Source: a bacterium (lineage in GTDB: Bacteria > Patescibacteriota > Microgenomatia > UBA10105 > UBA927). Taken from it: 64,000 nucleotides of DNA. Location of the stretch: the NCBI GenBank assembly GCA_021817785.1, contig JAKAFY010000002.1:11750-75749 (forward strand), written 5' to 3'. The position numbers were made by a program, and so were the translations under genes. Below are positions 1 through 64,000 of this stretch, piece after piece. Positions within the stretch are counted from its first letter, which is position 1; every line of letters begins with the position of its first letter. The notes below the pieces were generated by a model. That model saw only the letters and a list, made by a program, of their open reading frames with translations, did no database searches and had not been told where the DNA came from.

Positions 1-28
1 TACGCCGTTTGGCGGAGAAAATCTGGAC

Positions 29-379
29 GTGCTCAAAGGGGATTTTCGGTTGTACATCGCCAAAGGTGGGGAAATGTGGATTCCGATCGGCGGCGATAAA
101 GCGAAGCCTGCATTACCAGGCGAGCTGGTATGGGGAGACGATATCGATTTGTCGACCAGGGCGCTCAACTGGCGCCAGTGCGACAGGACGAAGATGACAG
201 AGGAAACCACCAACGGATTTTTTGTCATGGACGGCTTTAACGGCGTCAATAAAGACGTTATGGAAGCTGCCGCAGCAGAATTTATCCATATAGCAACCAC
301 TCTGTGCGGCGGGAATGCGGAAGTCTATTGGATGTCGTCAGGATCGAAATATGCGATAATATCGATGCAGGATGACTGA
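29..379 (+). CDS. hypothetical protein, possibly 5'-truncated at the window edge
   Basis: Open frame from the window start with no recognisable motif. It lies just upstream of argS on the same strand. Confidence 0.25.
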   Translation: MLKGDFRLYIAKGGEMWIPIGGDKAKPALPGELVWGDDIDLSTRALNWRQCDRTKMTEETTNGFFVMDGFNGVNKDVMEAAAAEFIHIATTLCGGNAEVYWMSSGSKYAIISMQDD

Positions 380-640
380 GGAATAGATTCTATGCATGCC
401 GAAGGTAAACATACATGGATAGGTTTGCATGGCGGGACAATAGAGGTATGTGAACAGGTGGGAGGTCGGCTGTCGTGGTATAGGGTAGATGAGATTTGTG
501 CCGATGAAGTGTGTACTTCAGGCAGGGCGACTAATGGAGCGGAATTTCCTGATATTCGTCCCGGCATATTGAAATTCGGTAGGATGGGTTGGATAGTGTG
601 TAAAATACGGTATCCGGAATCCGCTGAATCATAGTCATGT

Positions 641-2668
641 ATGAAATTAGAACTACAACAATTATTTCAGGATGTTTTGAACGAAGTCGGAGTTACTGAC
701 ATCGTTCCCGACGTTGTCATGTCTGCCGACAGCAAACACGGGGAATACACCACCAACGTTGCCATGAGACTGGCAAAACCATTGAAAAAAAGTCCGATGG
801 ATATCGCACTACAGGTTAAAACGAGCATCGAGAAGCGAGTATCGGGTGTCAGGCACAAGATTCCAGATCAGAAGAATAGCAAACCAGATCAAAAGAATGC
901 AGGCAATGTAACGGAAAAAAATACATTACAGGATAAAGATAATACGAAGTTGTCGACCAGCGATATCTTGTCGTCCATTGACCGCATAGAAATAGCTCCT
1001 CCCGGCTTTATCAACGTGTTTTTAAAGGATGTCGCCCTAAGCAGTCAGGTGAGGGAAGTGCTAAAAGATGGGGAGCGCTATGGAAAGAGCCAAAGCGGAA
1101 AAGGGAAGCACCTTATGGTGGAATACACCGACCCCAATCCGTTTAAGGAATTGCATATCGGACACTTATATAGCAATGCCGTAGGGGAGAGTTTGGCCCG
1201 TCTGTACGCTGCAATAGGATGGGATGTTTCCCGCGTGGACTACTTTGGAGATGTCGGTATGCATGTGGCCAAGTCCATATGGGGACTGCGGAAAAAAATG
1301 GCAGAAGATCATGTCACCCTGGCTGTTTTGGAAAGTAAGCCGCTTCCGGAACGGGTGCAATATTTGGGCCAGGCCTACGCAAAAGGCGCTACCATCTACG
1401 AAGAAAAGACGCCGGAGGCGGAGAAAGCCAAAGAAGAGATGAAAGACATAAACTACATGGTGTATCTGGCAGCCCAGGAGTATATGGAAAAGGCGCTCAA
1501 ATGGACGCCGCAGGTGGATTACCGCCAGTATGTGCAGGTCGATGATACGCTCTATCAGGAAGTGAAGGAACTATACGAAAAAGGCCGCACCTGGAGTATG
1601 GACTATTTTGAAACGATTTTCCGCCGGTTGGGCACGCATTTTGATGCGTATTATCCTGAATCCATCGTCGGAGAATATGGCGCAAAGCTTGTCCGGGAGC
1701 ATATAGGCAAGGTATTTGAAGAAAGCGACGGAGCCGTGGTCTTTCGCGGAGAATCCTCGAAAGCCGGACTGCATACCCGGGTATTTTTGAATTCTCTGGG
1801 ATTGCCGACCTATGAGGCCAAAGAATTGGGGTTGAACTGGAAAAAGAGCCAGGATTATGCCCTGGATAAGTCGTTTATCGTGACCGGCAACGAAATCAAC
1901 GAATACTTTAAAGTCCTGTTTGCTGCCATGGAGCAGGTTATTCCGGAAATCGGGGCAAAAACGAAACATATAGGCCATGGCATGGTGAGAAATGCGGACG
2001 GGAGCAAAATGAGCAGCCGTACCGGAAACGTCCTGACCGGCGTGGGTATGCTGGAAGAGGTAAAGAAATCAATCTATGAGATACTAGATAAAAGTGAATC
2101 ATCCTCCTTCGTTAAAACGTCTGAGGACAAGGAGGAGATAGCGGAGAAAGGTGCAATAGCAGCTGTGAAATATAGTCTGCTTCGTGTGGCATTACCCTCG
2201 AATGTTTCGTTTAGTATCGCGACATCTATTTCTTTTGACGGCGACTCGGGGCCGTATCTTTTGTACACCTATGCCCGGTGTAAGAGTGTGCTGCGGAAGG
2301 CCTCTTCTGCATCAGCATTGGTTCCCAGTTCCTTAGGTGACTTAGGTAACCTAGGTGACGTACGTTTTAATGAAGATGAGCGTGCATTGGCGCGCCTCAT
2401 CCACTTCTTTCCGGAAATCGTAGCTGCTGCGGCACATGATTTGGCGCCAAACGTCATCTGTACCTATTTATTTGATCTCGCACAGTCCTTTAATACGTTT
2501 TATCAGAAACATCAAATTATCGAGCAGCGAGAACCGAGCAGTGAGAACCGAGGCTCGATGCTCGATACTCGATACTCGAATTTTCGTCTCGTCCTCACTG
2601 CCGCCACTGCCCAGGTGTTGCAAAATGGCCTTAATCTTCTGGGCATCTCCACAGTTGAACGGATGTAA
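641..2668 (+). CDS. argS: arginine--tRNA ligase (class I) carrying in-frame insertions
   Basis: HIGH-type motif PNPFKELHIGH, a class-I catalytic core, and a C-terminal anticodon-binding domain ending ...LLGISTVERM. At 675 aa it is longer than typical ArgRS because of insertions (see findings). Confidence 0.9.
   Translation: MKLELQQLFQDVLNEVGVTDIVPDVVMSADSKHGEYTTNVAMRLAKPLKKSPMDIALQVKTSIEKRVSGVRHKIPDQKNSKPDQKNAGNVTEKNTLQDKDNTKLSTSDILSSIDRIEIAPPGFINVFLKDVALSSQVREVLKDGERYGKSQSGKGKHLMVEYTDPNPFKELHIGHLYSNAVGESLARLYAAIGWDVSRVDYFGDVGMHVAKSIWGLRKKMAEDHVTLAVLESKPLPERVQYLGQAYAKGATIYEEKTPEAEKAKEEMKDINYMVYLAAQEYMEKALKWTPQVDYRQYVQVDDTLYQEVKELYEKGRTWSMDYFETIFRRLGTHFDAYYPESIVGEYGAKLVREHIGKVFEESDGAVVFRGESSKAGLHTRVFLNSLGLPTYEAKELGLNWKKSQDYALDKSFIVTGNEINEYFKVLFAAMEQVIPEIGAKTKHIGHGMVRNADGSKMSSRTGNVLTGVGMLEEVKKSIYEILDKSESSSFVKTSEDKEEIAEKGAIAAVKYSLLRVALPSNVSFSIATSISFDGDSGPYLLYTYARCKSVLRKASSASALVPSSLGDLGNLGDVRFNEDERALARLIHFFPEIVAAAAHDLAPNVICTYLFDLAQSFNTFYQKHQIIEQREPSSENRGSMLDTRYSNFRLVLTAATAQVLQNGLNLLGISTVERM
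2519..2590. repeat. family-A in-frame repetitive element in argS (CGAGCAGCGAG ... CTCGATACTCGATACTCG)
   Basis: Homologous at the nucleotide level to lepA 13510-13580. It encodes EQREPSSENRGSMLDTRYS at a position where ArgRS orthologs are about 15 aa shorter. Confidence 0.6.
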
Positions 2669-2716
2669 CACGTGAATCTTCATATTTTGGCATAGTTTGA
2701 TATCATTAGTATCCTT

Positions 2717-2947
2717 ATGACAATAGAATATTACTGTGACGATTGTGATGTGACAGGCACCATCAACATGACGAATCAGTTTTCTGCGCAGTTTCAAAAA
2801 AGAGCGTTGAAGTCGTTGGAGTTTAAAGAATTAGCTCGTTTAGGACGAATGCATAAACGGTTTAATTCTGAGCATAGGTTGAAAGGATTTTTTCATATTC
2901 CCGATGGGTATGAAGAGCATCGCGGTCGACTATATAGGCGTATCTGA
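2717..2947 (+). CDS. small Cys-containing hypothetical protein
   Basis: 76-aa ORF in the argS-kup intergenic region with a YYCDDCD motif. No homology is recognisable. Confidence 0.2.
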   Translation: MTIEYYCDDCDVTGTINMTNQFSAQFQKRALKSLEFKELARLGRMHKRFNSEHRLKGFFHIPDGYEEHRGRLYRRI

Positions 2948-2967
2948 GGGTCTGAATCAAGAAATGA

Positions 2968-4962
2968 TTACGATAGCTCCACGGGGCACACGTCGATCGT
3001 GAGTTGATGGTCGTCTCCCAGGCCGAAATATTCATCCGCTTTTTCCGTATTGCGGTGGATGAACTGATACATCGCAAAGCGCACGCGCGTAAGCCACGAT
3101 GCTTTGGCAGAGGGGATGACGCGTTCATGCAGCGCTTTAAATACCCACTGTTCCGGCGGGTGAGTAGACGGGATGTCTTTGTTGCGGATAAAGTACCGCA
3201 CCAACGGTTCCAGATCCGGGTCTTCCATAAATCCAAACTGGACGGTGATACTCGTCACCGTTCCGTTTTTGTCGTTGCCTTCGGTAAAGTTATTTATGCG
3301 TACCCGCTGTTTGGCGTGGGGCACTTTCAATAGGTCGACGTTGAGCATGACCAAATGCTGCGGCAGGACGGCGTTTCTCTCCCAATACCGCTGGAGCTGG
3401 ATGGGGACGGTATCGGTCGTTTCCGTGATGGCTTTGCGTGTCAGAAATACCATAGTGCGGGGAAGGTCCAGCGGCGTCGTTTGCTGCAGCCGGACAATCT
3501 CCCGTACCGTCATGGTTTTATACGTATTAAACGTATGGATCGTGTGATATCTGCCCCATTTCCACGTTTCGATAATGCCGAAAATCGAAAGCCCTATGGT
3601 AAGCGGGATAAATCCTCCCTCGACAAATTTCAGCGAATTGGAAAGCAGAAAAAGCGCGTCAATCATGGCAAACGGGATAAATAAGCCGTAGACGTATACG
3701 CGGTTCCATTTCCACAGGCGGGAGGCGATCACGATCATTCCCAGCGTGGTGACCAGCATGACGCCGGAAACCGCCAATCCGTATGCACTAGCTAATTTGT
3801 TGCTCGACTGGAAGATGAGCACCAACAGCACGGCTCCGACGTAGAGCGCCCAGTTAATCTGGGGGATGTAGATTTGCCCCTCGTGTTCTTCGTGCGTATG
3901 TTTTATGGGCAAATACGGCAGAAGCCGCAATGATATCGCCTGCATGGTAAGCGAAAATGCTCCGGAAATGAGCGCCTGGGACGCGATGATGGTTGCCAAC
4001 GTTGCCAATAAAACCATGGGCGCCAAAAGTAACCGCGGCACCATGCTGAAAAATATGTTGCCCCCCAGTATTTCATGGCCGCTTAACAGATACGCGCCCT
4101 GCCCGAAATAATTGGCGACCAACGCGGGGTAGGCGACCAGATACCATCCCAGGCGGATCGGAGTCCTGCCGAAGTGCCCCATGTCCGCATACATAGCTTC
4201 ACCGCCCGTGATCACCAGCATGACGGATCCCAGGGTCAGGAGCGTGGTGACAAACGAGTGATTTCTCAAAAATGCATAGGCGTGCAGCGGATTGAGTGCC
4301 GCCAGAATGCCAGGCGTATGTATGACGGCCGTAGTCCCGATGACGCCGATAGCTGTAAACCACACGATCATGACGGGCCCAAACAGTCTCCCTACTTTAT
4401 GCGTGCCGTTTTTCTGGATGGCAAACAATCCGGTCAGGATGGCTATCGTAATCGGGATAATGTATGGCTCCAACGAATGGGTGACGATGCGTACTCCTTC
4501 TACTGCGGATATGACGCTGATGGCAGGCGTGATGATGCCGTCCCCGTACAGAAGTCCCGCAGCGATGATCAGTAGTCCGAGTAATACCGGATGGGATTTC
4601 GGCAGGTCGGCAATCAGGTTGTAGAGCGCAAACACGCCGCCTTCGCCGTCGCTGTCTGCACGCAATACAAAAAAGACGTATTTTATGGCGACAACCATGG
4701 TAAGCGCCCAAAACACCAGGCTTATGCCGCCCAACACATCCGTCCGGGTGAACGAAGAGAGCGCATGTCCGAAAAACATTTCGTTTATGGCATAGAGGGG
4801 GCTGGTGCCGATATCGCCGTATACCACGCCCAACGCGCCCAGGGTGAGAAGTGCCAGTCCGGCATGGGAATGCGGCTTTCCGTGTCGTTGGCCGGGGTCG
4901 TCCGGATGTGAGTCAGATTGTGTCATAGAAAAAAAGAAAAAGGATGCACACCCAGGGCGCAC
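2968..4962 (-). CDS. kup: KUP/HAK/KT family potassium transporter
   Basis: Hallmark motif VYGDIGTSPLY near the N-terminus, about 12 TM helices, and a long cytoplasmic C-terminal domain. The true start may be the internal Met at about 4926. Confidence 0.9.
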   Translation of the reverse strand: MRPGCASFFFFSMTQSDSHPDDPGQRHGKPHSHAGLALLTLGALGVVYGDIGTSPLYAINEMFFGHALSSFTRTDVLGGISLVFWALTMVVAIKYVFFVLRADSDGEGGVFALYNLIADLPKSHPVLLGLLIIAAGLLYGDGIITPAISVISAVEGVRIVTHSLEPYIIPITIAILTGLFAIQKNGTHKVGRLFGPVMIVWFTAIGVIGTTAVIHTPGILAALNPLHAYAFLRNHSFVTTLLTLGSVMLVITGGEAMYADMGHFGRTPIRLGWYLVAYPALVANYFGQGAYLLSGHEILGGNIFFSMVPRLLLAPMVLLATLATIIASQALISGAFSLTMQAISLRLLPYLPIKHTHEEHEGQIYIPQINWALYVGAVLLVLIFQSSNKLASAYGLAVSGVMLVTTLGMIVIASRLWKWNRVYVYGLFIPFAMIDALFLLSNSLKFVEGGFIPLTIGLSIFGIIETWKWGRYHTIHTFNTYKTMTVREIVRLQQTTPLDLPRTMVFLTRKAITETTDTVPIQLQRYWERNAVLPQHLVMLNVDLLKVPHAKQRVRINNFTEGNDKNGTVTSITVQFGFMEDPDLEPLVRYFIRNKDIPSTHPPEQWVFKALHERVIPSAKASWLTRVRFAMYQFIHRNTEKADEYFGLGDDHQLTIDVCPVELS

Positions 4963-5111
4963 ATCCCAGTACGATCACTATTGTAGGGGATTTGTTCTGG
5001 ATTTCAAGAGGAATTCTCGTATTGTTAGATATCAAACAATATACAGATACATATTGCCGTCGTATAGGAAGCACACACATAAATATCTATGATAAATATG
5101 TTGGTGATCTC

Positions 5112-5411
5112 ATGTTTGGTGGATTGCCGAAGGGGTTTCGTCCGAAAGTCCGGGCTGGGGTGCAGGGGATTCCCAGATGTAAGGGGTGCGAGGTGGAGCC
5201 GCAGTTATGTCCTCAGTCCTACATCCTTCAGGATGTATTTACAAAAAAATGGTTAGATCTCCATCCTGATGGTGTACCGGATGCGCGAACATCCCCAGAA
5301 TATCTGGCGTATCGTATTGAACGCTTTGAGCAGTGGGGAAAAAGACAGGGGTGTTTCGGGCGCGTCTATTTTGAAACGGCAATGAGCGAGCTTGCGGCAT
5401 TACTGCAGTAG
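5112..5411 (+). CDS. hypothetical protein
   Basis: ORF 4944-5411 trimmed to an internal ATG at 5112 to avoid overlapping the kup start. No motif; coding status uncertain. Confidence 0.2.
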   Translation: MFGGLPKGFRPKVRAGVQGIPRCKGCEVEPQLCPQSYILQDVFTKKWLDLHPDGVPDARTSPEYLAYRIERFEQWGKRQGCFGRVYFETAMSELAALLQ

Positions 5412-5650
5412 TGCTTTGGGGGCATGTCGACGTATGCGCTGTGATTTTTTTCCAAAGAAACACGATTCTCGATGGTGTGATGAATGCACGTAAAGGAGAA
5501 ATAGAGCATACGCGTGCATGCGGGGCAGTTGCTTCAATGCGTGTCTCGTGTGTGAGTTTGATGGTGTGCTATTTATTACATATTTTGCATACATATCTAT
5601 GATGTATTGATGCAGATGCGTTCTTTTTCTACTATGCGGGAGTTTCCTAT

Positions 5651-6133
5651 ATGTTTGGCACACTTGTTTCAGGAAAAGAATTATTATATCCTGTTGTCCT
5701 TGTTCGGCAGATTTCCGGCGTACCCCCTTTTGAGGTTAGAACAACAGTGGTGTCCGGTGGAGAAAAAACATACAGACAAAACAGTATCCGAAGCCAAAAC
5801 AGGTTGTCTGCATGGTCTTTATTGGATGTTACTGCACGGATGGAGGTTGTGAGGCCACGTCGTGTGACACGTCAAGTAAGCCGATTTGGACAACTAGACA
5901 TCTCCACGGAAATGCGAAGCGTCGGAAAATTAGATATTAACGTCCCCTCCATGTCTGCTGCGGATAATCCTTCTGCAGGGTGGCCGCGAGTGCGAGCAGA
6001 GGGTATATGGGGACGTTTAGGATTTTCTCGACAGGTTCATCCCGGTAAACCTATAGAAGTAACACGTGGAGGGGTGACGTTTCAAATATCGACGAGATGT
6101 GTCAGTGCGGAAGACCTGCGGCAATATTTATAA
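5651..6133 (+). CDS. hypothetical protein
   Basis: 160-aa ORF in a 1.2 kb gap between kup and the Nramp gene. No recognisable domain; it could be non-coding. Confidence 0.2.
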   Translation: MFGTLVSGKELLYPVVLVRQISGVPPFEVRTTVVSGGEKTYRQNSIRSQNRLSAWSLLDVTARMEVVRPRRVTRQVSRFGQLDISTEMRSVGKLDINVPSMSAADNPSAGWPRVRAEGIWGRLGFSRQVHPGKPIEVTRGGVTFQISTRCVSAEDLRQYL

Positions 6134-6144
6134 GATAGACCATT

Positions 6145-7407
6145 TCACCACCCCAACACCTGTCCTGCGATGGAAAGCAGGGAAGCTGCCGTGATAAATA
6201 CGCCGCCGCCGACGAGTAACCAATTCTGGAGCCGGGTATTCCGGTGTTTGCCCATAATTTTTTCATTATTCACGAACCGGTACAGGAAGAAAAAGATGAT
6301 CGGCAGTACGGCGCCATTGAAGAAATTGCCGATCACGGTGATGGAAAACAGGGTCACGGCAGGGAACAGGACGATGATGGTGCCGAGGGCGAGTTGAATC
6401 AGCAGGATCGTGTAAAAAAGCCGGCTTTTATGAAAATCCTCGTTTAAACTTCCGGGATAGCCAAAAAATTCCGAAAATGCATAGGAAGTGGAAAGCGGTA
6501 CGATGATGCAGCCAAACAGCCCGGCGACAAACAGCCCCATACCGAACAACAGGCCCGCCAGATTGCCTGCGAACGGTTTTATGGCGATAGACGCTTCCGC
6601 CGCTCCGGTAATCTGGACGCCGTGGACAAACAGCGTGGCGATTACCGCCACCATCATAAAAAATGAAAATAAATCGGTGAGGAACGCGCCCGTATACACT
6701 TCCCAGCGGTTGTACTTTAAATGCTCGACGGTCAGATGTTTGTCTTTGACGGTGGAATTGATAAAAAATTGCCCCCATGCGGTTATGGTGGTGCCGACGA
6801 CGGCTATGGCCGTATAGATAAACTTCGGGGAAAACGGCCCTTCCGGCAGGATCATCGATCGCACCGCCATACCCCAGTCCGGTTTGGATAGGATGGCGGA
6901 TACCATGTATACGAGATAAAACCCGATGGTGATCAGGAAAAACCGTTCAGTGGTTTTGTATTGCACCCGGACGATAAACAGGAACAGCAGGCCGACGATG
7001 ATCGGTAGCAATATCGTTGGCAGACCAAAGAGTGCGAGTGCGGATTTGACGCCCGCCAGATCCAGTACCACGACCGTAAAGTTTACGATAAACAGAAGCA
7101 CGAACATAGCGATAGAAATCCGTACGCCGTACTGTTCGCGGATGAGGTCGGCAAGTCCTTTGTCTGCCACGATACCGATTCTGGCGCCTATCTCCTGGGT
7201 TAATGCGAGCAATATGGTCATTGGGATGGTGATGATCAGGATCCTATAGCCAAATGTTGCCGCGGACACAGAATAGGCGGATACGCCGGCCGCATCATTA
7301 TCCGCAAATGCGGTAATAAGCCCCGGTCCGATGATGAGAGCGACGACCAGCAGCCGTTTCCATTTATATTTGATATACCGCAATATGGCGTAAAGTTTTT
7401 GGTTCAT
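6145..7407 (-). CDS. Nramp-related divalent cation transporter with a non-canonical metal site
   Basis: GPGLITAFADNDAAG aligns to the Nramp TM1 motif GPGFLMSIAxxDPGN, and TAIAVVGTTITAWGQFF aligns to TM6 (A-x-x-M-P-H). The protein has about 11 TM helices. Confidence 0.8.
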   Translation of the reverse strand: MNQKLYAILRYIKYKWKRLLVVALIIGPGLITAFADNDAAGVSAYSVSAATFGYRILIITIPMTILLALTQEIGARIGIVADKGLADLIREQYGVRISIAMFVLLFIVNFTVVVLDLAGVKSALALFGLPTILLPIIVGLLFLFIVRVQYKTTERFFLITIGFYLVYMVSAILSKPDWGMAVRSMILPEGPFSPKFIYTAIAVVGTTITAWGQFFINSTVKDKHLTVEHLKYNRWEVYTGAFLTDLFSFFMMVAVIATLFVHGVQITGAAEASIAIKPFAGNLAGLLFGMGLFVAGLFGCIIVPLSTSYAFSEFFGYPGSLNEDFHKSRLFYTILLIQLALGTIIVLFPAVTLFSITVIGNFFNGAVLPIIFFFLYRFVNNEKIMGKHRNTRLQNWLLVGGGVFITAASLLSIAGQVLGW

Positions 7408-7467
7408 AGTTCATGGTTCATAGGAAGATATTCTTGCGCTCTTGCTATGAACGTTCTTTCTGTCTTG

Positions 7468-8739
7468 CTAAATAAGCCGTCCCTCCATCCGTTCCAGTAA
7501 ATCGTCGATGGTGACGAGTCCCAGTATTTCCCGTTTTTCGTTGATAATCGGCAACGCATAGAGTTTGTATTTGATCATTTTTTTCATGGCGATTTCTTTG
7601 GGGGTAGTCAGGGAAATCACGATGACATTGGGAATCATAAACTTGTAGACGGGTATATCCGCATCCTGGGCAAGGAGTTCCTGCAGGTTAAAGACGCCGA
7701 CTAATTCCTTCTTTTTGTTGACCACATACACGTACGATAACTGGGAAAGTGTGGCGGATTCTCCTTTCAGGCGCGCCTTTACTTTGCCGGCCAGTTCTTC
7801 GGGATCCGCGGTCGCATAGTCATTGGTTGCAAGGTCTCCGATATCCGTAGCGGACAAAGATATCAGATAGTCTATAGGTGTTTTGACTTCCGGGGAAAGG
7901 AACGGCAGGATGAGCGCCCGCCGCCGTTCGGAAAGGGTAAGCAGGATGTCTGCCGCCTCATCGGGATCGATACGGGAAAGGATGTTGGCAGCTTTTTCCG
8001 GCTTGATGTTGCGGAGTAGATCGCGCTGTCTACCCACGTTTAAGTTCTGGATGACGTCCGCTTCGTATTCAGTGGGAAGCAAATCCAGGATTTTGGTAAG
8101 GTTTTTCAATGACAGCCGTTCCAGGTGGTCTGCCAGGTCTTCCGGGGCGAGTCTCGTCAGTTTGGTTTCTTCGCGTTTCAGCATGACCTTTCCTCGGGAA
8201 AGTTCGACGGGTTGCACGTCGTCCCAGCTTAAAAAATTCGAGGTAACGGTTTTGCCGATCATGGCCAGTGCTTTGTTCAGATACTGTTCAACGTTCAGCC
8301 ACCTGGCAATGCCCAGGACCCCCACGTCCACGCCTGCGATGACATAATACGGTTTTTGCTGGATGACGACGTCATTTACCCGCACCACTTTGTTGCCTTG
8401 TATATCAATAATCTGCTGATCGAGGAGATGGGTACGGATGGAAAGTTCCTGTTCGGTCGGCTCTACGGATTCATGATCCGGAGCCAGGATAATGGTGCCG
8501 TTGATGGATTTGACGCTGGTAATGGGAATATAGAGGTATCCGACAGAGCTGACGACACAAATCTTTGTGAGGAGTGGTTGGTCGGAGCCCAGGAAATAGA
8601 AGTCATAGAGCTTCCCGATACTTCCGCCATCAGATGAAACCACGGGCTTGCCCGCGAGCTCGGCAAAATAGAGCATAGGACAATTGAAAAATACCGTTTT
8701 TGCTATGCAGATACGCCGGAGAAGGCACGCATCTGTCAC
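7468..8739 (-). CDS. soluble MgtE N-terminal domain plus tandem CBS domain protein, with no transporter TM domain
   Basis: PEDLADHLERLS...DPDEAADILLTLSERRR matches the MgtE_N helical domain, and the C-terminal VVNKKKELVGVF...ILGLVTIDDLLERM matches a CBS pair. The N-terminal roughly 170 aa is PRC-barrel-like. There is no hydrophobic C-terminus. Confidence 0.7.
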   Translation of the reverse strand: MTDACLLRRICIAKTVFFNCPMLYFAELAGKPVVSSDGGSIGKLYDFYFLGSDQPLLTKICVVSSVGYLYIPITSVKSINGTIILAPDHESVEPTEQELSIRTHLLDQQIIDIQGNKVVRVNDVVIQQKPYYVIAGVDVGVLGIARWLNVEQYLNKALAMIGKTVTSNFLSWDDVQPVELSRGKVMLKREETKLTRLAPEDLADHLERLSLKNLTKILDLLPTEYEADVIQNLNVGRQRDLLRNIKPEKAANILSRIDPDEAADILLTLSERRRALILPFLSPEVKTPIDYLISLSATDIGDLATNDYATADPEELAGKVKARLKGESATLSQLSYVYVVNKKKELVGVFNLQELLAQDADIPVYKFMIPNVIVISLTTPKEIAMKKMIKYKLYALPIINEKREILGLVTIDDLLERMEGRLI

Positions 8740-8785
8740 ATATCTGATTGTAGTCCGGTCATTTTATCCCCGTCAATCACCCAAG

Positions 8786-9808
8786 TTATCGGGATGGTTG
8801 TTCCCGGAGCAATGAGAGTACTTTTTGGTGTATTTCTGGGGTTCTGCTGATGACAAAAGGTATGCGATAAGTATCATCTTCGTGTTTTTCAATGACATGA
8901 CGTACTATGGCAGATATATCTATGGGATTGTTATCCCAGTCCGTGACAGGATACCCGAGTGCTTGAGCTGCTGATGCCCAGATAGCGACTTCGTACCATG
9001 GATTTCCTTTGATGGGATCGATGATCGTGTCTATGGTTCCTTCCTGAAGGCCCAATACGGCATAGCCGCTAGCGCAGTCTAGGTCCCATTTGCCGCCCCT
9101 GGTAAATAATGGAAGCGAGCGGAGATTGTGCATCCGTCGGGTTAGTGTAGCGACGCGAACTGATTGGGTGTCACTGTTTTGGTCAATAGGTGGTAGAGCA
9201 AAATTCGTGTAGACGCGGGTCTGATCGGTACATTCGATAAAGGCGAATCTGGTATCTACTAAGCTTGCGATTCCGACCGTTTTGAGCGTTCCATTTTGGT
9301 CAAATATCGAAATGCCGGTTGTTTGTACCCGATTGCCTTTGGTTAACGAATGCGTCATGTCCAAGGGGTCGATAATAGCAAATCGGAGACCATCCCGTGG
9401 TACTGCGGAATTATTCTCGGGAGTTGCCCGTTCCCAGGCTGCACTTTCTTCGCTGCGCAACCAAAATTTAGGGATATCTTTTGTTTGAGCGGCAAGTTGT
9501 AATGCGACGGCAGTTCCAATTTCGTCGATACTGCGGTGCGGATTGTATTCTGGGCCTCCTGTGGGTTCCAATAAATCTGCGTTAACCAATGCCATATCGT
9601 TTAATGCAGGAATAAGAAGTCGCTGGGTGGCGGTAAGATACGCAAAGACAAATTTTCCCTCCGGAGTGGTTGCGATATCGGATTCTTTTGCTTCTTTTTG
9701 TGCCTGTTCAAGAACGCTCGGCATTCGGGAGAGAATATCCCGATAGGATTGCACGGATTTTTGTTCCCGTTGCGAAAGAAGTCGTGCCCGTTCGGCTGTG
9801 GCTGCCAT
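8786..9808 (-). CDS. inositol monophosphatase / 3'(2'),5'-bisphosphate nucleotidase family protein
   Basis: AIIDPLDMTHS resembles the IMPase DPIDGT metal-binding motif, and WDLDCASGYAVL resembles the WDxAAG motif. Confidence 0.65.
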   Translation of the reverse strand: MAATAERARLLSQREQKSVQSYRDILSRMPSVLEQAQKEAKESDIATTPEGKFVFAYLTATQRLLIPALNDMALVNADLLEPTGGPEYNPHRSIDEIGTAVALQLAAQTKDIPKFWLRSEESAAWERATPENNSAVPRDGLRFAIIDPLDMTHSLTKGNRVQTTGISIFDQNGTLKTVGIASLVDTRFAFIECTDQTRVYTNFALPPIDQNSDTQSVRVATLTRRMHNLRSLPLFTRGGKWDLDCASGYAVLGLQEGTIDTIIDPIKGNPWYEVAIWASAAQALGYPVTDWDNNPIDISAIVRHVIEKHEDDTYRIPFVISRTPEIHQKVLSLLREQPSR

Positions 9809-9916
9809 AGGCGGATGGTATCAAAATATGGCCTATAATGCAAATTAGATAGGTTGATTAGATTCTATTGCAGTATTCTCCAATTTGTATAAGAAACAAT
9901 ATAAAAAAGTGTGCAT

Positions 9917-10186
9917 CTAAAATTTTCCTCCCTTTTTTCCGCGGCGAAGAAATTGAAGCGGCCCCCTTTTAATAGCGATATTTCCATTGTTATCTATCGT
10001 TATGTGACCATCGGACCGGGCTATTGTTGTTTGTAACATTCTTTCTGATGCGCCCGCTGCTTCAAGAACGTCTTTCGCATTGACGGATAATTTATTGTCG
10101 CCAAGAAGACCACGTAAAATACTTTCAATTTTTGTTGCCGGGCCATCGGTCTTTCTCCGGATATATTTATCTAACATACGATTCAA
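9917..10186 (-). CDS. small hypothetical protein
   Basis: 89-aa ORF in an intergenic region with no recognisable domain. Confidence 0.25.
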   Translation of the reverse strand: MNRMLDKYIRRKTDGPATKIESILRGLLGDNKLSVNAKDVLEAAGASERMLQTTIARSDGHITIDNNGNIAIKRGPLQFLRRGKKGGKF

Positions 10187-10245
10187 ATTATATCATAAAA
10201 ATGATCATAAATATAGTTATAGGATATGATATACTACCGATTTGT

Positions 10246-11070
10246 ATGGCCATGATTGAACGTTCTACATTTCGATCGCCCGAAACGCACCCTCATTCCA
10301 CGCGTGCATTGTTGTGGGCAACGCTGACCAGCGCTACTGTGGAAAAGGACTATGTGCCGAACCGAGAGCGGCAAAACACGGTATTTGACCGCATAGACTG
10401 GAGCACATTTGAGTCCGAAGTGGCTGCAGAATCGACAGGAACTGGTGAAGGAGCGGGAAAAAGGCTTCGCGGTAAGATTTTTGAGATGTTTATTCAGGCG
10501 GATCCTGAATTCGGAGAGCGTACTCCGTTGGAAAAGGAATTATTGGCCTTGGCTCACAATCCAGATGCATTTGGATTGGGGAAAGAATTAGGCTACCACC
10601 GAAACCCCGATATGGCGTTTCTTATTGTCCAAAAAGAGGATGGTGTGGTCATCGAGGGAGTCGGAGAATCGAAATTGGGACTACTAAACGAGCGCTCGTT
10701 TAAACAACTATCCGAAACAGGCTTTGCTGCCGGGGTGAAAGCGTTAGCAGACGTGGTCAATACATTGCCGAACCCAGAAGCGCATGGGCTTGTCGAAGTG
10801 GCAAAAGCACGACAGGCACTGGCTCCGGGCAAGCAGCTGCTTACAATCTCTCCGGAATTTACCCAGCTTCTTGTGGTGCCTGCAAACCGCACAATTGAGT
10901 GGGCGAGCACGCTTATTAACCGCCGAGAGTTTAGTCCAGCCGGCAGGCAGGAGTTTTACGAGTTATTGAACGATACCCGTCATGTTCGGACGGCGAGAGC
11001 GGCCTTTAGTACGGCAGAGGTATCCGCAGTTGCGAATTGTTTTTCTCGCAATTTGACGAGAGGTACATAA
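10246..11070 (+). CDS. hypothetical protein
   Basis: Start trimmed to the ATG at 10246 within ORF 10132-11070. No recognisable domain. Its last roughly 55 nt are duplicated at 12036-12090. Confidence 0.4.
   Translation: MAMIERSTFRSPETHPHSTRALLWATLTSATVEKDYVPNRERQNTVFDRIDWSTFESEVAAESTGTGEGAGKRLRGKIFEMFIQADPEFGERTPLEKELLALAHNPDAFGLGKELGYHRNPDMAFLIVQKEDGVVIEGVGESKLGLLNERSFKQLSETGFAAGVKALADVVNTLPNPEAHGLVEVAKARQALAPGKQLLTISPEFTQLLVVPANRTIEWASTLINRREFSPAGRQEFYELLNDTRHVRTARAAFSTAEVSAVANCFSRNLTRGT
10984..11039 (+). repeat. 55-bp direct repeat, left copy (3' end of the 10246-11070 gene)
   Basis: GTTCGGACGGCGAGAGCGGCCTTTAGTACGGCAGAGGTATCCGCAGTTGCGAATTG is about 87% identical to 12036-12090. Confidence 0.6.
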
Positions 11071-11117
11071 TTTTTTTCTCTCTTTGTTATATTCGTGGTA
11101 TACTCCTGGGCTGTCCT

Positions 11118-11924
11118 ATGCTGCGAAGTCAATTTATTGAGTGTGTGCATGATATTTACCCGTCGCCGAGTAATTTGTTGTCGTCGGTTGCGCGGCGCAA
11201 CCTGTCTGTTCTGAAGCAGTTGTTTCCTGAGTCTAAAAGAGAACGGGATCTATGGCCTTGGCGTATCAGACAAGTAGGAGATGGACAATTGGAATTAAAA
11301 GGGAGCAATAATACATCTGCACTCGCAAGTACCATATATGTAGATATTGTAGCAGGACGTATACAACGGAGTGATACACGAAGAGGGCGGGCAGACCTTT
11401 TAATGCTCCCCACGGCATTATCTTGTATGCGTCGCGTTGCAAAAGCGTATCGTATGCACGTGGTTGGAAATGAACCGATCGTGCAGCGCAGAGGTGTGAG
11501 ACTGGAAACGGAGCCACTTCATGATGAAAGTGCAGTGATTTCTTCTCTTGCGTCGTGCACGGTTGGCAATACGTTTCCGTACGGTAGCTTGCTTGCTCAT
11601 ACCGCGGAAACGGTGATGTCAGATACAAAATGCGGCCGGTGTTTGACCCAACGACCTTTCACGGCGTCGTGGGAGATACAAGTTGCCCTCAAGGGAAAAC
11701 GGCCGTTTGAACGATTGTTTGCTGCGCCATTTGGAAACACGATTGTCTACGTTGCCGGATTTGGTGATCATAGAGACATGTCAGATACACACTGGTCGTT
11801 GCTCAAAGACACCTTTCCTTGGGTTATAAAACAAAAGGGAAACGCAACAAGAACCTGGGATTGGGTGATTAGTCGCATGGGTTCCAATCCAGTGAATATG
11901 CTAAAGACAAATAGCTGGCGGTGA
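11118..11924 (+). CDS. hypothetical protein flanked by direct repeats
   Basis: Start trimmed to the ATG at 11118. No recognisable domain. It sits between 55-bp direct repeats. Confidence 0.4.
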   Translation: MLRSQFIECVHDIYPSPSNLLSSVARRNLSVLKQLFPESKRERDLWPWRIRQVGDGQLELKGSNNTSALASTIYVDIVAGRIQRSDTRRGRADLLMLPTALSCMRRVAKAYRMHVVGNEPIVQRRGVRLETEPLHDESAVISSLASCTVGNTFPYGSLLAHTAETVMSDTKCGRCLTQRPFTASWEIQVALKGKRPFERLFAAPFGNTIVYVAGFGDHRDMSDTHWSLLKDTFPWVIKQKGNATRTWDWVISRMGSNPVNMLKTNSWR

Positions 11925-12035
11925 TTATTTGGCGCACATTTTTTTGTTATCTATCGTACAGTCCTAATGCGTTTAGCGCAGTTGAATGTGATTATGTTCG
12001 GTCGAAAGCAGAAAGTACAAGTGTTGTTTGGCAAC

Positions 12036-12090
12036 GTTCGGACGGTGAGAGCGGCCTTTAGTACGGCAGAAGTAAGCGCGGTGGCGAATG
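12036..12090 (+). repeat. 55-bp direct repeat, right copy (intergenic)
   Basis: GTTCGGACGGTGAGAGCGGCCTTTAGTACGGCAGAAGTAAGCGCGGTGGCGAATG. Together with the left copy it brackets the 11118-11924 ORF. Confidence 0.6.
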
Positions 12091-12269
12091 TCTTATTTAA
12101 AGCCAGGCTTTGAGATTGGTTAGCTCATTGTGGCGAGCTAAATTTTTTAGTTCAGATATCATCTGGACACAAAAACATTCATTTCCGTACAATTCCATAT
12201 TTTTTCATTAGAGCGTACAAAATGGTGTTAAAAAATACGTTTGATAGGGGTAAAAAACGAAGGAATGAA

Positions 12270-12551
12270 TTAGTTGTCGCTAGTGTTGACCGCGTCTTCT
12301 GCAATTCTTTTTTTCAAAAGTCGTCGTAATCGTATCGTTAAGTTTGATAACAGATCGGTCTTCGTGTCTGGTGTAGACTCCATGAGTGTAACGTCACCTT
12401 GTATGGCTTGATTTATTCCCTGAATTCTTCTAAACGCTTGTACTTGCTGCAAATCCTTTCGATTCATTGATGTGCTGCCTTTTTTTTCTGCCATATTTAA
12501 TAAATATATTAAATATAATTTCCAATGTCTATATTTTACAAATAAGGTCAA
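12270..12551 (-). CDS. small hypothetical protein
   Basis: 93-aa ORF upstream of lepA on the opposite strand with no recognisable domain. Confidence 0.25.
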   Translation of the reverse strand: MTLFVKYRHWKLYLIYLLNMAEKKGSTSMNRKDLQQVQAFRRIQGINQAIQGDVTLMESTPDTKTDLLSNLTIRLRRLLKKRIAEDAVNTSDN

Positions 12552-12627
12552 GCGTTAAATTTGACTAGGCTATTATAACGCGCTAAATTTTTATCACTTC
12601 TTGCATTTTTTCTGATACAATAGCTTC

Positions 12628-14646
12628 ATGTCAGATCAATCCCACATTCGAAATTTCGCCATCATTGCCCACATAGATCATGGCAAGAGCACGCTTGCTG
12701 ATCGGTTGTTGGAGCTTACCCATACTGTCGCTCAGCGGGACATGCATGCCCAGCTTCTGGATAGCAACCCCATCGAGCAGGAGAGGGGGATTACCATCAA
12801 ATTAGCGCCGGTGCGGATGATGTATCAAGCGAAAAACGAAAATGGAAAAACGAAAAATGAACATACGCAACACATTTCAGATTTTCCATCGTACATTTTA
12901 AATTTAATTGATACTCCGGGACACGTAGACTTTGGGTATGAAGTCAGTAGGTCGTTGGCGGCCTGTGAAGGCGCGCTCCTCGTCGTCGATGCGACGCAGG
13001 GCGTACAGGCCCAGACATTGGCCAACCTGCATCAAGCCCGTCAGCACAATCTCACCATTATTCCTTTGATAAACAAAGTCGATATGCCGCATGCTCGGAT
13101 TGCAGAAACACGAGAGGAGCTTAGAAGCTTAGGTTTTAACGATGAAGAAATGATCGAAATATCGGCAAAAACCGGGGTAAACGTGGAGAAAGTGCTGGAA
13201 GCGGTTATCGAACGTATACCACCACCCCATGGAGATCCGGATGCGCCGCTTCGGGCGCTTATATTTTCGTCCCAATACGATACGCATAAAGGCGTCGTTA
13301 TATTTGTACGGGTAGTAGATGGTAGTATTCACTTTGATCCACTATTGAGACTGAGATTTATGGCATCAAAGAGTGACAACGCTCCTATAGAAGTTGGGTA
13401 CTTTTCCCCGCAGTGGGTGGCGACTACCGATTTGCATTGCGGCGAGGTAGGGTATATCGCCACGGGACTCAAAGATGTGAAGTTGGCAAAGGTCGGGGAT
13501 ACCGTAACGATACTCGAGCAACGAGCAGCGAGTAGAGAGAAAAGGGTGTCATCGACTCTCGATACTCGTTCCTCGATGCCCGTCCCGCTTACCGGGTACA
13601 AAGAGCCCAAGTCCATGGTGTTTTTGGGGCTGTTCCCGCTGGCTGCGGATGAATATCAGGAAACGCGGGAAGCGGTAGAAAAGCTTCAGCTATCAGACAG
13701 TGCGTTTTCGTTCCGGCCCATATCGTCGCTTGCTTTGGGCAACGGCTTCCACTGCGGATTTTTAGGACTCCTGCATGCAGAAGTGGCCCAGGAACGGATT
13801 TTGCGTGAATTTGGCCTCACCATGATCGCGACCAGTCCGAGTGTGGAATATCACCTAACCCTTCATCCCGGAGTTGATTATCATAAACTTGGTTTTACAC
13901 AATCATCTGTCATTGCGAGTGAAACGAAGCAATCTCATGATGATAACGAGATCGCCACGTCCCGCGATGGCGGGACTCGCGATGACATGGGGGTGACGGT
14001 TGCCATCCAGTCTGCGGAAGAGTATCCGGATCCTTCACAGGTGGCGTCCGTCAAGGAGCCGATTATGAGCGTGGATATTTACAGCCCGAAAAAGTATACC
14101 GGCGCCATCATGCAACTTTCCCAGGAAAAACGGGGGGTGTATATGGACTTGACGTACGTTGGAGACCAAGCGCACTTTGTATACCTTATTCCGCTTTCCG
14201 AAATGATCGTCGACTTCTTTGATCGGCTAAAGAGCGTGACCGAAGGGTACGCCAGTTTGGACTACGAATTTTTTGATTGGCAAGAGGTAGAAGTCGTTAA
14301 GGTCGATATATTGGTCAATAAAGAACAGGTCGATGCACTGTCATTTCTCATCACCCGCGATGCGGCACTACAGCGCAGTCGTGAGCTGGTGGAACGCTTG
14401 GCAGGAGTGATTCCTCGCCAGCAGTTTGAAATCCCCATACAGGCCACCATAGGCGGCCAGGTGATCGCACGATCGGACGTGAAAGCGTTTCGCAAAGACG
14501 TCACGCGCAAGCTCTATGGCGGTGACCGCACCCGGAAAGACAAACTCTTGGAAGCACAAAAGAAAGGCAAGGCGAAGATGAAAATGATCGGGAGAGTGGA
14601 GATACCACAGTCAGCGTTCTTTCAGGTGCTGAAGCGGACGAATTGA
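12628..14646 (+). CDS. lepA: elongation factor 4 (LepA) translational GTPase with three in-frame insertions
   Basis: IRNFAIIAHIDHGKSTLADRLLE G1 motif, DTPGHVDF, NKVD, and LepA-specific C-terminal domains. At 672 aa it is about 70 aa longer than typical LepA. Confidence 0.92.
   Translation: MSDQSHIRNFAIIAHIDHGKSTLADRLLELTHTVAQRDMHAQLLDSNPIEQERGITIKLAPVRMMYQAKNENGKTKNEHTQHISDFPSYILNLIDTPGHVDFGYEVSRSLAACEGALLVVDATQGVQAQTLANLHQARQHNLTIIPLINKVDMPHARIAETREELRSLGFNDEEMIEISAKTGVNVEKVLEAVIERIPPPHGDPDAPLRALIFSSQYDTHKGVVIFVRVVDGSIHFDPLLRLRFMASKSDNAPIEVGYFSPQWVATTDLHCGEVGYIATGLKDVKLAKVGDTVTILEQRAASREKRVSSTLDTRSSMPVPLTGYKEPKSMVFLGLFPLAADEYQETREAVEKLQLSDSAFSFRPISSLALGNGFHCGFLGLLHAEVAQERILREFGLTMIATSPSVEYHLTLHPGVDYHKLGFTQSSVIASETKQSHDDNEIATSRDGGTRDDMGVTVAIQSAEEYPDPSQVASVKEPIMSVDIYSPKKYTGAIMQLSQEKRGVYMDLTYVGDQAHFVYLIPLSEMIVDFFDRLKSVTEGYASLDYEFFDWQEVEVVKVDILVNKEQVDALSFLITRDAALQRSRELVERLAGVIPRQQFEIPIQATIGGQVIARSDVKAFRKDVTRKLYGGDRTRKDKLLEAQKKGKAKMKMIGRVEIPQSAFFQVLKRTN
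13510..13580. repeat. family-A in-frame repetitive element in lepA
   Basis: CTCGAGCAACGAGCAGCGAG...CTCTCGATACTCG encodes EQRAASREKRVSSTLDTRSS, about 17 aa longer than LepA orthologs at this loop. Confidence 0.6.
13909..13986. repeat. family-B palindromic element, 78-bp in-frame copy in lepA
   Basis: GTCATTGCGAG...CGAAGCAATCT...GTCCCGCgatgGCGGGAC...CGCGATGAC, with terminal inverted repeats. It shares the 5' 13-mer and the CGAAGCAATCT box with 32608-32699, and is exactly 26 codons long. Confidence 0.65.
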
Positions 14647-15384
14647 TTATTTTGCGACCAGTTTCCGTTTCGTCAGTTTTTCCACGCCGTGGATCAACAG
14701 CTTTGATAGCAAAAATAATGCGACGTTTAGCCCCACGATCCATCCGATATTCGTTGCCATCCCAGAAAGAAAAAGCTGCACATCGTAGGCTACGGTGTCG
14801 GTGAGGGAGACGCGGATGCCCACTATGTAGAGCGCTGTTGCGATAAGGGCCACGATGATGGCTACCGGCCAGAAGCCATCCATATCTTCCGGAGAAGAAA
14901 ACATGGTGTTGGAAACGGCAAAAAGAGCGTACCCGGCGATAATCAGTAGATACACGGAAATATTAGAAAATACCGTGCCGGCTGCGGCATCGAGCTGTGT
15001 TTGCTGCCATAAGCCGGGAAGAAAATACGAAAGAAGCCCCAGCGCACCCAGTCCCACAAATACCGGTGCTACCCCGATAATCGCTCTGCGAATAGGATCG
15101 GATTGGGCGATAGAAACACTCCCGGTGCGCACCTCCGTTTTTTCCAATCCTTCGGGTACTAACGTAAGACCGCTTGTTTTTACGCCCAATATTTCTGCGA
15201 CAAACAGATGGGCGAGTTCATGAATCACCGTTCCCGGGAAAAAAATCAGGGAAAGAAATCCGATGCTCACTTCCCGCGATTTGGTGAGCAAAAAAGCGGC
15301 GACATACAGATTTTGCGTCATCCGGCGGGAGAGTAACCAGAGAAGAAAGAGTTCGATAGCAAGAAGTATGATGAGAAATGCCAT
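14647..15384 (-). CDS. putative membrane zinc metallopeptidase (M50B/DUF3267-like)
   Basis: HELAHLF (HExxH) motif at the edge of a TM segment, and about 6 TM helices in 245 aa. The gene is convergent with and abuts the lepA stop. Confidence 0.5.
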   Translation of the reverse strand: MAFLIILLAIELFLLWLLSRRMTQNLYVAAFLLTKSREVSIGFLSLIFFPGTVIHELAHLFVAEILGVKTSGLTLVPEGLEKTEVRTGSVSIAQSDPIRRAIIGVAPVFVGLGALGLLSYFLPGLWQQTQLDAAAGTVFSNISVYLLIIAGYALFAVSNTMFSSPEDMDGFWPVAIIVALIATALYIVGIRVSLTDTVAYDVQLFLSGMATNIGWIVGLNVALFLLSKLLIHGVEKLTKRKLVAK

Positions 15385-15513
15385 GGTTGCGTTCGGTAGC
15401 CGTTATGGTGTCAATTTGTTACTTTGTCAAAAGTTGCGCCTTTTTCTGCAATATTTGTCCAAGAAAGCGTTGCTTTTGTCTGCGAACTATGAACTTTCTT
15501 TCTGTAAACTCGT

Positions 15514-16452
15514 TTAGTGTCCGCCACCCTCGTTTTGGCCGGTCATGAGCGGCATAAAGAACATCAGTACTAATGCCCCTTTCATAAATAACGGCATAAG
15601 GACATCCATAAATGCCACTTGTTCTTCTGGAGACATGTGTTGTATCCGGCCGAATATCTCATGTGCTTTGGAAAGATTTTCTGTCGTTGTTTCTATTCCG
15701 GCAAGTTGCAAAATATTTTCCGGGGTCGGATGAAGACCTGTGAACCCGTCTACGCCGGTCAATTCTTTCCAGACTGGTTGTGCAAGATCGGCGTTGGTTT
15801 GCAATAACTGTGCGATGGTGCTTCCGGCATCCCGTGAGCCGGATTTGATTTGGTGTATGACTTCGGCGGGTACTGCTTTATCTGGGTGTGCTTCATTATA
15901 TGTCGCAATAATCGGAAGCAAAGCACTTTGCTCCGGATCAGGTTCGGGAAGCTTAAGGTCGGTAATCTGTTTTTGCAACGCATCGAGCTTTATGACGGCG
16001 TCGGGCGGCATGTCTGCATTACTCATTTTACTGACCATACGAAGCGCATCGAGACGCATTTCATTTCCGAGCGGTGTATCAGCGGCCTGTGTCGCAAGGG
16101 CGGAGAGAACCAAACGCATATCACGTAATTCCAATAGCAGGGCATTAGTCTCTGTCAGTAGGTGATCAATAGCTTCTTTATTTGGCAGAGACTCTTTTGT
16201 CCGGGTTGTCACCTCGGTATTCGTGGATGCCGATGTTTCAGTCGAAGAAACGCTTTTTGCGGCCGCAGCGTTTTCTGATATTATCTCTGTGGCTTCTGCC
16301 ACCGGAACTCCTCTGGCGATTTGTTCAAGCGCGGTATGGGCTGCATGAGCGGGTTTTGACTCGAATGGTGGTGCTGCTTGTGGTTTTTCTTTTGCGGCAA
16401 CCTGCGGATGTGGGTGTTCCTTTGGCGGGGGAATGGGTGCAATCTCTGTCAT
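15514..16452 (-). CDS. hypothetical protein with a low-complexity N-terminus and hydrophobic C-terminal tail
   Basis: 312 aa with a Pro/Ala/Glu-rich N-terminus and a C-terminal FMDVLMPLFMKGALVLMFFMPLM tail-anchor-like segment. Confidence 0.4.
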   Translation of the reverse strand: MTEIAPIPPPKEHPHPQVAAKEKPQAAPPFESKPAHAAHTALEQIARGVPVAEATEIISENAAAAKSVSSTETSASTNTEVTTRTKESLPNKEAIDHLLTETNALLLELRDMRLVLSALATQAADTPLGNEMRLDALRMVSKMSNADMPPDAVIKLDALQKQITDLKLPEPDPEQSALLPIIATYNEAHPDKAVPAEVIHQIKSGSRDAGSTIAQLLQTNADLAQPVWKELTGVDGFTGLHPTPENILQLAGIETTTENLSKAHEIFGRIQHMSPEEQVAFMDVLMPLFMKGALVLMFFMPLMTGQNEGGGH

Positions 16453-16554
16453 AGATATAGTATAGGCAGATTTATCTGTAGGAAGTCAATGTTGCTGCTA
16501 CATGATGCTCATGGACACACAATAAACCACTATATCTGTTTATCATTTGCTAAT

Positions 16555-16580
16555 TTCCCCAATTGGTGAAATTGACAAAT
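16555..16580 (+). promoter_or_regulatory. palindromic operator-like motif copy 1 (TTCCCCAATTGGTGAAATTGACAAAT)
   Basis: Contains CCAATTGG and the CAATT-N5-AATTG inverted repeat plus a TTGACA -35-like hexamer. It lies 30 bp upstream of the PaaX-like gene. Confidence 0.45.
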
Positions 16581-16608
16581 TACCATACTACATCGTACGA
16601 TAGGGAGT

Positions 16609-17190
16609 ATGGCTAGGCGGGGGGCTAAAAAAGACATGAAGCAGCACGCGACGAAAGAAATTATATTAGAGTTGTTGCGTGAGGGCGGAACCCTTCTTAT
16701 CAGCGCGATAAAAGCAGGCCAGGAGCTTCGGCATCTTCGGGTACTTCGTGACCCGCTTCCGTCCTGGGAAGCGTATTATCCTTCGTCGGTCAATCGGCAA
16801 CTCAACCGTTTGTGGCGGAAAGGATATGTGGATATACGGGAAACGACTGAAGGATATGTTGTAACGATTTCTGATCGGGGGAAGACAGAAGTGCTTCGGT
16901 ATGACCTCAATACGATGGCAATTCCTGCTCAAACACAGTGGGATGGTAAATGGCGCATGGTGATATTTGATATTCCTGGGAGCGAAGAAACCGTACGGTC
17001 CGCATTTCGTAATCATTTAAAATCATTGGGATTTTACCAAATGCAAAAAAGTGTCTATGTCTATCCCTACCCTTGCGACGAGCAAATTCATTATCTGCGT
17101 GAGGTGTACAACATTCCGCATTCCGTTAAAATCGCGACGATTTCTGAGCTGGAAAACGATGAAGATTTGCGAAAAATCTTTCATTTATAA
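16609..17190 (+). CDS. PaaX-family transcriptional regulator
   Basis: N-terminal winged-helix region, and the C-terminal WDGKWRMVIFDIPGSEETVRSAFRNHLKSLGFYQMQKSVYVYP matches the PaaX_C signature W-G-W-x-V-x-F-x-P-E...LGFG. Confidence 0.7.
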   Translation: MARRGAKKDMKQHATKEIILELLREGGTLLISAIKAGQELRHLRVLRDPLPSWEAYYPSSVNRQLNRLWRKGYVDIRETTEGYVVTISDRGKTEVLRYDLNTMAIPAQTQWDGKWRMVIFDIPGSEETVRSAFRNHLKSLGFYQMQKSVYVYPYPCDEQIHYLREVYNIPHSVKIATISELENDEDLRKIFHL

Positions 17191-17192
17191 GT

Positions 17193-17235
17193 ATATATTT
17201 GTCAATTTTCCCAATTGGTGGATTTGACAAATATA
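17193..17235 (+). promoter_or_regulatory. palindromic operator-like motif copy 2 (ATATATTTGTCAAT-tttCCCAATTGGtgg-ATTTGACAAATAT)
   Basis: Near-perfect 13-bp inverted repeat flanking the CCAATTGG core. It lies between the paaX-like stop and the first gene of the paralog array. Confidence 0.5.
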
Positions 17236-17251
17236 TCCAAATACACAGCAT

Positions 17252-18298
17252 ATGAGTGAAATGGCATCACAGACACCGGGAGAGATAAGGAATAAAATAC
17301 CAGTAGGGGCAAAACCGCTGGAGCGGAGCGTTTTGATAGGTATGTGGGATGTAACCAAAAAAGCAGTGGAGAGTCAGAGCGCTCGTGCATGGAACGAACG
17401 GATTATCAAAACGATAAATGAAAAGATCATCCCGAAACGCACTCCAGAAGAACTTGCATTTATCGCCAAACATCACATGGCGATCGAACGAGCTGCGACA
17501 GTCTCGGGGATTATTATTTCCTCCGCGGAAATATATACAGTTTTTTTGCTTGCCGCTCTAGGGAAATTGCAAATTGACCGCATGAGGGCGGTTTCCCGCT
17601 ATCGAGAGGCATTACAGAAGCATTTTGCCGCAGACCCCGGATTTCAGGATATAAAGCGTGTATATGATGGTATCCATTCCGGTAAAAAAACCGTCGGCTT
17701 TTTCGCATTTGCTACGGCTATAAATACCTTGTTAAACCAGATTGAATCAGGACAACGGCAGCAAATCAATGCGATGCTGCGTACGCCAAAAAATATACAA
17801 GAGGCCGACATCGTGCTGGAACGGATCTATAAGTCAGCATTTTGTGAAGCGAAAAATATAGAACGCCGGGCGTTAGGTCAGCCGGCGTTACCTCTCGATA
17901 ACCCCCGGCTGGCAGAGGAAGCGAACGCATCCTATGGAGAATGGAGAAACATACAGTGGAGGGGGTTGGATGGTGTTCTGCACCAGATGCGCTTTCCCCG
18001 TGGCCGAAAACGGGGATTATATCAGGCGATGCAAGGGGTGGACAATCACGCAATACTTGCCCAGTACATACAAAGCATTATGCCTTTGACCGGCGATGAA
18101 GCCATGTTAGGTGGTCCGCCAATCGTCGTTGATGAATCTGTCGAACACGATGGAACAATAGTGCACCGGGAGAAAAAATATCATGGCCCTCCACAATCTC
18201 CTGTTGGGCTTCGCGAAGGGCGTGAATATCAACTAAACGCAAAAGGACGGATGAAGACACGAAGAAATGAACATGGTCAAAATGGGAATGTCTGGTGA
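17252..18298 (+). CDS. paralog-array protein 1 (conserved N-terminal module, variable C-terminus)
   Basis: N-terminal roughly 90 aa share a pattern with the four downstream genes (G...A.K......GK..L..Y..L....T.EEKK, then a hydrophobic helix AIGW/VSGI...). Confidence 0.55.
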   Translation: MSEMASQTPGEIRNKIPVGAKPLERSVLIGMWDVTKKAVESQSARAWNERIIKTINEKIIPKRTPEELAFIAKHHMAIERAATVSGIIISSAEIYTVFLLAALGKLQIDRMRAVSRYREALQKHFAADPGFQDIKRVYDGIHSGKKTVGFFAFATAINTLLNQIESGQRQQINAMLRTPKNIQEADIVLERIYKSAFCEAKNIERRALGQPALPLDNPRLAEEANASYGEWRNIQWRGLDGVLHQMRFPRGRKRGLYQAMQGVDNHAILAQYIQSIMPLTGDEAMLGGPPIVVDESVEHDGTIVHREKKYHGPPQSPVGLREGREYQLNAKGRMKTRRNEHGQNGNVW

Positions 18299-18322
18299 GT
18301 ATAATGAGATACGGAGGAATAT

Positions 18323-19906
18323 ATGGTTGAGGGTGCAGGAATACGAGAGTCATCGCTGATATCGCCTGAGCCGTCCAAAAAGACGGTACTCTATGGTATT
18401 GGACGGGCGGGGGAGGCAATCAATAAACAATTAGGGCCGAAAGCCTGGGAACAGCGGGTGGACAACGCCATAAGCACGTACATTATCCCTCATGTTTCTC
18501 CCGAGATGCGGGAGACGATAGAAACGTATAAGCCGGAAATAGCCAAATGGTCGGGCTGGGCGATTACCGGCGCCGAAGTGGCGGTAGTAGCTGCCGCAAC
18601 CTATGGTGGCATCCGGTTGGTGGTGAACAAACTTCATAAGCGGCACGTTCCCACTCCAAATTCTCCTGTTCCGGTTACCCCGGATTTGCATATTCGTTCT
18701 GATGCGAAGGAATGGTGGGAACGCATACGCATGGAGGGAGACATACCTGAAGATGATTCCGGTCTTGATTTGCTTAGAAAATTGAGTGCAAAAAAGCCCG
18801 CACCCCCGCCAGTATTTGTTGTAGGTCCGGACGAAGTTCCGTCATGGCTTCGTGAATTAGCAGGGGATCATGCGCCGGCCGGTGCCAAAGCAGATAATGT
18901 TCCTGATTGGGTGCAGGAAGTTATGCATCGCCGCACGTTACAGGGCGCTGATAAAGTGCCAGATTTTTTGAGAAAAATATCCGCACGCAACCATGTATCA
19001 CAAGCCAGCGAAGCGGCTGCGAGCGACATTGGTTCTCATACTTCACGATGGTGGCAAGACCGAGCTGCCGCAGGGTTGGATACGTCTGTATTGCACACCG
19101 TACGCAAAATACCCAAACCCAGGACCAGATCATCGCCTTCGTCCGTTCCGATCAAGGATTTGCCCGTTCATACCAGGATATATTTTGACAAGAAAAAGAT
19201 ACAGAACATTTTTGCACGGAGACGTTCTCGACGTATTCGGGATATTCAAAACCAGGTACGGCGGGTAAAAGAACGCCGTTTTTCGGACTTGGCGCACCCG
19301 ATCGACCCAATGGCTTCGGCCAATGCAGTCGTTCAGGTCTCCCCACGTGCGGAAGAATATCAACAGTTACTCAGACGAAAACGGGCTGAAACAGAACGAC
19401 TGTATATAGACGATATGCGCCTGCGGCAAGAGATGAGAGAAAATGCGAGGCTCCGGGCTCTCGAGAAGAAACGAGCAATACTGAAAGAAAAAATAGATGC
19501 AGTAAGAAAAAGAATGGGGGAACACCCTTATGCCGTCCAAATGGTAGCTCCGCGTATACAAGATGAGATTACGCGGGCAGCACAGTCCAAGGTACTTACT
19601 GCCAATCCGGTCCGGTCCGAGCAACAGGGATGGATTGCGGATCAGCTTCGGGAGGTGATGGAACGGATACATGAACCAAAGGTTCGCAGGCAGTTAGATC
19701 GGTTGCTCATAGCCCCGACAGATCTAACATCATCAGCAGAACGCGCTGAAGTCGGCCGTATCGTCACTGATTTATTTCAGGCAGTTCAGTCGGACAAAAC
19801 CCCCTCAATGCAGGCAACAGTTATTCAGCGGGGCAGTCAGTGGGTTTCGCTTGGTATGCCCGGGCTACATCATGTGATTGATTATTTCATCTCACATAGA
19901 AAATAA
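18323..19906 (+). CDS. paralog-array protein 2, with an Arg/Glu-rich coiled-coil C-terminus
   Basis: Conserved N-terminal module (KTVLYGIGRAGEAINKQ...SGWAITGAEVAVVAAATYG). The C-terminus has RRRSRRIRDIQNQVRRVKERR and long R/E-rich helices. Confidence 0.55.
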   Translation: MVEGAGIRESSLISPEPSKKTVLYGIGRAGEAINKQLGPKAWEQRVDNAISTYIIPHVSPEMRETIETYKPEIAKWSGWAITGAEVAVVAAATYGGIRLVVNKLHKRHVPTPNSPVPVTPDLHIRSDAKEWWERIRMEGDIPEDDSGLDLLRKLSAKKPAPPPVFVVGPDEVPSWLRELAGDHAPAGAKADNVPDWVQEVMHRRTLQGADKVPDFLRKISARNHVSQASEAAASDIGSHTSRWWQDRAAAGLDTSVLHTVRKIPKPRTRSSPSSVPIKDLPVHTRIYFDKKKIQNIFARRRSRRIRDIQNQVRRVKERRFSDLAHPIDPMASANAVVQVSPRAEEYQQLLRRKRAETERLYIDDMRLRQEMRENARLRALEKKRAILKEKIDAVRKRMGEHPYAVQMVAPRIQDEITRAAQSKVLTANPVRSEQQGWIADQLREVMERIHEPKVRRQLDRLLIAPTDLTSSAERAEVGRIVTDLFQAVQSDKTPSMQATVIQRGSQWVSLGMPGLHHVIDYFISHRK

Positions 19907-19907
19907 T

Positions 19908-20729
19908 ATGCCCGAACGAAAAAAAACAGTCAGTCATAATACACCGTTCGTTGAACGGATGTTTATCGGTGTCGCACGCGCACCCAAAGCCTGGTCGGAA
20001 TATCAGGGGAGAAAGGCACTTGATATCTATGATGCGCTCAAATTTACCAAATTAACCTCCGAAGAAACAAAAATAGCAGATAAAACCCGTGCGTTTATCA
20101 ACAAACACCAAAAAGCTATCGGCTGGACGGCAACCGCATTCGAGATCGCTGTGATAGCAAAGATAGCGGCAGCAGGATACGGGCGATTGCATAAAAATAG
20201 CGACCATATAGTACAGGACTCGCAACCCGCATTCCCAACAGACTATGTCGCTGATTTGGCACCGGAGAGGGCAACCATGAAAGACGTCGTATCCGTATTG
20301 GCGATGGGTATTGTTCCGAAAGATCAATCTGCGGCGATTCTCGAAGCGCATTTTGCTCAATTTGCCGCAAAAAACAGTATTCCCATTCATCTGAAAGCAG
20401 AGAACACGCAATTACTATTCTCCCTTATAGGGGACGCGATACTCGGATGGAGGGGAATAGCGCAGGAATTTTTCACGGCTGATTTTTACACGCTTTGCAC
20501 AGCGATCTTTCTGAGGATAGCGTCCACGGACAAGGAAGACTCAATAGACTTGATGCATCAGGCTACGTTTGTATTGGACGGAGCATTTCCACATGATCCC
20601 CCTCAGGACGATGGTCCGGTGCAGACGGGTGTTGATGTCTGGAAATCACTCCAATTTTTCGGCATGAAAGATATTGCGTATCATTTTATTTCGGTATTTA
20701 AACGGAACGCTCATGAAGGAACAGCATAA
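19908..20729 (+). CDS. paralog-array protein 3
   Basis: ATG immediately follows the upstream stop. N-terminus FVERMFIGVARAPKAW...TSEETKIADK...AIGWTATAFEIAVIAKIAAAGYG. Confidence 0.55.
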   Translation: MPERKKTVSHNTPFVERMFIGVARAPKAWSEYQGRKALDIYDALKFTKLTSEETKIADKTRAFINKHQKAIGWTATAFEIAVIAKIAAAGYGRLHKNSDHIVQDSQPAFPTDYVADLAPERATMKDVVSVLAMGIVPKDQSAAILEAHFAQFAAKNSIPIHLKAENTQLLFSLIGDAILGWRGIAQEFFTADFYTLCTAIFLRIASTDKEDSIDLMHQATFVLDGAFPHDPPQDDGPVQTGVDVWKSLQFFGMKDIAYHFISVFKRNAHEGTA

Positions 20730-21783
20730 ATCAGCGGATGCACCGCGCGTAAAACAGGTGTTTGTCGGGGTAGGAAATGCACTGAAACATATGACTCCCG
20801 AACATCAGGGAAAAGGCATATTGGCTCTGTACGACCATCTGTATTATTCTACGCTGACGGATGAAGAGAAAAAAGTGAAAGGCAAACTCCGGCCGATTAT
20901 AGAAAAGAATACCGCCGCCATCGGCTGGGCAGCAACGGGAGTAGAAGCAGCCACTCTCATCGCAATTGTTGCTATGGGTCTCAAGAAGTTTCGCTCAACG
21001 CGTGCTTCGGAAATGAATGCCGCAATAAAAGATGGAGTGATTCCCCAGCCAAAATTTATGCGTCCGGATGGAGAATTCCTTACGGAAGTCAGGCAGGGGC
21101 TTATGCGCACACATAATGAATTCAAATCAGAAGATATCGAGCTGATGTTGCATATGGCATTTGGCCAACGACCCACAGCAAAAGTAGCAGGAGCGATTGA
21201 TGAAGCCCTTCGGGAACGAAGCAGTCTGAACGATGCACACCTGGAAGGCGCATTCATAGAGCACGTCTATACTATATACAATAAACTGCCGATCCTTCGT
21301 AGGAGTATCGATAAGGATTTAGCGGTTCTCCATGAGGCAAATTTCCCCGGATTTGAACATATTATCATGGAACAGTGGAAATGTATGCCGGAGTCTCTTG
21401 CGACAACCGTTATCGATGCGCTCTCTAAGCATGTTGATTTGGCTGCGGCTAAACAACTTTGGGAGTTGCTGCATCCGTATCGAGAGGAGGCGTATACTTT
21501 TGAATCCTTTGCGAGTCCGCTTCACTGGAGTTCGATGTGGAACGGGCTTATATGGGGAGTGTTTGAGCGGTTTGTGCATATGCCAAGATCGGCAGAAGAA
21601 CGGAGCGCTTTGTTGAATCAGCCGGATATGTCGGAAGCGTGGTATACATTTTTTCAGTCATTCCGTATAGATGATCCGACGCATATAGCACAGCACATAC
21701 TCGACGACATATGTATAAAAGGGGCACGAGAGCTCGGGGACAGTTTTTTGAACAAATCCGTGTTGGAAAAACTGATAGGATGA
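20713..21783 (+). CDS. paralog-array protein 4
   Basis: 17-nt overlap with the upstream gene. N-terminus VKQVFVGVGNALKHMTPEHQGKGILALYDHLYYSTLTDEEKKVKGK...AIGWAATGVEAATLIAIVAMGL. Confidence 0.55.
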   Translation: MKEQHKSADAPRVKQVFVGVGNALKHMTPEHQGKGILALYDHLYYSTLTDEEKKVKGKLRPIIEKNTAAIGWAATGVEAATLIAIVAMGLKKFRSTRASEMNAAIKDGVIPQPKFMRPDGEFLTEVRQGLMRTHNEFKSEDIELMLHMAFGQRPTAKVAGAIDEALRERSSLNDAHLEGAFIEHVYTIYNKLPILRRSIDKDLAVLHEANFPGFEHIIMEQWKCMPESLATTVIDALSKHVDLAAAKQLWELLHPYREEAYTFESFASPLHWSSMWNGLIWGVFERFVHMPRSAEERSALLNQPDMSEAWYTFFQSFRIDDPTHIAQHILDDICIKGARELGDSFLNKSVLEKLIG

Positions 21784-21784
21784 T

Positions 21785-22648
21785 ATGCATATGCCGGAAG
21801 TGTCTCGGACAACCTACCATGCCAAAGATACGCTCAAACGCGTCCTGATAGGCTCATGGAATGCAGTCAAACCTGAGCACCAGGGGAAAAAAGTGCTGGA
21901 ATTTTATGAAAAACTTCGGTTCCCAAAATATACGGACGAAGAAAAGAAAGTCGCAGACAGAATATATCTTCTGCTGAAAACGCATTCGAACGCCGTGGGA
22001 GTCGGGGCAATCGTTGGAGAGACGGCGGTGGCAGCTGCAGTCGTGTGGGGATATACACGTTTAAAACATCATAAGAAGTCTCTGCTACGGTCACAAGAAG
22101 GGCAACCTGCAGAGAAAATAAGCGGAGAGGTACTCTCGGTTGATGATTATCTTCAGAATACATTGGTCCCTCGCGATACCGCCATAGGTATTGTTATGGA
22201 TGAAGGAGTTGAAACATGGGGGATAGAAAAAAGAATATTAGATATATTAGGATATCACGATGAAGATCGTGTTGGTGAGATGGCATTTCTGCTTGGCTGT
22301 GCTGCACGAGTGCTCGATCCGATGAAGCCAAACGAACTACAGTTGGGTGATATCGGCACCGTGCTTTTGGATCCGAAGAACTTCGAAAAAATGAATGAAC
22401 TAGCGAATCACACTCCTCTGGAAAGCGGATTTCAGGCATTTCCCGTGGATCCGCATGTGGTTATAGACCGTCTTCGGTTCCTGTTTCGGGATGCTCCGGG
22501 CGGGTCTGACCTCTTTACGTATTGGGGCAGAGTTTTGCGTTTTACCGGGCTCCACGCCCTTATTCCCGGAGGGACGACACGTACGGATGGCGGCGCGGGT
22601 GTCCATCGGGTCTTGACGTGGCTATATATGGCCATGTCCTCATCGTAG
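21785..22648 (+). CDS. paralog-array protein 5
   Basis: ATG lies 1 nt after the upstream stop. N-terminus LKRVLIGSWNAVKPEHQGKKVLEFYEKLRFPKYTDEEKKVADR...AVGVGAIVGETAVAAAVVWGY. Confidence 0.55.
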   Translation: MHMPEVSRTTYHAKDTLKRVLIGSWNAVKPEHQGKKVLEFYEKLRFPKYTDEEKKVADRIYLLLKTHSNAVGVGAIVGETAVAAAVVWGYTRLKHHKKSLLRSQEGQPAEKISGEVLSVDDYLQNTLVPRDTAIGIVMDEGVETWGIEKRILDILGYHDEDRVGEMAFLLGCAARVLDPMKPNELQLGDIGTVLLDPKNFEKMNELANHTPLESGFQAFPVDPHVVIDRLRFLFRDAPGGSDLFTYWGRVLRFTGLHALIPGGTTRTDGGAGVHRVLTWLYMAMSSS

Positions 22649-22746
22649 TGTATTTTTCTTATTGCATATGTTTCGATATTTCCTCATACTTATATTCTTG
22701 TAATGTACCGCACAATCTCATGCGCGAACGACTGACCGTTACTAGT

Positions 22747-23007
22747 ATGACAGAACAATCATCCCCAGCGCCAAGACACACGGATGAGGGTGCCTTGCGG
22801 CATCCCGGGGTCCCGGCGACGTCCATAGAAGAAGAAGCATTGCGCGCAAACGCGAAGGTCCAGGGTGTGGAAGGAAAAGAGAGTGAAGAAGTGTCTGCAA
22901 TAGAACCGGGAAATGCCCCTGCAAAACTCCCTGAGTCCGGGCCGGTAAAGATACTTAATGACCGCCGCCGCCCTATCGTAAACCACCACGGTAAACATTC
23001 GTTTTAG
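22747..23007 (+). CDS. small acidic hypothetical protein
   Basis: 86-aa Glu/Pro/Ala-rich ORF from the ATG at 22747 with no recognisable domain. Confidence 0.25.
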   Translation: MTEQSSPAPRHTDEGALRHPGVPATSIEEEALRANAKVQGVEGKESEEVSAIEPGNAPAKLPESGPVKILNDRRRPIVNHHGKHSF

Positions 23008-23056
23008 CACTATATTTCTTGTTGATTGTTCGTGCTCTTTTTCATAGGATAGAAAT

Positions 23057-23368
23057 ATGATCCTTCTTTATCATGAAGAAGTGAGATTATTTATCCGGAC
23101 TTTGGAAAAGTCCACACAATCGAAAACGCTACGTGGATTAGATCTTCTTGAAAAATATGGTATGAGTGTCGGATTGCCTCATGTGAAGAAAGTCACGAGG
23201 ATGCTTTATGAATTACGCATTCGAGGTGTTCAGGAAATACGAATATTTTTCGTATCCCAACAATCTAGAATTGTATTACTGCACGGATTTATCAAAAAAT
23301 CTCAAAAAATTCCTCAAAAAGAGATTCGAGTTGCGCAAAAGCGATGGGAGATGTTGACAAGAATATAA
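23057..23368 (+). CDS. type II toxin, HigB/RelE-like (Gp49/DUF891 family)
   Basis: LYELRIRGVQEIRIFFVSQQSRIVLLHGFIKKSQKIPQKEIRVAQKRWE matches the Gp49-like toxin signature. It is followed 23 bp later by an XRE-family HTH gene. Confidence 0.75.
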   Translation: MILLYHEEVRLFIRTLEKSTQSKTLRGLDLLEKYGMSVGLPHVKKVTRMLYELRIRGVQEIRIFFVSQQSRIVLLHGFIKKSQKIPQKEIRVAQKRWEMLTRI

Positions 23369-23391
23369 CATATATGTGATACTATGAACCT

Positions 23392-23679
23392 ATGAATATA
23401 AATGATCTTAAATCATTTTCTCAATTAAAAAAAGAATTACTCGCAGATCCAGAAGTTAAACGAGCATATGATGCCTTGGAGCCGGAGTTTGCACTCATCC
23501 GTTCGGTCATAGAAAAACGATTGGCAAAAAAGATGTCCCAAAAGGATTTGGCAGATAAAATGGGGACCAAACAATCGGCTATTTCTCGATTGGAATCTGG
23601 GACGGCAAATCCGTCTATGAAGTTTCTCCAAAAAGTCGCAACCGCCCTTGATGCGCGCCTCACCGTGGCTATTCAATAA
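23392..23679 (+). CDS. HTH XRE-family antitoxin (HigA-like)
   Basis: MSQKDLADKMGTKQSAISRLESGTANPSMKFLQKVATAL is a classic Cro/C1-type HTH. It is 95 aa and lies directly downstream of the toxin. Confidence 0.8.
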   Translation: MNINDLKSFSQLKKELLADPEVKRAYDALEPEFALIRSVIEKRLAKKMSQKDLADKMGTKQSAISRLESGTANPSMKFLQKVATALDARLTVAIQ

Positions 23680-23691
23680 GAGAATTAGCAC

Positions 23692-24894
23692 TCAATGATG
23701 TTTGATTGCTAGTGTTAGCAGTCGATAGTATCCAGTGACAATTTGGTGCCAATCAAAGTGATGGACAAGATGTTTTTGGAGCACTTTGGCAATCTTTTTC
23801 CGTTTTTCCGTATGGGTAAGTGCCCATAAAAGTGCTGCCCGTATGGCATGGTCATCTCCTGCAGGAATGAGTTTGCCGGTTTTATTGGGTACTATGACTT
23901 CCCGTACGCCCGCTACGTCGGTTGCTATGACGTATGCGCCGCTTGCACCCGCTTCCAGGATAACGTTGGGGAATCCTTCGTTATGATGGGAAGGGTGTAC
24001 AAATATGTCCGAAGCTTGGAGCGTATCGCGGACACCTTTGGTGTTTAGTGGACCCAGGAAAACGACACGGTTTTCCAGATTGTCCTGCCGAATCTGTTTT
24101 TTTATGGAGTCGGATAACGGACCATCACCTGCTATGGCGAAATAGACATTGCGTTTGAGTTTTGGGAACAACTGCCGAAATATTTTGTATATTTTAAGCG
24201 CCCCTTTGGCCCAGATGAGGCGACCGACAAAAGTGATAAAGATGTCTGTAGGCTTTACCTTGCGGCGTATGCCTGGTATACGACGTTTATTTCGCGCGAT
24301 AGGAGAAAAGTATGCAGTATCCACGCCGCCGTATACGAGCCGGATATTTTGTTTGAATGTATATGTGCGATTGAGAAACAATTGGGCAGATTTATTGGTT
24401 GCTGTGACAAGATCATAGCGGGGGAGGCTCCATGCAGCAAGGGTGTGGTCGACGAGGTTGGCTATGGCCTCTACTGTTTGATTTTCGTGTACCGGACGAC
24501 CCGCTACGTGTTCTGTGAATATACTTTTGGCTCCGATTATTTTGGCATACAGCCACGTCCACCAGGCCGAGTCGAAAAACCGCAGGTGGGTATGGACAAA
24601 CGTATAGTTATTGTGAGCCAGTTTGGATAATACCATGCAGAGTGCAATAGGATTTGGAAGAGCAAACTGGTCAGGGAGTATCTGCCAGCCGGGTATTCGG
24701 TATATCGTAAGACCGCGATAGGTTTCTACCGCGGGAGCATTGTCGGTGTTATAGCACACCACATCCACGGAGATGTGTTTATACGTTTCCATAAGGTGGA
24801 CGTAGAGCTCTTCCATATACCGCTGACTCCCCCCGATATGGGGGTAGAAGTACGGAGAGATAAGGAGGATATGTAATTGTGTTTTGCGTTTCAT
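23692..24894 (-). CDS. GT4-family glycosyltransferase
   Basis: N-terminal GGSQRY donor/acceptor fold, and the C-terminal EGFPNVILEAGASGAYVIATDVAGVREVI matches the GT4 E-x7-E motif region. Confidence 0.85.
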   Translation of the reverse strand: MKRKTQLHILLISPYFYPHIGGSQRYMEELYVHLMETYKHISVDVVCYNTDNAPAVETYRGLTIYRIPGWQILPDQFALPNPIALCMVLSKLAHNNYTFVHTHLRFFDSAWWTWLYAKIIGAKSIFTEHVAGRPVHENQTVEAIANLVDHTLAAWSLPRYDLVTATNKSAQLFLNRTYTFKQNIRLVYGGVDTAYFSPIARNKRRIPGIRRKVKPTDIFITFVGRLIWAKGALKIYKIFRQLFPKLKRNVYFAIAGDGPLSDSIKKQIRQDNLENRVVFLGPLNTKGVRDTLQASDIFVHPSHHNEGFPNVILEAGASGAYVIATDVAGVREVIVPNKTGKLIPAGDDHAIRAALLWALTHTEKRKKIAKVLQKHLVHHFDWHQIVTGYYRLLTLAIKHH

Positions 24895-33871: not shown

Positions 33872-34858
33872 TTACGGCCGCGGGCTAGGAAACGCACCAG
33901 TCAACGTATACGTGTTGAGTTGACCGTCCACATTGAATTGCCACTTATCCTGATACTGGCCCATGTAAACACCCTCACTGCAATTTGTTAGGTCGCGTGA
34001 GCTGCTTGCAAAATATTCAGTTACATGGCTTTGCGTCGGGCAGACGTAGTAAACCCGTCCTATAAGGAGGGCTTCCGTGCTCACAAATGCGTAGCCACCC
34101 GCTGCGTTATCTGGATACATGGTGACTACTTCGCCAGGCTGACTGCCGTTGATGTCATATAAGAACACGCGGTACGCCAGTTTGTTCAACAGTCGACCCG
34201 CTTCGCAATTGCTTTCGGTATGATCGTTGTAATCGCCCTCTGCCTTGTAGCGAAGTTCATATTGACCATTGCCCGGACAAAACAGATAGTCATTGCCTTC
34301 CTTCATGTCGGACCACGGCACGATGTTTGCTACTGGCGCGGGTGCTTCCACGCTTGTTGTTGAAAGGACGGCGACATGGAATATTGCAGTTATAGTCCAA
34401 GGCTTTTTGTCGGCCTTGCAGGTCACCGTTACATCTTTGCTCGTGGTTAAGTCCGGGTTTTGACCATCTTTAAATCCACAAGTGGTGGGGAACACAACTT
34501 CCAAATTCGAGTTGATACCATCGAATTTTGTATTCCCACCCCATGGTTGTCCCTGATAGATGCTAAGCGGGTAGCGAGCTGCACCTTGAACCAGATCACC
34601 ATCTATCTTGAAACGCACAATGTCGTTTTCAAGTTTTTCACTGGTTACGTTTGTCGCTCCTTGGACTGAATACGTAACTCCCACGACATTGATGGTGCCG
34701 GCAGCCGTGACTGTCGCAACTGGCGTGTAGTCCTTTGCGGACCCAGTTGCTTGTGCGGCGGGCGACGCTGTTGCTGTTGGTGTGCTACCAGCACTGCATC
34801 CCCAAAGTGAAAATGCTACGATCAACATGCTTAAAAACGCGAGCAGTTTCTTATTCAT
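33872..34858 (-). CDS. putative lipoprotein
   Basis: Signal peptide with lipobox LWGCSAG. The 328-aa Cys-rich extracytoplasmic domain has no recognisable homology. Confidence 0.5.
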   Translation of the reverse strand: MNKKLLAFLSMLIVAFSLWGCSAGSTPTATASPAAQATGSAKDYTPVATVTAAGTINVVGVTYSVQGATNVTSEKLENDIVRFKIDGDLVQGAARYPLSIYQGQPWGGNTKFDGINSNLEVVFPTTCGFKDGQNPDLTTSKDVTVTCKADKKPWTITAIFHVAVLSTTSVEAPAPVANIVPWSDMKEGNDYLFCPGNGQYELRYKAEGDYNDHTESNCEAGRLLNKLAYRVFLYDINGSQPGEVVTMYPDNAAGGYAFVSTEALLIGRVYYVCPTQSHVTEYFASSSRDLTNCSEGVYMGQYQDKWQFNVDGQLNTYTLTGAFPSPRP

Positions 34859-35537
34859 TCTCTATCACTCCTGATTAGTATTTTTCCAAAATCCCTCAAA
34901 TACCCCCTGCCGGAGATATTTTTAGGGTTACTCGTTTGGCCGCAGATGTGCTCGCGGCGTTTTTCTGCTTTTTGTTGTGGTTTAATTTTTCTTTTTTCTT
35001 TATTTCTTCTTTTCCTCTTTCTTTTCTGTTTTTCGAATGGATTGTTTTTTCTTTGTTAAAAAAGAATTTTTCTTTCCCCCACGTATAAATTCTTGATTTT
35101 TTCTTAATATTCCCCTAGTTTTAATACCCCCTATTCAGAAGAGAATATGGTTCTCTCCAAGTAGGGGGTAGTAACCCAAGGGTGCCACAACAATCAGGAG
35201 TTCATGCTACACGACCCCTTATTATTAAATGTATTTCCAACTCTCTCATGTTAATGTGCTCCTCGCGTTGCTCGGAGTGGGTAAACCCACTCACAGCCGC
35301 AATTGGCCGCTTGAACTTCGCAAAGAACCCACGGTCCATCAGCCAGAGGCTGACAAGAGCGTGTTTCCGGTGATTGGTATCACCAGAAGCAAGGGGGAAT
35401 ACAGATTCCACCTTGCTTCCGGCGACTTGAATTATCAATCAATAGTATTAAGTGCTAATAGCATATATACAGGTTGCTACGGCAATCTATCTATATATTC
35501 TATTGACACTCAAGTAGGCGAGATGTAGAGTAAAGTA

Positions 35538-35768
35538 ATGTTGACGAAAAATGATTTAGCGAATATCGGCAAAGTTGTTGATCAAAAACTTGATGCAAAG
35601 CTTGATGAAAAGCTGGATCCAATCAAGAAAAAAATTGATTCAATTGATAAAAAATTGACCTTGTCGATCAAACTTTCTCAAACAGAATCTAAATATCACC
35701 ACTTACGATTGGTGGAATTAGAAACTAAGACAGGTGTAAAAAGGCCTCCGTATCCAACCTCTAATTAA
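35538..35768 (+). CDS. small coiled-coil hypothetical protein
   Basis: 76 aa with heptad-like repeats KLDAKLDEKLDPIKKKIDSIDKKL, followed by a terminator hairpin. Confidence 0.35.
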   Translation: MLTKNDLANIGKVVDQKLDAKLDEKLDPIKKKIDSIDKKLTLSIKLSQTESKYHHLRLVELETKTGVKRPPYPTSN

Positions 35769-35793
35769 TATTAAATTTTCAATGTGCTTGCCA

Positions 35794-35884
35794 TAAAAAA
35801 GGCAGACTCTCGTCTGCCGGTTATTTCGTTACTTCGTTATTTGGTTACTTCGTTACTTGGTAAGGCCGGCAGACCTTTTTTTAT
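35794..35884. terminator. bidirectional rho-independent terminator region with alternative hairpins and tandem repeats
   Basis: A-run, then hairpin GGCAGAC-tctc-GTCTGCC (35801-35819), then tandem GTTACTTCGTTA repeats, then CCGGCAGACC followed by a T7 run (35876-35883). Confidence 0.5.
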
Positions 35885-35906
35885 TGCTTCGTCCTGATGT
35901 TTTATT

Positions 35907-36569
35907 TCAGGCGAGCCGTTTCCTCCCCATCATAAAGAGCAAGACGCCCATCCCGCCGATAGCGGCGAATGTCGCGATAATCATATTGTCTTCAAATCCC
36001 GCAACCGGCAGGGTCGTGGCACCTAAGACTTTGGTTTGTACGCAGAGTGAGCTTGTATCCTGGTCGGATTGGCCGCCCGGACCGGTGGCGGTCACGGTAT
36101 TGACGATATTGCAGGTGATGTCCTGGTTGGCAGGAAATACCGACGTGTCTTTGACTTTGACCAGTACGCGGTTATGGACGGTGGTGCCGGCGTTGAGATT
36201 GGACAATTCGTACGTCAGTTTGTTGGCCGCGGCTTCATACGTGCCCGGACCGGACACAAAGGTCACTTGGCTTGGGAATACGTCGATGACCGTCACCGTC
36301 TGGAAATTCACGTTACTTGTATTGGTTACGGCCACGTCGTATTCCACTTCATCTTTGGGGGAATATGCGGGATCAGCGCTTGTCAGATTTTCGACAAACA
36401 GGTTGGGATTTCCCGGATAGGCCACTTTTTTGTTGACAACGATATTGGTAGCCGGGCAGTCCACGGTAGCGCCGTATTGATTGGTGCAGCCGTCGGCCAG
36501 TGCTCGCGGAGCGATCGCGAATAACGAGCCGATAACCAGGAATGATGCAATTCGTTGTTTTGTGCTCAT
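35907..36569 (-). CDS. sortase-substrate-like surface protein (LPVAG sorting signal)
   Basis: N-terminal signal peptide. The C-terminal LPVAG is followed by the hydrophobic stretch IIATFAAIGGMGVLLFMM and the basic tail GRKRLA, the classic cell-wall sorting signal architecture. The protein is Thr/Val/Asn-rich. Confidence 0.6.
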   Translation of the reverse strand: MSTKQRIASFLVIGSLFAIAPRALADGCTNQYGATVDCPATNIVVNKKVAYPGNPNLFVENLTSADPAYSPKDEVEYDVAVTNTSNVNFQTVTVIDVFPSQVTFVSGPGTYEAAANKLTYELSNLNAGTTVHNRVLVKVKDTSVFPANQDITCNIVNTVTATGPGGQSDQDTSSLCVQTKVLGATTLPVAGFEDNMIIATFAAIGGMGVLLFMMGRKRLA

Positions 36570-36665
36570 ATGATATGGTTTGTGACAGTTGTAAACGCGA
36601 GTCTGCGGACTATATCATAATCAGCCCGGCGTGTCAAATATTATAGGGCATATATTCACATTAAT

Positions 36666-37067
36666 TTACTTTGTAATATCAAAGAATAACTGAGCGATAG
36701 CACTTATGACATCGCGAGCGCTTTTTTGTTCGAGATCTTCAGGTGTACAGATTTCGAGTTTCTGTTTGAGAGTGAGTTTTTCTTCCTGGTTTGGCGGAAT
36801 ATGAAAATGGAATTGCACTTGATTTTTTTCAACGTTATGGGAGGCCGATAACTGAGGCGTTGTTCCATATCGCAACGCGGGTCTGAAGTGCGGAAGTTCC
36901 TCTTGCCGAATACGCATTGCTGCTTCTTCGAGGGTTCTAAATGAACGATACGTCCCAAAATTACGATGCAGCAACTCAGCCAGTTCGTGTTCCACCTTCT
37001 GATAGTCACGTAAATTACACACAGGAGCGGAGGTGTATATGGTTTGTTCACTCGATGTTTTGGCCAT
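36666..37067 (-). CDS. hypothetical protein
   Basis: 133-aa ORF between the surface-protein and sortase genes with no recognisable domain. Confidence 0.35.
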   Translation of the reverse strand: MAKTSSEQTIYTSAPVCNLRDYQKVEHELAELLHRNFGTYRSFRTLEEAAMRIRQEELPHFRPALRYGTTPQLSASHNVEKNQVQFHFHIPPNQEEKLTLKQKLEICTPEDLEQKSARDVISAIAQLFFDITK

Positions 37068-37290
37068 ATTGGCGCCTTTATATATAAACTATAAATTTAC
37101 ATACATGAACCGTCACTCGTTTATTGACCTTTCCGGTTACCGCCGTTTTATAAATACGAAGCCAATTTCAGACTTGTATCAGATCGCGATCCACCATGAT
37201 CTTCTAGTGATCCCGGCGGCTTACCTCGTGCTGCCGCTCTTGCGAGACGAGGTCATAGTCCTCGTGAGCACGTAAGGTGGTGCCGATGGG

Positions 37291-38196
37291 TCAGATAGAC
37301 AAGGTCGAGTCTTGCACCAAATCTGCAAATATAAGAAGTCGCTCTGTCGTAGAACCCGGAGGCCAGCAGGTCTGGAGGATAAGATTTTTGGTGCCTGCGT
37401 GGGGGACGAGGTAAGAAACAGCCTCGGGAGAGACAATCTTTTTTTCGGTGATTTTGTATGTGTACTGGCGGCCTTTGTATATGATAGCTATCTGGTCTCC
37501 CGTGTCCAGGTTTTTGACCAGGTAAAAGACGGCGTTTAGGTCTTTTACAAACCAGTCGTAGCTTGTGGAATGGGAAAAAAGGTACACCGTGCCGTTTTCG
37601 TCCGGAAAGTAGCTTGTGGAGGCGTGTGCGACCCCTTCGGTGAGCGCTTTTTCGTATTCGCCCGGGTTTGCAGGATTGACGGCTGGGATAACCTTGGCAT
37701 TCACCCCGATTTTGGGGATGATGAGGCCAAAGTTGGTGTCCACCGGCACGATTGCGGAGCCGTCCGGATTGGTAAGCGGGGTAAAAAGCACGGTTTTGGC
37801 GTTCGTGGCCACGGGTTTGGGTGCGGGCTTTATGCGGTCGGCAAGGGAGCGCGAAAGCGTAGAGAACGCAGGCACCATACGCTTCGTGGCGCGGGAACCG
37901 TATTGAAGCGTCTCTATAGCAAGGATATCTGCCCGTTTTGCGGCTGTATTGATGATTGTACGAGCCTGCATGCTACGGTACCCAGCCTCTAACCGGATAA
38001 ACGGCGTAAGCGGGCCGGTAAGGCCGCCTAAAGCCAGCGCAATGAGGCCAAGGCCGAGTATTTTGCCAAGATCGGACTGTTTTTTTTGCGTTACTGTCGA
38101 CTGTGAACCGTGAACTACGGACTTTTTATAGTCCCAGTCGTGATAGTAGATGATGCCGGAGGAGCGCATAGAGTTAACAAAGTGACAAATTGACAA
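37291..38196 (-). CDS. sortase family transpeptidase
   Basis: N-terminal TM anchor, conserved His region (YLFSHS), catalytic TLxTC-like LILQTCWP, and RLLIFA (Arg). It lies about 700 bp from the LPVAG substrate gene. Confidence 0.75.
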   Translation of the reverse strand: MSICHFVNSMRSSGIIYYHDWDYKKSVVHGSQSTVTQKKQSDLGKILGLGLIALALGGLTGPLTPFIRLEAGYRSMQARTIINTAAKRADILAIETLQYGSRATKRMVPAFSTLSRSLADRIKPAPKPVATNAKTVLFTPLTNPDGSAIVPVDTNFGLIIPKIGVNAKVIPAVNPANPGEYEKALTEGVAHASTSYFPDENGTVYLFSHSTSYDWFVKDLNAVFYLVKNLDTGDQIAIIYKGRQYTYKITEKKIVSPEAVSYLVPHAGTKNLILQTCWPPGSTTERLLIFADLVQDSTLSI

Positions 38197-38325
38197 AGTA
38201 ACGGGAAATACAGTGTGTGATCTTAATTGGTTACTTTGTTTGTCGGTAATTTGTTATAGTAGTATACACTATAAGCTAGTTGTGGGCAACTGAAGTAACA
38301 AGGTGCATGTATAAAGAAGTACGTA

Positions 38326-38631
38326 TTATGAGCGACGTGCGGCGGGAAAACTGTTTGCATACGCAGTCGGAGATCTCATAGCGCGTATATAGTCCATTTG
38401 TCGACCCATTTTGGCAACTTGCAGTGCTATATCTGCATTTCTTATTCGATCAACGATCGGTGGTTCTCGTAACGCTCGTGCGAGCGGATCAGGCATGCTA
38501 TGGATAAAATCCGCGAGGGCATCGACGGCGTTCCATTTGGCATGCCCGAGCTTCACTATGTCAGAGTCCATATACAAATGATCGAATCCGGATGTAACGG
38601 GTGGGGAGAGACACTCCTTGCTGTCATACAT
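38326..38631 (-). CDS. hypothetical protein
   Basis: 101-aa ORF with no recognisable domain. Confidence 0.3.
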   Translation of the reverse strand: MYDSKECLSPPVTSGFDHLYMDSDIVKLGHAKWNAVDALADFIHSMPDPLARALREPPIVDRIRNADIALQVAKMGRQMDYIRAMRSPTAYANSFPAARRS

Positions 38632-38649
38632 AGGCTATATCATACACCA

Positions 38650-39231
38650 TTATTTACGTATACGCGGTGATGCCGCTATTGGGTGCGGCGATACATACAG
38701 CGATTTTTCAAACCGAACCATGGGAGTACCCGCTATGGTCACCCGGCCGGTTTCTTCAAAGCCTACGCCGGTAAATAACCGGATACTTTTTTCGTTATTG
38801 GGTTTGATCATAGCCCGGACAGACGTAAGGTGCACGGTGTTTTTTGCATACTCCAAGACTTGTTGTATGGTCTGCTTGCCTACGCCTTTACTCTGATATT
38901 CTTTTTCGCCGATGACGATGCCGATTTCTCCGGTATTTTGCGGTTGTTGATCTTGGCGCAAACTGACCAGTCCGATCGTTTTCCCCCCGGCTGTGATGTC
39001 AAAATAATGCCGAAGCGGGTCGGTGGTGGCGTAGTATATCCAGTTATCAATATCCTGCGGCATGCTGGGGAGGTCATCATACATCCATGTGCGTATATCA
39101 GGATCATTCATCCATTTCATCCAGTTGGTAAACGTTTGGTGCGAATCCGTGGTTTTTTTCAGCGTCACAGTCGGTTGGGATGGGATTTCTTTGTGCGTTG
39201 CTGGGATAGGTCGTTCGGCGATGGCGTTCAT
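38650..39231 (-). CDS. GNAT family N-acetyltransferase
   Basis: Acetyl-CoA binding motif region GIVIGEKEYQSKGVGKQTIQQVLEYAK (Q/R-x-x-G-x-G/A). Confidence 0.75.
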   Translation of the reverse strand: MNAIAERPIPATHKEIPSQPTVTLKKTTDSHQTFTNWMKWMNDPDIRTWMYDDLPSMPQDIDNWIYYATTDPLRHYFDITAGGKTIGLVSLRQDQQPQNTGEIGIVIGEKEYQSKGVGKQTIQQVLEYAKNTVHLTSVRAMIKPNNEKSIRLFTGVGFEETGRVTIAGTPMVRFEKSLYVSPHPIAASPRIRK

Positions 39232-39291
39232 GTAAGCTCGGGAGTATAGCAGAATAGCCTATAAGAGGCAACTCTCTGTCTTTATATGCGA

Positions 39292-39333
39292 GATATTTGT
39301 CAATTTCACCAATTGGGAAATATAACAAATATA
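39292..39333 (-). promoter_or_regulatory. palindromic operator-like motif copy 3 (reverse orientation), upstream of the GNAT gene
   Basis: ATATTTGTCAATttcaCCAATTGGgaaATATAACAAATAT is the reverse complement of the 16555/17207 motif. It lies about 65 bp upstream of the GNAT start. Confidence 0.45.
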
Positions 39334-39421
39334 TGTGAAGCGACTCAAGACATACAAAGCCTATCATCTGCTTAGGTGATCCCGTATGCGGAAGGCGGGC
39401 TATTACTGAACGGCCCGTTTT

Positions 39422-40015
39422 TTATATTAGAGCCGGGGGAAGGGAAGGTATGGGCGCTGCTGCTCCCGGCATGCCGCGCATGACCGGAGTGCCGTTTATG
39501 ATTGCCCGGACAATTTGATCGGTGCTGCCGCCAGGAAGTTTGTCCCACATTTTCGCAGCATCCTTGCCGGCGGTTGTTTTGTAGTATTCCTGATACGTAA
39601 TCGTTTCATTTTGGATCGCTTTGCGTTCGTGAGCAATAATTCCCCATGGCCAGAGTGCACTTCCTGCAGCCATCGTCGCTCCTATGGCAATACCCGGCCC
39701 GACTATGCCCGGGAATACGGATCCAGCTGTGGCGGCAACAAGTGCCACCCATGCACCGGGAACCATGCCGAATACACGCATGGTGAGATCACTCATCAGC
39801 GTGTCCACATCTTTAATTTTGAGCATGTCTCTTAGTTTCGGAAGCATATCCTGATAACTCTTTTTGAGCGCCCCTTCAGGAAGTACTAAAATAATTTTTT
39901 GGAATTGTTCAGCGCGGGCGGAAGAAACCGGATGAATGATTTTTTCAATGCCACCTCGTACGCGGTCTACAATAGATGTAGATGATTGCTCGTGAGACAA
40001 GATACGTTCTGACAT
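39422..40015 (-). CDS. hypothetical membrane-associated protein
   Basis: 197 aa with the Gly/Ala-rich hydrophobic segment GAWVALVAATAGSVFPGIVGPGIAIGATMAAGSALW. It lies immediately downstream of the giant gene on the same strand. Confidence 0.4.
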   Translation of the reverse strand: MSERILSHEQSSTSIVDRVRGGIEKIIHPVSSARAEQFQKIILVLPEGALKKSYQDMLPKLRDMLKIKDVDTLMSDLTMRVFGMVPGAWVALVAATAGSVFPGIVGPGIAIGATMAAGSALWPWGIIAHERKAIQNETITYQEYYKTTAGKDAAKMWDKLPGGSTDQIVRAIINGTPVMRGMPGAAAPIPSLPPALI

Positions 40016-40060
40016 GAGCTAAGTATAAAGAGACAAGTCTAAAAATGCAAATTATAGGCT

Positions 40061-43000
40061 TTATTTCGTCTGTTTGGCAAACCGTACCTCGATTTTTTCA
40101 CCAACGACATCTATACGGTCCGCTTTCCAGGTACGACTGATTTTTTTATCCAGATGCTGGAGGACAATGTCATTAAAATTATTGAGCTGATGATGGATGG
40201 TGCCCGAAACCACTTTCATAAGAATCGGCAAGTCCATATGCAAAGAGTTCGGTTCTACGACGAGTCCCTTTTGCGGGTCGGTAATCAGCGTTCCGCTAAA
40301 TGCAGCCTCTCCGAATATGGGCGATTTTGCTTTCATATCAACAAGCTTTGCGGTATTTCCGTCCAGCGTGATTTTTCCCTCAGTAATACGCGTGTTTCCT
40401 GCCATATGGAGTGAAGACTTAAGATAATCCATAAGTTCGCCGGTCGTGACATCCATAACCGCGCTCGTCTGTTCTTTTGACCGGTCCAGGATATAATGCA
40501 TACGGTCCTCAACGCCTTCCGGAAGCATTTCCCGTGACGGCGCCGGCATAGCAACTTCCGGCGTTCCCTGGTTTTGGGTCGATGTAACGTCAGGAGAGGA
40601 AATGGAAGACGCCATGGTTTCCGCCTTCGCTGAAGCTTCGGCGGACAAGTCCGCTGGTCCCTCCGTCGCGGAAGCTTCTGAGGATGAGCCCGCAACATTT
40701 TCCAGTGCTTCTCGGGCAGTTGCCGGTTCCGGTTTCGTGGCCTCAACTACTTCGCTGGCTGCCTGTTTGGCAAACGCTTCCGTGTCTATTTCTGCACCCA
40801 TATTTGCCGATAAGCTGGTCATATCGGTTATCAGGACTTTGTCGTCTTTGACTTCGTATTGTATGCCTAACGCATCCATCGTGCGTTTAAAGTATCCGTC
40901 AAAACGGGCGGGGTTGGCTGCTTTAAGGGACGGATACAGTGTGGCATACATATTCGACAGGTTTGCTTCGAGTTGTTCTTTGGTATAGGATTCCGTGGCT
41001 TTTTGGGCCATATCGGACCATGACATATCTTTGTACGTATCATTCTTTTCAAGCGGGACCTGTTCGGCAAGTCCCATTGGCTGCAAATATTGGTAATAGA
41101 TGGTTTCCTTGGGGTCGATCGTTGTCCGCATTTCGGGAATGATTTGTATACCATCTCCAGAGCCGCGGGCCGACCTCATCATCCAGGAAAGTTCACGGTC
41201 CTCGGCTCCCGGGGAGTCCGCATGATAGCCGCCGACCGCCGCAAGAGAGCCTGCGCGGATAGCCATGTTGCCGCTATAGACATTCGGAATGCTTCCGGTA
41301 TCTCCATGGCGGACAAACGCGTCAAAGAGCTCAAATGCGCGGTGGCTTGCAAATAACATGGGATACTGGGTAAATGCTTCTGCGGGTAATTCATTTGCAC
41401 CACTTATGATATCAACAGTGGGATTGGCATCAGCGGCATCGATAAGGCCTGCGACATACGTGGGTTGTACCGTCATACCCGGCACGGTGTTGTCTGTCAA
41501 AAGCAGTACGTCCGGGTGATCGGCAGGAAGCGTACCTAACCGCGACAGGACGTAGTTCGAAAGATCCCGTTTGATGCGCCCGCTCTTCAGATCTCCGTCA
41601 TAGGTGTGGGAAAGATAGACGACATGTGCGTCCGGGTGCTCGGTCATGAACGTATCAACGTCTGTTTTTACCGTGCTTTCCGCTGCGGGATTGATGTCAT
41701 AGACGATGAGCTCTACCTTTTTAAGATCCAGAGGCGCGCCGTCTTTGGTAGTTTGATTTGTATACTGAGCCAGCCGTTGTCCGATACCGGTCCCCGCCGA
41801 AGACGTGGGGAAGGTGATAACGGTTCGCACATCTGGTGCGATCGGCGCATCATGCTGGGCGACCAGACCGGAAAGTATATTCGTATCCTCCTGCGGGAGC
41901 TGGCTTAGATACCATGCGATTTCCTCCGATTGGGAAAGTTTTGCCTGCGGATTTTCCGTAAGCCGCGGAGATTTCCGGCTATCCATGGTTTCTTTGGAAA
42001 TAAACGCGCCTTCGTTGCCCAGCGGGAAATAAAATGTTTCGGCAGACGGCGCTACTTCCGAAGGAAGTGCTTCCATGGGCGCGGCTTCCAATACGGATCG
42101 CACCGGAAGAATAACCGGGAACCAGGGGATTTCCCCGGCGACTGCGGTGGCAGTGTGTGTGGCTGCCGTGTTGAATTCACTGAATACCTGTCCGATATGA
42201 CGCGTTGCGAAATCTTCCGTTGACCGGCCGACAGACGACCCTGCTGCTGCCACATAGTCACGCGCGGCCATATCGCGCACCCCACGGTCGAGCATGTCCC
42301 CGGCATGTATAGCTTGCGTGGCTGCTGCATCATGAGCTTGTACGGTTTGTGCCGCCACAGCGTCATGTACCTGCGTCATTTCGCTGGGAAGCGTGTAGGG
42401 AATTTTGATCGTATTTCCGATAACAGGTCCGATGTGAGCCACTTCAGCAGTGGGATAGGACGGAGTAATGCTTATAAGATTGTGTGTAGCAGTCGGGGCT
42501 TCAACAACGGGTGCTCCAACGACCGGTGTGGTATGAGGTGCCGTGCCGCTTAAACGCGCCATAAATGAGGTAAGATCCGTCGGGTTCGGTAATTGATTAT
42601 CCTGTCCTACGTACCCGAGTTTCAACGCGATTGCTTCATACCGCGACTCTCCGCCTTTGTCATAAAGGTGTTGTATGGCATCAAGCGGACCCGCCGACTT
42701 TGCGAGTTCCTTCTGATAATCAATAAGCGCTTGGTGTTGAATTTTGGCAAATTCTTTTATGCCATCTGGTCCGAATACCTTCGGATCTACGTGAATTGTT
42801 GCATCGTTGGGAATTCTGGAAAGGTCCATTTCACTCGTTGGCCCTATACCGCCATGTGTAGCATCGCCAAATGTTGCATGGCGGAAGTTTTCCGGATGTT
42901 TTATTGCATCAAAAAAGTTGGCATGAGGTGAATCGTTGGGAATATCAATAACTTTGTCCATGTGATCGTGGGCATACATACGGAACATATTTTTAAAGGC

Positions 43001-46000
43001 GTTTGCCTCTGATACATTATTCGTTTTTCCCAGGAAGTAGTCCCATACGCCGCCCTTCCCAAGCTCTCCACCGGATATAGTCATCGGCTCGGTTACCGTC
43101 GAAGACGGCAGCACATCCGGATTTGTGACGCCGGATGCCGGGACGACGTTCGAAGCTGTGTGGACGTTTGTGGATTTCCAATCAAGGCCGTGTGCATGGA
43201 GCTGGTCGGTAATCCGCTGTAATTCAGTCGGGGTTCCCTGAAAGTTTCCTGTGCCATCAAATTTTACCGTCGTAACGACGGTATGGTTGGGGTCAAGAAT
43301 CTGCCAGTCATGATGGTCCGGGACGTAATGTATCGTGTAATCGGGAGGGAGATTGATGGCCAGCCGATCGACCCCTGCGGGGGCAGTAAGGTTTGGAATA
43401 GTGGGGGAATCATAGGTAAAAGAGCCTGGTTCACCGGCCGGATGTGCGTTTACCATATGGAGTCCTGCGTTGTGTAACGTGTCGGTCAACTGTTGCGGAC
43501 TCATGTCGTGCCCCAGGGTAATGTCGTGCACCGGACCATTGACGTGAAATGCCGCGTCGTAGGTTACCACGCGTTCGTCCGGTCCGCCGGTGACATGCTG
43601 TACGATATCGATTTCTTTGGGTAGTTGATATGTTTGGTTGCCGATGAGGACGGTGTGGTCCGCGGATGGGGGAGAGATCGGAACCGTTTCGGTACGTGTA
43701 CTTATCGGACTAAAGGTAGCCGGTTCGGTGCTGTTTTGTATCGTATCTTTAGCATGCTGAGTGGCGGTGTGGACCGCATCGGTAACCTGAGCATTGTGTG
43801 CAAGTGCTTCGACTCCCTGAATTGCTGCTCCTACGGCGGCACCGATGACACCGGCTTTCACGCCGTATTTGACCGCTTCCAATCTCGCCTCATTATTAAA
43901 CTCGGCAAGGATCGCATCCATACCCATGGCTTTTTCATCCGGTGTCGTTTGGCGTCCCGCAAACGGCCACCGGCGTTTGATCATATCTGCTTCCGGAGCG
44001 TATTGAGAGACGAAACCAAGCGTTGCTTTGACCGGGTCGTCAAAACTATCCATTTTACCGATGCCGTCTTTCAAAATTTGGGTCTGTGCAACGGTAAGTT
44101 TTTCCATGAATTCTGGGAATGCATTGCCGCCGAGTACGTTGTCTAATTTACCTAGGTCACTTAGGTGACTTAGGTCATTTAAGACATTTGAAGCCATAAT
44201 ATCGAGCGCCGCCCGTTCGCTTTCTATCCCTTCCCGGCTGGAATATTGGACCAGTCCGATGCGTTTGGGACCAACCTCACTTATGGCTTTGCGGGCGTGG
44301 AGATCGGCAACAGTCGCAAACGCGGTACGGAGTTCGTCGTCGGTAAGTGTCGTTTTCAGCACCGGCATGCCGCCATCTGCGGGCGTTTCATACAGACTGG
44401 ATTGCATGGTGTGCATCATTTCATTGGCGCTTCGCTGTTTCACACTAAAGCGTTCGAACCATGCACGGCGTTTCATGGTATCCGTAAATTGTGTCCCTGC
44501 CTCGCGTTCCCGCAGGTGCGTAAGATAATCTTTCTGGAGCTGGCCGTATTCTTTCCATCCGGCAAATACACCGCCCGCCAGTGCTCCTCCGGTAATATTT
44601 CCGATCGGTCCGCCGATAATGCGGAATGGAGTCGTTTTTAAAAAGTTCAGCGCGGATAATGCTATGGCGACGCCGGAACCGATCGTCGCTTCGTTAAACA
44701 CCATCGGCACGATGACATTTTTCTTATTGAGCCATTCATAGACTTCGCGCACCCTGCCGATACCGCGTTCGACGGCTGTGGGCTCCAAGCTCGTGACTTC
44801 TCCCATGGCACCCAACCCCAGCCGGATCTGGAGTCCGGACATGGCCTGGTCGATATTGGCAAGTCCTGCCTCATGCGACATTTTATTCCGGAGCATTTCT
44901 GCCGCATCAAAAAGACTCGAACTATATAATTCTGCTTCAGCAAATACATCCGGACGGACATTTTTGAGCGTCGCATTGAAGAATTCTTTTGTTCGTTTAT
45001 CAAACTCTGTTTTGTCCGCTATCTCGCCGGTGGCGTACTGTTTGAGTAATCCTTGTATCCCTTCCACTAATGGTTTGTGTTCTTCTTTGGTGGCATCCAA
45101 AATTTCCAGTTTTTCTCCGAGCTGGGTGCGGACAAACTGATCGGCTTTGTCCATGTCTTGGGAGAAACGCATACGTACCGCTTTTGCTTCCCGTTCAAAG
45201 ATTTCCGCGCCTTTAAGCTCTCCTGCGGCCTTCATGACGCCTATTTCTTCCAGTGCCATGTTTTGGATGGCGCTCCTCATACCGAGCTTATCTTTGAGCC
45301 AATCGATGGCCTTGGTGCCGGCACGTACGATGAAATTGGCATCGTTTAATTTTTTGTTGTACCGTTCGGTGGCCCGGGCTTCTGCCAGGCGGATGGATTG
45401 TTCGGCAAACGGCGTTTCTGCAGTTTTTAACATGTCCATGTAGTATTCCCGCGCCCGCTCATGGAAGTAGATGCCACCGATACTTTGTTTCCAAAGCGAG
45501 GTAAAGACAAACTCATGCACTGCGTGCGCGCCTTCTTTGGTTTTGTCCCAAAGGTTTTTGGTAGCAGCGGCACGCTCGGTCATTTGCGGCGTCGTCATTT
45601 TTTGCATCGCCCGGTCGGCCAGATCCAGTGCGCGGGTTTCATACGCCCGTAACCCGACGATCGTGATGGTATTCGGGTCTTCTGTCAGCGTTTCCAATAC
45701 TTTGCGGGCTTCTTTGGATGGCGTTGGTGTGGCAGGTATTGCCTCTTCTTGCGGCGCTTCCGGCTGTTCTGCAAGTTGTTCCTGCGGTATTTCCGTTTCC
45801 GGAAGGGGAGGTTCCGTCACTTCCTGCGGTAATGCTCCTTCAGCCGGATTGCCGGATTCATCCGGGGGCGTAAGATCTGCCGATACGTCTGATGTGCCTT
45901 TCGGCGTTTCATTATTATCTCCCGGTTGTATGGGAGTCTCTTGTTGGGTATCGGCGGGCGCATCAGCCGGAGACGGCTCGCTGGAGACAGCAGGTTCTGC

Positions 46001-46357
46001 GCCGGCCGCCGGTTGTTCTAATGCTAATGCTTCTTTCGGAATGATGTGCGCTACTCCCGCCTCATCTGTCCACTGGATGCCGGATATTTTGTCCCATGCC
46101 ATCTGGTCCATGGTGTCGACGTGGATGACTGGTTTGTCAATGATTTTGCCTTCCTCACCCTTTTTTCTGCTGGGCTCCCGGACCATAAGGACGCTGCTTT
46201 CGACGCCGGACGGAGAGCGCTTGTCCGATGATTGTATGACGACCGATGTGACCTCCGTGTCGCCCACTTTGATCGGGGTTTTAAGGTACAGCGGCGTCTC
46301 TCCCACAACGATTTGTTGCGGAATATGCATTTCCTGTGTCGGGATAGGGTCAGGCAT
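40061..46357 (-). CDS. giant (2098 aa) multidomain protein
   Basis: Continuous 6.3 kb ORF with a Pro/Glu-rich low-complexity linker near the N-terminus, several Gly/Ala-rich hydrophobic stretches, and a possible degenerate GT-A-like region (VITFPTSSAG...ELIVYDINP...LLLTDNTV). It contains the in-frame TTAGGTGAC repeat. Confidence 0.7.
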   Translation of the reverse strand: MPDPIPTQEMHIPQQIVVGETPLYLKTPIKVGDTEVTSVVIQSSDKRSPSGVESSVLMVREPSRKKGEEGKIIDKPVIHVDTMDQMAWDKISGIQWTDEAGVAHIIPKEALALEQPAAGAEPAVSSEPSPADAPADTQQETPIQPGDNNETPKGTSDVSADLTPPDESGNPAEGALPQEVTEPPLPETEIPQEQLAEQPEAPQEEAIPATPTPSKEARKVLETLTEDPNTITIVGLRAYETRALDLADRAMQKMTTPQMTERAAATKNLWDKTKEGAHAVHEFVFTSLWKQSIGGIYFHERAREYYMDMLKTAETPFAEQSIRLAEARATERYNKKLNDANFIVRAGTKAIDWLKDKLGMRSAIQNMALEEIGVMKAAGELKGAEIFEREAKAVRMRFSQDMDKADQFVRTQLGEKLEILDATKEEHKPLVEGIQGLLKQYATGEIADKTEFDKRTKEFFNATLKNVRPDVFAEAELYSSSLFDAAEMLRNKMSHEAGLANIDQAMSGLQIRLGLGAMGEVTSLEPTAVERGIGRVREVYEWLNKKNVIVPMVFNEATIGSGVAIALSALNFLKTTPFRIIGGPIGNITGGALAGGVFAGWKEYGQLQKDYLTHLREREAGTQFTDTMKRRAWFERFSVKQRSANEMMHTMQSSLYETPADGGMPVLKTTLTDDELRTAFATVADLHARKAISEVGPKRIGLVQYSSREGIESERAALDIMASNVLNDLSHLSDLGKLDNVLGGNAFPEFMEKLTVAQTQILKDGIGKMDSFDDPVKATLGFVSQYAPEADMIKRRWPFAGRQTTPDEKAMGMDAILAEFNNEARLEAVKYGVKAGVIGAAVGAAIQGVEALAHNAQVTDAVHTATQHAKDTIQNSTEPATFSPISTRTETVPISPPSADHTVLIGNQTYQLPKEIDIVQHVTGGPDERVVTYDAAFHVNGPVHDITLGHDMSPQQLTDTLHNAGLHMVNAHPAGEPGSFTYDSPTIPNLTAPAGVDRLAINLPPDYTIHYVPDHHDWQILDPNHTVVTTVKFDGTGNFQGTPTELQRITDQLHAHGLDWKSTNVHTASNVVPASGVTNPDVLPSSTVTEPMTISGGELGKGGVWDYFLGKTNNVSEANAFKNMFRMYAHDHMDKVIDIPNDSPHANFFDAIKHPENFRHATFGDATHGGIGPTSEMDLSRIPNDATIHVDPKVFGPDGIKEFAKIQHQALIDYQKELAKSAGPLDAIQHLYDKGGESRYEAIALKLGYVGQDNQLPNPTDLTSFMARLSGTAPHTTPVVGAPVVEAPTATHNLISITPSYPTAEVAHIGPVIGNTIKIPYTLPSEMTQVHDAVAAQTVQAHDAAATQAIHAGDMLDRGVRDMAARDYVAAAGSSVGRSTEDFATRHIGQVFSEFNTAATHTATAVAGEIPWFPVILPVRSVLEAAPMEALPSEVAPSAETFYFPLGNEGAFISKETMDSRKSPRLTENPQAKLSQSEEIAWYLSQLPQEDTNILSGLVAQHDAPIAPDVRTVITFPTSSAGTGIGQRLAQYTNQTTKDGAPLDLKKVELIVYDINPAAESTVKTDVDTFMTEHPDAHVVYLSHTYDGDLKSGRIKRDLSNYVLSRLGTLPADHPDVLLLTDNTVPGMTVQPTYVAGLIDAADANPTVDIISGANELPAEAFTQYPMLFASHRAFELFDAFVRHGDTGSIPNVYSGNMAIRAGSLAAVGGYHADSPGAEDRELSWMMRSARGSGDGIQIIPEMRTTIDPKETIYYQYLQPMGLAEQVPLEKNDTYKDMSWSDMAQKATESYTKEQLEANLSNMYATLYPSLKAANPARFDGYFKRTMDALGIQYEVKDDKVLITDMTSLSANMGAEIDTEAFAKQAASEVVEATKPEPATAREALENVAGSSSEASATEGPADLSAEASAKAETMASSISSPDVTSTQNQGTPEVAMPAPSREMLPEGVEDRMHYILDRSKEQTSAVMDVTTGELMDYLKSSLHMAGNTRITEGKITLDGNTAKLVDMKAKSPIFGEAAFSGTLITDPQKGLVVEPNSLHMDLPILMKVVSGTIHHQLNNFNDIVLQHLDKKISRTWKADRIDVVGEKIEVRFAKQTK

Positions 46358-46363
46358 ATATGG

Positions 46364-46726
46364 TTAATTACTTTTGGGTGGCTCAGCACCCAGGTACAAA
46401 CTGCGAAAATCGGCAAAAATCTGTGCGACCAATATATCCGGCTCGTTGACATATTTCGTGATAAAGGCATTGACCTGTTCCGGCGCCGGGTTGGTTTTAA
46501 TGAGATCAGACAGCTCATGTACCGCTTCGGGGTTGGCCGTGCTGATCATTTCGATCGTACGAAGGGTGAGGTATTGGTTCAATCGATCGGTTAGTTCCCG
46601 TTTGATGTCAGTAACCGCGGCTTCATCGGGGAGGCGGTCGCCGAATTTTTGGGTAATGAGTTCTTCGATAAACGTGTTGATGGCAGGTAATGATACATCC
46701 ATGGTTAGTATGTCATTCTCGCGCAT
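46364..46726 (-). CDS. small acidic helical hypothetical protein
   Basis: 120-aa ORF whose stop lies 6 nt before the giant gene start. Glu/Asp-rich. Confidence 0.4.
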   Translation of the reverse strand: MRENDILTMDVSLPAINTFIEELITQKFGDRLPDEAAVTDIKRELTDRLNQYLTLRTIEMISTANPEAVHELSDLIKTNPAPEQVNAFITKYVNEPDILVAQIFADFRSLYLGAEPPKSN

Positions 46727-47012
46727 GCGGGAATCCAGCGTATAATAAACTGGATCCCCGATCAGGTCGGGGATGACAAATGTTGTACTATATCCACACT
46801 ACGGGGTTTGGTGAGGGCCTGTCAAGGAGGCCAAAACTATAAAGAAATACTATCAACTAAATCAAAGTAGCCCAATTATTATTCGGAATGATACGGTTGT
46901 TGGGGAAGAAGAGGTAGGTTTGGTACGTTTCGTATGTGTAGTAGGATTGGGAATATTCACATGTGTTATCTGACTAAACCTACTAAACTTCTCAACCTAC
47001 GTAGTTTTTTTG

Positions 47013-47387
47013 TTAGCTCGCTTTTGCACTTCCCGTCCATTCCAGCTTCACATCTTGTTTGATGACTTTATCCGCAAGCATTTGTGCCTCTTTGTATTGT
47101 CCCTGCCGGATGAGGTGCTGCACTTCGACCGCGGCTTTTTGGGTGACGCCCTGTTCGTAATCCCGAAGGTAGGGGATGATGATGTGGGAAATTTCGGTAA
47201 ACGTATCGTCCAGATGGGGAAGCGTCTTGTATAAATCTTCCAGGCTCATGCCGGGCTTTAATTTCTCCAAGATCATCTGTGCCAGTTGCTGAGCGCGTTC
47301 TTCACTCATCTCCTCGGCTTCCACCTTGGCTTTGATAAGGTCGACAATACTGGCCTCTATTTGTTCACGGATATCATCGGGGGACAT
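47013..47387 (-). CDS. small acidic helical hypothetical protein
   Basis: 124 aa, Glu/Lys-rich, with a similar character to the 46364 gene. Confidence 0.4.
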   Translation of the reverse strand: MSPDDIREQIEASIVDLIKAKVEAEEMSEERAQQLAQMILEKLKPGMSLEDLYKTLPHLDDTFTEISHIIIPYLRDYEQGVTQKAAVEVQHLIRQGQYKEAQMLADKVIKQDVKLEWTGSAKAS

Positions 47388-47438
47388 GAGATTAGTATTG
47401 CGTATCAGGTGTCAAGTATCAAGGGGGCGACGTGTCTT

Positions 47439-48341
47439 TTATGGACTGTGCCGTATGGCTTTACTTGAGACCGATTTGGTCTGACGTATGGTAATGGGGA
47501 TGCTCTGGATAATCTTTTTTTGTGCGGAGACTGCGTCTAATTTGTGTAGCAGCCCATCCATTGCCTCCGGAACGGCGCCGTACAGGATTTGTTTGATCTG
47601 GTCGTTGCTCAAACTCTGCCAGTTATGTACTTCTTTGATGAGTACCGGCTGCTGATACGGATCAGTTTGGAGGAAAACCCTCAGCGGAACACTGCCGTCA
47701 TACAGGCTGGTGCCGCCGTTCCAGATGGATATGCCGCCGGCAGTGGTGAGGATAGCCTGGGCTCCGTGGTTTTCGATGATTTTGTTGACGTCCTCCATCT
47801 CGTATGGCCGCATCTTGGCTGCTATCCGTACCAGCACGGTAGAAGGATGCGCATCCGGGTTTTTCATGTCAATGGCAGTGAGTCCGGTGCAGATTTCTAT
47901 GTTTTTACCGGAAAGAGCCATGGCGCCTTTTTCCCGATCCCGGAACCAGGACACCAAATCCCTGGGTTTTTCCAGTACGACGGACGTTTCATCCGAGGTG
48001 TCTCCTGCGTATGCAATACTTATCGTGTCCGAATACATCCTGAGGTGCCTGCCCTCGGTGGCGCTGCCGATTTCTTTGATAATATTTTGGCCGGCAAGTT
48101 CGTTGGTGGCGGCGATGACAAAAAGCGCACTGATGTCCTGGAAGGCTTTTTGTTTGGCCATTTCCATGGGCCATTCCGCCGGCTGAACATTGAGCGGCTG
48201 CTCCATGAGTTCTTCGGTAAATCCGGGTTTGACCTGCCGGACTTTCGTTTGGGGAAGCAGTAGTTCCCAGGAGTGGGTGCGCGCGGAGGAAGATGTGACG
48301 AAATCTACTTGACCGACGGTTTTAAATTGTTCTACTCCCAT
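47439..48341 (-). CDS. hypothetical protein
   Basis: 300-aa soluble protein with no confidently recognisable domain. Confidence 0.4.
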   Translation of the reverse strand: MGVEQFKTVGQVDFVTSSSARTHSWELLLPQTKVRQVKPGFTEELMEQPLNVQPAEWPMEMAKQKAFQDISALFVIAATNELAGQNIIKEIGSATEGRHLRMYSDTISIAYAGDTSDETSVVLEKPRDLVSWFRDREKGAMALSGKNIEICTGLTAIDMKNPDAHPSTVLVRIAAKMRPYEMEDVNKIIENHGAQAILTTAGGISIWNGGTSLYDGSVPLRVFLQTDPYQQPVLIKEVHNWQSLSNDQIKQILYGAVPEAMDGLLHKLDAVSAQKKIIQSIPITIRQTKSVSSKAIRHSP

Positions 48342-48562
48342 GCTGATTGGCGCATTGGCCTTCTGGGCAGAAGTCCTTCATGTATGTATACAAACCAAAA
48401 AACTCACGATTTGTACGAAACCTCACTCGTGAATTTTCCTCTTTCTTTATACACTCTCGGGGTGGGGAGTGGTCAACTGGGAATAAGTAGGAGAATCTCT
48501 ATCAAACTGGGGCAATATTTTCTTCTGGCAAATACTTTGCCGTATTGGTAAGATAAGACCCT

Positions 48563-49849
48563 ATGCATACACAACCATTTATAAAAAAAGTATTACCAAA
48601 CGGCGTGCGGCTATTGCTCGTGCCTGTTCCCAGCGTCAATAGTGTGGCCTCTGCCGTCCTCGTCGGTGTGGGGAGCCGGTATGAAACACCGGACATAAAC
48701 GGCATTTCCCATTTCCTCGAGCATATGGTGTTTAAAGGAACGGCAAAATATCCCACGATGGACGACGTGACGGTGATCGAACGCGTCGGTGGGCTTCAGA
48801 ATGCCTATACCGATATTGATGTCACTAACTACCACAACAAAGTATTGGCGGAAGATTGGGAGTTGGGGCTCGAGATCAATAAAGAATTGGCCCTCCACCC
48901 CAGGCTGGAAGAACAGTGGGTGGACAAGGAACGCGATGTCATCATCGAAGAAATGAAGCGCTATGACGATGAGCCGGCCGCCAAAGTGGAAGAAACGTTC
49001 CACGGCATGTTGTATCGCGGCACCAAACTCGGGATGCGGATCATCGGCGAGGAAGCGAGCTTGAGACGAGTAGCGAGTAGCGAGCTTCGGTCGTATCACG
49101 ACGTCTGGTATATGCCGGAAAAAACGGTGGTGATAGCAGCAGGCAATATAGACGGGAAGCGGGTGTCGAGTATCGAGGGTCGGGTATCCGAATGGTTTTC
49201 CGATATGAAAGGCAGGGCACAGGGGGATATAGAGATGGTAAAAGAAACGCAGACCGCTCCAAAATTGGAAGTGGTGACGAAACCCGACGCACAGCAGGCA
49301 CATCTGGTCATAGGACTTCGGACCTTTGCCCGTGGCAGCGAGGACCGGTTTGCCTGGGGGGTATTTAACCTGTTGATGGGTGTGGGATTTACCTCACGTC
49401 TGTTTAAAGAAGTACGCGAAAAGCGGGGGCTCTGCTATCATGTGAGAAGCGAAAGCTCCGCATTTGCGGACGTCGGGTACTGGGACATTTACGCCGGGGT
49501 GGCCACTGCCAAAGTGGAGGAAGCGACACAGGCGATACTCAGTGAATTATCCAAAGCCGCAGACAAAGGGGTGACGGAAGACGAAGTCACTGTCGCCAAA
49601 AAGCGGCTAAAGACGGTGCTGGCATTCCGGAGTGAAGATCCGGAGTTTTTTACCGAATGGTACGGCCGGCAGGAAGTGTACAATCAGCCGTTGATGACGC
49701 TTGAAGAGTATATCAAAAAGATAGATAACGTATCGAAAGAAGACATACATCGGTTAGTGAGACACTATTTCAAAACCGAAACGCTCAACATGGCACTCGT
49801 CTGGAGCAAAGGGCGGGAAGAAAAATTACTTCAATTGCTGCATATATAA
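48563..49849 (+). CDS. M16 family zinc peptidase (insulinase-like)
   Basis: Inverted zinc motif HFLEHMVFKGT (HxxEH), with the downstream Glu region EEMKRYDDEPAAKVEE. Confidence 0.85.
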   Translation: MHTQPFIKKVLPNGVRLLLVPVPSVNSVASAVLVGVGSRYETPDINGISHFLEHMVFKGTAKYPTMDDVTVIERVGGLQNAYTDIDVTNYHNKVLAEDWELGLEINKELALHPRLEEQWVDKERDVIIEEMKRYDDEPAAKVEETFHGMLYRGTKLGMRIIGEEASLRRVASSELRSYHDVWYMPEKTVVIAAGNIDGKRVSSIEGRVSEWFSDMKGRAQGDIEMVKETQTAPKLEVVTKPDAQQAHLVIGLRTFARGSEDRFAWGVFNLLMGVGFTSRLFKEVREKRGLCYHVRSESSAFADVGYWDIYAGVATAKVEEATQAILSELSKAADKGVTEDEVTVAKKRLKTVLAFRSEDPEFFTEWYGRQEVYNQPLMTLEEYIKKIDNVSKEDIHRLVRHYFKTETLNMALVWSKGREEKLLQLLHI

Positions 49850-49852
49850 TAT

Positions 49853-50134
49853 ATGGGATCCGTTGAGATGCATGAAGTTCCTCGAGGTACTCGGTGCGTT
49901 ATCTGCGGTTCAGCTGCAGATAAATTTTTGGGAGGAAGGGTGTGCGATAAAGTCATGCAGGTTTCCGTAACGGTTATAACGGATATTTCAGGGCATAAAT
50001 ATATTCATTCGCTCATGCCGCCAGAGCATAGATATATGCGGCATAGAGGACGGGTAGATAAGCTACTCCCCATGCATCCTCGATCGTGCGCTCCGAAAGA
50101 TGGAGGGCAAAAGATGCCGTGTATGCGCATATAA
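49853..50134 (+). CDS. small hypothetical protein
   Basis: 93-aa Cys-containing ORF with no recognisable domain. Confidence 0.2.
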   Translation: MGSVEMHEVPRGTRCVICGSAADKFLGGRVCDKVMQVSVTVITDISGHKYIHSLMPPEHRYMRHRGRVDKLLPMHPRSCAPKDGGQKMPCMRI

Positions 50135-50215
50135 ATTGTTAATTTCGTGCCTCGCTTTAAAATGACGGGGTTAGAACACACTTGGTCTATTTTATTGTGA
50201 TAATTTGCATATTTT

Positions 50216-50578
50216 GTGTGGGTTTTATATACTCTCGCGATGGCATTGGGATTAGAAACATATACACGCCGTCAAATCTTAGGGGTTGATGCGGTGTTGC
50301 TAGAAGAAAGATTAACAGATCTTGCTCGTAGCTTTCGCCTGACACCAGGTCAATACAAAGCTGCGAGGAGTTATGGTGCCGATAGAGCTGCCTCAGTAAC
50401 AGCAAGAACAGCTGAGTTACAAATGCAGGCATTTTTACGTTCTGTAGGACCGCGTTTGGCCACATTGGGGAGGCTTGATGATGATGGAACATTGTTGGAT
50501 GAATACCTGCCTGCTGCCGAACTTATTATTCTTAAAAGCGTACGAAAATCCCATGCGTTAGTAAATGAGTCGGACTGA
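50216..50578 (+). CDS. hypothetical protein
   Basis: 120-aa ORF with no recognisable domain. Confidence 0.3.
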   Translation: MWVLYTLAMALGLETYTRRQILGVDAVLLEERLTDLARSFRLTPGQYKAARSYGADRAASVTARTAELQMQAFLRSVGPRLATLGRLDDDGTLLDEYLPAAELIILKSVRKSHALVNESD

Positions 50579-50664
50579 TTAAGTAGCAAAAGACCATTCA
50601 GTAGAAGATATAGAAATAGAATTCCCCTTGAATTAAAAACTACTATAGGGTATAATAGCCTTCT

Positions 50665-51297
50665 GTGACTCCTACTATACTCGCCATCGTAGGAAAGCCT
50701 CTCGCCGGCAAAGATACCCAAGCCGACTTACTTGTGGCAGCCCACCCCGAAGCCGTCAAAATTTCCACCGGCCATATCCTGCGCGCCGTGCGTGAAGAAG
50801 GGGAGACGCATCGGTTTTGGCCGATTGTAGGGCACCTGATGCCCATGATGGAAGCCGGCCTCAAATTGCCGGATCCCGAGGTCATCGAGATGCTGGGGCG
50901 CGCAATCAGTGAGCAAGTGGCGGAAGGCAAAACACTGTTGGTTATCGCAGGTTCCCCGCGCAGCATTGAGCAGCTGGAAAGCTTTGAAGGGATGGCAAAC
51001 GCGATAGACGGTAAGCTCGTGGTCGTCCATGTCAACGCAACAGATGCCGAAACCTACCGACGAAGCGCCAGCCGCAACGAGGGAAGGGTGGATGATACGC
51101 CGGAGGTGCATGCCGTGCGCCTGAAAGAATACGAAACACATGTCGTGCCGATGGTAGAAAAGTTACGTGCCGACCACAATATAGTGGATATAGACGGGAT
51201 GAAGTCCATAGAGTCCGTATTCCGTGATATGGAACACGTGGTCCGCACCCGCATCCTGGACCCCGAAGTTGCTTTGCCCCGCATGGCCAGGCGGTAA
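50665..51297 (+). CDS. adenylate kinase-like NMP kinase (paralog 1) with an atypical P-loop
   Basis: ILAIVGKPLAGKDTQA...ISTGHILRAV, GSPRSIEQ, and RVDDTPE LID-like motifs match Adk architecture. The P-loop GKDT replaces the canonical GKGT. Confidence 0.7.
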   Translation: MTPTILAIVGKPLAGKDTQADLLVAAHPEAVKISTGHILRAVREEGETHRFWPIVGHLMPMMEAGLKLPDPEVIEMLGRAISEQVAEGKTLLVIAGSPRSIEQLESFEGMANAIDGKLVVVHVNATDAETYRRSASRNEGRVDDTPEVHAVRLKEYETHVVPMVEKLRADHNIVDIDGMKSIESVFRDMEHVVRTRILDPEVALPRMARR

Positions 51298-51306
51298 TTC
51301 ACCCGT

Positions 51307-51948
51307 ATGAAACAGCAACCCACCATCATATCTATACTCGGCCGTCCTATGTCCGGCAAAGACACGCAGGCGGCGTTTCTGAAAGAACGCTATCCCGAGG
51401 CAGTCATCCTGTCTACCGGGGCCATGATCCGAGAGGTAAAAGAAACCGGTCCTTCGCATCGGTTTTGGCCCATATTGGGGCAGGAAATAGAGGTCATGGA
51501 CAAAGGCATACTCATCTCCGAAGACGCCATAAACCAGGTGTTTGAACGGGTGGTACACGAGCAGTTGGAAGCCGGAAAAACGCTGATTATCGCTACCGCT
51601 CACCCGCGGACACCAAAGGAGTTGCAGTCGTTTGACGCTATGCTTGCCCGCGAAGGCTTGCAGTTTATCGGGATACATTTGCAGACGTCAGAAGCGTATA
51701 TGCGCAAGCTTCACAAAACGCGGGACGGGAGCAACCGCGCAGATGACGATGTGGCTGTGCTGGATACGCGGACACAGGAATTTGAACACCGTACCAAGCC
51801 CGTTATAGATGCCCTGCGCAGCGAAGGACGCATTGCAGATATCGACGGGGAGGCTTCGAAAGAAATTGTCTATTCACGCGTTTTGGATGTCGTACGTCCG
51901 GCGTTGGGGGATCCTGAAATTACGTTGCCCATGATGGCAAGGAGATAA
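51307..51948 (+). CDS. adenylate kinase-like NMP kinase (paralog 2) with an atypical P-loop
   Basis: IISILGRPMSGKDTQA...LSTGAMIREV, AHPRTPKE, and RADDDVAV match Adk architecture. It lies 9 bp downstream of paralog 1. Confidence 0.7.
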   Translation: MKQQPTIISILGRPMSGKDTQAAFLKERYPEAVILSTGAMIREVKETGPSHRFWPILGQEIEVMDKGILISEDAINQVFERVVHEQLEAGKTLIIATAHPRTPKELQSFDAMLAREGLQFIGIHLQTSEAYMRKLHKTRDGSNRADDDVAVLDTRTQEFEHRTKPVIDALRSEGRIADIDGEASKEIVYSRVLDVVRPALGDPEITLPMMARR

Positions 51949-51951
51949 CAT

Positions 51952-52338
51952 ATGGGATTGATCGCAGAGGCAAGGTACATGACAAAAGAAGGAAAAGTGA
52001 CGATGGTACCGATCCAGATGAAAATGTCGCCAAAAAACATTTGGAAAATTGGTCCCAAACCGGTCATTCTTTTCAGGGATGACCGATATATGCCGGACTG
52101 CACGCTGCGTTGTAGCCGTACGGAGCATACAGTGTATGTGTACCCCCCGAGTGCAATCTATGAGATACGACCAGATAAGGCATTGCACGGCTTTGTCTAC
52201 GTGAAAATTATGCTTCCCGCCGTGGTTACCGTCCAAGCGGTGCACCCTGGATTCGCATCCACAAATGTACGATCAGGCATAACCTGGCAGATAGACGCAA
52301 AACCAAAAGAGACACATCTGATACGCAGAGAGCAATAA
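51952..52338 (+). CDS. hypothetical protein
   Basis: 128-aa ORF 3 bp after the second adk-like gene. Confidence 0.35.
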   Translation: MGLIAEARYMTKEGKVTMVPIQMKMSPKNIWKIGPKPVILFRDDRYMPDCTLRCSRTEHTVYVYPPSAIYEIRPDKALHGFVYVKIMLPAVVTVQAVHPGFASTNVRSGITWQIDAKPKETHLIRREQ

Positions 52339-52819
52339 AAGGCTTGGAAAGTAAAGAAACACGCGTTAGACAATGCTGTGGGGAGCCAAGTCATTATAAA
52401 AGCAGATCATTTTCATGATTTGTGTAACGCCTTCAATAAATTCTCAATAGAAAAAGCTGTATATTGTATTATCTATTGTTTGGACGACGCTTTTTTGGGG
52501 CCGGATTCATTTTAAGGGCATTTTTGGCAGTCACATCATCTGAAAATACAACGGATGGGGCATCACCAGTAAGGTCTACAGTACCGAATTCTTTTCCAAT
52601 TCCTATAATGCTGTCATGACCTGATTTTGTAAGTTGTCTGTTCTCCCCGCCGTTTTCGGCATATAAACGATTTCCTGCTCTTTTTCAATTATTCACTTTT
52701 TTCTCCAGCATGCCGCCAAGTGACGGAAAAGGGTTAATGTGTAATGGATCTAAATCTTTCTGTCCCATAAAGATGTATATTTTACTACATTTGATTGTCG
52801 TATCCAAATACGCACGAAC

Positions 52820-53257
52820 TTATTTCAGTGATTTGAGGTAGGTGTTCAGAAGTTTGAGCGCCTCTTTTTCGCTCCCGTAGACTAATTCCTTTTTTACGGC
52901 CGGGCACCCGCGAAGCATGCGTGAGATGCGTTTGCCCTTTTCATACATAAGGACGACCGGGATACGGTTTCTTCGGGCATATTCGATCTCGATGCCGGTG
53001 CCTGTGGATGGCTCACCCACATAGGCGATCATGATGTCGCTGGTTTCCAGTTCATACGTGTCTATCTGGTACACGCGGGAAGAGGGGACGTCGGGAGCGA
53101 GTTCCGGATCGGTGCCCCGCTGCCACGCCCAGAAATACTCACAGTCGTTTTTGCGCGCCACATGGGCGAGTTTGGTATAAAATCTCTTCGTTTCTTCCGG
53201 ATTTTTGAGGTCCGTAAGCGGTCCGCCAAAAAAGATACGCATAAGGTGAGTCTCCAA
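52820..53257 (-). CDS. nucleoside 2-deoxyribosyltransferase-like protein
   Basis: MRIFFGGPL N-terminal Rossmann strand and SDIMIAYVGEPSTGTGIEIEYARRNRIPVVLMY match the NDT family D-x-G-T-x-x-E-x-G-x-A motif. Confidence 0.55.
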   Translation of the reverse strand: METHLMRIFFGGPLTDLKNPEETKRFYTKLAHVARKNDCEYFWAWQRGTDPELAPDVPSSRVYQIDTYELETSDIMIAYVGEPSTGTGIEIEYARRNRIPVVLMYEKGKRISRMLRGCPAVKKELVYGSEKEALKLLNTYLKSLK

Positions 53258-53362
53258 CAGAAAGGTAGTATAGCATGAAAAGAGAATGAATGGCCAATAG
53301 CCACGAATTAAGTCAAAAGTGAATTCACAAACTAAACGATAAATACACTTTTATTCTTTTAC

Positions 53363-53400
53363 TATTTGTATTTTTTCCCAATTGGTGGATTTGGCAAATG
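53363..53400 (+). promoter_or_regulatory. palindromic operator-like motif copy 4 (TTTTCCCAATTGGTGGATTTGGCAAAT)
   Basis: Same CCCAATTGGTGGATTTG core as the copy at 17207. It lies between two minus-strand genes. Confidence 0.4.
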
Positions 53401-53407
53401 AGCGGAA

Positions 53408-53749
53408 CTATCGGTTGCGGCTTTTTTGGTGCTGATCGAAATTTGATTGGAATCGCTTGGGAGTAGGTCTAATATTTACTGCCCGCGCTGCCTTATCTTC
53501 ACTTTCGAATTCAACGTGTGGAGTCTTTCCTGTCAGATCAATTGTACCCGTTTCGGAACCAATGCAGATATATGAGCGATGCCCTGCTGTTTGAAGCATG
53601 TGTATTTCTGCGCTGGTGTCCGGGTACACATATTGAGCATCTGATCCCAGGCCTTGACGCCAATTGTGGACTCTTCCTCTCAGAGGTGTTCCCTCTAGCG
53701 ATGGAAATTTGATCGTACGTAGTTCTGGCGGCTGATTTTCGTATATCAT
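53408..53749 (-). CDS. hypothetical protein
   Basis: 113-aa ORF with no recognisable domain. Confidence 0.3.
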   Translation of the reverse strand: MIYENQPPELRTIKFPSLEGTPLRGRVHNWRQGLGSDAQYVYPDTSAEIHMLQTAGHRSYICIGSETGTIDLTGKTPHVEFESEDKAARAVNIRPTPKRFQSNFDQHQKSRNR

Positions 53750-54139
53750 GCCGGAAATAATACTACGAAGAATTCTCCTTGTCTATCTACTCATCTTACC
53801 GTCTTGACCTAGGGAGATGAAAGGCACCGACGCCCCGTCCGGCAGGTATAACGCTATGAGATTCAACTTTATACCCCTTCAAAGCTAGAATTTTGGATTC
53901 CGTCATTATTCTTGAACTTGTGCGCAAGCCTAGCGTGCCTTTTGCGAATAATCCGGATCCGGATACCGTATACATAAACTCATGAAGTTCGCCGTCATGC
54001 CCTCGGGCCTGGAGGAATATTTTATTTTCCATTTACACTACCATTGCAGGCAACAGCTCCCGTTTCAAGATATGTTTTTCTCTAGGTTAGCATGCTATAC
54101 TATACTTCCCTCGAAAAAGGCGGAATAAGGAGGAACTAT

Positions 54140-54556
54140 ATGATCGAAAAAACAGTTGTTCTCATAAAACCTGATGGCATGGAAAAGCATGTCGTAGGAG
54201 CTATTATTGACCGATTTGAACGAGCCGGACTAGTACTTTCCGCATTAAAGCTCGTACAACTGACTCAGCCAATCCTTGATACCTGGTATGCCCATCACAA
54301 AGACAAACCGTTTTTTCCGGAATTATCCAAGCAAATGATGAGTACACCAGTCGTTGCCATGGTTTTGTCAGGCGAAGGTGCGATCCAAAAAGTATTTGAT
54401 ATCTGCGGTCCGACCGACCCAGCCGAGGCCGCCCCCGGCACTATTCGCCGTGACTATGGCGTGGATAAACCACATAACGTAGTCCATCGTTCAGATAGTG
54501 TGGAAGCTGCAGCCAAAGAAATCGGGCTGCTGTTTACCCCTGACGAGTTGCACTGA
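54140..54556 (+). CDS. ndk: nucleoside diphosphate kinase
   Basis: Strong RBS AAGGAGG 7 nt upstream of the ATG at 54140. VVLIKPDG... and NVVHRSDS (N-x-x-H-G/R-S-D active-site His). Confidence 0.85.
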   Translation: MIEKTVVLIKPDGMEKHVVGAIIDRFERAGLVLSALKLVQLTQPILDTWYAHHKDKPFFPELSKQMMSTPVVAMVLSGEGAIQKVFDICGPTDPAEAAPGTIRRDYGVDKPHNVVHRSDSVEAAAKEIGLLFTPDELH

Positions 54557-54565
54557 CGATTATTT

Positions 54566-54916
54566 TTGTTCTTGCTAGGATTGATCTCCCTGCAGTATAG
54601 TACAGAAAACGGTATGAGCCATAAAAGTCCAGAAGACCGATACTGGTGCGTTTATAGCCTCGAAAAATCACCAGCTGAGGGGATCAGCGGTAATCTGACC
54701 GTCTTTGTTACCCGAACAGGTCGACGTAAAACAACATTTAAATTAATAGTTCCCGCATTTCAAATTGGCGACCTTTATGAACGATTAGACATACAAACGG
54801 AATCGGTATATCATCCGCGATCGGATTATCGGTATCGTAAAGCGACTCGGGATCTTCAACAAATGCTACGGGATTGTCATGCAGAGCGCTATAGACCATT
54901 GCCTTTGGCGGCATGA
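54566..54916 (+). CDS. hypothetical protein
   Basis: 116-aa ORF 10 bp after ndk. Confidence 0.3.
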   Translation: MFLLGLISLQYSTENGMSHKSPEDRYWCVYSLEKSPAEGISGNLTVFVTRTGRRKTTFKLIVPAFQIGDLYERLDIQTESVYHPRSDYRYRKATRDLQQMLRDCHAERYRPLPLAA

Positions 54917-55273
54917 ACCGCCATGTAGCAGATAAAGGTTACTCGTTAGCAGTATCGGTCAGGTCGATTCGCACATTTGTTGCTACCCATCCATGTTTTG
55001 ACGAACCGATGTAATATTCACCGTCTCCGGCGACATGCGTGTGCCCATGATCCAATATGTATACTATTTCTCCAATGCCGACTTTAAAGAGCGAGATATT
55101 TCGAGAGGGACGAGAGCCATCTAACGTATCAGCCTGTTTCGTTCCAGGGTGAGTTTCTCGACCTCTGTCATAACGACATGTGGCAACCACCTGGTAGTCA
55201 TCTGCAGTATACGTGCGGGTACACTTCTGTCAACGGATGTGTACTGTATCTTACATAGGTAAGAGATAAGGAT

Positions 55274-55738
55274 TTGATATATCCTATAGAAATTGGTACA
55301 CTATACAACTTGTTCAATATGCATAAACGCGAGTTCGGTTTTGATTATGTTCTTACGCATGAAACGGCAAACGGGGATAAACTTGCTTTTCTCCCGCGTG
55401 GTATTCGTGGATTTAAACTGATCCGTCATGAAGGTGGTGGTGGAGGTCTCCCTGTGGCAGCTCGGGTAGAGCCTGAGGAGGGTGAGAGCGGGACATCCAT
55501 AGAATATATGCTGGAGGAGCATGTATTTTCTATCCTACACGGAACGCATACGGCATTATACCAAGCAAATCTTCGTAGGGATAAACGTATCGGCATGTCG
55601 GAAATGGATGATGAATATATGCGACTGAAAGCCCAAGAGGAAGTCCTCATGGGGCTAGCAAACACCGGGAGACGGATTTTTGAAGGATTTACAAGAACGC
55701 TACTTCCATGGCGCTCATCCGGTATCGGGGCGAGATGA
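55274..55738 (+). CDS. hypothetical protein
   Basis: 154-aa ORF with no recognisable domain. Confidence 0.35.
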   Translation: MIYPIEIGTLYNLFNMHKREFGFDYVLTHETANGDKLAFLPRGIRGFKLIRHEGGGGGLPVAARVEPEEGESGTSIEYMLEEHVFSILHGTHTALYQANLRRDKRIGMSEMDDEYMRLKAQEEVLMGLANTGRRIFEGFTRTLLPWRSSGIGAR

Positions 55739-55754
55739 TTTTTGACGCGGATTA

Positions 55755-56615
55755 TTATTTCAGAATAAGAATGCGCATTGTCTCGATAATGCCATACACC
55801 CCCAACCCGATAAACGCCAAAGCTCCCAAAAATGATACGACTTCATTTTTCACCGCATTGATCGTGCGTGTGGGGGAGAGGAAAAGCGCGATATTAAGGA
55901 GCGTGTGGGCTGCTATGACGCCAATGGCAAAGCCGTAGACGTTGACGACGGAGAAAAGGGGCACGTAACCCGCAAAGTCATCGAGTCCCAGGATAAACGG
56001 CACGGTGACGGCAAATCCGATAAGCCCCATCCAGGTAAGCCCTGCTTTGCCTTTCATTTTCGCCGACAAATCCGGCATGATGCGCAAAAGTATGGGGTCG
56101 ATGAGCTTTTTCACCGGGTCGAGTATGCCGTGCATACCGAAAAATCCTATGCGTTGGGGGAGTGATCCGCTTTGCCACATTTCGAAATGTTCCAGACTGG
56201 CGTGGGCCAGTTCAAACAGCACCAGGGATGCCATAAACACCATAAGGGCAAGCAAAATACTGATATCTTTGAGGAGTACCCACAGGATAATGATGGCGAT
56301 GGTACCCACGGCATTTCCCACTGCCGTGCCGATTTCTATAGCCACACGACTCCGCCAGCCGGGGTTTGCGGCCATCATGCGGCCCATGAATATGGCAAAG
56401 TCGATGCTGGTTTTTAAATAAATCGTGGCTCCTACCACCACATCATACCATCGGAGGTCCAAACGGATGGGTTGGGCGGCGGGAAGGATATTTGCGAAGA
56501 ACAGGGAAGCGTGTAATAGCCCGATGAGACCCGCCATAACGACGAGGGTAAGCGTCAGCGGGATACATTGTGCAAGTATCGGCGATCGGTCTACCCGGTC
56601 CAAAAATGCATCCAT
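55755..56615 (-). CDS. integral membrane protein (at least 7 TM)
   Basis: 286 aa, strongly hydrophobic throughout. Family not recognisable from sequence alone. Confidence 0.5.
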   Translation of the reverse strand: MDAFLDRVDRSPILAQCIPLTLTLVVMAGLIGLLHASLFFANILPAAQPIRLDLRWYDVVVGATIYLKTSIDFAIFMGRMMAANPGWRSRVAIEIGTAVGNAVGTIAIIILWVLLKDISILLALMVFMASLVLFELAHASLEHFEMWQSGSLPQRIGFFGMHGILDPVKKLIDPILLRIMPDLSAKMKGKAGLTWMGLIGFAVTVPFILGLDDFAGYVPLFSVVNVYGFAIGVIAAHTLLNIALFLSPTRTINAVKNEVVSFLGALAFIGLGVYGIIETMRILILK

Positions 56616-56645
56616 GGGGATATTGTAACACTCACATGTCCAGCT

Positions 56646-56894
56646 TTATTCAATAGCAGTACATCCATATTCACGCTTCTTCGTTCTGCGTCTTGCCTGA
56701 ATGCGTTCGAGTGCAAGTTCCAGACCAATGACAGACTGTTCCATATGATGTAATTCCTCTTTACTATAATCCTCCGGATGTGCGAGAGCTGCACGTAAAT
56801 TGCCTAGGCGCGTAATTGGGCTTTCTCGCGCCGCGTTTGCTTCCGCGTCTACGCGACAATGCCTAGCTTTTTTACAGTGTTCACAGAAAACCAT
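56646..56894 (-). CDS. small hypothetical protein with a CxxC-containing N-terminus
   Basis: 82 aa with FCEHCKKARHC. Confidence 0.25.
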   Translation of the reverse strand: MVFCEHCKKARHCRVDAEANAARESPITRLGNLRAALAHPEDYSKEELHHMEQSVIGLELALERIQARRRTKKREYGCTAIE

Positions 56895-57371
56895 AAGGGT
56901 GGGAGTATATCAAAAAAAGAGAGGAAATAAAGTTATAGGCTATAGTATACGTATATTTTGACTAGATATCCTCGGGCACTCTGTGTAGCGCCACCGACAT
57001 GGCGCGATACCTGTCCCATGCGGGGAGAGTAATACATTTGACTGCGATGTCATGCAGAAATAGGCAAAAGTTGGGAAAATGCGCTATACTACACCTTCAT
57101 TTTATATCCCTATGGAACGAAAAATACAACGGAACGGTAACGTGGAATACGTCGTGCAACCTGATGAAGTGAACCGTATGGAAGCGGCTAAAAAAGCCGG
57201 ATTGTGGTTCGTGTTTGCCGGGGGCAAAAAAGGAGGCGTACGACGCGTATGCTTTAACAAACGTAATCCTATAGATGTGGCTGCGGAATCGCTTTTTTGT
57301 TCAAACGCCGCTGATGCAAATGTTTTTCCGGAGTAGGGGCGTCACAATATGTTTTCTGCCCATGGTACTTA

Positions 57372-57944
57372 TTAGGCACGTATTGCGAGCTCTGTCATTT
57401 CCGATGATGCGAGCACCACCATAGTGCGTATGGCATCGGAAAATGGAAGCGTTCGGATCGGTCGGACCACAAGCATGGGGTGTTCCTCATGGGGCCTAAA
57501 TGGTACTTCTCGAGGATGGACGAGGGTCCAACAGTGAGCGGGATATTCTCCGTCGGGCGGGTCTTTGGATATATCAGCAATGAGTCCCGTGACTGAGTGC
57601 GCCCATGGGTAGGCAAGCGTGTGCATGTGGATTGCGGGGATATGTTTGGCATGGTGCCGGATAGGAATGATTTTATATTGTGCTCGTTCGGGATCGGCTA
57701 TGGCGAGCAGATCTACCGGAAGCTCTCCATTTGCCATAGCGCGGATCAATTTATCCGCTTCTGGTGAAGGCATGTTTCTTCGCCTGGCAGAAAAATTGAC
57801 GACCTGACATTCCAGTGTATCCAATAAATCTTTCCAGCTCAGAGCAATGTGTGTAGGTAGTTTTTGAATATGTTGGGCTCGTAAAGATTCAAATGTGGGC
57901 ATATAAGAAGGTTGCATCATACAGCGATGCATTTTTTCTGTCAA
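57372..57944 (-). CDS. hypothetical protein
   Basis: 190-aa His-rich ORF with no recognisable domain. Confidence 0.35.
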   Translation of the reverse strand: MTEKMHRCMMQPSYMPTFESLRAQHIQKLPTHIALSWKDLLDTLECQVVNFSARRRNMPSPEADKLIRAMANGELPVDLLAIADPERAQYKIIPIRHHAKHIPAIHMHTLAYPWAHSVTGLIADISKDPPDGEYPAHCWTLVHPREVPFRPHEEHPMLVVRPIRTLPFSDAIRTMVVLASSEMTELAIRA

Positions 57945-57976
57945 TATAAATCTGTGAGATAGATTACAAATTTGTT

Positions 57977-58357
57977 TTGATCGTCAGAATGAGCTATAGT
58001 ATGTCTTCTATGCGGAAAATGGGGATAGAATTTGAATTTGATCAGATACTCACCAACCAGCGTCCAACTGATGGGGAGCGCGATATGGCGCGTGCATTGC
58101 GCAATCCGAATAACCATATCGCGGCTCATCAGTCGTATGTGTTTACACACAGCGATGTTCATAAAACAGGGTCATATTATTTTGAGCAACCCCTCACTCC
58201 ACAACAAAGAAAAGAGTATGAGGATAAGGGATTTACGATAACGGATACGGGGTTTATTAAAGATGACGCACCCGTAGCCGCCGGCGTTATCCATAGACCT
58301 AGAGGCAAACAACGGATTGGGGTAAATAGAGGTCTTCCTGTTGATATCATAACCTAA
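57977..58357 (+). CDS. small paralog family protein A
   Basis: Shares the FDQILTNQ...DMARALR N-terminal motif with the two downstream ORFs. Confidence 0.4.
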   Translation: MIVRMSYSMSSMRKMGIEFEFDQILTNQRPTDGERDMARALRNPNNHIAAHQSYVFTHSDVHKTGSYYFEQPLTPQQRKEYEDKGFTITDTGFIKDDAPVAAGVIHRPRGKQRIGVNRGLPVDIIT

Positions 58358-58547
58358 CATCATAAATTTCCGCTTTTGAGACATATATATGGGTAGATGT
58401 TGCAGGGCCATGCCCTGCAAGGAGCTACCATCGACACCGTTCTGCGTCTGGCATGAATGTTCGTATAGCGAGATGTAAAGAAAAAGAAAGTACACCCGTG
58501 TGCCACCCGTTGATAATAGGCTTATAGTATGTTAAAATACGCGTTCT

Positions 58548-58889
58548 ATGCCACATAGATCCGAATCACTCTTTGACATGATCTTAACCGGTCAAGCGCC
58601 CCCCCCTCAGGTTGCAGACATGCAGTGTGCTGTTCGTCGTGGGAGTCTGAAAGGAGTATTTGCGCCATATGAACAGTATCGTAATAGGTTTGGCACAATT
58701 TTTATTTATGAAGATGTATTGCCGGAAGACAAGCGGAAAAATTTAGGATTAAGCCATGTCACACATCTCGAAGAAGGCGATGTGATAAAACGAACCAAAG
58801 GCGGGAACTGGGTATTGGATTCAGGGAGTATGGCAACATTTGGGAGAGGTACGGCAAATCACGCCAGGTTTATAAAGAAAAATAAGTAA
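58548..58889 (+). CDS. small paralog family protein B
   Basis: LFDMILTGQAPPPQVADMQCAVRRGSL shares the motif. Confidence 0.4.
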   Translation: MPHRSESLFDMILTGQAPPPQVADMQCAVRRGSLKGVFAPYEQYRNRFGTIFIYEDVLPEDKRKNLGLSHVTHLEEGDVIKRTKGGNWVLDSGSMATFGRGTANHARFIKKNK

Positions 58890-58893
58890 CGAT

Positions 58894-59286
58894 ATGAAAC
58901 GAATAGAAAACGGCCAGAGTATTGTTCGACCACGAAGGATTCGTGATGGAGTAGACATGTTTGATGCGATTTTGACCTATCAGGCATCGTTGCCACAGGT
59001 TCTCAGCATGGAGCGAGCGATACAACGAAGTGCGCTGTCGGGCGGACTTGCCGCGCATCATCATTTTATTGATGGGAAAGGACATCATTATTATTTTAAT
59101 TCGCTTTCTGCCGAAACGATGCGGACCAAAGGTCTTACAGAGATTGGGCCATATATCAACGTAGGGGATGTCTTTCCTGATCCGGGCGGATCAGGAAAAA
59201 TGTATAGGCACGTCGACAAAAAGATACCTGGCAGCGAAATGATCGGAAGGGGCGAGGGGCTTCGGGTAGTGGAAGTAACGGAATGA
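58894..59286 (+). CDS. small paralog family protein C
   Basis: MFDAILTYQASLPQVLSMERAIQRSAL shares the motif. It starts 5 bp after B. Confidence 0.4.
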   Translation: MKRIENGQSIVRPRRIRDGVDMFDAILTYQASLPQVLSMERAIQRSALSGGLAAHHHFIDGKGHHYYFNSLSAETMRTKGLTEIGPYINVGDVFPDPGGSGKMYRHVDKKIPGSEMIGRGEGLRVVEVTE

Positions 59287-59434
59287 GTATGTGACCTCCT
59301 TGTTCTTGCAGGTCATAGCCCCGCAAAAAAAAGCAAAAGAAATATAAAGCTAGAATGCTTTATGCAATCATAGAGTCCTTTTGACCGGATAGTAAAAAGA
59401 TCGTTTTGTTGGGTGTAGAAGATGTAGTGGTAAC

Positions 59435-59764
59435 GTGAAAGAGATACAAAATTTGTGTTTCTATATAAAAAATTTACGTACGTTGATTATGTCCAGAAAA
59501 GGCGTCGAGAAATTTATAGGGCATATGGTTACTCGTAGACTAATTAGGCATTATGTCCTGATGGGGAACGTCACTGGTGCACTTAGATTGTATGATCTCG
59601 ATGAAACAGATCGGCAAAATATAAATCGCGCGGTGCATACTCAGCACGACTTGTTGATAACATATGCATTATCAGAGCAGCGCATGCATGAGAGCGAGGT
59701 ATTGGGAAACATAGCATCGAGTTTACAAGGGTATATGGAGTCGCGGTATCCCCGAAAAGAATAG
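59435..59764 (+). CDS. hypothetical protein
   Basis: 109-aa ORF with no recognisable domain. Confidence 0.3.
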   Translation: MKEIQNLCFYIKNLRTLIMSRKGVEKFIGHMVTRRLIRHYVLMGNVTGALRLYDLDETDRQNINRAVHTQHDLLITYALSEQRMHESEVLGNIASSLQGYMESRYPRKE

Positions 59765-59768
59765 CGAG

Positions 59769-60419
59769 TTACACAATAATTTTCAGCTGGCGGAGGATGG
59801 GGAGTAATACTTCAAACGGCAGGCCGATGACGTTGGTGTAGGAGCCATCAATTTTGGTGACTAAATCCCACGGCGTTTCGTTTAGGGCGTAGCCCGCTGC
59901 AAAGCGCGTAAAGTCGTAGTGGGTCACATAACTTTCGAGTTCCGGGCCGGTCAACTTCCTGAGTGTTACTTTGGTTTCCACGGTCTTCGTCCAGGTCTTT
60001 TTTAACTTCCCCATGGCGATATGGGAGATGACGACACACGTCGTAAACGTATGGGTTTTGCCCATGAGATCCTTCAAGATCCGGATGGCGTCATCGCGGT
60101 CTACGGCTTTGCCGTAGCTTTTTTTGCCCACGATCGCTTCAGAGTCCGCCGTGATGACCACCACATCCCGATCTTCCGGGATCATGTAGACTCTCGGATT
60201 GTTGACGATTTCCGTATTTTTGGCCGCGGCCCGTTTTTGGATCATTTTAGCAGGGTTCGGATCCGTGATTTTGTCTTCATCCAGGCGGGTGACAGCCACG
60301 CGGAAACGAATGGCTAGCTTTTCCAAGAGGCTTCTCCGGCCGATGGACTGGGAGGCGAGCACGACATCGGGCGCTAATGGTTCTTCTTCCTGATTTTTGG
60401 AGGCGAAAGATAATTTCAT
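59769..60419 (-). CDS. maf: Maf-like nucleoside triphosphate pyrophosphatase
   Basis: VVLASQSIGRRSLLEKL matches the Maf S-x-S-P-R-R region and VIGLPFEVL matches the C-terminal GLP motif. The true start is probably an internal codon. Confidence 0.7.
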   Translation of the reverse strand: MKLSFASKNQEEEPLAPDVVLASQSIGRRSLLEKLAIRFRVAVTRLDEDKITDPNPAKMIQKRAAAKNTEIVNNPRVYMIPEDRDVVVITADSEAIVGKKSYGKAVDRDDAIRILKDLMGKTHTFTTCVVISHIAMGKLKKTWTKTVETKVTLRKLTGPELESYVTHYDFTRFAAGYALNETPWDLVTKIDGSYTNVIGLPFEVLLPILRQLKIIV

Positions 60420-60782
60420 TATGCCGTAGTATAGCGTATTTTGGAGAATTTTGCGAGGAGGGGATTATGTAGGCCACTGCAACGGTCGGCCTCTCCCATT
60501 TTGTTCTGTGACTAATTTTTGAAATTTAGCTTCTCGTCGAGTTCGAAATATTTTGTTGGCTTTTTCGCCCGTAAAATTTTTAGCGAGTTCCGCAGCATCA
60601 TCTCCTGCGGCCTGTCGGAGTGAAAAATCATCACCCTTTATTTCAACCGTTTTACTATGTATGGATACATACATATTTGTATTATACCCCACAATACAAG
60701 CGGTGTGCCGCTATGGGGCTTGATTGACTCGTTAGCGAATCGATGCATATCGATGAGTGTACGTCATCAATCCTAGCGCTTT

Positions 60783-60850
60783 GTGCCCCTAGAGGGAATT
60801 GAACCCCCATCTTGCCCTTAGGACGGGCCTGCTCTCCGCCTGCCATAGCC
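60783..60850 (-). pseudogene. tRNA-Arg-like partial copy (anticodon arm plus T arm only; no foldable 5' half)
   Basis: The minus-strand sequence GGCCCGTCCTAAGGGCAAGATGGGGGTTCAATTCCCTCTAGGGGCAC is about 80% identical to the 3' two-thirds of the adjacent tRNA-Arg. The 23 nt upstream cannot form an acceptor or D stem. Confidence 0.35.
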
Positions 60851-60852
60851 TG

Positions 60853-60924
60853 TGCCCTTGGGGGGAATCGAACCCTCATCTCACCCTTAGGACGGGTTTG
60901 CTCTATCCATTGAGCTACAAAGGC
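60853..60924 (-). tRNA. tRNA-Arg (anticodon CCT), no encoded CCA
   Basis: Manual fold. Acceptor stem GCCTTTG/CAAGGGC (one G-U pair), D arm GCTC-AATGGATA-GAGC, anticodon stem with loop GTCCTAA (U33, CCT, A37), T arm GAGGG-TTCGATT-CCCCC, discriminator A. Confidence 0.75.
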
Positions 60925-60976
60925 GCCCAGGTATTATAGCATCATAAACCACACGGTTGACACCCGTGATGTCTGG

Positions 60977-61384
60977 GTGCATAATCAATTCATGTATTCT
61001 ACGCATCAAAAGGGTGTGTATGGTGAATTAGCATTTACGCTCCGGCTTATCGAAAAAGGATATTCTGTCTTGCACCCGGTCAATCCGAATTCCAGTTATG
61101 ACCTTGTCGTAGAAAAGGATGGTGTTTTTCAACGAATACAGGTAAAATACCTTACATCGCGACATGGAGTAGTCCGTATAGAGCTTGATCGTCCGAAACG
61201 GAAGACCGCTTCATATCGTGATCGCAAGATTGATGCGATAGGGGTGTATGAATCGACAGGGAAAAAATGCTATCTGATTCCTATCGCGTCTATACAAGTG
61301 AAATCTGATTATTGGTTGCGGACGGATAATCCAAAAAATAATCAATATAAAGGGATTCATTTGGCGACGGAGTTTGAATTGTAG
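60977..61384 (+). CDS. Hjc/YraN-like PD-(D/E)xK nuclease-fold protein
   Basis: KGVYGELAFTLRLIEKGYSVLHPVNPNSSYDLVVEKDGVFQRIQVKY matches the G-x-x-x-E ... D-L-V ... I/V-x-V-K core of Hjc/UPF0102. It is 135 aa and its stop abuts the tRNA-Pro start. Confidence 0.5.
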   Translation: MHNQFMYSTHQKGVYGELAFTLRLIEKGYSVLHPVNPNSSYDLVVEKDGVFQRIQVKYLTSRHGVVRIELDRPKRKTASYRDRKIDAIGVYESTGKKCYLIPIASIQVKSDYWLRTDNPKNNQYKGIHLATEFEL

Positions 61385-61460
61385 CGGGGTGTGGCTCAGT
61401 TGGTAGAGCGCTTCGTTCGGGACGAAGAGGTCGTGAGTTCAAGTCTCACCACCCCGACCA
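61385..61460 (+). tRNA. tRNA-Pro (anticodon CGG) with encoded CCA
   Basis: Manual fold. Acceptor stem CGGGGTG/CACCCCG is fully paired. U8, D arm GCTC-AGTTGGTA-GAGC, anticodon stem CTTCG/CGAAG with loop TTCGGGA (U33, CGG, G37), T arm GTGAG-TTCAAGT-CTCAC, discriminator A, then CCA. Confidence 0.85.
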
Positions 61461-61469
61461 TAATAAAGG

Positions 61470-62771
61470 TTACTTTAAATTCACCACATAGAGGTTGTTG
61501 ACTTCGGAGGCCGATGAATTGAGGTTGGTTAAAATCACGAGTTTCCCGCCGCTGGCCCAGGGCACGGCGAAACTATCCCAAAACGGGCCGGCGTAGGCCG
61601 TACGCACATTTGCCCCGTCGTAATCCATGATCTGTACTTTATCTTTGACCACATATACCAGATGCCGTGAGGTAGGCAGCCAGCGCAGTATGGTGCTGAC
61701 GTCGACAACGGGCGTTGGTGTCGGAAGTGTGCCTTTCCGTACCGGTGTGGGAATCGGGGCGACGGGAAACTGCGCCGCATTTAACACCAGGTAATTCCTA
61801 TCTTCTTTGATGTCGTAGACGTAGAGATTGTTCGGTTTGATCGTGCGGGTTTCTTCCGTAGGATCGGTGCCGATAATCGGCGGGGTGATGATTTGGGGAA
61901 GGGTTGCGCTTGCGGTGGCTTCATACAGAATCTTTGTTTCGTCCGGGGACAGGGCGATGATGGTAGCAGACGTCGATGCCACATCGGTAAACGCGGGAGG
62001 GATGGTAACCAACTGTTCTTTGGTCCGCTGATCTTTGAGCGTTTGCCAATCAGTTTGAACTGTTTTGATATTGATAAGCGTAAGATTGGGATTGAGTTTG
62101 TCGGTATCCAAAAGGTAACCGAGTGGTGCGGACAGGCCGGTCTGTGTCGGCGGAGTGGCGAGTATCTGCTTGCTGTCCGGAGACCAGTGCAGCGCGGCCT
62201 TGCTGAAGTCTGTGCCGTTACTCTGGGCAATCTGCCGGGCATCGCGGTTTAATCCCAGTGGTTTGTCTACCAGGTCTAATACCCATATGCCGGGTCGGGT
62301 AGGAGAAAGCGTACCGGAAATGGTGGCCTGCGGCTGGTCCGGGACGACGTAGGCAAGCTTGCTGCCGTCGGGAGAGAGTATCGGCGATACCACTCCGCTG
62401 ACGGTAAGGGCAGTCAGAGACGGATTGACGGGTAAAAGTAGTGCATCGATTTTTGTGACCACTTCTCCCTGGACTTTGACCCGTTTTTTCCAGGGCTGGA
62501 ATCCTTCTTTGGCTATAGTGACGTTGTACCAGCCGGGAGCGAGAGTGAGGGTGGCCTGTGTGGCCGTGGTAATTTTGTCATCCACGATGATCTGGGCGCC
62601 TGACGGATCGGACTGCGCGACGACCAGCCCTGTGGCATTGAGTTCCCGGTCGCCGAAATTAAACCGGTAGCCGCGCCCATAGGAAATAATCGCGGCAGCC
62701 GTGCCGAATATGATACATACCGTAACGAAAGATATCAGAAATGATCGGATATTTGAAAACATACGGAACAC
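61470..62771 (-). CDS. membrane-anchored PEGA-domain plus PD40/TolB-like beta-propeller protein
   Basis: N-terminal TM anchor, a PEGA-like region (LAPGWYNVTIAKEGFQPWKKRVKV), and repeated WSPDSKQIL/LSPDGSKLAY/LSPDETKILY PD40-type blades. Confidence 0.6.
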   Translation of the reverse strand: MFRMFSNIRSFLISFVTVCIIFGTAAAIISYGRGYRFNFGDRELNATGLVVAQSDPSGAQIIVDDKITTATQATLTLAPGWYNVTIAKEGFQPWKKRVKVQGEVVTKIDALLLPVNPSLTALTVSGVVSPILSPDGSKLAYVVPDQPQATISGTLSPTRPGIWVLDLVDKPLGLNRDARQIAQSNGTDFSKAALHWSPDSKQILATPPTQTGLSAPLGYLLDTDKLNPNLTLINIKTVQTDWQTLKDQRTKEQLVTIPPAFTDVASTSATIIALSPDETKILYEATASATLPQIITPPIIGTDPTEETRTIKPNNLYVYDIKEDRNYLVLNAAQFPVAPIPTPVRKGTLPTPTPVVDVSTILRWLPTSRHLVYVVKDKVQIMDYDGANVRTAYAGPFWDSFAVPWASGGKLVILTNLNSSASEVNNLYVVNLK

Positions 62772-62975
62772 ATATGGTGTGGGAATACCGAAAATGTTCC
62801 TGATCGATAGTTCTCTCCGATGGATCGCGTTCCGCGCAGCTTTTTGATCTACAAGTATATCGTAACGTCGGTATACCGGAGGTCACACTCGGGAAGTGAT
62901 CAGCGAAAATTTTTGTTCCCCTGCACCCGTGTACTGTCGCCCGTATTATACGTCGTACTGTGTTAGAATACTACT

Positions 62976-64000
62976 ATGTTCGGATTCACGAAACGGTTGG
63001 GAATTGACTTGGGCACTGCCAATAGCGTCGTGTGGCTGGCAGGCAGCGGCGTGGTCTTAAACGAACCCACTGTAGTCGCTGTAACGGTAGATGACGGGCG
63101 GGTGGTGGCAGTAGGAAACGAAGCCAAGGATATGTTGGGCAGAACCCCGGGCAATATCACCGCCAGTCGTCCCATGCGGGACGGGGTGATAGCCGACTAT
63201 CAGATCACGGAAGCCATGCTCTCGTACTTTATCGACCGCGCAGTCGGCAGAAACCGCATATTTAAGCCGGAAATCATGATCTGCGTGCCTACCGGGGCCT
63301 CCCAGGTGGAGCGCAGGGCGGTCATCGATGCCACGCTTGCCGCCGGTGCACGGGTGGCATATCTCATCGAAGAGCCGCTGGCTGCTGCCATAGGCGCCAA
63401 AATCCCCATAGCCCAGGCGTCGGGACACATGATCGTGGATATCGGCGGAGGGAGTACGGAAGCGGCCGTCATATCACTAGGCGGCGTCGTAGTCCACAAA
63501 AGCGCCCGCGTAGCCGGAAACAAGCTGGATGAAGCGATCGCCAACTTTGTGAAGAAAAATTACAACCTGATTATCGGCGAACGGATGGCAGAGGCGATCA
63601 AAATCACTATCGGGGATGCAATGGGAAGTCAGACAAAAGTAAACAGTTCACAGTTCACGGAAAAACAAAAACAATTGGCAACTGGCAACTCAAAACTGCC
63701 TGCTGATTCTATGGAGGTGCGCGGCCGGGACGCGGTATCCGGATTGCCGAGAATCATCACGGTAACGCGCGCAGAGCTTACGGCTGCGATAACGCCGGTG
63801 CTTCATCACATCATTTCCGCCATAAAAAGTGTCCTGGAGGAAACGCCGCCGGAGCTTGCCGCGGATATTATCGACAAAGGGATCGTCATGGCAGGAGGCA
63901 CGAGCCTGCTGCGGAATTTTGACAAGCTGGTGACGCAGATGACCGGCGTGCCGGCCCACGTGGCCGATGAGCCGCTTCTGTGTGTCGTGCGGGGCACCGG
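62976..64000 (+). CDS. mreB: rod shape-determining protein MreB (3'-truncated by the window end) with an in-frame insertion
   Basis: MFGFTKRLGIDLGTANSVV, MICVPTGASQVERRAV, and IVDIGGGSTEAAVISLGG actin-fold motifs. No stop codon before the window end. Confidence 0.9.
   Translation, partial: MFGFTKRLGIDLGTANSVVWLAGSGVVLNEPTVVAVTVDDGRVVAVGNEAKDMLGRTPGNITASRPMRDGVIADYQITEAMLSYFIDRAVGRNRIFKPEIMICVPTGASQVERRAVIDATLAAGARVAYLIEEPLAAAIGAKIPIAQASGHMIVDIGGGSTEAAVISLGGVVVHKSARVAGNKLDEAIANFVKKNYNLIIGERMAEAIKITIGDAMGSQTKVNSSQFTEKQKQLATGNSKLPADSMEVRGRDAVSGLPRIITVTRAELTAAITPVLHHIISAIKSVLEETPPELAADIIDKGIVMAGGTSLLRNFDKLVTQMTGVPAHVADEPLLCVVRGT

Follow-up and report, generated by a model that had tools for sequence, protein, structure and literature searches.

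Heptanucleotide arrays shared in frame by argS and lepA of a Patescibacterium, and their candidate origins

How do two functionally unrelated genes come to carry the same extra stretch of DNA, read in frame in both? The question is raised by argS (arginyl-tRNA synthetase) and lepA (EF4) in a 64-kb stretch of DNA (hereafter the window) from a Microgenomates-like lineage of the Patescibacteria. The source-genome DNA that we examined consisted of these 64 kb and a further 9 kb upstream, and the CPR sample used for comparison comprised 84 loci (1.16 Mb). Orthologs of argS contain the Pfam domains Arg_tRNA_synt_N, tRNA-synt_1d and DALR_1, and the argS protein matches solved ArgRS structures.

Anatomy and significance of the shared element

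A first-pass annotation of this DNA had described a shared in-frame repeat in argS and lepA, and our analysis confirmed it, both the sequences and the peptides agreeing with the description. A point absent from that account is the make-up of the repeat: both elements consist of tandem 7-nt units arranged as inverted runs, CGAGNAN followed by NTNCTCG (TRF periods 14 and 7; Table 1). The argS C-terminal element is 60 nt long, its two arms abutting across a single G; the left arm was reported by TRF with a period of 14, 2.3 copies and 94% matches, and the right arm is the complement of the left-arm core. The translation at this position reads ...IIEQREPSSENRGSMLDTRYSNF..., the two arms together encode EQREPSSENRGSMLDTRYSNF (residues 628-648), and the ArgRS peptide at the insert is EQREPSSENRGSMLDTR. 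The lepA element is 75 nt long, with a degenerate spacer between its arms; here the translation reads ...ILEQRAASREKRVSSTLDTRSSMP..., the whole element encodes LEQRAASREKRVSSTLDTRSSMPVP (residues 296-320), and the LepA peptide at the element is EQRAASREKRVSSTLDTR. The elements are open in four to five of the six frames, and the frame used is the most hydrophilic. Five contigs encode identical ArgRS sequences, a single residue outside the element distinguishes the two LepA variants, and the argS and lepA proteins recur on at least five contigs from at least three independent assemblies, so that the elements are not an assembly artefact. An intein or intron was rejected because the segments are too short, carry no catalytic motifs and leave the frame intact, and an Rfam search of the window at the gathering threshold returned just two tRNAs and matched neither element to a known RNA family.

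Table 1. Host genes and CGAG arrays in the window.
Feature	Position	Strand	Description
argS, arginyl-tRNA synthetase	641-2668	+	675 aa; ORF and translation; host of two CGAG arrays
argS N-terminal insert region, single-arm array	822-846	+	CGAGCAT CGAGAAG CGAGTAT CGGG; encodes SIEKRVSG
argS C-terminal element	2521-2580	+	two arms
argS C-terminal element, left arm	2521-2552	+	CGAGCAG CGAGAAC CGAGCAG TGAGAAC CGAG; 4.5 units CGAGNAN
argS C-terminal element, right arm	2554-2580	+	CTCGATG CTCGATA CTCGATA CTCGA; 3.7 units
lepA (EF4)	12628-14646	+	672 aa; host gene; three inserts relative to T. thermophilus EF4
lepA element	13508-13582	+	two arms and spacer
lepA element, left arm	13508-13539	+	CGATACT CGAGCAA CGAGCAG CGAGTAG AGAG
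lepA element, degenerate spacer/loop	13540-13550	+	AAAAGGGTGTC; from sequence and predicted fold
lepA element, right arm	13551-13582	+	ATCGACT CTCGATA CTCGTTC CTCGATG CCCG
M16 peptidase, array 1	49067-49084	+	CGAGTAG CGAGTAG CGAG; encodes RRVASSE; gene at 48563-49849
M16 peptidase, array 2	49160-49184	+	CGGGTGT CGAGTAT CGAGGGT CGGG; encodes RVSSIEGRVS

When the argS element was compared with both strands of the whole window by gapped Smith–Waterman alignment, the lepA site was its top non-self match, with a score of 28.5 and 47 of 63 positions identical; other non-family tiles scored no higher than 17, with a median of 7. The same-strand score exceeded that on the opposite strand (18.5), and the two elements are similar in size. 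BLASTN searches of the window with each element returned only 11-nt words, which were not above those from shuffles, and this, taken with the top Smith–Waterman rank, indicates that what the two elements have in common is the unit and its collinear order rather than one long conserved block. The pattern CGAGNNNCGAGNNNCGAG, with at most one mismatch allowed, had 16 matches in the window against 0.21 expected, and none of 100 shuffles reached 16. For two-unit CGAG motifs the window has 15 (expected 0.5) and the 1.16-Mb CPR sample 4 (expected approximately 9), and CGAG arrays are thus over-represented some 30–70-fold in the window while not above chance in the related CPR DNA. The family amounts to seven arrays, with runs of 3–4.5 units, at four sites within the 64 kb. 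All four sites lie within ORFs and are read in frame, three of them in essential-type genes, but a bias of the family towards coding over intergenic DNA cannot be claimed, because four coding sites out of four are unremarkable in DNA assumed to be approximately 88% coding (p about 0.6).

Placement in loops, and folding

Alignment with orthologs showed that, as had been proposed, both proteins carry residues that their nearest orthologs lack. At the ArgRS C-terminal site the closest orthologs (63-69% identity) have four residues and the window protein 21, an excess of 17, whereas at the LepA site the closest orthologs (80-82% identity; the excess was measured against P0122 and P0123) have seven residues and the window protein 25, an excess of 18. 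T. thermophilus EF4 shows a 17-residue gap against the window protein at the same place. Close relatives sharing the genes and their synteny have neither insert. No target-site duplication could be read at either element, the nearest empty sites being in proteins of 60-82% identity with flanks that cannot be aligned as DNA.

A loop position had also been suggested for the two segments, and this, too, held up. In the AF2 model of ArgRS the insert is coil (residues 624-639, pLDDT approximately 52) flanked by helices 603-623 and 640-666, which places it, by prediction, in the loop joining the final two helices of the anticodon-binding domain; the LepA element falls in the gap relative to the solved EF4 structure, at the domain II–III junction. 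Both host loops tolerate almost any sequence. The inserts are presumably translated, adding 17-18 hydrophilic residues that are probably disordered.

Of the further proposal that the complementary element ends form a stem-loop, the pairing itself stood, since the convergent inverted pairs in argS and lepA let DNA or RNA fold back, but the structure on the mRNA strand is only a modest one. The predicted folds of the + strand have energies of -25.5 kcal/mol (argS) and -28.8 kcal/mol (lepA), with z about -2, whereas those of the - strand reach -33.6 kcal/mol (z -4.25) and -34.3 kcal/mol (z -2.7), respectively. The better folding of the strand opposite to the mRNA arises through G–U pairs.

Period-7 arrays beyond the two elements

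The CGAG copies are not alike in construction: the argS C-terminal element has two abutting arms, the lepA element two arms and a spacer, the argS N-terminal site a single arm, and the M16 peptidase gene two arrays of the same orientation. The argS N-terminal array is older than the other copies, with degenerate orthologous arrays present at this site in relatives (L207 and L209) and GTGAAAA (four copies) or GTCAAAA (4.7 copies) occupying it in other genomes, and it may have supplied the unit of the CGAG family.

The two M16 arrays differ from the argS and lepA elements in adding no length. At array 1 the protein is as long as its orthologs, and compared with the DNA of the nearest ortholog (83% identical) there are three synonymous and two non-synonymous differences, all of them towards CGAGTAG. 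At array 2 the length differs from that of orthologs by no more than one residue, and the peptide, periodic at seven residues, is shared by some of the orthologs at 72-76% identity. Read against these orthologs, the M16 arrays are native codons replaced at constant length and not insertions. Convergence at the protein level was considered and rejected for array 1, where the synonymous positions conform to the repeat as well.

In the 84 CPR loci we found 89 arrays of period 7, whereas none of the other periods between 5 and 13 had more than 15, and shuffles gave fewer than one. At a looser threshold there were 149 period-7 arrays, of which 105 (approximately 70%) lay in open frames of at least 450 nt and 34 had an inverted partner. 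Within a locus, arrays separated by more than 300 nt shared their unit in 13.4% of cases, against 5.9% across loci (permutation p < 0.0005, with base composition uncontrolled), a modest degree of within-locus sharing. ArgRS genes were particularly rich, 26 of 86 containing arrays, and their density of 0.334 per kb was 3.5 times the 0.095 per kb found elsewhere; these arrays cluster at about residues 50-100, 200-225, 525-575 and 600-650, with none in the catalytic core (250-450). The very loops that hold the CGAG elements in argS (C-terminal) and lepA hold other heptamer units elsewhere: TCAGCNN/GCTGAAA in locus L006, GTTGTAA/TTACAAC in L005 and AACTATN in L208. Such use of the same loops by unrelated units in other lineages fits a general array-generating process better than it fits many transposon families.

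Heptamer arrays were also seen, in passing, in loops of MreB and LeuRS.

Origin of the arrays and comparison with known systems

Heptamers are described as the most abundant of the longer simple-sequence repeats in prokaryotes, and polymerase slippage has been proposed for them (PMC4679880). The explanation that we prefer, and to which we give about an even chance, is that the CGAG elements are lineage-specific heptanucleotide arrays which arose and spread through slippage, template switching on folded-back strands and short-patch templating, with selection then acting as a filter. Arrays would be created and resized by replication slippage in 7-nt steps, and fold-back or intra-strand template switching would make the inverted arm and maintain its rough complementarity. 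Short-patch ectopic templating from older arrays, such as that at the argS N-terminus, could then carry the favoured unit elsewhere, or, in a variant of the same step, overwrite codons at unchanged length, as may have happened in the M16 peptidase; it is essentially the two sites in this one gene that suggest ectopic templating. Selection would act as a filter only, the survivors being those arrays that have a net length divisible by three, leave the frame used free of stops, are read in the most hydrophilic frame and lie in a loop.

The heterogeneity of the CGAG copies in arms, units and spacer is unlike what a fixed-length element would give, and favours an array process. Among the available near-identical contigs (cluster members) no copy-number polymorphism was found, a point against the preferred explanation where ongoing slippage at the argS and lepA copies is concerned. 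Phase-variable contingency repeats were rejected as a candidate class, the hosts being housekeeping genes and the available contigs showing no variation in copy number.

There is a wider form of the same explanation, which we advance tentatively and with more doubt than conviction: a pervasive 7-nt-array process in CPR may be a main source of the lineage-specific inserts that lengthen conserved proteins, with long-lived loops (the ArgRS N-terminus, the ArgRS C-terminal loop, the EF4 domain II–III junction, MreB and LeuRS) persisting while their units turn over. Spread would be by templated copying and not by transposition, and the copying of each genome's favoured unit may overwrite existing codons.

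As regards known systems, the CGAG arrays combine features of two, namely dispersed heptamer repeats and in-frame palindromic inserts. The resemblance to the heptamer repeats (GGGAATC in Xanthomonas, the STRR GGGGA(C/T)T and others in Nostoc and Calothrix, TAACTGA in Beggiatoaceae) extends to a 7-nt unit repeated head to tail in at least 2-5 copies, a single favoured unit that is lineage-specific and scattered through the genome, and frequent convergent inverted pairs, all of which we found in the CGAG family; Xanthomonas GGGAATC forms 70-75 such pairs per genome, capable of stem-loops (PMC4692102; PMC4679880). In location the two differ, the known arrays being mainly intergenic and under-represented in coding DNA, whereas all four CGAG sites are genic and approximately 70% of the CPR arrays lie in long open frames, concentrated in protein loops.

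Rickettsia palindromic elements (RPEs) are described as being translated with the host protein, approximately 100-150 bp long and members of defined sequence families (PMC10969869). The argS and lepA elements resemble them in being palindromic, multi-copy in one lineage and inserted in frame, at sites compatible with the fold, in unrelated housekeeping genes. They differ in size (60 and 75 nt, below the RPE range) and in consisting solely of 7-nt units where RPEs have a conserved encoded peptide, and the CGAG family varies in arms and units and includes single-arm and non-inserting copies. Descent from RPEs is implausible because the host belongs to the Patescibacteria. In Borg repeats (PMC9879509) and PARCELs (PMC2996958), as here, nucleotide-level repeats add low-complexity or disordered segments in frame, but intragenic Borg units are direct repeats divisible by three and PARCELs are coding palindromes of approximately 100 nt; the CGAG unit is 7 nt, so that the three frames are read in turn and the peptide is periodic at seven residues.

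The principal rival, which had been the interpretation of the first-pass annotation, is an RPE-like mobile element: a tiny non-autonomous hairpin (MITE-, RPE- or REP-like), moved in trans by an enzyme whose gene lies elsewhere in the genome, that entered argS and lepA and survived because it was stop-free and a multiple of three in length. It agrees with the presence of the segments here and their absence from the nearest orthologs, with the lineage-specific burst of CGAG motifs and with the palindromic architecture. The argS and lepA elements are, moreover, mutual best matches in the window, collinear, similar in size and higher in score on the same strand, and a likeness that goes beyond the shared unit in this way would also fit copies of one element. 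A MITE-like palindrome of another family (termini GTCATTGCGAG) has also inserted into lepA in frame and recurs at 32608-32699, which shows that in-frame insertion of palindromes does occur in this genome. What survives of the claim is that the segment is shared, multi-copy, in frame and missing from the nearest orthologs; what lacks support, as stated, is the discrete mobile unit. The elements are built of 7-nt units and have no termini apart from the arrays, any target-site duplication is unreadable, arm number, unit count and spacer vary among copies, and the M16 arrays did not arise by insertion. To explain the scores of different units that relatives have at the same loops, a separate mobile family would be needed for each unit. 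Nor does the search for machinery help this reading: the 30 window ORFs of at least 150 aa that were scanned contain no Pfam transposase, reverse transcriptase or integrase domain and no cognate RAYT gene, and viral contigs scanned with a specific two-arm consensus gave no matches. We therefore regard a mobile element as unlikely.

REPs are extragenic, with a conserved head motif and a cognate RAYT (IS200/IS605-like Y1), while a MITE is recognised by its terminal inverted repeats, target-site duplications and parent IS. The CGAG elements are like REPs, BIMEs (REPINs) and MITEs in being short, imperfect, dispersed and lineage-specific palindromes, but none of the defining features of either class was found for them in the window, all four sites being within ORFs and the arms making up the whole element.

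More improbable still is that the arrays are selected cis-acting sites, forming either a protein-binding array or a hairpin that acts on mRNA stability, translation pausing or replication, with their coding placement incidental. Regulatory roles have been proposed for intergenic heptamer repeats (PMC4679880, PMC4692102), the better folding of the strand opposite to the mRNA would be in keeping with such a site, and hairpins built of unrelated units in the Nramp–MgtE spacer suggest that structure or position is kept while sequence turns over. The inserts in argS and lepA are not required, however, since they are lacking in close relatives with the same genes and synteny. On the mRNA strand the hairpins are weak, the functions of the host genes are unrelated, and we identified no candidate binding protein. 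Finally, a chance resemblance of two independent low-complexity loop expansions is hardly credible: both loops are hypervariable across many lineages and BLAST words between the elements are no better than the best from shuffled windows, but the excess of two- and three-unit motifs in the window and the top Smith–Waterman rank of the lepA site argue strongly against it.

Should array generation by slippage and templating be correct, many unexplained differences in length among CPR housekeeping proteins would have one simple nucleotide-level cause, and in-frame palindromic inserts could arise without transposons, by a second route beside that of the Rickettsia RPEs. If the process is pervasive, it would be a non-transposon counterpart of RPEs and a distinct mode of protein evolution. 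In practice, heptamer arrays in CPR genomes can mislead gene calling, the trimming of alignments and the use of phylogenomic markers, among which ArgRS and LepA are common choices, and they mark insertion-tolerant loops in essential enzymes. The strength of the CPR signal also makes it testable why heptamers are the preferred longer simple-sequence repeat in bacteria.

In a scan of genome contigs with the two-arm pattern, which gave at least 120 matches, inverted heptamer hairpins with the unit CGAGTAN were present, among the matches listed, in Chloroflexota (Thermomicrobiales and Chloroflexia) and other phyla. They agree with the CPR family in core unit and architecture, as in (AGTAACG)n - loop - (CGTTACT)n, with several copies per MAG, but their arms pair perfectly even at the variable positions, and their units contain TAA or TAG, so that not every frame can be read through; among the matches listed nothing pointed to a shared descent with the CPR CGAG family. 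Hairpin arrays in the orthologous intergenic spacer between Nramp and MgtE were likewise observed in two genomes, with the unit GTTCATN at 7399-7456 of the window and GGTAGTN at 4195-4256 of locus L004, the latter having a predicted dG of -35.8 and a z of -6.8.

Structure and placement of the argS and lepA segments

The window belongs to a Patescibacteria (CPR) MAG of Microgenomates/Gottesmanbacteria-like type (contig DAIENL010000002.1 of GCA_027341155.1). The first-pass annotation had proposed that argS and lepA share a repetitive element in frame, and both the motifs and the peptides that it gave agree with the intact ORFs and their translations; it had missed the heptamer periodicity, which appears at both elements as TRF periods 7 and 14. 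From the unit sequences (see table), each element therefore consists of two inverted runs of the 7-nt unit CGAGNAN. With up to one mismatch allowed, the three-unit motif has 16 occurrences in the window where 0.21 would be expected, a count that 0/100 shuffles reach, and its middle variable position is A in 7/7 perfect matches. BLAST between the elements returned only 11-nt words, on par with shuffles, whereas in a gapped Smith–Waterman search covering both strands of the window the argS element aligned best, apart from itself, with the lepA site (score 28.5, 47/63 identical; ≤17 for background tiles, median 7). Judged from sequence, the kinship is one of a common unit arranged collinearly, rather than of a single long conserved block. 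Identical protein sequences occur on at least five contigs of independent assemblies, and an assembly artefact is thus excluded.

The extra residues that had been claimed were recovered in ortholog alignments: ArgRS has 21 residues where orthologs of 63–69% identity have four (e.g. GDEK), an excess of 17 aa, and LepA has 25 against seven (GKENTNQ) in orthologs of 80–82% identity, an excess of 18 aa. No empty sites were found in relatives above 90% ANI. The proposed loop placement is supported for ArgRS by an AF2 model (mean pLDDT 84.8), in which the insert is a predicted coil (residues 624–639, pLDDT about 52) flanked by helices 603–623 and 640–666. For LepA, the EF4 of Thermus thermophilus has a gap of 17 aa opposite the element, a position that we take, from this alignment and the known domain layout, to be the domain II/III junction. 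Both elements are also predicted to fold, although only modestly on the mRNA strand (−25.5 kcal/mol for argS and −28.8 kcal/mol for lepA, z about −2) and more strongly on the opposite one (argS −33.6 kcal/mol, z −4.25; lepA −34.3 kcal/mol, z −2.7). The CGAG element leaves four to five of six frames open, the one in use, which is presumably translated, being the most hydrophilic.

Repeat features in the window and in comparison loci (L numbers; window unless stated)
Feature	Coordinates	Strand	Description
argS	641-2668	+	intact ORF
argS N-terminal array	822-846	+	CGAGCAT CGAGAAG CGAGTAT CGGG; encodes SIEKRVSG; single arm
argS C-terminal element	2521-2580	+	CGAGCAG CGAGAAC CGAGCAG TGAGAAC CGAG G CTCGATG CTCGATA CTCGATA CTCGA
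lepA	12628-14646	+	intact ORF
lepA element	13508-13582	+	CGATACT CGAGCAA CGAGCAG CGAGTAG AGAG, short spacer, CTCGATA CTCGTTC CTCGATG CCCG
M16 peptidase array, site 1	49067-49084	+	CGAG unit
M16 peptidase second array	49160-49184	+	CGAG unit; orientation as site 1
ArgRS C-terminal loop, L006 (CPR)			NTCAGCN x4 ... GCTGAAA
LepA loop, L005 (CPR)			GTTGTAA x4 ... TTACAAC x3
LepA loop, L208 (CPR)			AACTATN
CGAGTAN hairpins, among matches listed	L027 446-506; L057 3299-3380; L100 2877-2957; L119 2512-2732		
Nramp–MgtE spacer hairpin	7399-7456		GTTCATN
Nramp–MgtE spacer hairpin, L004	4195-4256		GGTAGTN
lepA N-terminal array	12827-12861		CGAAAAA x4.6
MreB-like ORF arrays	63635-63660; 63672-63690		ACAGTTC x2.3; CAACTGG x2.7
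Second palindromic family	13909-13986 (in lepA); 32608-32699		GTCATTGCGAG ... CTCGC(A/G)ATGAC
Similar elements, other CPR loci	L132 9894-9964; L156 8056-8141		
Palindrome of 36-45 nt, four copies	16543-16584; 17193-17237; 39290-39334; 53362-53403		ATTTGTCAATTT..CCAATTGG..AAATTGACAAAT
PaaX-like regulator gene	16609-17190		Cas2-like middle domain
Period-8 arrays, intergenic	35810-35863; 38174-38249; 15400-15430		GTTACTTC / GTTATTTG, complement ACAAAGTG
Sortase gene; DUF11 protein gene	37291-38196; 35907-36569		near period-8 arrays
tRNA-Arg(CCT) gene	60852-60924	-	
Partial tRNA-Arg copy	60782-60835		83% identical to 3' two-thirds of the gene
Direct repeat, 54 nt	10984-11037; 12036-12089		89% identical, 1 kb apart
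Adenylate-kinase-family paralogs	50665-51297; 51307-51948		28-nt near-identical stretch at 50807 and 51455

Further CGAG sites and the proposed origin of the arrays

Of the source genome, the analysis covered the 64 kb of the window and 9 kb upstream. Two-unit CGAG motifs were counted 15 times in the window (about 0.5 expected) and only four times across the other CPR loci (1.16 Mb; about nine expected); the CGAG family has therefore expanded in the lineage of the window. Further copies had been anticipated, and two more sites were found in the window, as a single arm in the argS N-terminus and as same-orientation arrays in an M16 peptidase gene. At the former, degenerate orthologous arrays are seen in the relatives L207 (CGAGTAT TGAGGAG CGAATAT CGTCTAT) and L209 (GTATCCA GAATCAT GTATCCG GTATCAG), and other genomes carry GTGAAAA x4 or GTCAAAA x4.7. 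The M16 arrays are not insertions: with 426–428 aa, orthologs match the window protein in length, and the alignment is gap-free at site 1, where the window encodes RRVASSE (CGA GTA GCG AGT AGC GAG) and an 83%-identical ortholog RSVASKE (AGT GTG GCC AGC AAA GAG), with three synonymous and two non-synonymous differences, every one toward the repeat. The argS N-terminal and M16 copies argue against a discrete mobile element.

The argS and lepA segments are best explained by a repeat-array process rather than a classical transposon. Slippage in 7-nt steps would make and resize arrays, and fold-back or template switching would produce the inverted arm. The favoured unit may then have spread by short-patch templating off existing arrays, as suggested by the overwriting in M16 and the older argS N-terminal array, the ectopic part of this idea coming from one gene. 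Selection would retain copies with a net length that is a multiple of three, a stop-free used frame, hydrophilic character and a loop location. The first-pass annotation had instead favoured a small mobile or recombining element analogous to RPEs. A mobile hairpin of the RPE or MITE kind, the main alternative, we consider rather unlikely: the family is lineage-specific, the argS and lepA copies are alike beyond the bare unit in the Smith–Waterman comparison and lepA carries in frame a different, genuinely MITE-like palindrome, but CGAG copies have unequal numbers of arms and units and different spacers, the M16 arrays are not insertions and no transposase, integrase or reverse-transcriptase domain was found in 30 window ORFs of at least 150 aa.

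Rickettsia RPEs are likewise palindromic in-frame inserts, but of about 100–150 bp and in defined families (PMC10969869), whereas here the inserts are arrays of 7-nt units. Heptanucleotide arrays scattered over the genome, some of them as convergent inverted pairs, have been described in Xanthomonas and Nostoc (PMC4692102) and in Beggiatoaceae (PMC4679880); unlike the in-frame loop inserts found here, they lie mostly between genes and are reported to be depleted in coding sequence. Literature searches, of incomplete coverage, found only the known intergenic systems for bacterial heptamer repeats that are inverted or form hairpins, and nothing relevant for palindromic in-frame or heptamer/tandem repeats in CPR/Patescibacteria, leaving novelty unproven. 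Heptamer arrays as a kind are known; what is probably new is that such arrays, some inverted, lengthen loops in frame in essential genes of CPR bacteria.

Heptamer arrays across CPR and beyond

Equivalent loops of other CPR genomes bear heptamer arrays with unrelated units (see table), and one unit, AAAGTCA, is common to LeuRS and ArgRS of L005. In 84 CPR loci totalling 1.16 Mb, of which 80 had been selected with an ArgRS profile, there were 89 period-7 arrays, at most 15 for each other period from 5 to 13 and fewer than one in shuffles. A looser threshold gave 149 period-7 arrays with very diverse units, 105 in open frames of at least 450 nt and 34 with an inverted partner. Units appear to be partly genome-specific, arrays >300 nt apart within a locus sharing a unit in 13.4% of cases and arrays of different loci in 5.9% (permutation p<0.0005, base composition ignored). 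At least one array was present in 26/86 ArgRS genes, at a density of 0.334 per kb, compared with 0.095 per kb outside ArgRS; they are concentrated in loops that are permissive, clustering at query residues of about 50–100, 200–225, 525–575 and 600–650, with none in the catalytic core (250–450) among the 86 genes.

Outside CPR, the matches listed from a two-arm pattern scan include inverted CGAGTAN hairpins, up to 25 units long and several per MAG, whose arms are perfectly complementary, in Thermomicrobiales, Chloroflexia, Gemmatimonadales, Planctomycetes (Planctomycetaceae), Alcaligenaceae, Pseudoxanthomonas composti and others. Among these matches, the Chloroflexota hairpins start AGTAACGAG and finish CTCG(C/T)TACT, and period 7 is also dominant in the non-CPR genomes with CGAGTAN arrays, a biased sample.

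An inverted heptamer hairpin occupies the Nramp–MgtE intergenic spacer in both the window and L004 (the latter −35.8 kcal/mol, z −6.8), the position being conserved and the sequence, of unrelated units, turned over. The direct array in the lepA N-terminal region coincides with 13 aa (NENGKTKNEHTQH...) that are inserted when compared with T. thermophilus EF4, and has neither an inverted partner nor a predicted structure (z +1.1). In the MreB-like ORF, which is cut off by the end of the window, two different arrays lie inside what, against E. coli MreB, is presumably an insert of roughly 20 aa (GSQTKVNSSQFTEKQKQLATGNSKLPADS), upstream of the conserved EVRGRD.

Other repeats in the window

A second palindromic family, unrelated to CGAG, has 11-nt terminal inverted repeats and folding energies between −41 and −44 kcal/mol (z between −3.5 and −4.8) and is nearer in kind to RPE or MITE. 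Its lepA copy is in frame, encodes VIASETKQSHDDNEIATSRDGGTRDDM and is part of an insert of roughly 37 aa relative to T. thermophilus EF4; the other forms the 3′ end of ORF 32609–33340 (−). The hypervariable LepA loop that holds the lepA element contains the peptide VIPAKAGIQ/G in the Patescibacteria orthologs P0184, P0188 and P0228, presumably resembling, at the peptide level, the translated form of another common GC-rich hairpin repeat.

Two of the four 36–45-nt palindromes flank the PaaX-like regulator gene, and these palindromes may be operator sites. The period-8 arrays are a repeat class distinct from the heptamers. The partial tRNA copy, immediately downstream of the tRNA-Arg(CCT) gene, was not called a tRNA by ARAGORN or Rfam; it may be an aberrant tRNA, or else a scar left by duplication or integration. 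The 54-nt repeats are located between MgtE and lepA, within hypothetical ORFs and downstream of them, and the adenylate-kinase-family paralogs are adjacent.

Follow-up and report, generated by a model that had tools for sequence, protein, structure and literature searches.

In a Patescibacteria (CPR) genome, a gene for an Nramp-type permease lies directly downstream of a gene for a soluble protein that resembles the cytosolic part of MgtE. This arrangement raises the questions of which metal the permease carries and what the soluble protein (the partner) does for it, and we examined both in a window of 64,000 nucleotides, the whole stretch of DNA analysed, and in related loci. A sequence-only reading of the window had proposed a split module in which an MgtE-type Mg2+ and nucleotide sensor regulates the permease, and had taken the pairing to be undescribed. 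The pairing was in fact published by Shin et al. 2014 (PMC4072509), who found that most NrmT genes adjoin a gene for a homologue of the MgtE cytoplasmic domain and speculated on feedback regulation in these 'mgtE-nramp operons'. The locus is a two-gene operon of this published type and an ordinary member of it, here from a CPR bacterium. The operon type has been known since 2014, for the transporter family a structure has been solved and transport has been measured, and a CPR example of a known operon adds little by itself.

Layout of the operon

Both open reading frames lie on the minus strand where the sequence-only reading had placed them, the permease gene at 6145..7407 (420 aa; PF01566) and the partner frame at 7468..8739, and they are separated by a gap of exactly 60 nt (7408..7467). 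The longest partner frame begins at a GTG (8739); gene calls on identical public contigs and the lengths of 119 homologues place the start at the ATG at 8676, giving a protein of 402 aa (7468..8676) with Pfam PRC, MgtE_N and CBS domains. A 340-aa ORF upstream matched nothing in Pfam, in NCBIfam or among PDB sequences, including when a 4-sequence profile was used as the query.

A promoter-like site on the minus strand (TTGACG-18 nt-TACAAT, 8747..8776) lies about 70 nt upstream of the partner ATG and scored 10/12 in a consensus scan, which makes it a candidate promoter. Its -10 element, CTACAATCA, does not vary between the window and its three closest relatives (L094-L096), and the window shares TTGAC of the -35 element with L094 and L096 (L095 has no coverage at -35). 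Within the 60-nt spacer a predicted RNA hairpin (7416..7452, minus strand) has a minimum free energy of -12 kcal/mol and a z score of -3.1, and none of 200 shuffled sequences folded equally well. Three ATGAAC(C/T) heptamers come after the hairpin, and the transporter start codon lies in the third. Repeats related to these heptamers are expanded in the relative L096.

No M-box or other riboswitch was matched by Rfam models in positions 5000..11000, at the gathering score or at E <= 10, and the M-box was also absent from the nine CPR loci scanned. An M-box Mg2+ riboswitch (123.7 bits) does lie directly upstream of the gene pair in a Chloroflexia locus (L021). M-boxes are found in many mgtE-nramp operons but do not define them, and the A. 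capsulatum operon also has none (Shin et al. 2014, PMC4072509). With the NrmT operons of C. acetobutylicum (Ca_c0685) and A. capsulatum (Acp2976-Acp2977) the present locus shares gene order (MgtE-like gene upstream, permease downstream), strand, permease clade and the proposed feedback. It differs from the operons of Shin et al. in its CPR host and missing M-box, and also in its partner, which is one 402-aa protein and not 'small', whereas the C. acetobutylicum version is split in two, and which carries an N-terminal module unmentioned in PMC4072509.

Metal site and clade of the permease

The permease matched 354 of the 357 positions of the Nramp profile PF01566 (E 5e-68, 230 bits) and reached 77.6 bits with the MntH NCBIfam model NF001923, under its cut-off of 430. 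NRMTs are the Mg2+-transporting sister clade of SLC11/Nramp. In a search of solved structures the permease scored 233.8 bits (E 4e-68) with EleNRMT from Eggerthella lenta (7qia) and at most 58.7 bits with any canonical Nramp; identity was 33% to EleNRMT over 399 aa, along the whole length, and about 20% to canonical Nramps.

The metal-site motifs were read from the translation. The helix-1 motif D38-A-A-G41 (7285..7296, minus strand), inside 'ADNDAAG', aligns with D55..G58 of EleNRMT and D56..N59 of DraNramp, and the helix-6 motif T206-T-I-T209-A-W211 (6775..6792, minus strand) aligns with T224..A227..W229 and A227..M230..H232, respectively. Asp38 is thus kept, and the canonical Asn, Ala and Met are replaced by Gly41, Thr206 and Thr209. 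The loss of Met and His noted in the sequence-only reading was borne out by the translation and by structure alignments: those to EleNRMT, DraNramp and PDB 10ky place the changes right in the metal site, ruling out canonical D/N/M/H residues at shifted positions. The substitutions are not due to chance, since the D/G/T/T/W pattern is found in 116 of 119 close homologues and the two genes occur together in several phyla. The permease carries both halves of the NRMT consensus published by Ramanadane et al. 2022 (DxxG-TxxA/T; PMC8806188), and the residue at the Met position is Thr in 147, Ala in 26 and Ser in 28 of 207 sequences.

Compared with canonical MntH/Nramp proteins (DraNramp, ScaDMT, EcoDMT), the permease shares the LeuT-type SLC11 fold, PF01566 and the helix-1 Asp, but DPGN and A/CxxMPH are both replaced in it, with exchanges at Asn, at Met and at the two His positions, and it has lost the proton pathway. 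From DraNramp to the permease, E124 becomes F106, D131 V113, H232 W211, H237 I216, R352 T333 and R353 I334, and the TM3 acid (D116) is the sole proton-pathway residue retained; EleNRMT shows the same pattern of loss (PMC8806188). The permease and EleNRMT have in common DxxG, a Thr at the Ala223/Thr224 position, Trp for the first helix-6b His and the loss of the helix-3/helix-9 proton path. They differ in that Ala227 of EleNRMT is Thr209 here (the other residue allowed by TxxA/T), Gln379 is Asn361 (helix 10) and Glu133 is Asp116. We judged the score gap and the signature motifs to be decisive, and the permease, as its sequence indicates, therefore belongs to the NRMT clade, the group of Nramp-related Mg2+ transporters to which it had been assigned before, with the enlarged, hard-ligand binding site. 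EleNRMT carries Mg2+ and Mn2+ without H+ coupling and is active alone in proteoliposomes. By analogy, the present permease would be an uncoupled, membrane-potential-driven uniporter that imports Mg2+ and probably Mn2+, but not Ca2+.

It is unlikely, in our estimate, that the locus is instead a Mn2+ or broad divalent-cation uptake system whose partner senses Mn2+ or serves as a cytosolic metal chaperone and not as a gate. The A. capsulatum NrmT-group protein, which has an adjoining MgtE-like gene and no M-box, fully rescued a Mn2+ transport defect and only partly a Mg2+ defect, and chaperone activity was named as an alternative in that study (Shin et al. 2014, PMC4072509). Mn2+ is, moreover, also carried by EleNRMT. 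Thr209 stands where EleNRMT has Ala, and no characterised homologue with the Thr variant was found, but TxxT lies within the NRMT consensus and is the commonest form among relatives, and Thr206, at a position critical for Mg2+ in EleNRMT, is kept. Likewise, the M-box missing from the window and from nine CPR relatives controls the same gene pair in the Chloroflexi relative, and the ligands retained in the partner are the carboxylates of MgtE low-affinity Mg2+ sites.

Domains and conserved residues of the partner

From its N-terminus, the soluble partner consists of a PRC-barrel module followed by an MgtE N domain and then a CBS pair. The latter two, and the lack of a pore, had been recognised from the sequence alone, and Pfam agreed; the N-terminal module had been missed. 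Pfam matched the MgtE_N helical domain (PF03448, E 3e-16; residues 166-275, 7852..8181, minus strand), the CBS pair (PF00571, E 8e-16; residues 288-400, 7477..7815, minus strand) and a PRC barrel (PF05239, E 7e-10; 39.2 bits, cut-off 21.2), and gave no match to the MgtE transmembrane pore domain. TIGR00400 scored 101.7 bits, under its cut-off of 232.75, and covered model positions 23-250 only. The closest solved relatives were MgtE cytosolic domains, both in the PDB sequence search (2yvy, E 6e-21) and by Foldseek (8gpv/8gps/2oux/2yvy, E 1e-17 to 6e-20).

The partner ends at the equivalent of MgtE T257, right before the plug helix. In MgtE, the plug helix and the Mg2/Mg3 sites are the elements linking sensing to the pore. 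Compared with T. thermophilus MgtE (2yvx/2yvy), the partner shares the N domain and CBS pair together with acidic ligands of Mg4 (D91, D247), Mg6 (D95) and Mg7 (E59), but it has no plug helix or transmembrane pore, so that sites Mg1-Mg3 are absent, and it carries the extra 165-residue module ahead of the N domain. The MgtE ligands E59, D91, D95, D247 and D250 correspond to D207, D239, D243, D392 and E395, and D226 (site Mg5) is lost to K371; five of six acidic positions are therefore still acidic and may bind Mg2+. D239 and D243 are invariant across 119 CPR partner homologues. Among the ATP contacts of MgtE, R187, N203 and F227 are substituted by Q, I and L, Y170 is kept as Y315 and D188 is conservatively replaced by E333. 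Regulation of the permease by an MgtE-type sensor is a reasonable idea as far as Mg2+ is concerned, and fits the synteny, the ligands and the M-box of a relative; with most ATP contacts substituted, the nucleotide part of the earlier proposal is doubtful.

The N-terminal module (8182..8676, minus strand) comprises a PRC barrel (residues 1-65) and a conserved beta/alpha extension (residues 77-160), and its AlphaFold2 model had a pLDDT of 85 and a pTM of 0.80. The top Foldseek fold matches were CdpB1/CdpB2 of Archaeoglobus fulgidus (8qzo; E 3e-5, 126-137 aligned columns, TM about 0.5), followed by the PRC domains of RC-H, CdvA and RimM. The CdpB proteins are 15-16% identical to the module, act in another biological context and have no MgtE_N or CBS domains. 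PRC-barrel folds attach to membrane complexes elsewhere. Of 20 partner positions conserved at >=90% across phyla, 10 fall within residues 86-151, and Pfam matched nothing in residues 73-165. We considered whether residues 73-165 form a second PRC barrel, which was not borne out: profile-profile comparison with residues 1-72 aligned only 'L..Q.I.D..G.KV.RV.DV' (probability 0.7%, E 0.08), suggestive of a resemblance in motif only. A search with the module as query returned mainly fragments and short proteins. It also returned two distant gene pairs, apparently split into PRC and MgtE_N/CBS genes, with no NRMT nearby, on long contigs with other fragmented genes. In the literature searched we found no mention of the PRC-barrel part ('PRC-barrel' has 0 occurrences in PMC4072509), and no later work on the partner after Shin et al. 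2014.

Conservation of the pair and a proposed mechanism

Co-conservation of the two genes, on which the idea of a split module depends, was confirmed in relatives. With a genome scan profile built from a 12-sequence alignment we compared 80 species-level loci from bacteria and archaea, including Chloroflexi, Acidobacteria, Nitrospirota, Armatimonadota and CPR. In 50 of them the partner gene directly precedes the permease gene on the same strand, and in 2 it directly follows it; 8 more have it within 5 kb, 15 lack it, and 5 could not be evaluated. It was thus adjacent in 52/75 evaluable loci, within 5 kb in 60/75, and not within 5 kb of the NRMT gene in 15/75. The two genes adjoin on the same strand in organisms ranging from CPR bacteria to the archaeal Methanosarcinales and Nanoarchaeota, and the stop codon of the first often overlaps the start codon of the second; the remaining neighbourhood is not conserved. 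When look-ups were anchored on the partner, an Nramp gene followed immediately downstream in 4/4 cases, and the gaps of -4 to +6 nt suggest translational coupling in these relatives. The partner has more than 400 homologues at E <= 1e-5, mostly of about 400 aa among the matches listed. A natural fusion of partner and NRMT was sought among longer representatives: ten held Nramp domains only, and one, P0275 (CBS + Nramp), reads through an intergenic stretch, has a frameshifted C-terminus and is most likely a gene-call artefact.

Synteny of this kind could also reflect shared regulation alone, the partner being co-transcribed but making no contact with the permease and, as a CBS/PRC protein, informing some other target, for instance ribosomes, cell division or transcription, of the Mg2+ or energy status. 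Among the PRC-barrel fold neighbours, RimM does serve ribosome maturation, and CdpB and CdvA serve division in archaea; the two distant PRC + MgtE_N/CBS pairs lie away from any NRMT, 15 NRMT loci are partnerless, and Shin et al. saw no effect of co-expression (PMC4072509). Same-strand adjacency from CPR to archaea, often with stop/start overlaps, is nevertheless what subunits or direct partners would be expected to show, and the other genes of the neighbourhood are not conserved; we regard such an indirect role as quite improbable. That the partner is a decaying, functionless remnant of a full-length mgtE which lost its pore and sits by the permease incidentally, as its stop exactly at the start of the plug helix might hint, is in effect refuted by the conservation data: an intact ORF, the hundreds of homologues with positions invariant across phyla, an N-terminal module not found in MgtE, a conserved promoter-like element and the pairing with NRMT genes in most evaluable loci.

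On balance we lean towards a direct role, and infer that the partner acts on the NRMT permease in trans as a cytosolic Mg2+ sensor that lowers transport. CorA and MgtE carry their cytosolic Mg2+ sensor in cis. A uniporter that carries divalent cations without coupling would, at normal membrane potential, overload the cell, and the partner would therefore supply the sensor in trans. At high cytosolic Mg2+, the ion would bridge the N domain and the CBS pair at those acidic sites of the Mg4, Mg6 and Mg7 type that are kept, and the compacted partner would dock onto the permease from the cytoplasmic side, probably through its highly conserved PRC-barrel module, and lower transport. Synteny, the retained Mg2+ ligands and the M-box of one relative speak for this reading. 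Against it, the plug helix, the Mg2/Mg3 sites and D226 are missing from the partner, most ATP contacts are substituted, and the window has no M-box. NRMTs also function without a partner, as EleNRMT does and as NrmT genes do in complementing Mg2+ uptake; rescue by the A. capsulatum permease was unchanged when its partner was co-expressed (Shin et al. 2014, PMC4072509), and a fifth of evaluable loci (15/75) are partnerless.

A more specific version, which we put forward tentatively and as a possibility, is that the partner gates a LeuT-fold uniporter in response to Mg2+ and can detach from it. Residues D86, Q88, D91, R99-V100-N101-D102, R125 and W151 of the PRC-barrel module would attach it to the NRMT at the cytoplasmic face, and Mg2+-driven closure of the MgtE_N/CBS clamp would block the inward-open vestibule. 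If true, this would be a trans-acting version of the feedback gates of MgtE and CorA, and would give the SLC11 family its first known accessory subunit.

Several observations sharpen the question on the partner. The two genes stay together in lineages as far apart as CPR bacteria and archaea. Of the features of MgtE, the partner has the inter-domain Mg2+ ligands and lacks the plug helix and the ATP site. Its most conserved part is a PRC-barrel module that the literature searched does not describe. Concrete residues and constructs are now at hand for work on binding or gating. In the small genomes of CPR bacteria, the pair may be the main route of Mg2+ entry.

The permease and its partner gene

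Two minus-strand ORFs separated by exactly 60 nt were both present in the window, as the sequence-only reading had reported: a permease of 420 aa (6145..7407) and a partner whose longest form spans 7468..8739 (423 aa, starting at a GTG). The partner start was placed at the ATG at 8676, giving 402 aa, by gene calls on identical public contigs and by the lengths among the homologues listed. A promoter-like consensus match (TTGACG-18-TACAAT, 8776..8747, minus strand) has a -10 element, CTACAATCA, that the three closest relatives keep unchanged. The DNA comes from a metagenome-assembled genome of Patescibacteria/CPR; GCA_021842445.1 has identical genes, and homologues carry the labels Gottesman-, Roizman- and Levybacteria.

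The permease matched Pfam Nramp (E 5e-68), and its best solved relative by far was the Eggerthella lenta transporter EleNRMT (PDB 7qia; 233.8 bits, E 4e-68, 33% identity over 399 residues), whereas every canonical Nramp scored at most 58.7 bits and the NCBIfam MntH model reached 77.6 bits against a cut-off of 430. Nramp-related Mg2+ transporters (NRMTs) are defined by DxxG in helix 1 and TxxA/T in helix 6, replacing DxxN and A/CxxM (Ramanadane et al. 2022, PMC8806188). The metal-site motifs, correctly noted earlier as substituted, read D38-A-A-G41 and T206-T-I-T209; judged by sequence, they are the NRMT signature itself and not a new variant. This signature was common to 116 of 119 close homologues, and in a set of 207 relatives the Met position was most often Thr. 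Positions that carry protons in canonical Nramps were substituted (H232 to W211, H237 to I216, E124 to F106, D131 to V113, R352 to T333 and R353 to I334), leaving the TM3 acid, D116, as the only proton-path residue kept; EleNRMT has these residues replaced alike (PMC8806188). EleNRMT carries Mg2+ and Mn2+ but not Ca2+, and does so uncoupled from H+ (PMC8806188); by analogy we infer that the permease would do the same.

The spacer (7408..7467, minus strand) contains a stable hairpin at 7416..7452 (-12 kcal/mol, z -3.1), after which come three ATGAAC(C/T) heptamers in tandem; the first of these starts a five-codon mini-ORF whose TGA overlaps the transporter ATG. At the related locus L096 similar repeat units are expanded and the spacer is about 170 nt. 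The hairpin and heptamers may represent translational control or a hypervariable element.

Domains and Mg2+ ligands of the partner

Pfam identified PRC-barrel, MgtE_N and CBS domains in the partner and no MgtE pore domain. Over its C-terminal 230 residues it matched the cytosolic domains of MgtE, both in sequence (2yvy, E 6e-21) and in fold (8gpv, 8gps, 2oux and 2yvy; E 1e-17 to 6e-20). We mapped the Mg2+ ligands onto Thermus thermophilus MgtE, using the sites defined in PMC5882242. The inter-domain carboxylates E59 (site Mg7), D91 and D247 (Mg4) and D95 (Mg6) are retained as D207, D239 and D392, and D243; D250 corresponds to E395, and the Mg5 ligand D226 is lost to Lys371. D239 and D243 were invariant in 119 CPR homologues. 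Because the partner ends at the equivalent of MgtE T257, the plug helix and the Mg2/Mg3 ligands (E258, D259) are absent. Among MgtE ATP contacts (PMC5529423), only Y170 and an acidic equivalent of D188 are left, with F227, N203 and R187 being Leu, Ile and Gln. The earlier description of a poreless MgtE_N and CBS protein upstream of the permease was thus borne out, but these substitutions make the nucleotide sensing also ascribed to it doubtful.

A 165-residue module that the sequence-only reading had missed precedes the MgtE-like part, consisting of a PRC barrel (PF05239, 39.2 bits) and a beta/alpha extension. Its structure model was a confident single unit (pLDDT 85, pTM 0.80). By fold it matched the PRC-barrel proteins CdpB1/CdpB2 best (8qzo, E 3e-5), ahead of the RC-H, CdvA and RimM PRC domains. 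Of the 20 partner positions with at least 90% conservation across phyla, half fall in this module (D86, Q88, D91, G94, R99, V100, N101, D102, R125 and W151).

Conservation and surroundings of the pair

The operon structure is conserved. Scanning a single genome per species gave 80 NRMT loci, around each of which the partner was sought by HMM: it was adjacent upstream on the same strand in 50, adjacent downstream in two, within 5 kb in eight and absent within 5 kb in 15, with five having too little flank for judgement. Partner-bearing loci include Chloroflexi, Acidobacteria, Nitrospirota, Armatimonadota, Nanoarchaeota and Methanosarcinales. Starting from the partner, an Nramp gene lay directly downstream in four of four CPR genomes (gaps -4 to +6 nt). 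The pairing had been thought undescribed; Shin et al. (2014) had already reported an MgtE cytoplasmic-domain homologue next to most NrmT genes and drawn such gene pairs as mgtE-nramp operons (Fig. S5, PMC4072509), and the pair, whose identification we regard as nearly certain, is a CPR example of that known operon.

In an uncultured Chloroflexia genome (L021), the pair is directly preceded by an M-box Mg2+ riboswitch (RF00380, 123.7 bits; 3126..3315, plus strand). It was the sole example in a scan of 13 related loci; the window and nine CPR loci gave none. A glycosyltransferase (Glyco_trans_1_2) sits between partner and NRMT in Acidobacteriaceae and 'Rhodanobacteraceae' genomes (L063, 1107..4816; L085, 3877..4959), joined in L063 by a GMC oxidoreductase and an aldo/keto reductase, and a Chloroflexia locus (L018) has a tandem partner-NRMT-NRMT arrangement. 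Both genes also occur in assemblies titled 'uncultured Gammaproteobacteria' (L007, L014, L015, L028, L030, L035, L038) and 'Rickettsiales' (L020). At most of these loci the partner scores like those of Gottesman-/Roizmanbacteria, with NRMT identities to the window protein of 41% to 63% across them, and the labels look unreliable. The metagenomic protein P0275, a candidate natural CBS-NRMT fusion, reads through an intergenic stretch and has a frameshifted C-terminus, and is probably a gene-call artefact.

A 340-aa ORF (8786..9808, minus strand) immediately precedes the partner gene and matched nothing in Pfam, NCBIfam or PDB sequences; the three closest relatives (L094, L095, L096) have a conserved version of it (51-64% identity) in syntenic position. 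Its 'DPLDMT...' and 'WxLDCxSG' stretches recall what we take to be inositol-monophosphatase-family motifs. A Kup-type K+ transporter (2968..4962, minus strand; K_trans, E 4e-169) lies on the same strand as the NRMT, about 1.2 kb further downstream, so that two cation-uptake systems are neighbours, an arrangement kept on identical contigs (L001, L003, L004) and not in more distant relatives. Further ORFs had no Pfam match: five consecutive ones at 17252..22648 (plus strand; 348, 527, 283, 369 and 287 aa), preceded on an overlapping public contig by a weakly PaaX_M/Cas2-like protein of 193 aa, and minus-strand ORFs of 952, 421 and 2098 aa (24891..27749, 27984..29249 and 40061..46357).

Proposed regulation of the permease

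The permease would be a uniporter of Mg2+ (and Mn2+) driven by the membrane potential. Since CorA and MgtE are both gated by cytosolic Mg2+, such uniport would physiologically need a brake. Mg2+ would make the partner compact, and the partner would dock on the permease via its PRC-barrel module. We consider direct Mg2+-dependent gating by the partner a tentative proposal, its chances somewhat short of even. Shin et al. offered two speculative roles for the MgtE-like fragment, 'cytoplasmic feedback regulation of transport' or service as a metal chaperone; in their test of the Acidobacterium capsulatum pair, co-expression did not improve Mg2+ rescue (PMC4072509). A Mn2+ or chaperone role is a rival to gating. 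The partner could also regulate another target, and for two distant, apparently split PRC and MgtE_N/CBS pairs no NRMT was nearby. On the strength of its conservation, we rejected the reading of a decaying mgtE remnant.

The earlier interpretation was partly supported: the biology it proposed, a sensor that would regulate a permease, is sound, and its novelty fell to Shin et al. Searchable literature yielded no later work on the partner, and none of the 41 papers naming two or more of MgtE, PRC-barrel and Nramp contains the term 'PRC-barrel'. For work on the function of this ancillary protein, our analysis points to particular residues and to a domain not remarked on before.

Follow-up and report, generated by a model that had tools for sequence, protein, structure and literature searches.

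A hairpin-forming palindromic repeat, probably of the REP/RPE type, in frame in the lepA gene of a Patescibacteria genome

We wondered what kind of DNA a 78-bp palindrome might be when it lies in frame within lepA, a conserved single-copy gene, and how it could have come to be there. The locus was studied within a stretch of 64 kb, which we refer to as the window. We consider it probable that the segment is a REP/RPE-type repeat, non-autonomous and able to form hairpins, that rides as an in-frame passenger in a loop of LepA. Palindromic repeats lying in frame within core genes have been on record since 2000, for Rickettsia and for a small number of other bacteria. This kind of selfish DNA (REP/RPE-like) is already known, and the new details are this version of the repeat and its recurrence at the same lepA loop.

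Position and fold of the palindromic segment

The host ORF matches solved EF4/LepA structures (phmmer, E = 2e-179) and contains the Pfam domains GTP_EFTU (residues 6-199), EFG_C (476-560) and LepA_C (563-669); the three domains together with the full-length similarity to solved EF4 identify it as LepA/EF4. The first-pass annotation had described a 78-bp palindromic element inserted in frame at 13909-13986, and these boundaries proved exact. The distance from the start of the gene (13909 - 12628 = 1281) amounts to 427 codons, so that the element begins with codon 428 and occupies exactly 26 codons, none of them a stop. They encode VIASETKQSHDDNEIATSRDGGTRDD, whereas the 'MG' that had been appended to this peptide represents the next two codons of the host gene. 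The insert was said to lack an equivalent in E. coli LepA, and the gap is real: in the comparison with solved EF4/LepA structures, residues 418-454 stay unaligned to T. thermophilus EF4. The site had been assigned to a 'domain IV-V linker', but LepA has no domain IV; the element lies past domain III and ahead of EFG_C, which corresponds to domain V. In an AlphaFold2 model, residues 432-453 have a pLDDT below 50, with strands on either side (428-430 and 457-461), and copy 1 is predicted to sit, disordered, at the tip of the beta-hairpin that joins domains III and V. The three inserts of this LepA coincide with the three low-confidence loops of the model, and a mechanism 'acting on essential genes' would be better understood as the persistence of copies in permissive surface loops only.

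Table 1. Coordinates of lepA and of the palindromic features in the window
Feature	Position	Strand	Remarks
lepA (elongation factor 4) CDS, 672 aa	12628..14646	+	ORF list, phmmer, Pfam; host gene of palindromic copy 1
Palindromic element copy 1, 78 bp, codons 428-453, VIASETKQSHDDNEIATSRDGGTRDD	13909..13986	+	
Left outer arm (T)GTCATTGCGAG(T): TGTC tag and ATTGCGAG half-stem	13908..13920	+	Pairs with 13975-13987; MFE structure
Inner left box CGAAGCAATCT: GAAGCAAT half-stem and tail	13925..13935	+	Pairs with GAGATCGCC at 13948-13956
Local hairpin GTCCCGC-GATG-GCGGGAC, variable stem-loop ahead of right arm	13959..13976	+	
Right outer arm (A)CTCGCGATGAC(A)	13975..13987	+	One A-to-G change relative to family consensus CTCGCAATGAC
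Palindromic element copy 2, 92 bp, four-way-junction version, perfect 11-nt ends	32608..32699	.	

The inverted repeats and the internal hairpin reported at first reading were both recovered. The terminal arms of copy 1, GTCATTGCGAG at 13909-13919 and CTCGCGATGAC at 13976-13986, form ten Watson-Crick pairs and one T.G pair over 11 positions, and in copy 2 all 11 positions pair. The right-arm G variant of copy 1 also occurs in the lepA loci L127 and L129. As had been noticed, copy 2 has TGTCATTGCGAGT, CGAAGCAATCT and CTCGCAATGAC in common with copy 1. A minus-strand ORF (32609..33340) owes its final ~30 codons and its TGA stop to copy 2. Both copies read T-GTC...GAC-A/C, with CTC and CTG at the tail positions.

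Chance, native LepA sequence or an assembly artefact might also produce such a palindrome. The terminal 11-mer occurs four times in the window against 1.24 expected, a count that 4 of 100 shuffles attain; this is just marginally over chance and by itself weak evidence. Folding is far more telling, with energies of -38.8 kcal/mol for copy 1 and -44.1 kcal/mol for copy 2 that none of 200 shuffles equalled (z = -5.3 each). Moreover, copy 2 displays the three boxes in the same order, the same architecture recurs in at least 120 genomes, and the lepA element is found again in independent assemblies from different samples. An accidental or artefactual origin is therefore practically negligible.

The repeat family and its closest described relatives

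Although the window holds only two copies, the family is neither private to this genome nor specific to its lineage. At least 120 species-representative genomes contain elements with the same 11-nt ends and inner boxes; they cover about eight phyla, with hosts among the Alpha-, Gamma- and Deltaproteobacteria, Bacteroidota, Chloroflexi, Cyanobacteria, Planctomycetota and Patescibacteria, and one Novosphingobium replicon carries them in at least 40 places. Bradyrhizobium, like Novosphingobium, is rich in copies. This makes the repeat one of the most widely distributed short repeats sampled in our analysis. Two sets of copies were used: 131 copies from the genome scan, and 136 when the lepA-locus and window copies are added.

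The family has the layout GTCATTGCGAG...CGAAGCAATC...GATTGC...CTCGCAATGAC. The inner boxes GCAAT...ATTGC, on which the scan did not select, are present in 107/131 copies. The base ahead of GTC is mostly C (89 of 136, 65%) or T (40, 29%), mirrored behind GAC by G (96) or A (36). The tags face outside in all copies, and the spacer has a median of 26 nt. The half-arms of one side lie 9-17 nt apart (modes 9 and 15), those of the lepA copy 5 nt apart and with mismatches. Complementarity over 8 bp exists between the two outer arms (ATTGCGAG/CTCGCAAT) and between the two inner arms (GAAGCAAT/ATTGCTTC), while within one unit only the 5 bp of ATTGC/GCAAT pair. A single unit is thus incapable of folding alone or of forming a stem of 8-9 bp. 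Covariation is evident at the distal pairs of the inner stem (131 copies: C-G/T-A at 60/22; A-T/C-G/T-A at 54/30/6), and the positions of the tail, with the consensus GCAAT-C(C/T)(A/C)G, pair with the other half and covary as well. We would thus describe the element as a head-to-head 'dimer' with (C/T)GTC tags outside and four half-arms that all contain ATTGC/GCAAT, built around a variable spacer with optional small local hairpins.

Copies are mostly intergenic; further in-frame hosts are UvrA (L049) and GuaA (L043). The view of the family as 'frame-preserving' did not survive a check for length bias, as the lengths of the 131 copies split 46/47/38 modulo 3. Frame preservation is a survivorship filter, acting on which copies persist, rather than something inherent in the repeat. 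The family gives rise to spurious or chimeric peptides that recur (VIASEAKQS, SLRGAKRRSN, RHCERSEAI, ...ARND and ...LAMT), and the records that we inspected carry no annotation for it. Rfam returned only two tRNAs at gathering score in the window and nothing meaningful at E<=10 around either copy. A literature search by terminal and box sequences and by the encoded peptides brought up nothing but primer coincidences.

Rickettsia palindromic elements (RPE), which Ogata et al. reportedly described in 2000 and which PMC3733652 and PMC1779305 cite, lie in frame in housekeeping genes, where they add a surface peptide and leave the protein intact, and several insertions per gene are possible. RPE-1 measures 100-150 bp, and RPEs have been described as Rickettsia-specific. 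The lepA element is likewise a palindromic repeat in frame in a housekeeping gene, but RPE-1 is longer and the lepA family extends over many phyla. Compared by their encoded signatures rather than by nucleotides, the two also differ, with VIASE(A/T)KQ here against VIPAKAGI in RPE-6 and VIPWLDHGI in RPE-4.

In anatomy, the closest described superfamily is that of the CGTC-tagged REPs, which form head-to-head dimers (Di Nocera, De Gregorio & Rocco 2013, PMC3733652). There, units carry a CGTC/TGTC (CCTC) tag and a CCA-like tail, fold alone into a stem of 8-9 bp (first pairs A-T, T-A) with a loop of 4-5 nt, and mostly form tags-outside (HH) dimers with a spacer of 20-100 bp. Intragenic dimers encode 20-30 aa, for example in UvrA, no dedicated transposase was found, and the superfamily includes Neisseria dRS3 as well as Rickettsia RPE-6 (CGTC-1) and RPE-4 (CGTC-4). 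Our family resembles these REPs in its outer (C/T)GTC tags and AT(T)-starting arms, perhaps also in its inner GCAAT-CCA(G) 'tail', and in being a tags-outside dimer whose spacer, variable within 20-100 bp, may contain stem-loops of its own. It also shares with them the mostly intergenic location, the in-frame copies, the lack of a linked transposase and the occurrence in several phyla. In contrast, its units make a 5-bp stem only instead of one of 8-9 bp, its half-arms are separated by 9-17 nt and not by a 4-5 nt loop, its 'tails' are base-paired and covarying, and its hosts also include Patescibacteria, Bacteroidota and Chloroflexi. The signature VIASEAKQ...ARND does not appear in the intragenic-REP table of the survey, although the same type may be listed in its Figure 2 under another name.

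Possible modes of mobility

Flanking direct repeats are at background level around the 131 copies: k = 2 was seen in 4/131 (control 1.9) and k >= 4 in 0-1/131. The flanks extend the palindrome rather than duplicating the target. In ~2 Mb around 240 element-bearing loci, we found neither a recurrent family of transposase-like ORFs nor a parent IS with the same ends. Clustering of the neighbouring genes produced no transposase, only widespread families (ABC ATPases, response regulators) and structural genes of GTA/prophage type.

These data bear on the classical MITE, an IS deletion derivative moved by an IS transposase that recognises the 11-bp terminal inverted repeats. Small size, dispersal, lack of coding capacity and (near-)perfect 11-bp terminal inverted repeats would all suit such an element. 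However, without TSD, without a recurrent transposase family beside the 240 copies, and with identical ends over about eight phyla, unlike IS-specific MITEs, we regard this origin as very unlikely. The bacterial MITEs compared were Correia/NEMIS, Nezha and Coxiella QMITE1/2 (PMC10969869, PMC5896051), with 83-100 nt relatives of the 'small QMITE2' of Coxiella in Bradyrhizobium. Like these, the lepA family is small, has terminal inverted repeats and occasionally overlaps genes in frame or at the C-terminus, and copy 2 gives a stop codon as QMITE copies do; it differs in having neither TSD nor parent IS. The first-pass label 'MITE/RPE-like' was apt in its analogy to RPEs, since the CGTC-REP superfamily includes RPE-4 and RPE-6, but a strict MITE is at odds with the absence of TSD and transposase.

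REPINs and BIMEs, which RAYT (Y1 HUH) transposases mobilise, offer another comparison. In REPIN/RAYT systems the heads are of the GTAG type and the RAYT gene is flanked by the same REPs. As in REPINs and BIMEs, two inverted palindromic halves form one long hairpin here, without TSD and non-autonomously; unlike them, the lepA family has no GTAG-type heads and the 64-kb window contains no Y1 transposase or RAYT.

Several candidate vehicles were considered and rejected. The single Y1 gene nearby, in L131, encodes a TIRYT whose inverted repeats (GGGGTCAG...) are unrelated. The small GIY-YIG nuclease genes by lepA in L126 and L127 are not enriched near the 240 copies. For phage-borne spread, at least 120 element contigs are present in IMG/VR, but their common genes look like alphaproteobacterial GTA-type head-tail clusters, and the GenBank phage set gave partial matches only. 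An intein, intron or other spliced element does not fit, as the segment, at 78 nt, lacks conserved motifs for catalysis or splicing and its family is mostly intergenic.

Because the repeat duplicates no target and carries no gene, we think that mobilisation in trans or recombination between repeat ends is most likely. The former route might involve DNA in single-stranded or hairpin form. Routes of this kind have been proposed for REP/REPIN-type elements. A copy would then have landed, or been copied by recombination, into the beta-hairpin tip linking LepA domains III and V, and would have persisted at this site because its length is divisible by three, the frame GTC-ATT-GCG...CGC-RAT-GAC is without a stop and the loop tolerates the residues. 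We infer this mode of mobility, and likewise that the insert is translated and neutral: most likely it is transcribed and translated with the gene into a hydrophilic, disordered loop of 26 residues that plays no role in LepA function.

The lepA loop in related Patescibacteria

The nearest relatives of this LepA (78-82% identity) lack the element, and eight lineages at 70-76% identity carry palindromic DNA at the same codon. Presence among related Patescibacteria is thus patchy. Metagenomes contributed only more distant LepAs, at 44-49% identity (L132-L211). What the sister taxa carry is the same palindromic DNA and not merely similar amino acids, contrary to the coincidental similarity that the first-pass annotation had allowed for.

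The element ends behave unusually in these genes. GTC ATT GCG is identical in all eight LepA lineages, although synonymous sites elsewhere are randomised: of the columns that are invariant elsewhere in lepA (31 Val, 21 Ile, 29 Ala), not one uses a single codon throughout the eight. The Arg codon of the element is CGC in 6/6 lineages. A hairpin ahead of the right arm is kept in 7/8 lineages with different sequences, and the distal inner stem changes in a compensatory manner between LepA copies (CTC/GAG versus CCC/GGG versus CCG/CGG). A neutral passenger predicts neither synonymous conservation at the left end nor an inner hairpin kept with different sequences. These patterns speak for a reading in which the element, or at least its ends and stems, would be a functional nucleic-acid structure selected inside lepA, for example an mRNA structure that tunes how the message is translated or degraded, or a site in DNA or RNA to which a host factor binds. 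Many REPs have been argued to act as RNA elements (PMC3733652). Yet the nearest LepA relatives manage without the element, L002, L125 and L126 have lost the outer stem through decay of the right arm, the same family resides in unrelated genes and mostly in intergenic DNA, and Rfam provides no match. Recent insertion, or gene conversion by copies elsewhere, would explain the conserved ends just as well. We therefore consider selection for a functional structure unlikely and retain the passenger as the better account.

A second question is whether the LepA copies all descend from one ancient insertion, already present in the common ancestor of this clade of Patescibacteria LepAs, then passed on vertically and lost many times. 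The copies have alignable spacers and a set of variants seldom seen in the rest of the family, with TCGCCACG in place of GATTGCCACG in 7/8 and CGCGAYGAC in place of CGCAATGAC in 5/8; TCGCCACG and CGCGATGAC are the 'LepA' variants. Alleles of intermediate length, such as P0019 and P0023 ('..KQDN..'), resemble internally deleted copies. Against this history, element-bearing LepAs are single tips scattered over the tree whose relatives all have the same short loop of 23 residues, which would require at least eight independent deletions to identical length. Furthermore, the short allele IVSEAN(N/D)Q with its TCA serine codon is common to two subclades that each have a filled sister, and the tight clade P0009/P0016/P0029 shows three different states. 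Many unrelated palindromic families also occupy this LepA loop and another one in the G domain, so that repeated colonisation is certain. Taken together, a single ancient insertion is possible, though on the doubtful side.

Simple insertion into a present-day short allele does not match either, since the filled alleles are 17 aa longer than the empty ones and the element itself measures 23-26 aa; in the filled alleles, six codons of the short allele are replaced. Among the loci compared there was no closely related (>95% identical) filled/empty pair, and the 120 genome loci yielded one divergent intergenic pair of filled and empty orthologues, L070/L007, which was uninformative. Almost no copies occur in ~180 kb of flanks of related lepA loci; such numbers, there and in the window, are low for an actively spreading repeat.

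Tentatively, and as a rather unlikely extension of the passenger reading, the lepA loop might be a reusable 'landing pad' at which REP-type palindromes, from this family and from others, are repeatedly written into the same codon of an essential gene for a translation factor, or else the ends might be under selection at the nucleotide level. End-directed recombination, conversion or site-specific insertion would be possible routes to such a landing pad, which would explain the pristine synonymous ends, the replacement of six codons and the single-tip carriers. If true, either version would make hairpin repeats a systematic source of new surface loops in core proteins of Patescibacteria and not a matter of rare accidents. 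Repeated hits at one site of a conserved single-copy gene offer a natural and clean test system for the junctions left by insertion and excision.

The two LepA loops of Patescibacteria have absorbed more than ten different palindromic families, which suggests that palindromic repeats contribute materially to lineage-specific insertions in the proteins of these reduced genomes.

An in-frame palindromic element in a loop of LepA

The insert in lepA is a real feature. The product of this gene matches solved EF4/LepA chains (E = 2e-179) and carries the Pfam domains GTP_EFTU (6-199), EFG_C (476-560) and LepA_C (563-669). When we re-read the DNA, the layout and in-frame length given in the first-pass annotation were recovered: the element (copy 1) begins at codon 428 and spans exactly 26 codons. 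Its peptide is VIASETKQSHDDNEIATSRDGGTRDD, as reported, but the trailing 'MG' formerly included belongs to host codons. The outer arms are complementary at 11/11 positions, counting one T.G pair, and the folding check proposed with the annotation returned a strong RNA structure (86-nt stretch, -38.8 kcal/mol, z = -5.3), with none of 200 shuffles as good.

Aligned to Thermus thermophilus EF4, the window LepA shows three extra stretches, with an alignment gap between residues 417 and 455. In an AlphaFold2 model (45 homologues as input, mean pLDDT 66), the segments with pLDDT < 50 include exactly these three lineage-specific stretches (72-84, 299-315 and 432-453), and copy 1 is modelled at the tip of a beta-hairpin that precedes domain V, with strands 428-430 and 457-461 on either side. 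The site had been placed in a 'domain IV-V linker'; because LepA lacks domain IV, it is the III-V connection. Copy 1 lies in frame within a surface loop that is predicted to be disordered, and it is most likely a tolerated passenger.

The kinship claimed for copy 2 stands, in both ends and in the internal box (Table), and copies 1 and 2 are the only ones within the 64-kb window. Copy 2 folds into a four-way junction (-44.1 kcal/mol, z = -5.3). It is not plainly intergenic: a minus-strand ORF enters it and takes its last ~30 codons (...SLRGASFRATRQSISSHRLLRPRQRRDSQ) and TGA stop from the element. A Pfam search of this ORF gave no match, and the true end of the gene is doubtful because ORFs overlap in several frames at 32700-33000. 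Elsewhere, ~330 bp at 35100-35430 without an ORF of at least 100 aa contain several strong inverted repeats (35113-35182, 35380-35425) and have no Rfam match; a structured RNA that escaped annotation, or a repeat cluster, may lie here.

Coordinates of the elements, their host genes and related inserts (window positions unless a contig is named)
Feature	Position	Strand	Length	Remarks
lepA	12628..14646	+	672 aa	ORF
Element copy 1	13909-13986	+	78 bp	GTCATTGCGAG-TGAAA-CGAAGCAATCT-...-GTCCCGCgatgGCGGGAC-T-CGCGATGAC
Second in-frame palindrome, lepA domain II	13510-13587, codons ~295-320			EQRAASREKRVSSTLDTRSSMP; tandem CGAGNAG heptads
Element copy 2	32608-32699		92 bp	left end, CGAAGCAATCT box and perfect right end in common with copy 1
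ORF entering copy 2	32609..33340	-	243 aa	membrane anchor at N-terminus
G-domain loop insert, lepA-element family	contig L129, 6202-6273			LepA P0036, HVIASEAKQ...ARNDK
G-domain loop insert, CGTC-1-like				CHPGPRAGIH...GQARNDK
G-domain loop insert, CGTC-2-like				CHPELVSGS...KQVRHDK

Presence and absence in sister lepA genes

In an alignment of 120 LepAs from Patescibacteria, the loop is short, at 23 residues, in the closest relatives (P0002, P0003 and P0005; 78-82% identity), whereas P0004, P0008, P0009, P0010, P0011, P0013 and P0036 (70-76% identity) show VIAS/VIAT...KQ...R(N/D)D at the corresponding place. At the DNA level these filled loops are palindromes and clearly copies of this element (for instance GTCATTGCGAGCGAAGCGAAGCAA...GATTGCCGCG...CTCGCAATGAC at locus L003). 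The presence/absence pattern looked for by the first-pass annotation thus exists, and the alternative it named, the same peptide from non-palindromic DNA with just two copies in existence, does not hold since sisters carry the palindrome itself.

Carriers appear in a neighbour-joining LepA tree as scattered single tips amid uniformly short-loop relatives. Filled loops measure 40-43 residues against 23, and because the element accounts for 23-26, about six short-loop residues were replaced rather than the element simply being inserted. Within one tight clade (80-85% nucleotide identity), P0009 has the element, P0029 nothing, and P0016 a different 39-nt palindrome (GCCCGCC...GGCGGGC, CAG at both flanks; contig L130) in a gene 85% identical in nucleotides to an element-bearing one. 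The TCGCCACG variant, rare across the family at large, occurs in 7/8 LepA copies and CGCGAYGAC in 5/8; that LepA copies share these variants speaks for descent from one ancestor or for a local subfamily.

GTC ATT GCG is identical across all 8 element-bearing LepA lineages. Among invariant columns elsewhere in lepA, a single codon was kept in all eight at 0/31 Val, 0/21 Ile and 0/29 Ala positions. By our own tally of the aligned LepA copies, the right arm has decayed ~8x more than the left (~16 vs 2 changes, 88 arm positions each). This signal may stem from repeated insertion in recent times, from gene conversion, or from selection on the left end at the nucleotide level.

A widespread family resembling CGTC-tagged REPs

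When one genome for each species was scanned with GTCATTGCGAG-N45-75-CTCGCAATGAC, a pattern that specifies only the ends, at least 120 loci were found; the element is not private to the source genome. By record title, hosts include Bradyrhizobium, Sphingomonas, Novosphingobium, Rickettsiales and Micavibrio, Gamma- and Deltaproteobacteria, Mucilaginibacter, Pedobacter, Flavobacterium, Bacteroidales, Chloroflexi, Microcoleus, Planctomycetota, Moduliflexus and Patescibacteria including Berkelbacteria. On Novosphingobium, Methylosinus and Methylocystis megaplasmids the copies are unannotated, and a single replicon has at least 40 such sites. Although absent from the search pattern, the inner boxes (C)GAAGCAAT...ATTGC(TTCG) recur in 107/131 copies. 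Pairs just beyond them covary (C-G vs T-A, 60/22; A-T/C-G/T-A, 54/30/6), and many copies have small local hairpins of unrelated sequence between outer and inner arms, often with GAAG, TTCG or GCAA loops. The palindrome mostly reaches 1-2 bases outward (136 copies: base -1, C 89, T 40; base +1, G 96, A 36).

No target-site duplication was found in the copies examined, and the several kb around each of 240 copies show no recurrent transposase-like gene family. The insert is therefore not a classical MITE; the first-pass annotation had proposed a MITE/RPE-like mechanism. Nor is 'frame-preserving' a property of the element: lengths of 131 copies spread evenly modulo 3 (46/47/38), and two of the three frames through both ends are open (VIAS...RND; SLRG/HCE...LAMT), the third stopping at ...SQ-TGA. 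The frame-preserving copies in coding DNA are thus the ones that selection has spared. UvrA (L049) and GuaA (L043) are further in-frame hosts.

According to Di Nocera et al., 2013 (PMC3733652), prokaryotic REPs split into GTAG- and CGTC-tagged superfamilies. CGTC REPs have a terminal CGTC tag (often TGTC), 8-9 bp stems beginning with AT, 4-5 nt loops and a CCA-like tail. They mostly form head-to-head dimers, tags outside, around 20-100 bp spacers that may hold their own stem-loops, and lack a dedicated transposase; within genes, often repair genes such as uvrA, dimers encode 20-30 residues. CGTC-1 comprises Neisseria dRS3 and Rickettsia RPE-6 (VIPAKAGI), and CGTC-4 is RPE-4. Our family shares the tag, ATT start, tags-outside dimer, missing transposase and intragenic behaviour; its GCAAT-CCA(G) end resembles the tail, although the CCA-like positions pair with the other half and covary. 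One defining trait is missing: no unit can make the 8-9 bp stem on its own. Instead, outer pairs with outer (ATTGCGAG/CTCGCAAT) and inner with inner (GAAGCAAT/ATTGCTTC). Its coding signature does not appear in that paper's list of intragenic REPs; the family may already be catalogued under another label. Because the unit cannot self-fold and the signature is missing from that list, we call the family a variant related to the four described CGTC families, without claiming membership. The description that suits copy 1 best is a palindromic repeat of the REP/RPE kind, in a cross-paired variant that resembles CGTC-tagged head-to-head dimers.

Several loci deserve mention. Just upstream of the UvrA start in L049, the open frame CHSEQSEESL...SFTAFRMT is the signature of another GTCAT-type palindrome, so that this uvrA has one repeat family at its flank and a second, different one within it. 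In Sphingobacterium sp. (L071, 2729-2849), four tandem left ends (GTCATTGCGAG/A/C, ~17 nt apart) precede one complete element; such an array may have been left by insertions or excisions that recurred at a single site. In IMG/VR, at least 120 predicted viral contigs (L214-L333) carry the element, some with 3 copies per 10 kb; their common ORFs resemble alphaproteobacterial gene-transfer-agent or prophage head-tail clusters.

LepA loops as repeated insertion sites

The G-domain loop (residues ~66-88; 12817-12897, codons ~64-90), between KLAPVRM.Y and YILNLID, is a hot spot: roughly every second one of the 120 LepAs has an insert there. These inserts measure 15-45 aa and represent >10 palindrome-type peptide families (P0007-P0120), among them the lepA-element family and CGTC-like types (Table). 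The window LepA's own insert here, AKNENGKTKNEHTQHISDFPS, forms a weak hairpin only. In other lineages the III-V loop carries CGTC-1-type inserts (P0081, VIPAKAGIH...). The domain II palindrome is distinct from copy 1 (-28.8 kcal/mol, z = -3.55) and has relatives at 822-839, 2521-2564 and 49067-49084; its 11-mer CGAGCAGCGAG (<=1 mismatch) occurs 10 times in the window vs 0.77 expected. This CGAGNAG palindrome is probably the 'first family' at which the first-pass annotation hinted. Since the G-domain, III-V and domain II loops hold various palindrome families, it is well supported that permissive LepA loops were colonised repeatedly by hairpin repeats, whatever the history of copy 1.

Genes for 91-aa GIY-YIG nucleases lie a few kb from lepA on two related Patescibacteria contigs (L126, 422-697; L127, 6367-6642), with no enrichment near element copies elsewhere. 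On another Patescibacteria contig (L131, 2041-2688, minus strand), 3.3 kb upstream of the lepA encoding P0081, lies a 216-aa IS200-like Y1 (HUH) transposase homologue (Pfam Y1_Tnp, E = 2e-13). No link to the CGTC-type element was found for this gene; its flanks carry inverted repeats GGGTCAGGCCTTGATTTT / AAAATCAAGGTCTGACCCC that fit the TIRYT consensus GGGG[AT][CG]A[CG].

Follow-up and report, generated by a model that had tools for sequence, protein, structure and literature searches.

Three in-frame inserts in a Gottesmanbacteria LepA are probably hairpin-forming selfish DNA segments

Three in-frame inserts lengthen the LepA protein encoded in a 64,000-nucleotide stretch of DNA (the window), and they are probably hairpin-forming DNA segments similar to the Rickettsia palindromic elements (RPEs), that is, selfish palindromes tolerated in permissive loops. 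For insert 3, sequence and structure comparison identifies a copy of a real, widespread and structured palindromic repeat that crosses phyla, here called family B. The gene, its inserts and an adjoining extension are listed below, P0002 being the nearest orthologue.

12628 to 14646, + strand: lepA (translation elongation factor 4, LepA/EF4), 672 amino acids, uninterrupted open reading frame (ORF)
12829 to 12888, + strand: insert 1, 20 codons, AKNENGKTKNEHTQHISDFP; a gap against P0002
13514 to 13582, + strand: insert 2 ("family A"), a hairpin adding 18 amino acids (aa 298-315 by alignment), absent from P0002
13876 to 13908, + strand: lineage-wide extension at site 3, DYHKLGFTQSS, non-palindromic
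13909 to 13986, + strand: core of insert 3, a 78-nt family B palindrome read as VIASETKQSHDDNEIATSRDGGTRDD (aa 428-453)

Despite the three inserts, lepA is intact and apparently functional, as judged from its reading frame and motifs. The ORF at 12628-14646 is free of the frameshifts that would mark a pseudogene. Its product scores 768.5 bits against the TIGR01393 profile, passing the equivalog cut-off of 533.9, and PDB structures of EF4 match it at E 1e-179. Only GTPase, EF-G and LepA domains were found by Pfam (GTP_EFTU at 6-199, EFG_C at 476-560, LepA_C at 563-669, and a weak EF-Tu domain 2, D2, at 222-294, below Pfam's cut-off), and the same scan detected no Hint or intein domain. The GTPase motifs AHIDHGKST, RGITIK, DTPGH, NKVD and SAK can all be read complete in the translation, and the top Foldseek matches of an AF2 model of the protein are LepA structures. 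The earlier note on this DNA had read the motifs as intact and the gene as probably functional, and had described a LepA about 70 amino acids longer through three separate in-frame insertions; all of this agrees with our results, and its coordinates (12838-12890, 13510-13580 and 13909-13986) are accurate to a few bases, with the third coinciding exactly with the palindrome. The host is an uncultured Gottesmanbacterium and belongs to the CPR.

The window LepA exceeds 13 canonical LepA proteins (each of at most 603 amino acids) by 74 amino acids, with window-specific columns at aa 72-87 (16), 298-315 (18) and 417-456 (40), and in an alignment to Thermus thermophilus EF4 (5imq) gaps open opposite query aa ~72-84, ~299-315 and 418-454. 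The nearest orthologue, P0002 (= L054), is syntenic, has 550 identical positions (~90% identity in shared columns) and lacks all three inserts. The gaps against it are located at 12829-12888 (20 aa), at 13534-13587 as the aligner places it (18 aa), and at site 3, where the window has a net gain of 20 aa. The sister clade as a whole (P0002, P0003, P0005, P0015 and P0033) is without the three inserts. Their absence from P0002 and its clade suggests that the inserts are of recent origin. Site 3 contributes 40 of the extra residues, of which about 14 (DYHKLGFTQSS.., ..MGV) are nevertheless Gottesmanbacteria-wide and do not belong to a recent insert; the motif D/EYxKLGFTxxx is present in nearly all Gottesmanbacteria LepAs, and in relatives without an element the fold z of the 20-aa extension conserved at site 3 is about 0. 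The claim that the extra residues are recent and not lineage-wide therefore probably holds for the inserts absent from P0002 and fails for these 14 or so residues.

All three inserts sit within or between Pfam domains, and in the AF2 model, which is mediocre (mean pLDDT 75, with domain III poorly modelled), they are coil between secondary-structure elements. The pLDDT drops below 50 at aa 300-313 in insert 2 and at aa 433-450 in insert 3, and the residue blocks covering insert 1 have means of 57-71. The GRAVY of the inserts ranges from -1.4 to -1.9, compared with -0.25 for the whole of LepA. The insert peptides are thus predicted to be hydrophilic and are probably disordered.

Insert 3 lies between domain III and EFG_C. 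Its terminal inverted repeat is 13 nt long and 92% complementary, and its predicted fold (dG -40.6 kcal/mol; z -4.0 to -5.4) is the extreme of lepA. The family B element at site 3 replaces about 8-10 residues and is not a simple addition. It aligns with 45 other copies, and in these 46 sequences the ends, Y-GTCATTGCGAG...CTCGCAATGAC-R, are nearly invariant and form 12-bp terminal inverted repeats. The canonical element is ~80 nt long, with conserved arms, a second conserved stem inside the ends, and a hypervariable apex beside which compensatory changes are found. Against the covariance model R1, insert 3 scores 80.4 bits and is among the best-scoring, least decayed copies; the same model detects 65 and 68 elements in the two sets of loci scanned. 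Rfam at the gathering score reports two tRNAs only in the 64-kb window, and at E up to 10 the inserts and a second family B copy in the window give weak matches, far below gathering scores.

Family B is found far beyond LepA. A 26-mer of the element is present in 111 IMG/VR stretches and in at least 120 metagenome stretches, and the window-specific apical loop, AATCYCATGATGATAAYGRGATYGC, has no match in the metagenome scan. Using blastn, we have identified copies on replicons of Methylosinus, Methylocystis, Methylobacterium and Novosphingobium, with at least 40 on N. resinovorum CP017076, and on a plasmid of the cyanobacterium Aulosira, none of them under an annotated feature. Besides Gottesmanbacteria, the repeat occurs on replicons of Alphaproteobacteria, on a plasmid of a cyanobacterium and on contigs of phages. 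The genes flanking family B in the viral contigs include phage-type proteins that turn up repeatedly, along with spurious ORFs created by reading through the repeat; among these neighbours, neither a nuclease nor a transposase recurs. A protein database search with a 51-aa concatenation of two element peptides returned nothing at E <= 10, and a full-text literature search yielded nothing relevant on the terminal repeat or on MITEs in Patescibacteria.

Coding and free copies differ in length and phase. Free copies lie mostly outside long ORFs and can be of any length; the remainders after division by 3 are 16/16/14 and 15/21/24 in the two sets, i.e., without bias. The 10 LepA-borne copies (66-84 nt) are all multiples of 3 and all read VIAS...R(N/D)D, and among the metagenome copies in long open frames, six of eight have a length divisible by 3 and run in the same direction as the frame. 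Examples lie in a MurC-type ligase, immediately ahead of the GATase domain of PurL, and twice in one Acs-like enzyme; these copies and that of locus L210 are multiples of 3, in uninterrupted frames and in one phase. The second copy in the window reads as follows.

32608 to 32699, unstranded: family B copy of 92 nt, not a multiple of 3, scoring 54.3 bits with R1

The ORF at 32609-33340 (- strand) owes its final ~30 codons and its TGA stop to this copy. The coding copies are the subset of all family B copies that has been filtered for translatability.

We propose that short hairpin-forming DNA segments entered lepA at three places and survived there because each is a multiple of 3, has no stop codon in frame and occupies a permissive coil site. 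As their frame and length suggest, they would be translated as hydrophilic, probably disordered peptides. Recurrence at the three LepA sites would reflect mainly which sites tolerate inserts. E. coli can lose LepA with little effect. Family B could move in trans, via an enzyme that leaves no target-site duplication, and our best guess is a hairpin or single-strand route such as that of REP-RAYT or IS200/IS605. Direct repeats of 3-9 nt flank 98 family B copies no more often than expected from permutations, no target duplication flanks the 11 Gottesmanbacteria copies, and Pfam detects no transposase domain in 31 ORFs of the 64-kb window. Since neither a transposase, a partner element nor a target duplication was identified, we infer transposition of family B from its distribution. 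The earlier note had offered two explanations, of which an active insertion mechanism is the better one for insert 3, because the same element occurs at three LepA loops and in the MurC, PurL and Acs-like genes. The other, a reduced genome under relaxed selection, is right in that the genome is CPR, but relaxed selection is not needed, since family B is in frame on non-CPR-looking metagenome contigs and its free copies are abundant in free-living Alphaproteobacteria.

Inserts 1 and 2 may be hairpin inserts of broadly the same kind, either as genome-specific families or as products formed in place. Insert 2 directly follows EF-Tu domain 2. Its arms consist of CGAGnnn / nnnCTCG heptads forming an inverted repeat of 19-26 nt (77-84% complementary), with a dG of -28.8 and a moderate z of about -2.4 to -2.8, and its windows rank in the top 10 of lepA. 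One similar hairpin is located in argS.

2518 to 2584, + strand: family A look-alike in argS, a hairpin in the same phase as insert 2, with the peptide IIEQREPSSENRGSMLDTRYSNF

The argS hairpin has an inverted repeat of 14 nt (93% complementary; z -2.1), and the argS insert (2534-2584) is absent from the L054 and L059 orthologues. A regular expression for heptad arms, run on the window and on loci of relatives, picked up no hairpin besides these two, and blastn-short does not match them to each other, although they have the heptad unit, the phase and a similar peptide in common. As far as the sequences tell, family A amounts to two look-alikes whose common feature is mainly the heptad pattern; insert 2 as a hairpin element, like family B as a repeated palindromic family and insert 3 as an element of it, had been recognized correctly, and the notion of a family A survives only in this reduced form. 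In a viral scan, the family A pattern CTCGATRCTCGATACTCGA picked out four stretches, all of them plain CTCGATA microsatellites and not hairpins. A single lineage-specific hairpin insert was confirmed in argS, where two or three had been claimed, and no mreB, said to carry one insert, was found by Pfam on 31 ORFs or by motif search. Insert 1 is located at the turn of a G-domain beta-hairpin, between the strands at aa 62-67 and 88-94. It has a weak A-rich/T-rich inverted repeat (arms 12839-12856 and 12882-12899, 72-80% complementary) and a fold z of -1.9 to -2.7, outside the top 12 windows of lepA and not above the gene background; no second copy was found in the window or in relatives.

It is possible, though doubtful, that slippage followed by template switching to an inverted copy generated inserts 1 and 2 in situ, together with the heptad-armed hairpins found at site 1 in other LepAs, none of which would then be mobile elements. 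Each of the heptad-armed hairpins is essentially unique to its genome and has arms of tandem 7- to 8-nt units, insert 1 is single-copy, the two family A hairpins are unmatched by blastn-short, and tandem CTCGATA occurs as a plain microsatellite in unrelated contigs. However, uniqueness was judged within 64 kb of this genome, an origin in place leaves the absence of whole blocks from close orthologues unexplained, and two family A hairpins with the same unit, phase and similar peptide are present in two genes of one genome.

The three insert sites are hot spots of variation across Gottesmanbacteria: among 120 LepA homologues, 48, 24 and 35 vary in length at sites 1, 2 and 3, respectively. Unrelated hairpins are found at these sites in other Gottesmanbacteria, those at site 1 having z values of -1.2 to -4.5. 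Family B itself occurs at site 1 in L062 and P0017, at site 2 in L026, and at site 3 in the window and in L056-L062. On the LepA tree, the lineages with family B at site 3 are scattered, so an old insertion with repeated loss, or recombination, is as possible as fresh insertion. We then consider, tentatively, that lepA of Gottesmanbacteria has long carried family B at site 3, through vertical inheritance or homologous recombination between lepA alleles, and that the element repeatedly decays or is deleted. The element occupies one and the same codon position in eight or more scattered lineages, the LepA copies keep their hairpin pairing, and one clade has a series of an intact element (P0009), another 39-nt hairpin (P0016) and a short allele (P0029). 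Short site-3 alleles and family B have 8- to 10-mers in common, and these alleles were evaluated as deletion remnants; control windows from the same genes left only L004 and L027, both marginal. These two have the 9-mer GAAGCAAAC of the element (p about 0.03-0.05), but most short alleles are negative when tested as remnants, the five sister-clade sequences have one conserved short allele in which traces of the element are not significant (L054, p=0.19; L001, p=0.09), and the window copy, at 80 bits, is among the least decayed.

In relatives' DNA (about 428 kb), 10 of the 11 family B copies are in lepA, in a set that includes seven loci picked because their LepA has family B, and chance with tolerance explains this proportion poorly. 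An unlikely reading is that family B is a cross-phylum "protein-coding palindrome" that prefers the phase VIAS...RND and, in Gottesmanbacteria, lepA. Behind such a preference there would have to be a homing-like or recombination-driven mechanism, or else selection acting in favour of the hairpin in the lepA message or DNA, and the heptad-armed hairpins that recur at those loops would stem from the same targeted process.

We regard it as quite improbable that the inserts are adaptive, lineage-specific functional loops with which LepA might, for instance, contact the unusual CPR ribosome, with the hairpin being incidental. Length variation is indeed concentrated at the three sites and part of site 3 is conserved lineage-wide, but the insert sequences are wholly different between lineages and absent from the closest orthologue, the insert segments are predicted to be disordered and hydrophilic, and insert 3 matches repeats outside annotated genes in other phyla. 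Even less plausible is that ribosomes bypass the hairpins, or that these are cut out of the mRNA, so that a protein of canonical length results: the insert 3 RNA hairpin is strong (dG about -40 kcal/mol), but removal or bypass needs no multiple of 3, open frame or single phase, all of which are seen in 10 of 10 LepA copies and in the other coding copies, whereas free copies have no such bias, and there is neither an intein/Hint domain nor an Rfam match. An assembly artefact or a decaying pseudogene can be dismissed almost entirely, for although the source is a metagenome-assembled genome (MAG) and palindromes can confuse assemblers, the ORF is intact with an equivalog-level score, an independent assembly (ENA contig L055; 99.985% identity, two mismatches in 13.6 kb) has the same 672-aa LepA, and many independent MAGs have inserts at the same sites.

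If the three inserts are selfish palindromes as we propose, in-frame palindromic selfish DNA in conserved genes, long seen as largely a Rickettsia peculiarity, would extend to the CPR, and a single ~80-nt palindrome would have colonized several unrelated enzymes and organisms. For annotation, this could account for a large part of the unusual variation in length among conserved CPR proteins and for recurrent peptides (VIASEAKQS.., SLRGAKRRSN.., ..LLRFARNDG) derived from translated copies of the repeat. The three LepA sites would serve as a natural map showing where 20-30 additional residues can be accommodated, and family B as a trackable marker for gain, decay and loss.

Among known systems, inteins and bypass elements (T4 gene 60, mitochondrial "byp") also place extra in-frame or hairpin sequence in a conserved gene with a working product. 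Here the inserts are 18-26 aa long and there is no Hint or intein domain; since the coding copies are multiples of 3 and stop-free, ordinary read-through translation is indicated, not bypass or splicing. Family B resembles the REP sequences of REPIN-RAYT systems in being a hairpin-forming extragenic palindrome with no target duplication and a high copy number in some genomes. REPs, however, are about 20-40 nt long, species-specific and accompanied by a RAYT gene (IS200/IS605-type Y1), whereas family B is about 80 nt long, is translatable and keeps almost identical arms from one phylum to another, and no RAYT was seen among the 31 window ORFs scanned. MITEs and other small repeats are known within ORFs, including ERIC, BOX/RUP/SPRITE, Correia and cyanobacterial MITEs (reviewed in PMC3184786). 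Family B is MITE-like in being small and non-coding, with terminal inverted repeats, many copies and occasional in-frame fusion, and the copy at 32608-32699 supplies the 3′ end of a gene; classical MITEs have a target-site duplication and a parent insertion sequence, but family B has no duplication in 98 copies and no known parent.

The closest likeness is to the Rickettsia palindromic elements, reportedly described by Ogata et al. in Science in 2000 and in Genome Res in 2002. In both systems, short palindromes of several coexisting families are both intergenic and in frame in unrelated housekeeping genes, and they are read, here by inference, as extra peptide segments, which appear compatible with the fold in Rickettsia and may be so here. 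RPEs and other small repeats are fused in frame to ORFs (PMC10969869, PMC3184786), and in-frame palindromic repeats are likewise found here in the coding genes of LepA, ArgRS, MurC, PurL and an Acs-like enzyme. RPEs belong to one genus and are ~105-146 nt long (PMC3184786), whereas the elements here are 66-92 nt long and are found in CPR/Gottesmanbacteria, with family B in many phyla; because host taxon and length differ, family B is not filed as an RPE, a separation drawn on these two properties. Unlike the situation in Rickettsia, several unrelated hairpins recur here at three loops of one protein across a lineage.

The ORF that holds the three inserts scores 768.5 bits with the NCBIfam lepA equivalog (cut-off 533.9) and matches EF4 chains in the PDB with E about 1e-179. 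Its Pfam domains are GTP_EFTU (aa 6-199), a weak EF-Tu domain 2 (222-294), EFG_C (476-560) and LepA_C (563-669). The gene and its inserts are as follows.

12628-14646, + strand: lepA (LepA/EF4), 672 aa, uninterrupted ORF
12829-12888, + strand: insert 1, with A-rich and T-rich arms of 15-18 nt, only 72-80% complementary
13514-13582, + strand: insert 2, a hairpin with arms built of CGAGnnn and nnnCTCG heptads
13909-13986, + strand: insert 3 core, a 78-nt palindrome with terminal arms of 13 nt

The interpretation in the earlier note was largely right and its LepA finding is real. It had proposed three separate insertions, and three gaps indeed open in the alignment with T. thermophilus EF4; against 13 canonical LepAs, none longer than 603 aa, the columns specific to the window (aa 72-87, 298-315 and 417-456) add up to 74 residues, the entire excess length. 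The GTPase motifs that it described as intact can all be read in the translation (AHIDHGKST, RGITIK, DTPGH, NKVD and SAK). An identical LepA is encoded by the independently assembled ENA contig L055 (99.985% identity over 13.6 kb), and therefore the inserts are not an assembly accident.

Loci related to the window carry the names Candidatus Gottesmanbacteria, Microgenomates or Patescibacteria. LepA homologues in the Gottesmanbacteria-related group are 592 to 758 aa long, and when 120 homologues are aligned, variation in length clusters at the same three sites: the G-domain turn (site 1), just after domain II (site 2), and between domain III and EFG_C (site 3). Five or more extra residues were found in 48, 24 and 35 of the 120 homologues, respectively. 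P0002, the closest orthologue, is encoded on the syntenic Logan contig L054, which has argS, Nramp, MgtE and lepA in the window order; it shares about 90% identity in shared columns and is without all three inserts, as are the next relatives (P0003, P0005, P0015 and P0033). In the same 22-kb comparison of the window with L054, the MgtE and Nramp orthologues show zero gaps.

Each insert contains an inverted repeat at the DNA level. The insert 3 core folds at -40.6 kcal/mol (z -4.0) and is the most extreme fold in lepA in a sliding 80-nt scan (z -5.4). Insert 2 folds at -28.8 kcal/mol (z -2.4) and its windows are within the top ten of the gene, while insert 1 folds no better than several ordinary lepA windows. 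The addition at site 3 is the 78-nt element alone; the flanking DYHKLGFTQSS and MGV belong to a lineage extension of about 20 aa that is found in nearly all Gottesmanbacteria LepAs and shows no sign of a hairpin (z about 0). The extra residues, which had been taken as recent, are thus lineage-wide for about one fifth of their length, namely these site-3 flanks. An AlphaFold2 model computed with 74 homologues (mean pLDDT 75, pTM 0.71, domain III poorly modelled) matches LepA crystal structures with a TM-score, normalised to the target, of up to 0.78. In the model, insert 1 is a coil between G-domain strands 62-67 and 88-94, insert 2 (aa 300-313, pLDDT <50) directly follows the last domain 2 strand, and insert 3 (aa 433-450, pLDDT <50) lies between short strands before EFG_C. 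With GRAVY values of -1.4 to -1.9, vs -0.25 for the whole LepA, the peptides encoded by the inserts are strongly hydrophilic.

The insert 3 core belongs to a palindromic repeat, family B, which recurs in the window and at site 3 of eight other LepA homologues (P0004, P0008-P0011, P0013, P0017 and P0036). It is also found at site 1 in P0017 and P0036 (locus L062) and once at site 2, in L026.

32608-32699: second family B copy in the window

A 243-aa ORF without a Pfam match (32609-33340, - strand) has its TGA stop inside the terminal repeat of this second copy, so that the element provides the stop and about 30 codons of the C-terminus. Eleven DNA copies, ten in LepA genes plus the second window copy, align well and support a three-way structure with compensatory changes. 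Among these eleven, 95.7% of cells pair vs 92.4% in shuffles (reached by 0 of 500), and a slid-partner control gives 30-48%. IMG/VR contains the 26-mer GTCATTGCGAGYGAAGCGAAGCAAWC in 111 stretches, and a close variant is present in at least 120 metagenome stretches. By blastn, the consensus is found on replicons of Novosphingobium, Methylosinus, Methylocystis, Methylobacterium and the cyanobacterium Aulosira, at 40 or more places on one Novosphingobium replicon, and no annotated features underlie these matches. A 46-copy alignment gives the canonical form GTCATTGCGAGCGAAGCGAAGCAATCCAG, a variable 15-35 nt, then CTGGATTGCTTCGTCGCTnCGCTCCTCGCAATGAC, with compensatory changes at the base of the apical stem. 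Across 98 copies with flanks, the palindrome is one base longer on each side (Y before, R after) and no target-site duplication was found. Family B matches no Rfam family, and our full-text literature searches found no description of it.

Free copies of family B are about 77-100 nt long and spread evenly over the length classes modulo 3 (16/16/14 in viral loci, 15/21/24 in metagenome loci). The ten LepA-borne copies are of 66, 69, 69, 72, 72, 75, 75, 75, 78 and 84 nt and share one phase, VIAS...R(N/D)D. Eight of 68 metagenome copies lie within open frames extending at least 60 codons on either side; of the eight, six have a length divisible by 3 and run in the direction of the frame. Their hosts are listed below, and every copy given there is in-frame, has a length divisible by 3 and reads in the VIAS...RND phase.

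L235, 1252-1332: in a MurC-type Mur ligase
L229, 5545-5616: in PurL, immediately before the GATase domain
L228, 757-834 and 1042-1107: two copies in an Acs-like AMP-binding enzyme
L210, 592-657: in an unassigned protein

These patterns argue that the coding copies are a filtered subset, probably translated by ordinary read-through, and argue against removal or bypass of the inserts. Peptides from the three phases include VIASEAKQS.., SLRGAKRRSNP..LDCFASLAMT and ..LLRFARNDG, and on viral contigs they are seen as spurious ORFs beside phage-type genes. The SLR...LAMT phase is also open in a multiple-of-3 element. Since the SLR...LAMT reading is strongly basic, with a mean net charge of +3.9 vs +1.4, selection on the peptide could be the cause of the single coding phase.

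In a neighbour-joining LepA tree built without the insert columns, site-3 copies of family B are scattered over lineages whose sisters lack them. One clade forms a series: an intact 75-nt element in P0009, a different hairpin of 39 nt in P0016, and in P0029 a 21-nt allele that has GAAGCAAAC in common with family B. The P0016 hairpin (L178), GCCCGCCTGCC...GGCGGGCAGG, stands in place of family B or the short allele of its sister lineages. Measured against other windows of the same genes, a remnant signal of family B is marginal and confined to L004 and L027 (p about 0.03-0.05), and absent from the sister clade of the window. Given this scatter and the marginal signal, three histories are possible: a fresh insertion in the lineage of the window, allele exchange between lepA genes, or an ancient insertion with repeated loss. 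Across about 428 kb of DNA from relatives, a covariance model identified 11 family B copies, and ten fall in lepA. This concentration is poorly explained by chance and tolerance, even with seven of those loci picked for family B in LepA. Small GIY-YIG nuclease ORFs (91 aa) lie within a few kb of lepA on two Gottesmanbacteria contigs with family B in LepA (L058, 422-697; L059, 6367-6642), and no family B element adjoins them.

No further copies of insert 1 were found. For the heptad-armed type of insert 2 (family A), a regular expression matched exactly two hairpins in the window and the searched loci of relatives: the lepA insert itself and a second hairpin, in argS.

2518-2584: family A look-alike in argS, found by the heptad-arm expression

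The argS hairpin is missing from two orthologues, and the two hairpins are read in the same phase into similar peptides (IIEQREPSSENRGSMLDTRYS vs ILEQRAASREKRVSSTLDTRSS). They do not match by blastn-short, and family A is therefore plausible but weakly founded as a family. An origin of inserts 1 and 2 in situ, via slippage and template switching, is a serious rival to arrival from elsewhere. Site 1 of other Gottesmanbacteria LepAs holds quite different hairpins (z -1.2 to -4.5), each with arms built from 7-8-nt units in tandem, and a peptide of CHP..ARNDK type. The SAISHQSS..DRKL peptide family recurs at sites 1 and 3, and NSKQK..SIHSSLFT at sites 1 and 2. Hairpin DNA of unrelated kinds thus repeatedly lands, or survives, at the three LepA sites. 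The suggestion of several inserts in argS did not hold, as its other differences from canonical ArgRS are lineage-wide or small, and mreB, said to carry one insert, was itself not found by Pfam scans of 31 ORFs and a motif search. A K/Q/N-rich extension at aa ~60-110 of ArgRS (641-2668), between the N-terminal and catalytic domains, is common to the L054 and L059 orthologues, and so lineage-wide rather than recent.

Several other features were observed in the window. Four copies of a 42-nt palindromic motif, ATATTTGTCAATTTnCCCAATTGGnGnAnTTGACAAATAT, were found (16543-16584, 17195-17236, 39293-39334 and 53362-53403); two of them bracket an ORF with PaaX_M/Cas2-like domains (16609-17190), so the motif looks like a putative operator for that regulator. 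Upstream of lepA is a 54-nt direct repeat (10984-11037 and 12036-12089; 89% identical, 1052 nt apart). A tRNA-like duplicate (60782-60835), which neither ARAGORN nor Rfam calls as a tRNA, is 83% identical to the adjacent tRNA-Arg(CCT) at 60852-60924. Two tandem adenylate-kinase paralogues, each with Pfam ADK, lie at 50665-51297 and 51307-51948.

40061-46357, - strand: very long ORF, 2098 aa

The best-supported account of LepA insert 3 is a trans-mobilised palindrome with filtering in coding DNA. Family B would be a non-autonomous palindrome, mobilised in trans by an enzyme whose action leaves no duplication, and would occasionally enter coding DNA; a coding copy would persist only if it has a length divisible by 3, contains no stop, is hydrophilic and lies in a loop. 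Three aspects are noteworthy: a single palindrome family in coding DNA across phyla, one reading phase in all coding copies, and the concentration of Gottesmanbacteria copies in lepA. Family B is not a REP, given its size and cross-phylum conservation, nor a classical MITE, given its lack of target-site duplication. In-frame coding insertion is known for Rickettsia palindromic elements and several other small bacterial repeats (PMC10969869, PMC3184786). The Rickettsia elements show the same behaviour, landing in-frame in coding DNA with tolerated copies persisting. We do not file family B among them, on the grounds of its different taxon and size. The LepA inserts add one more case to a known kind of event and do not represent a new kind of system.
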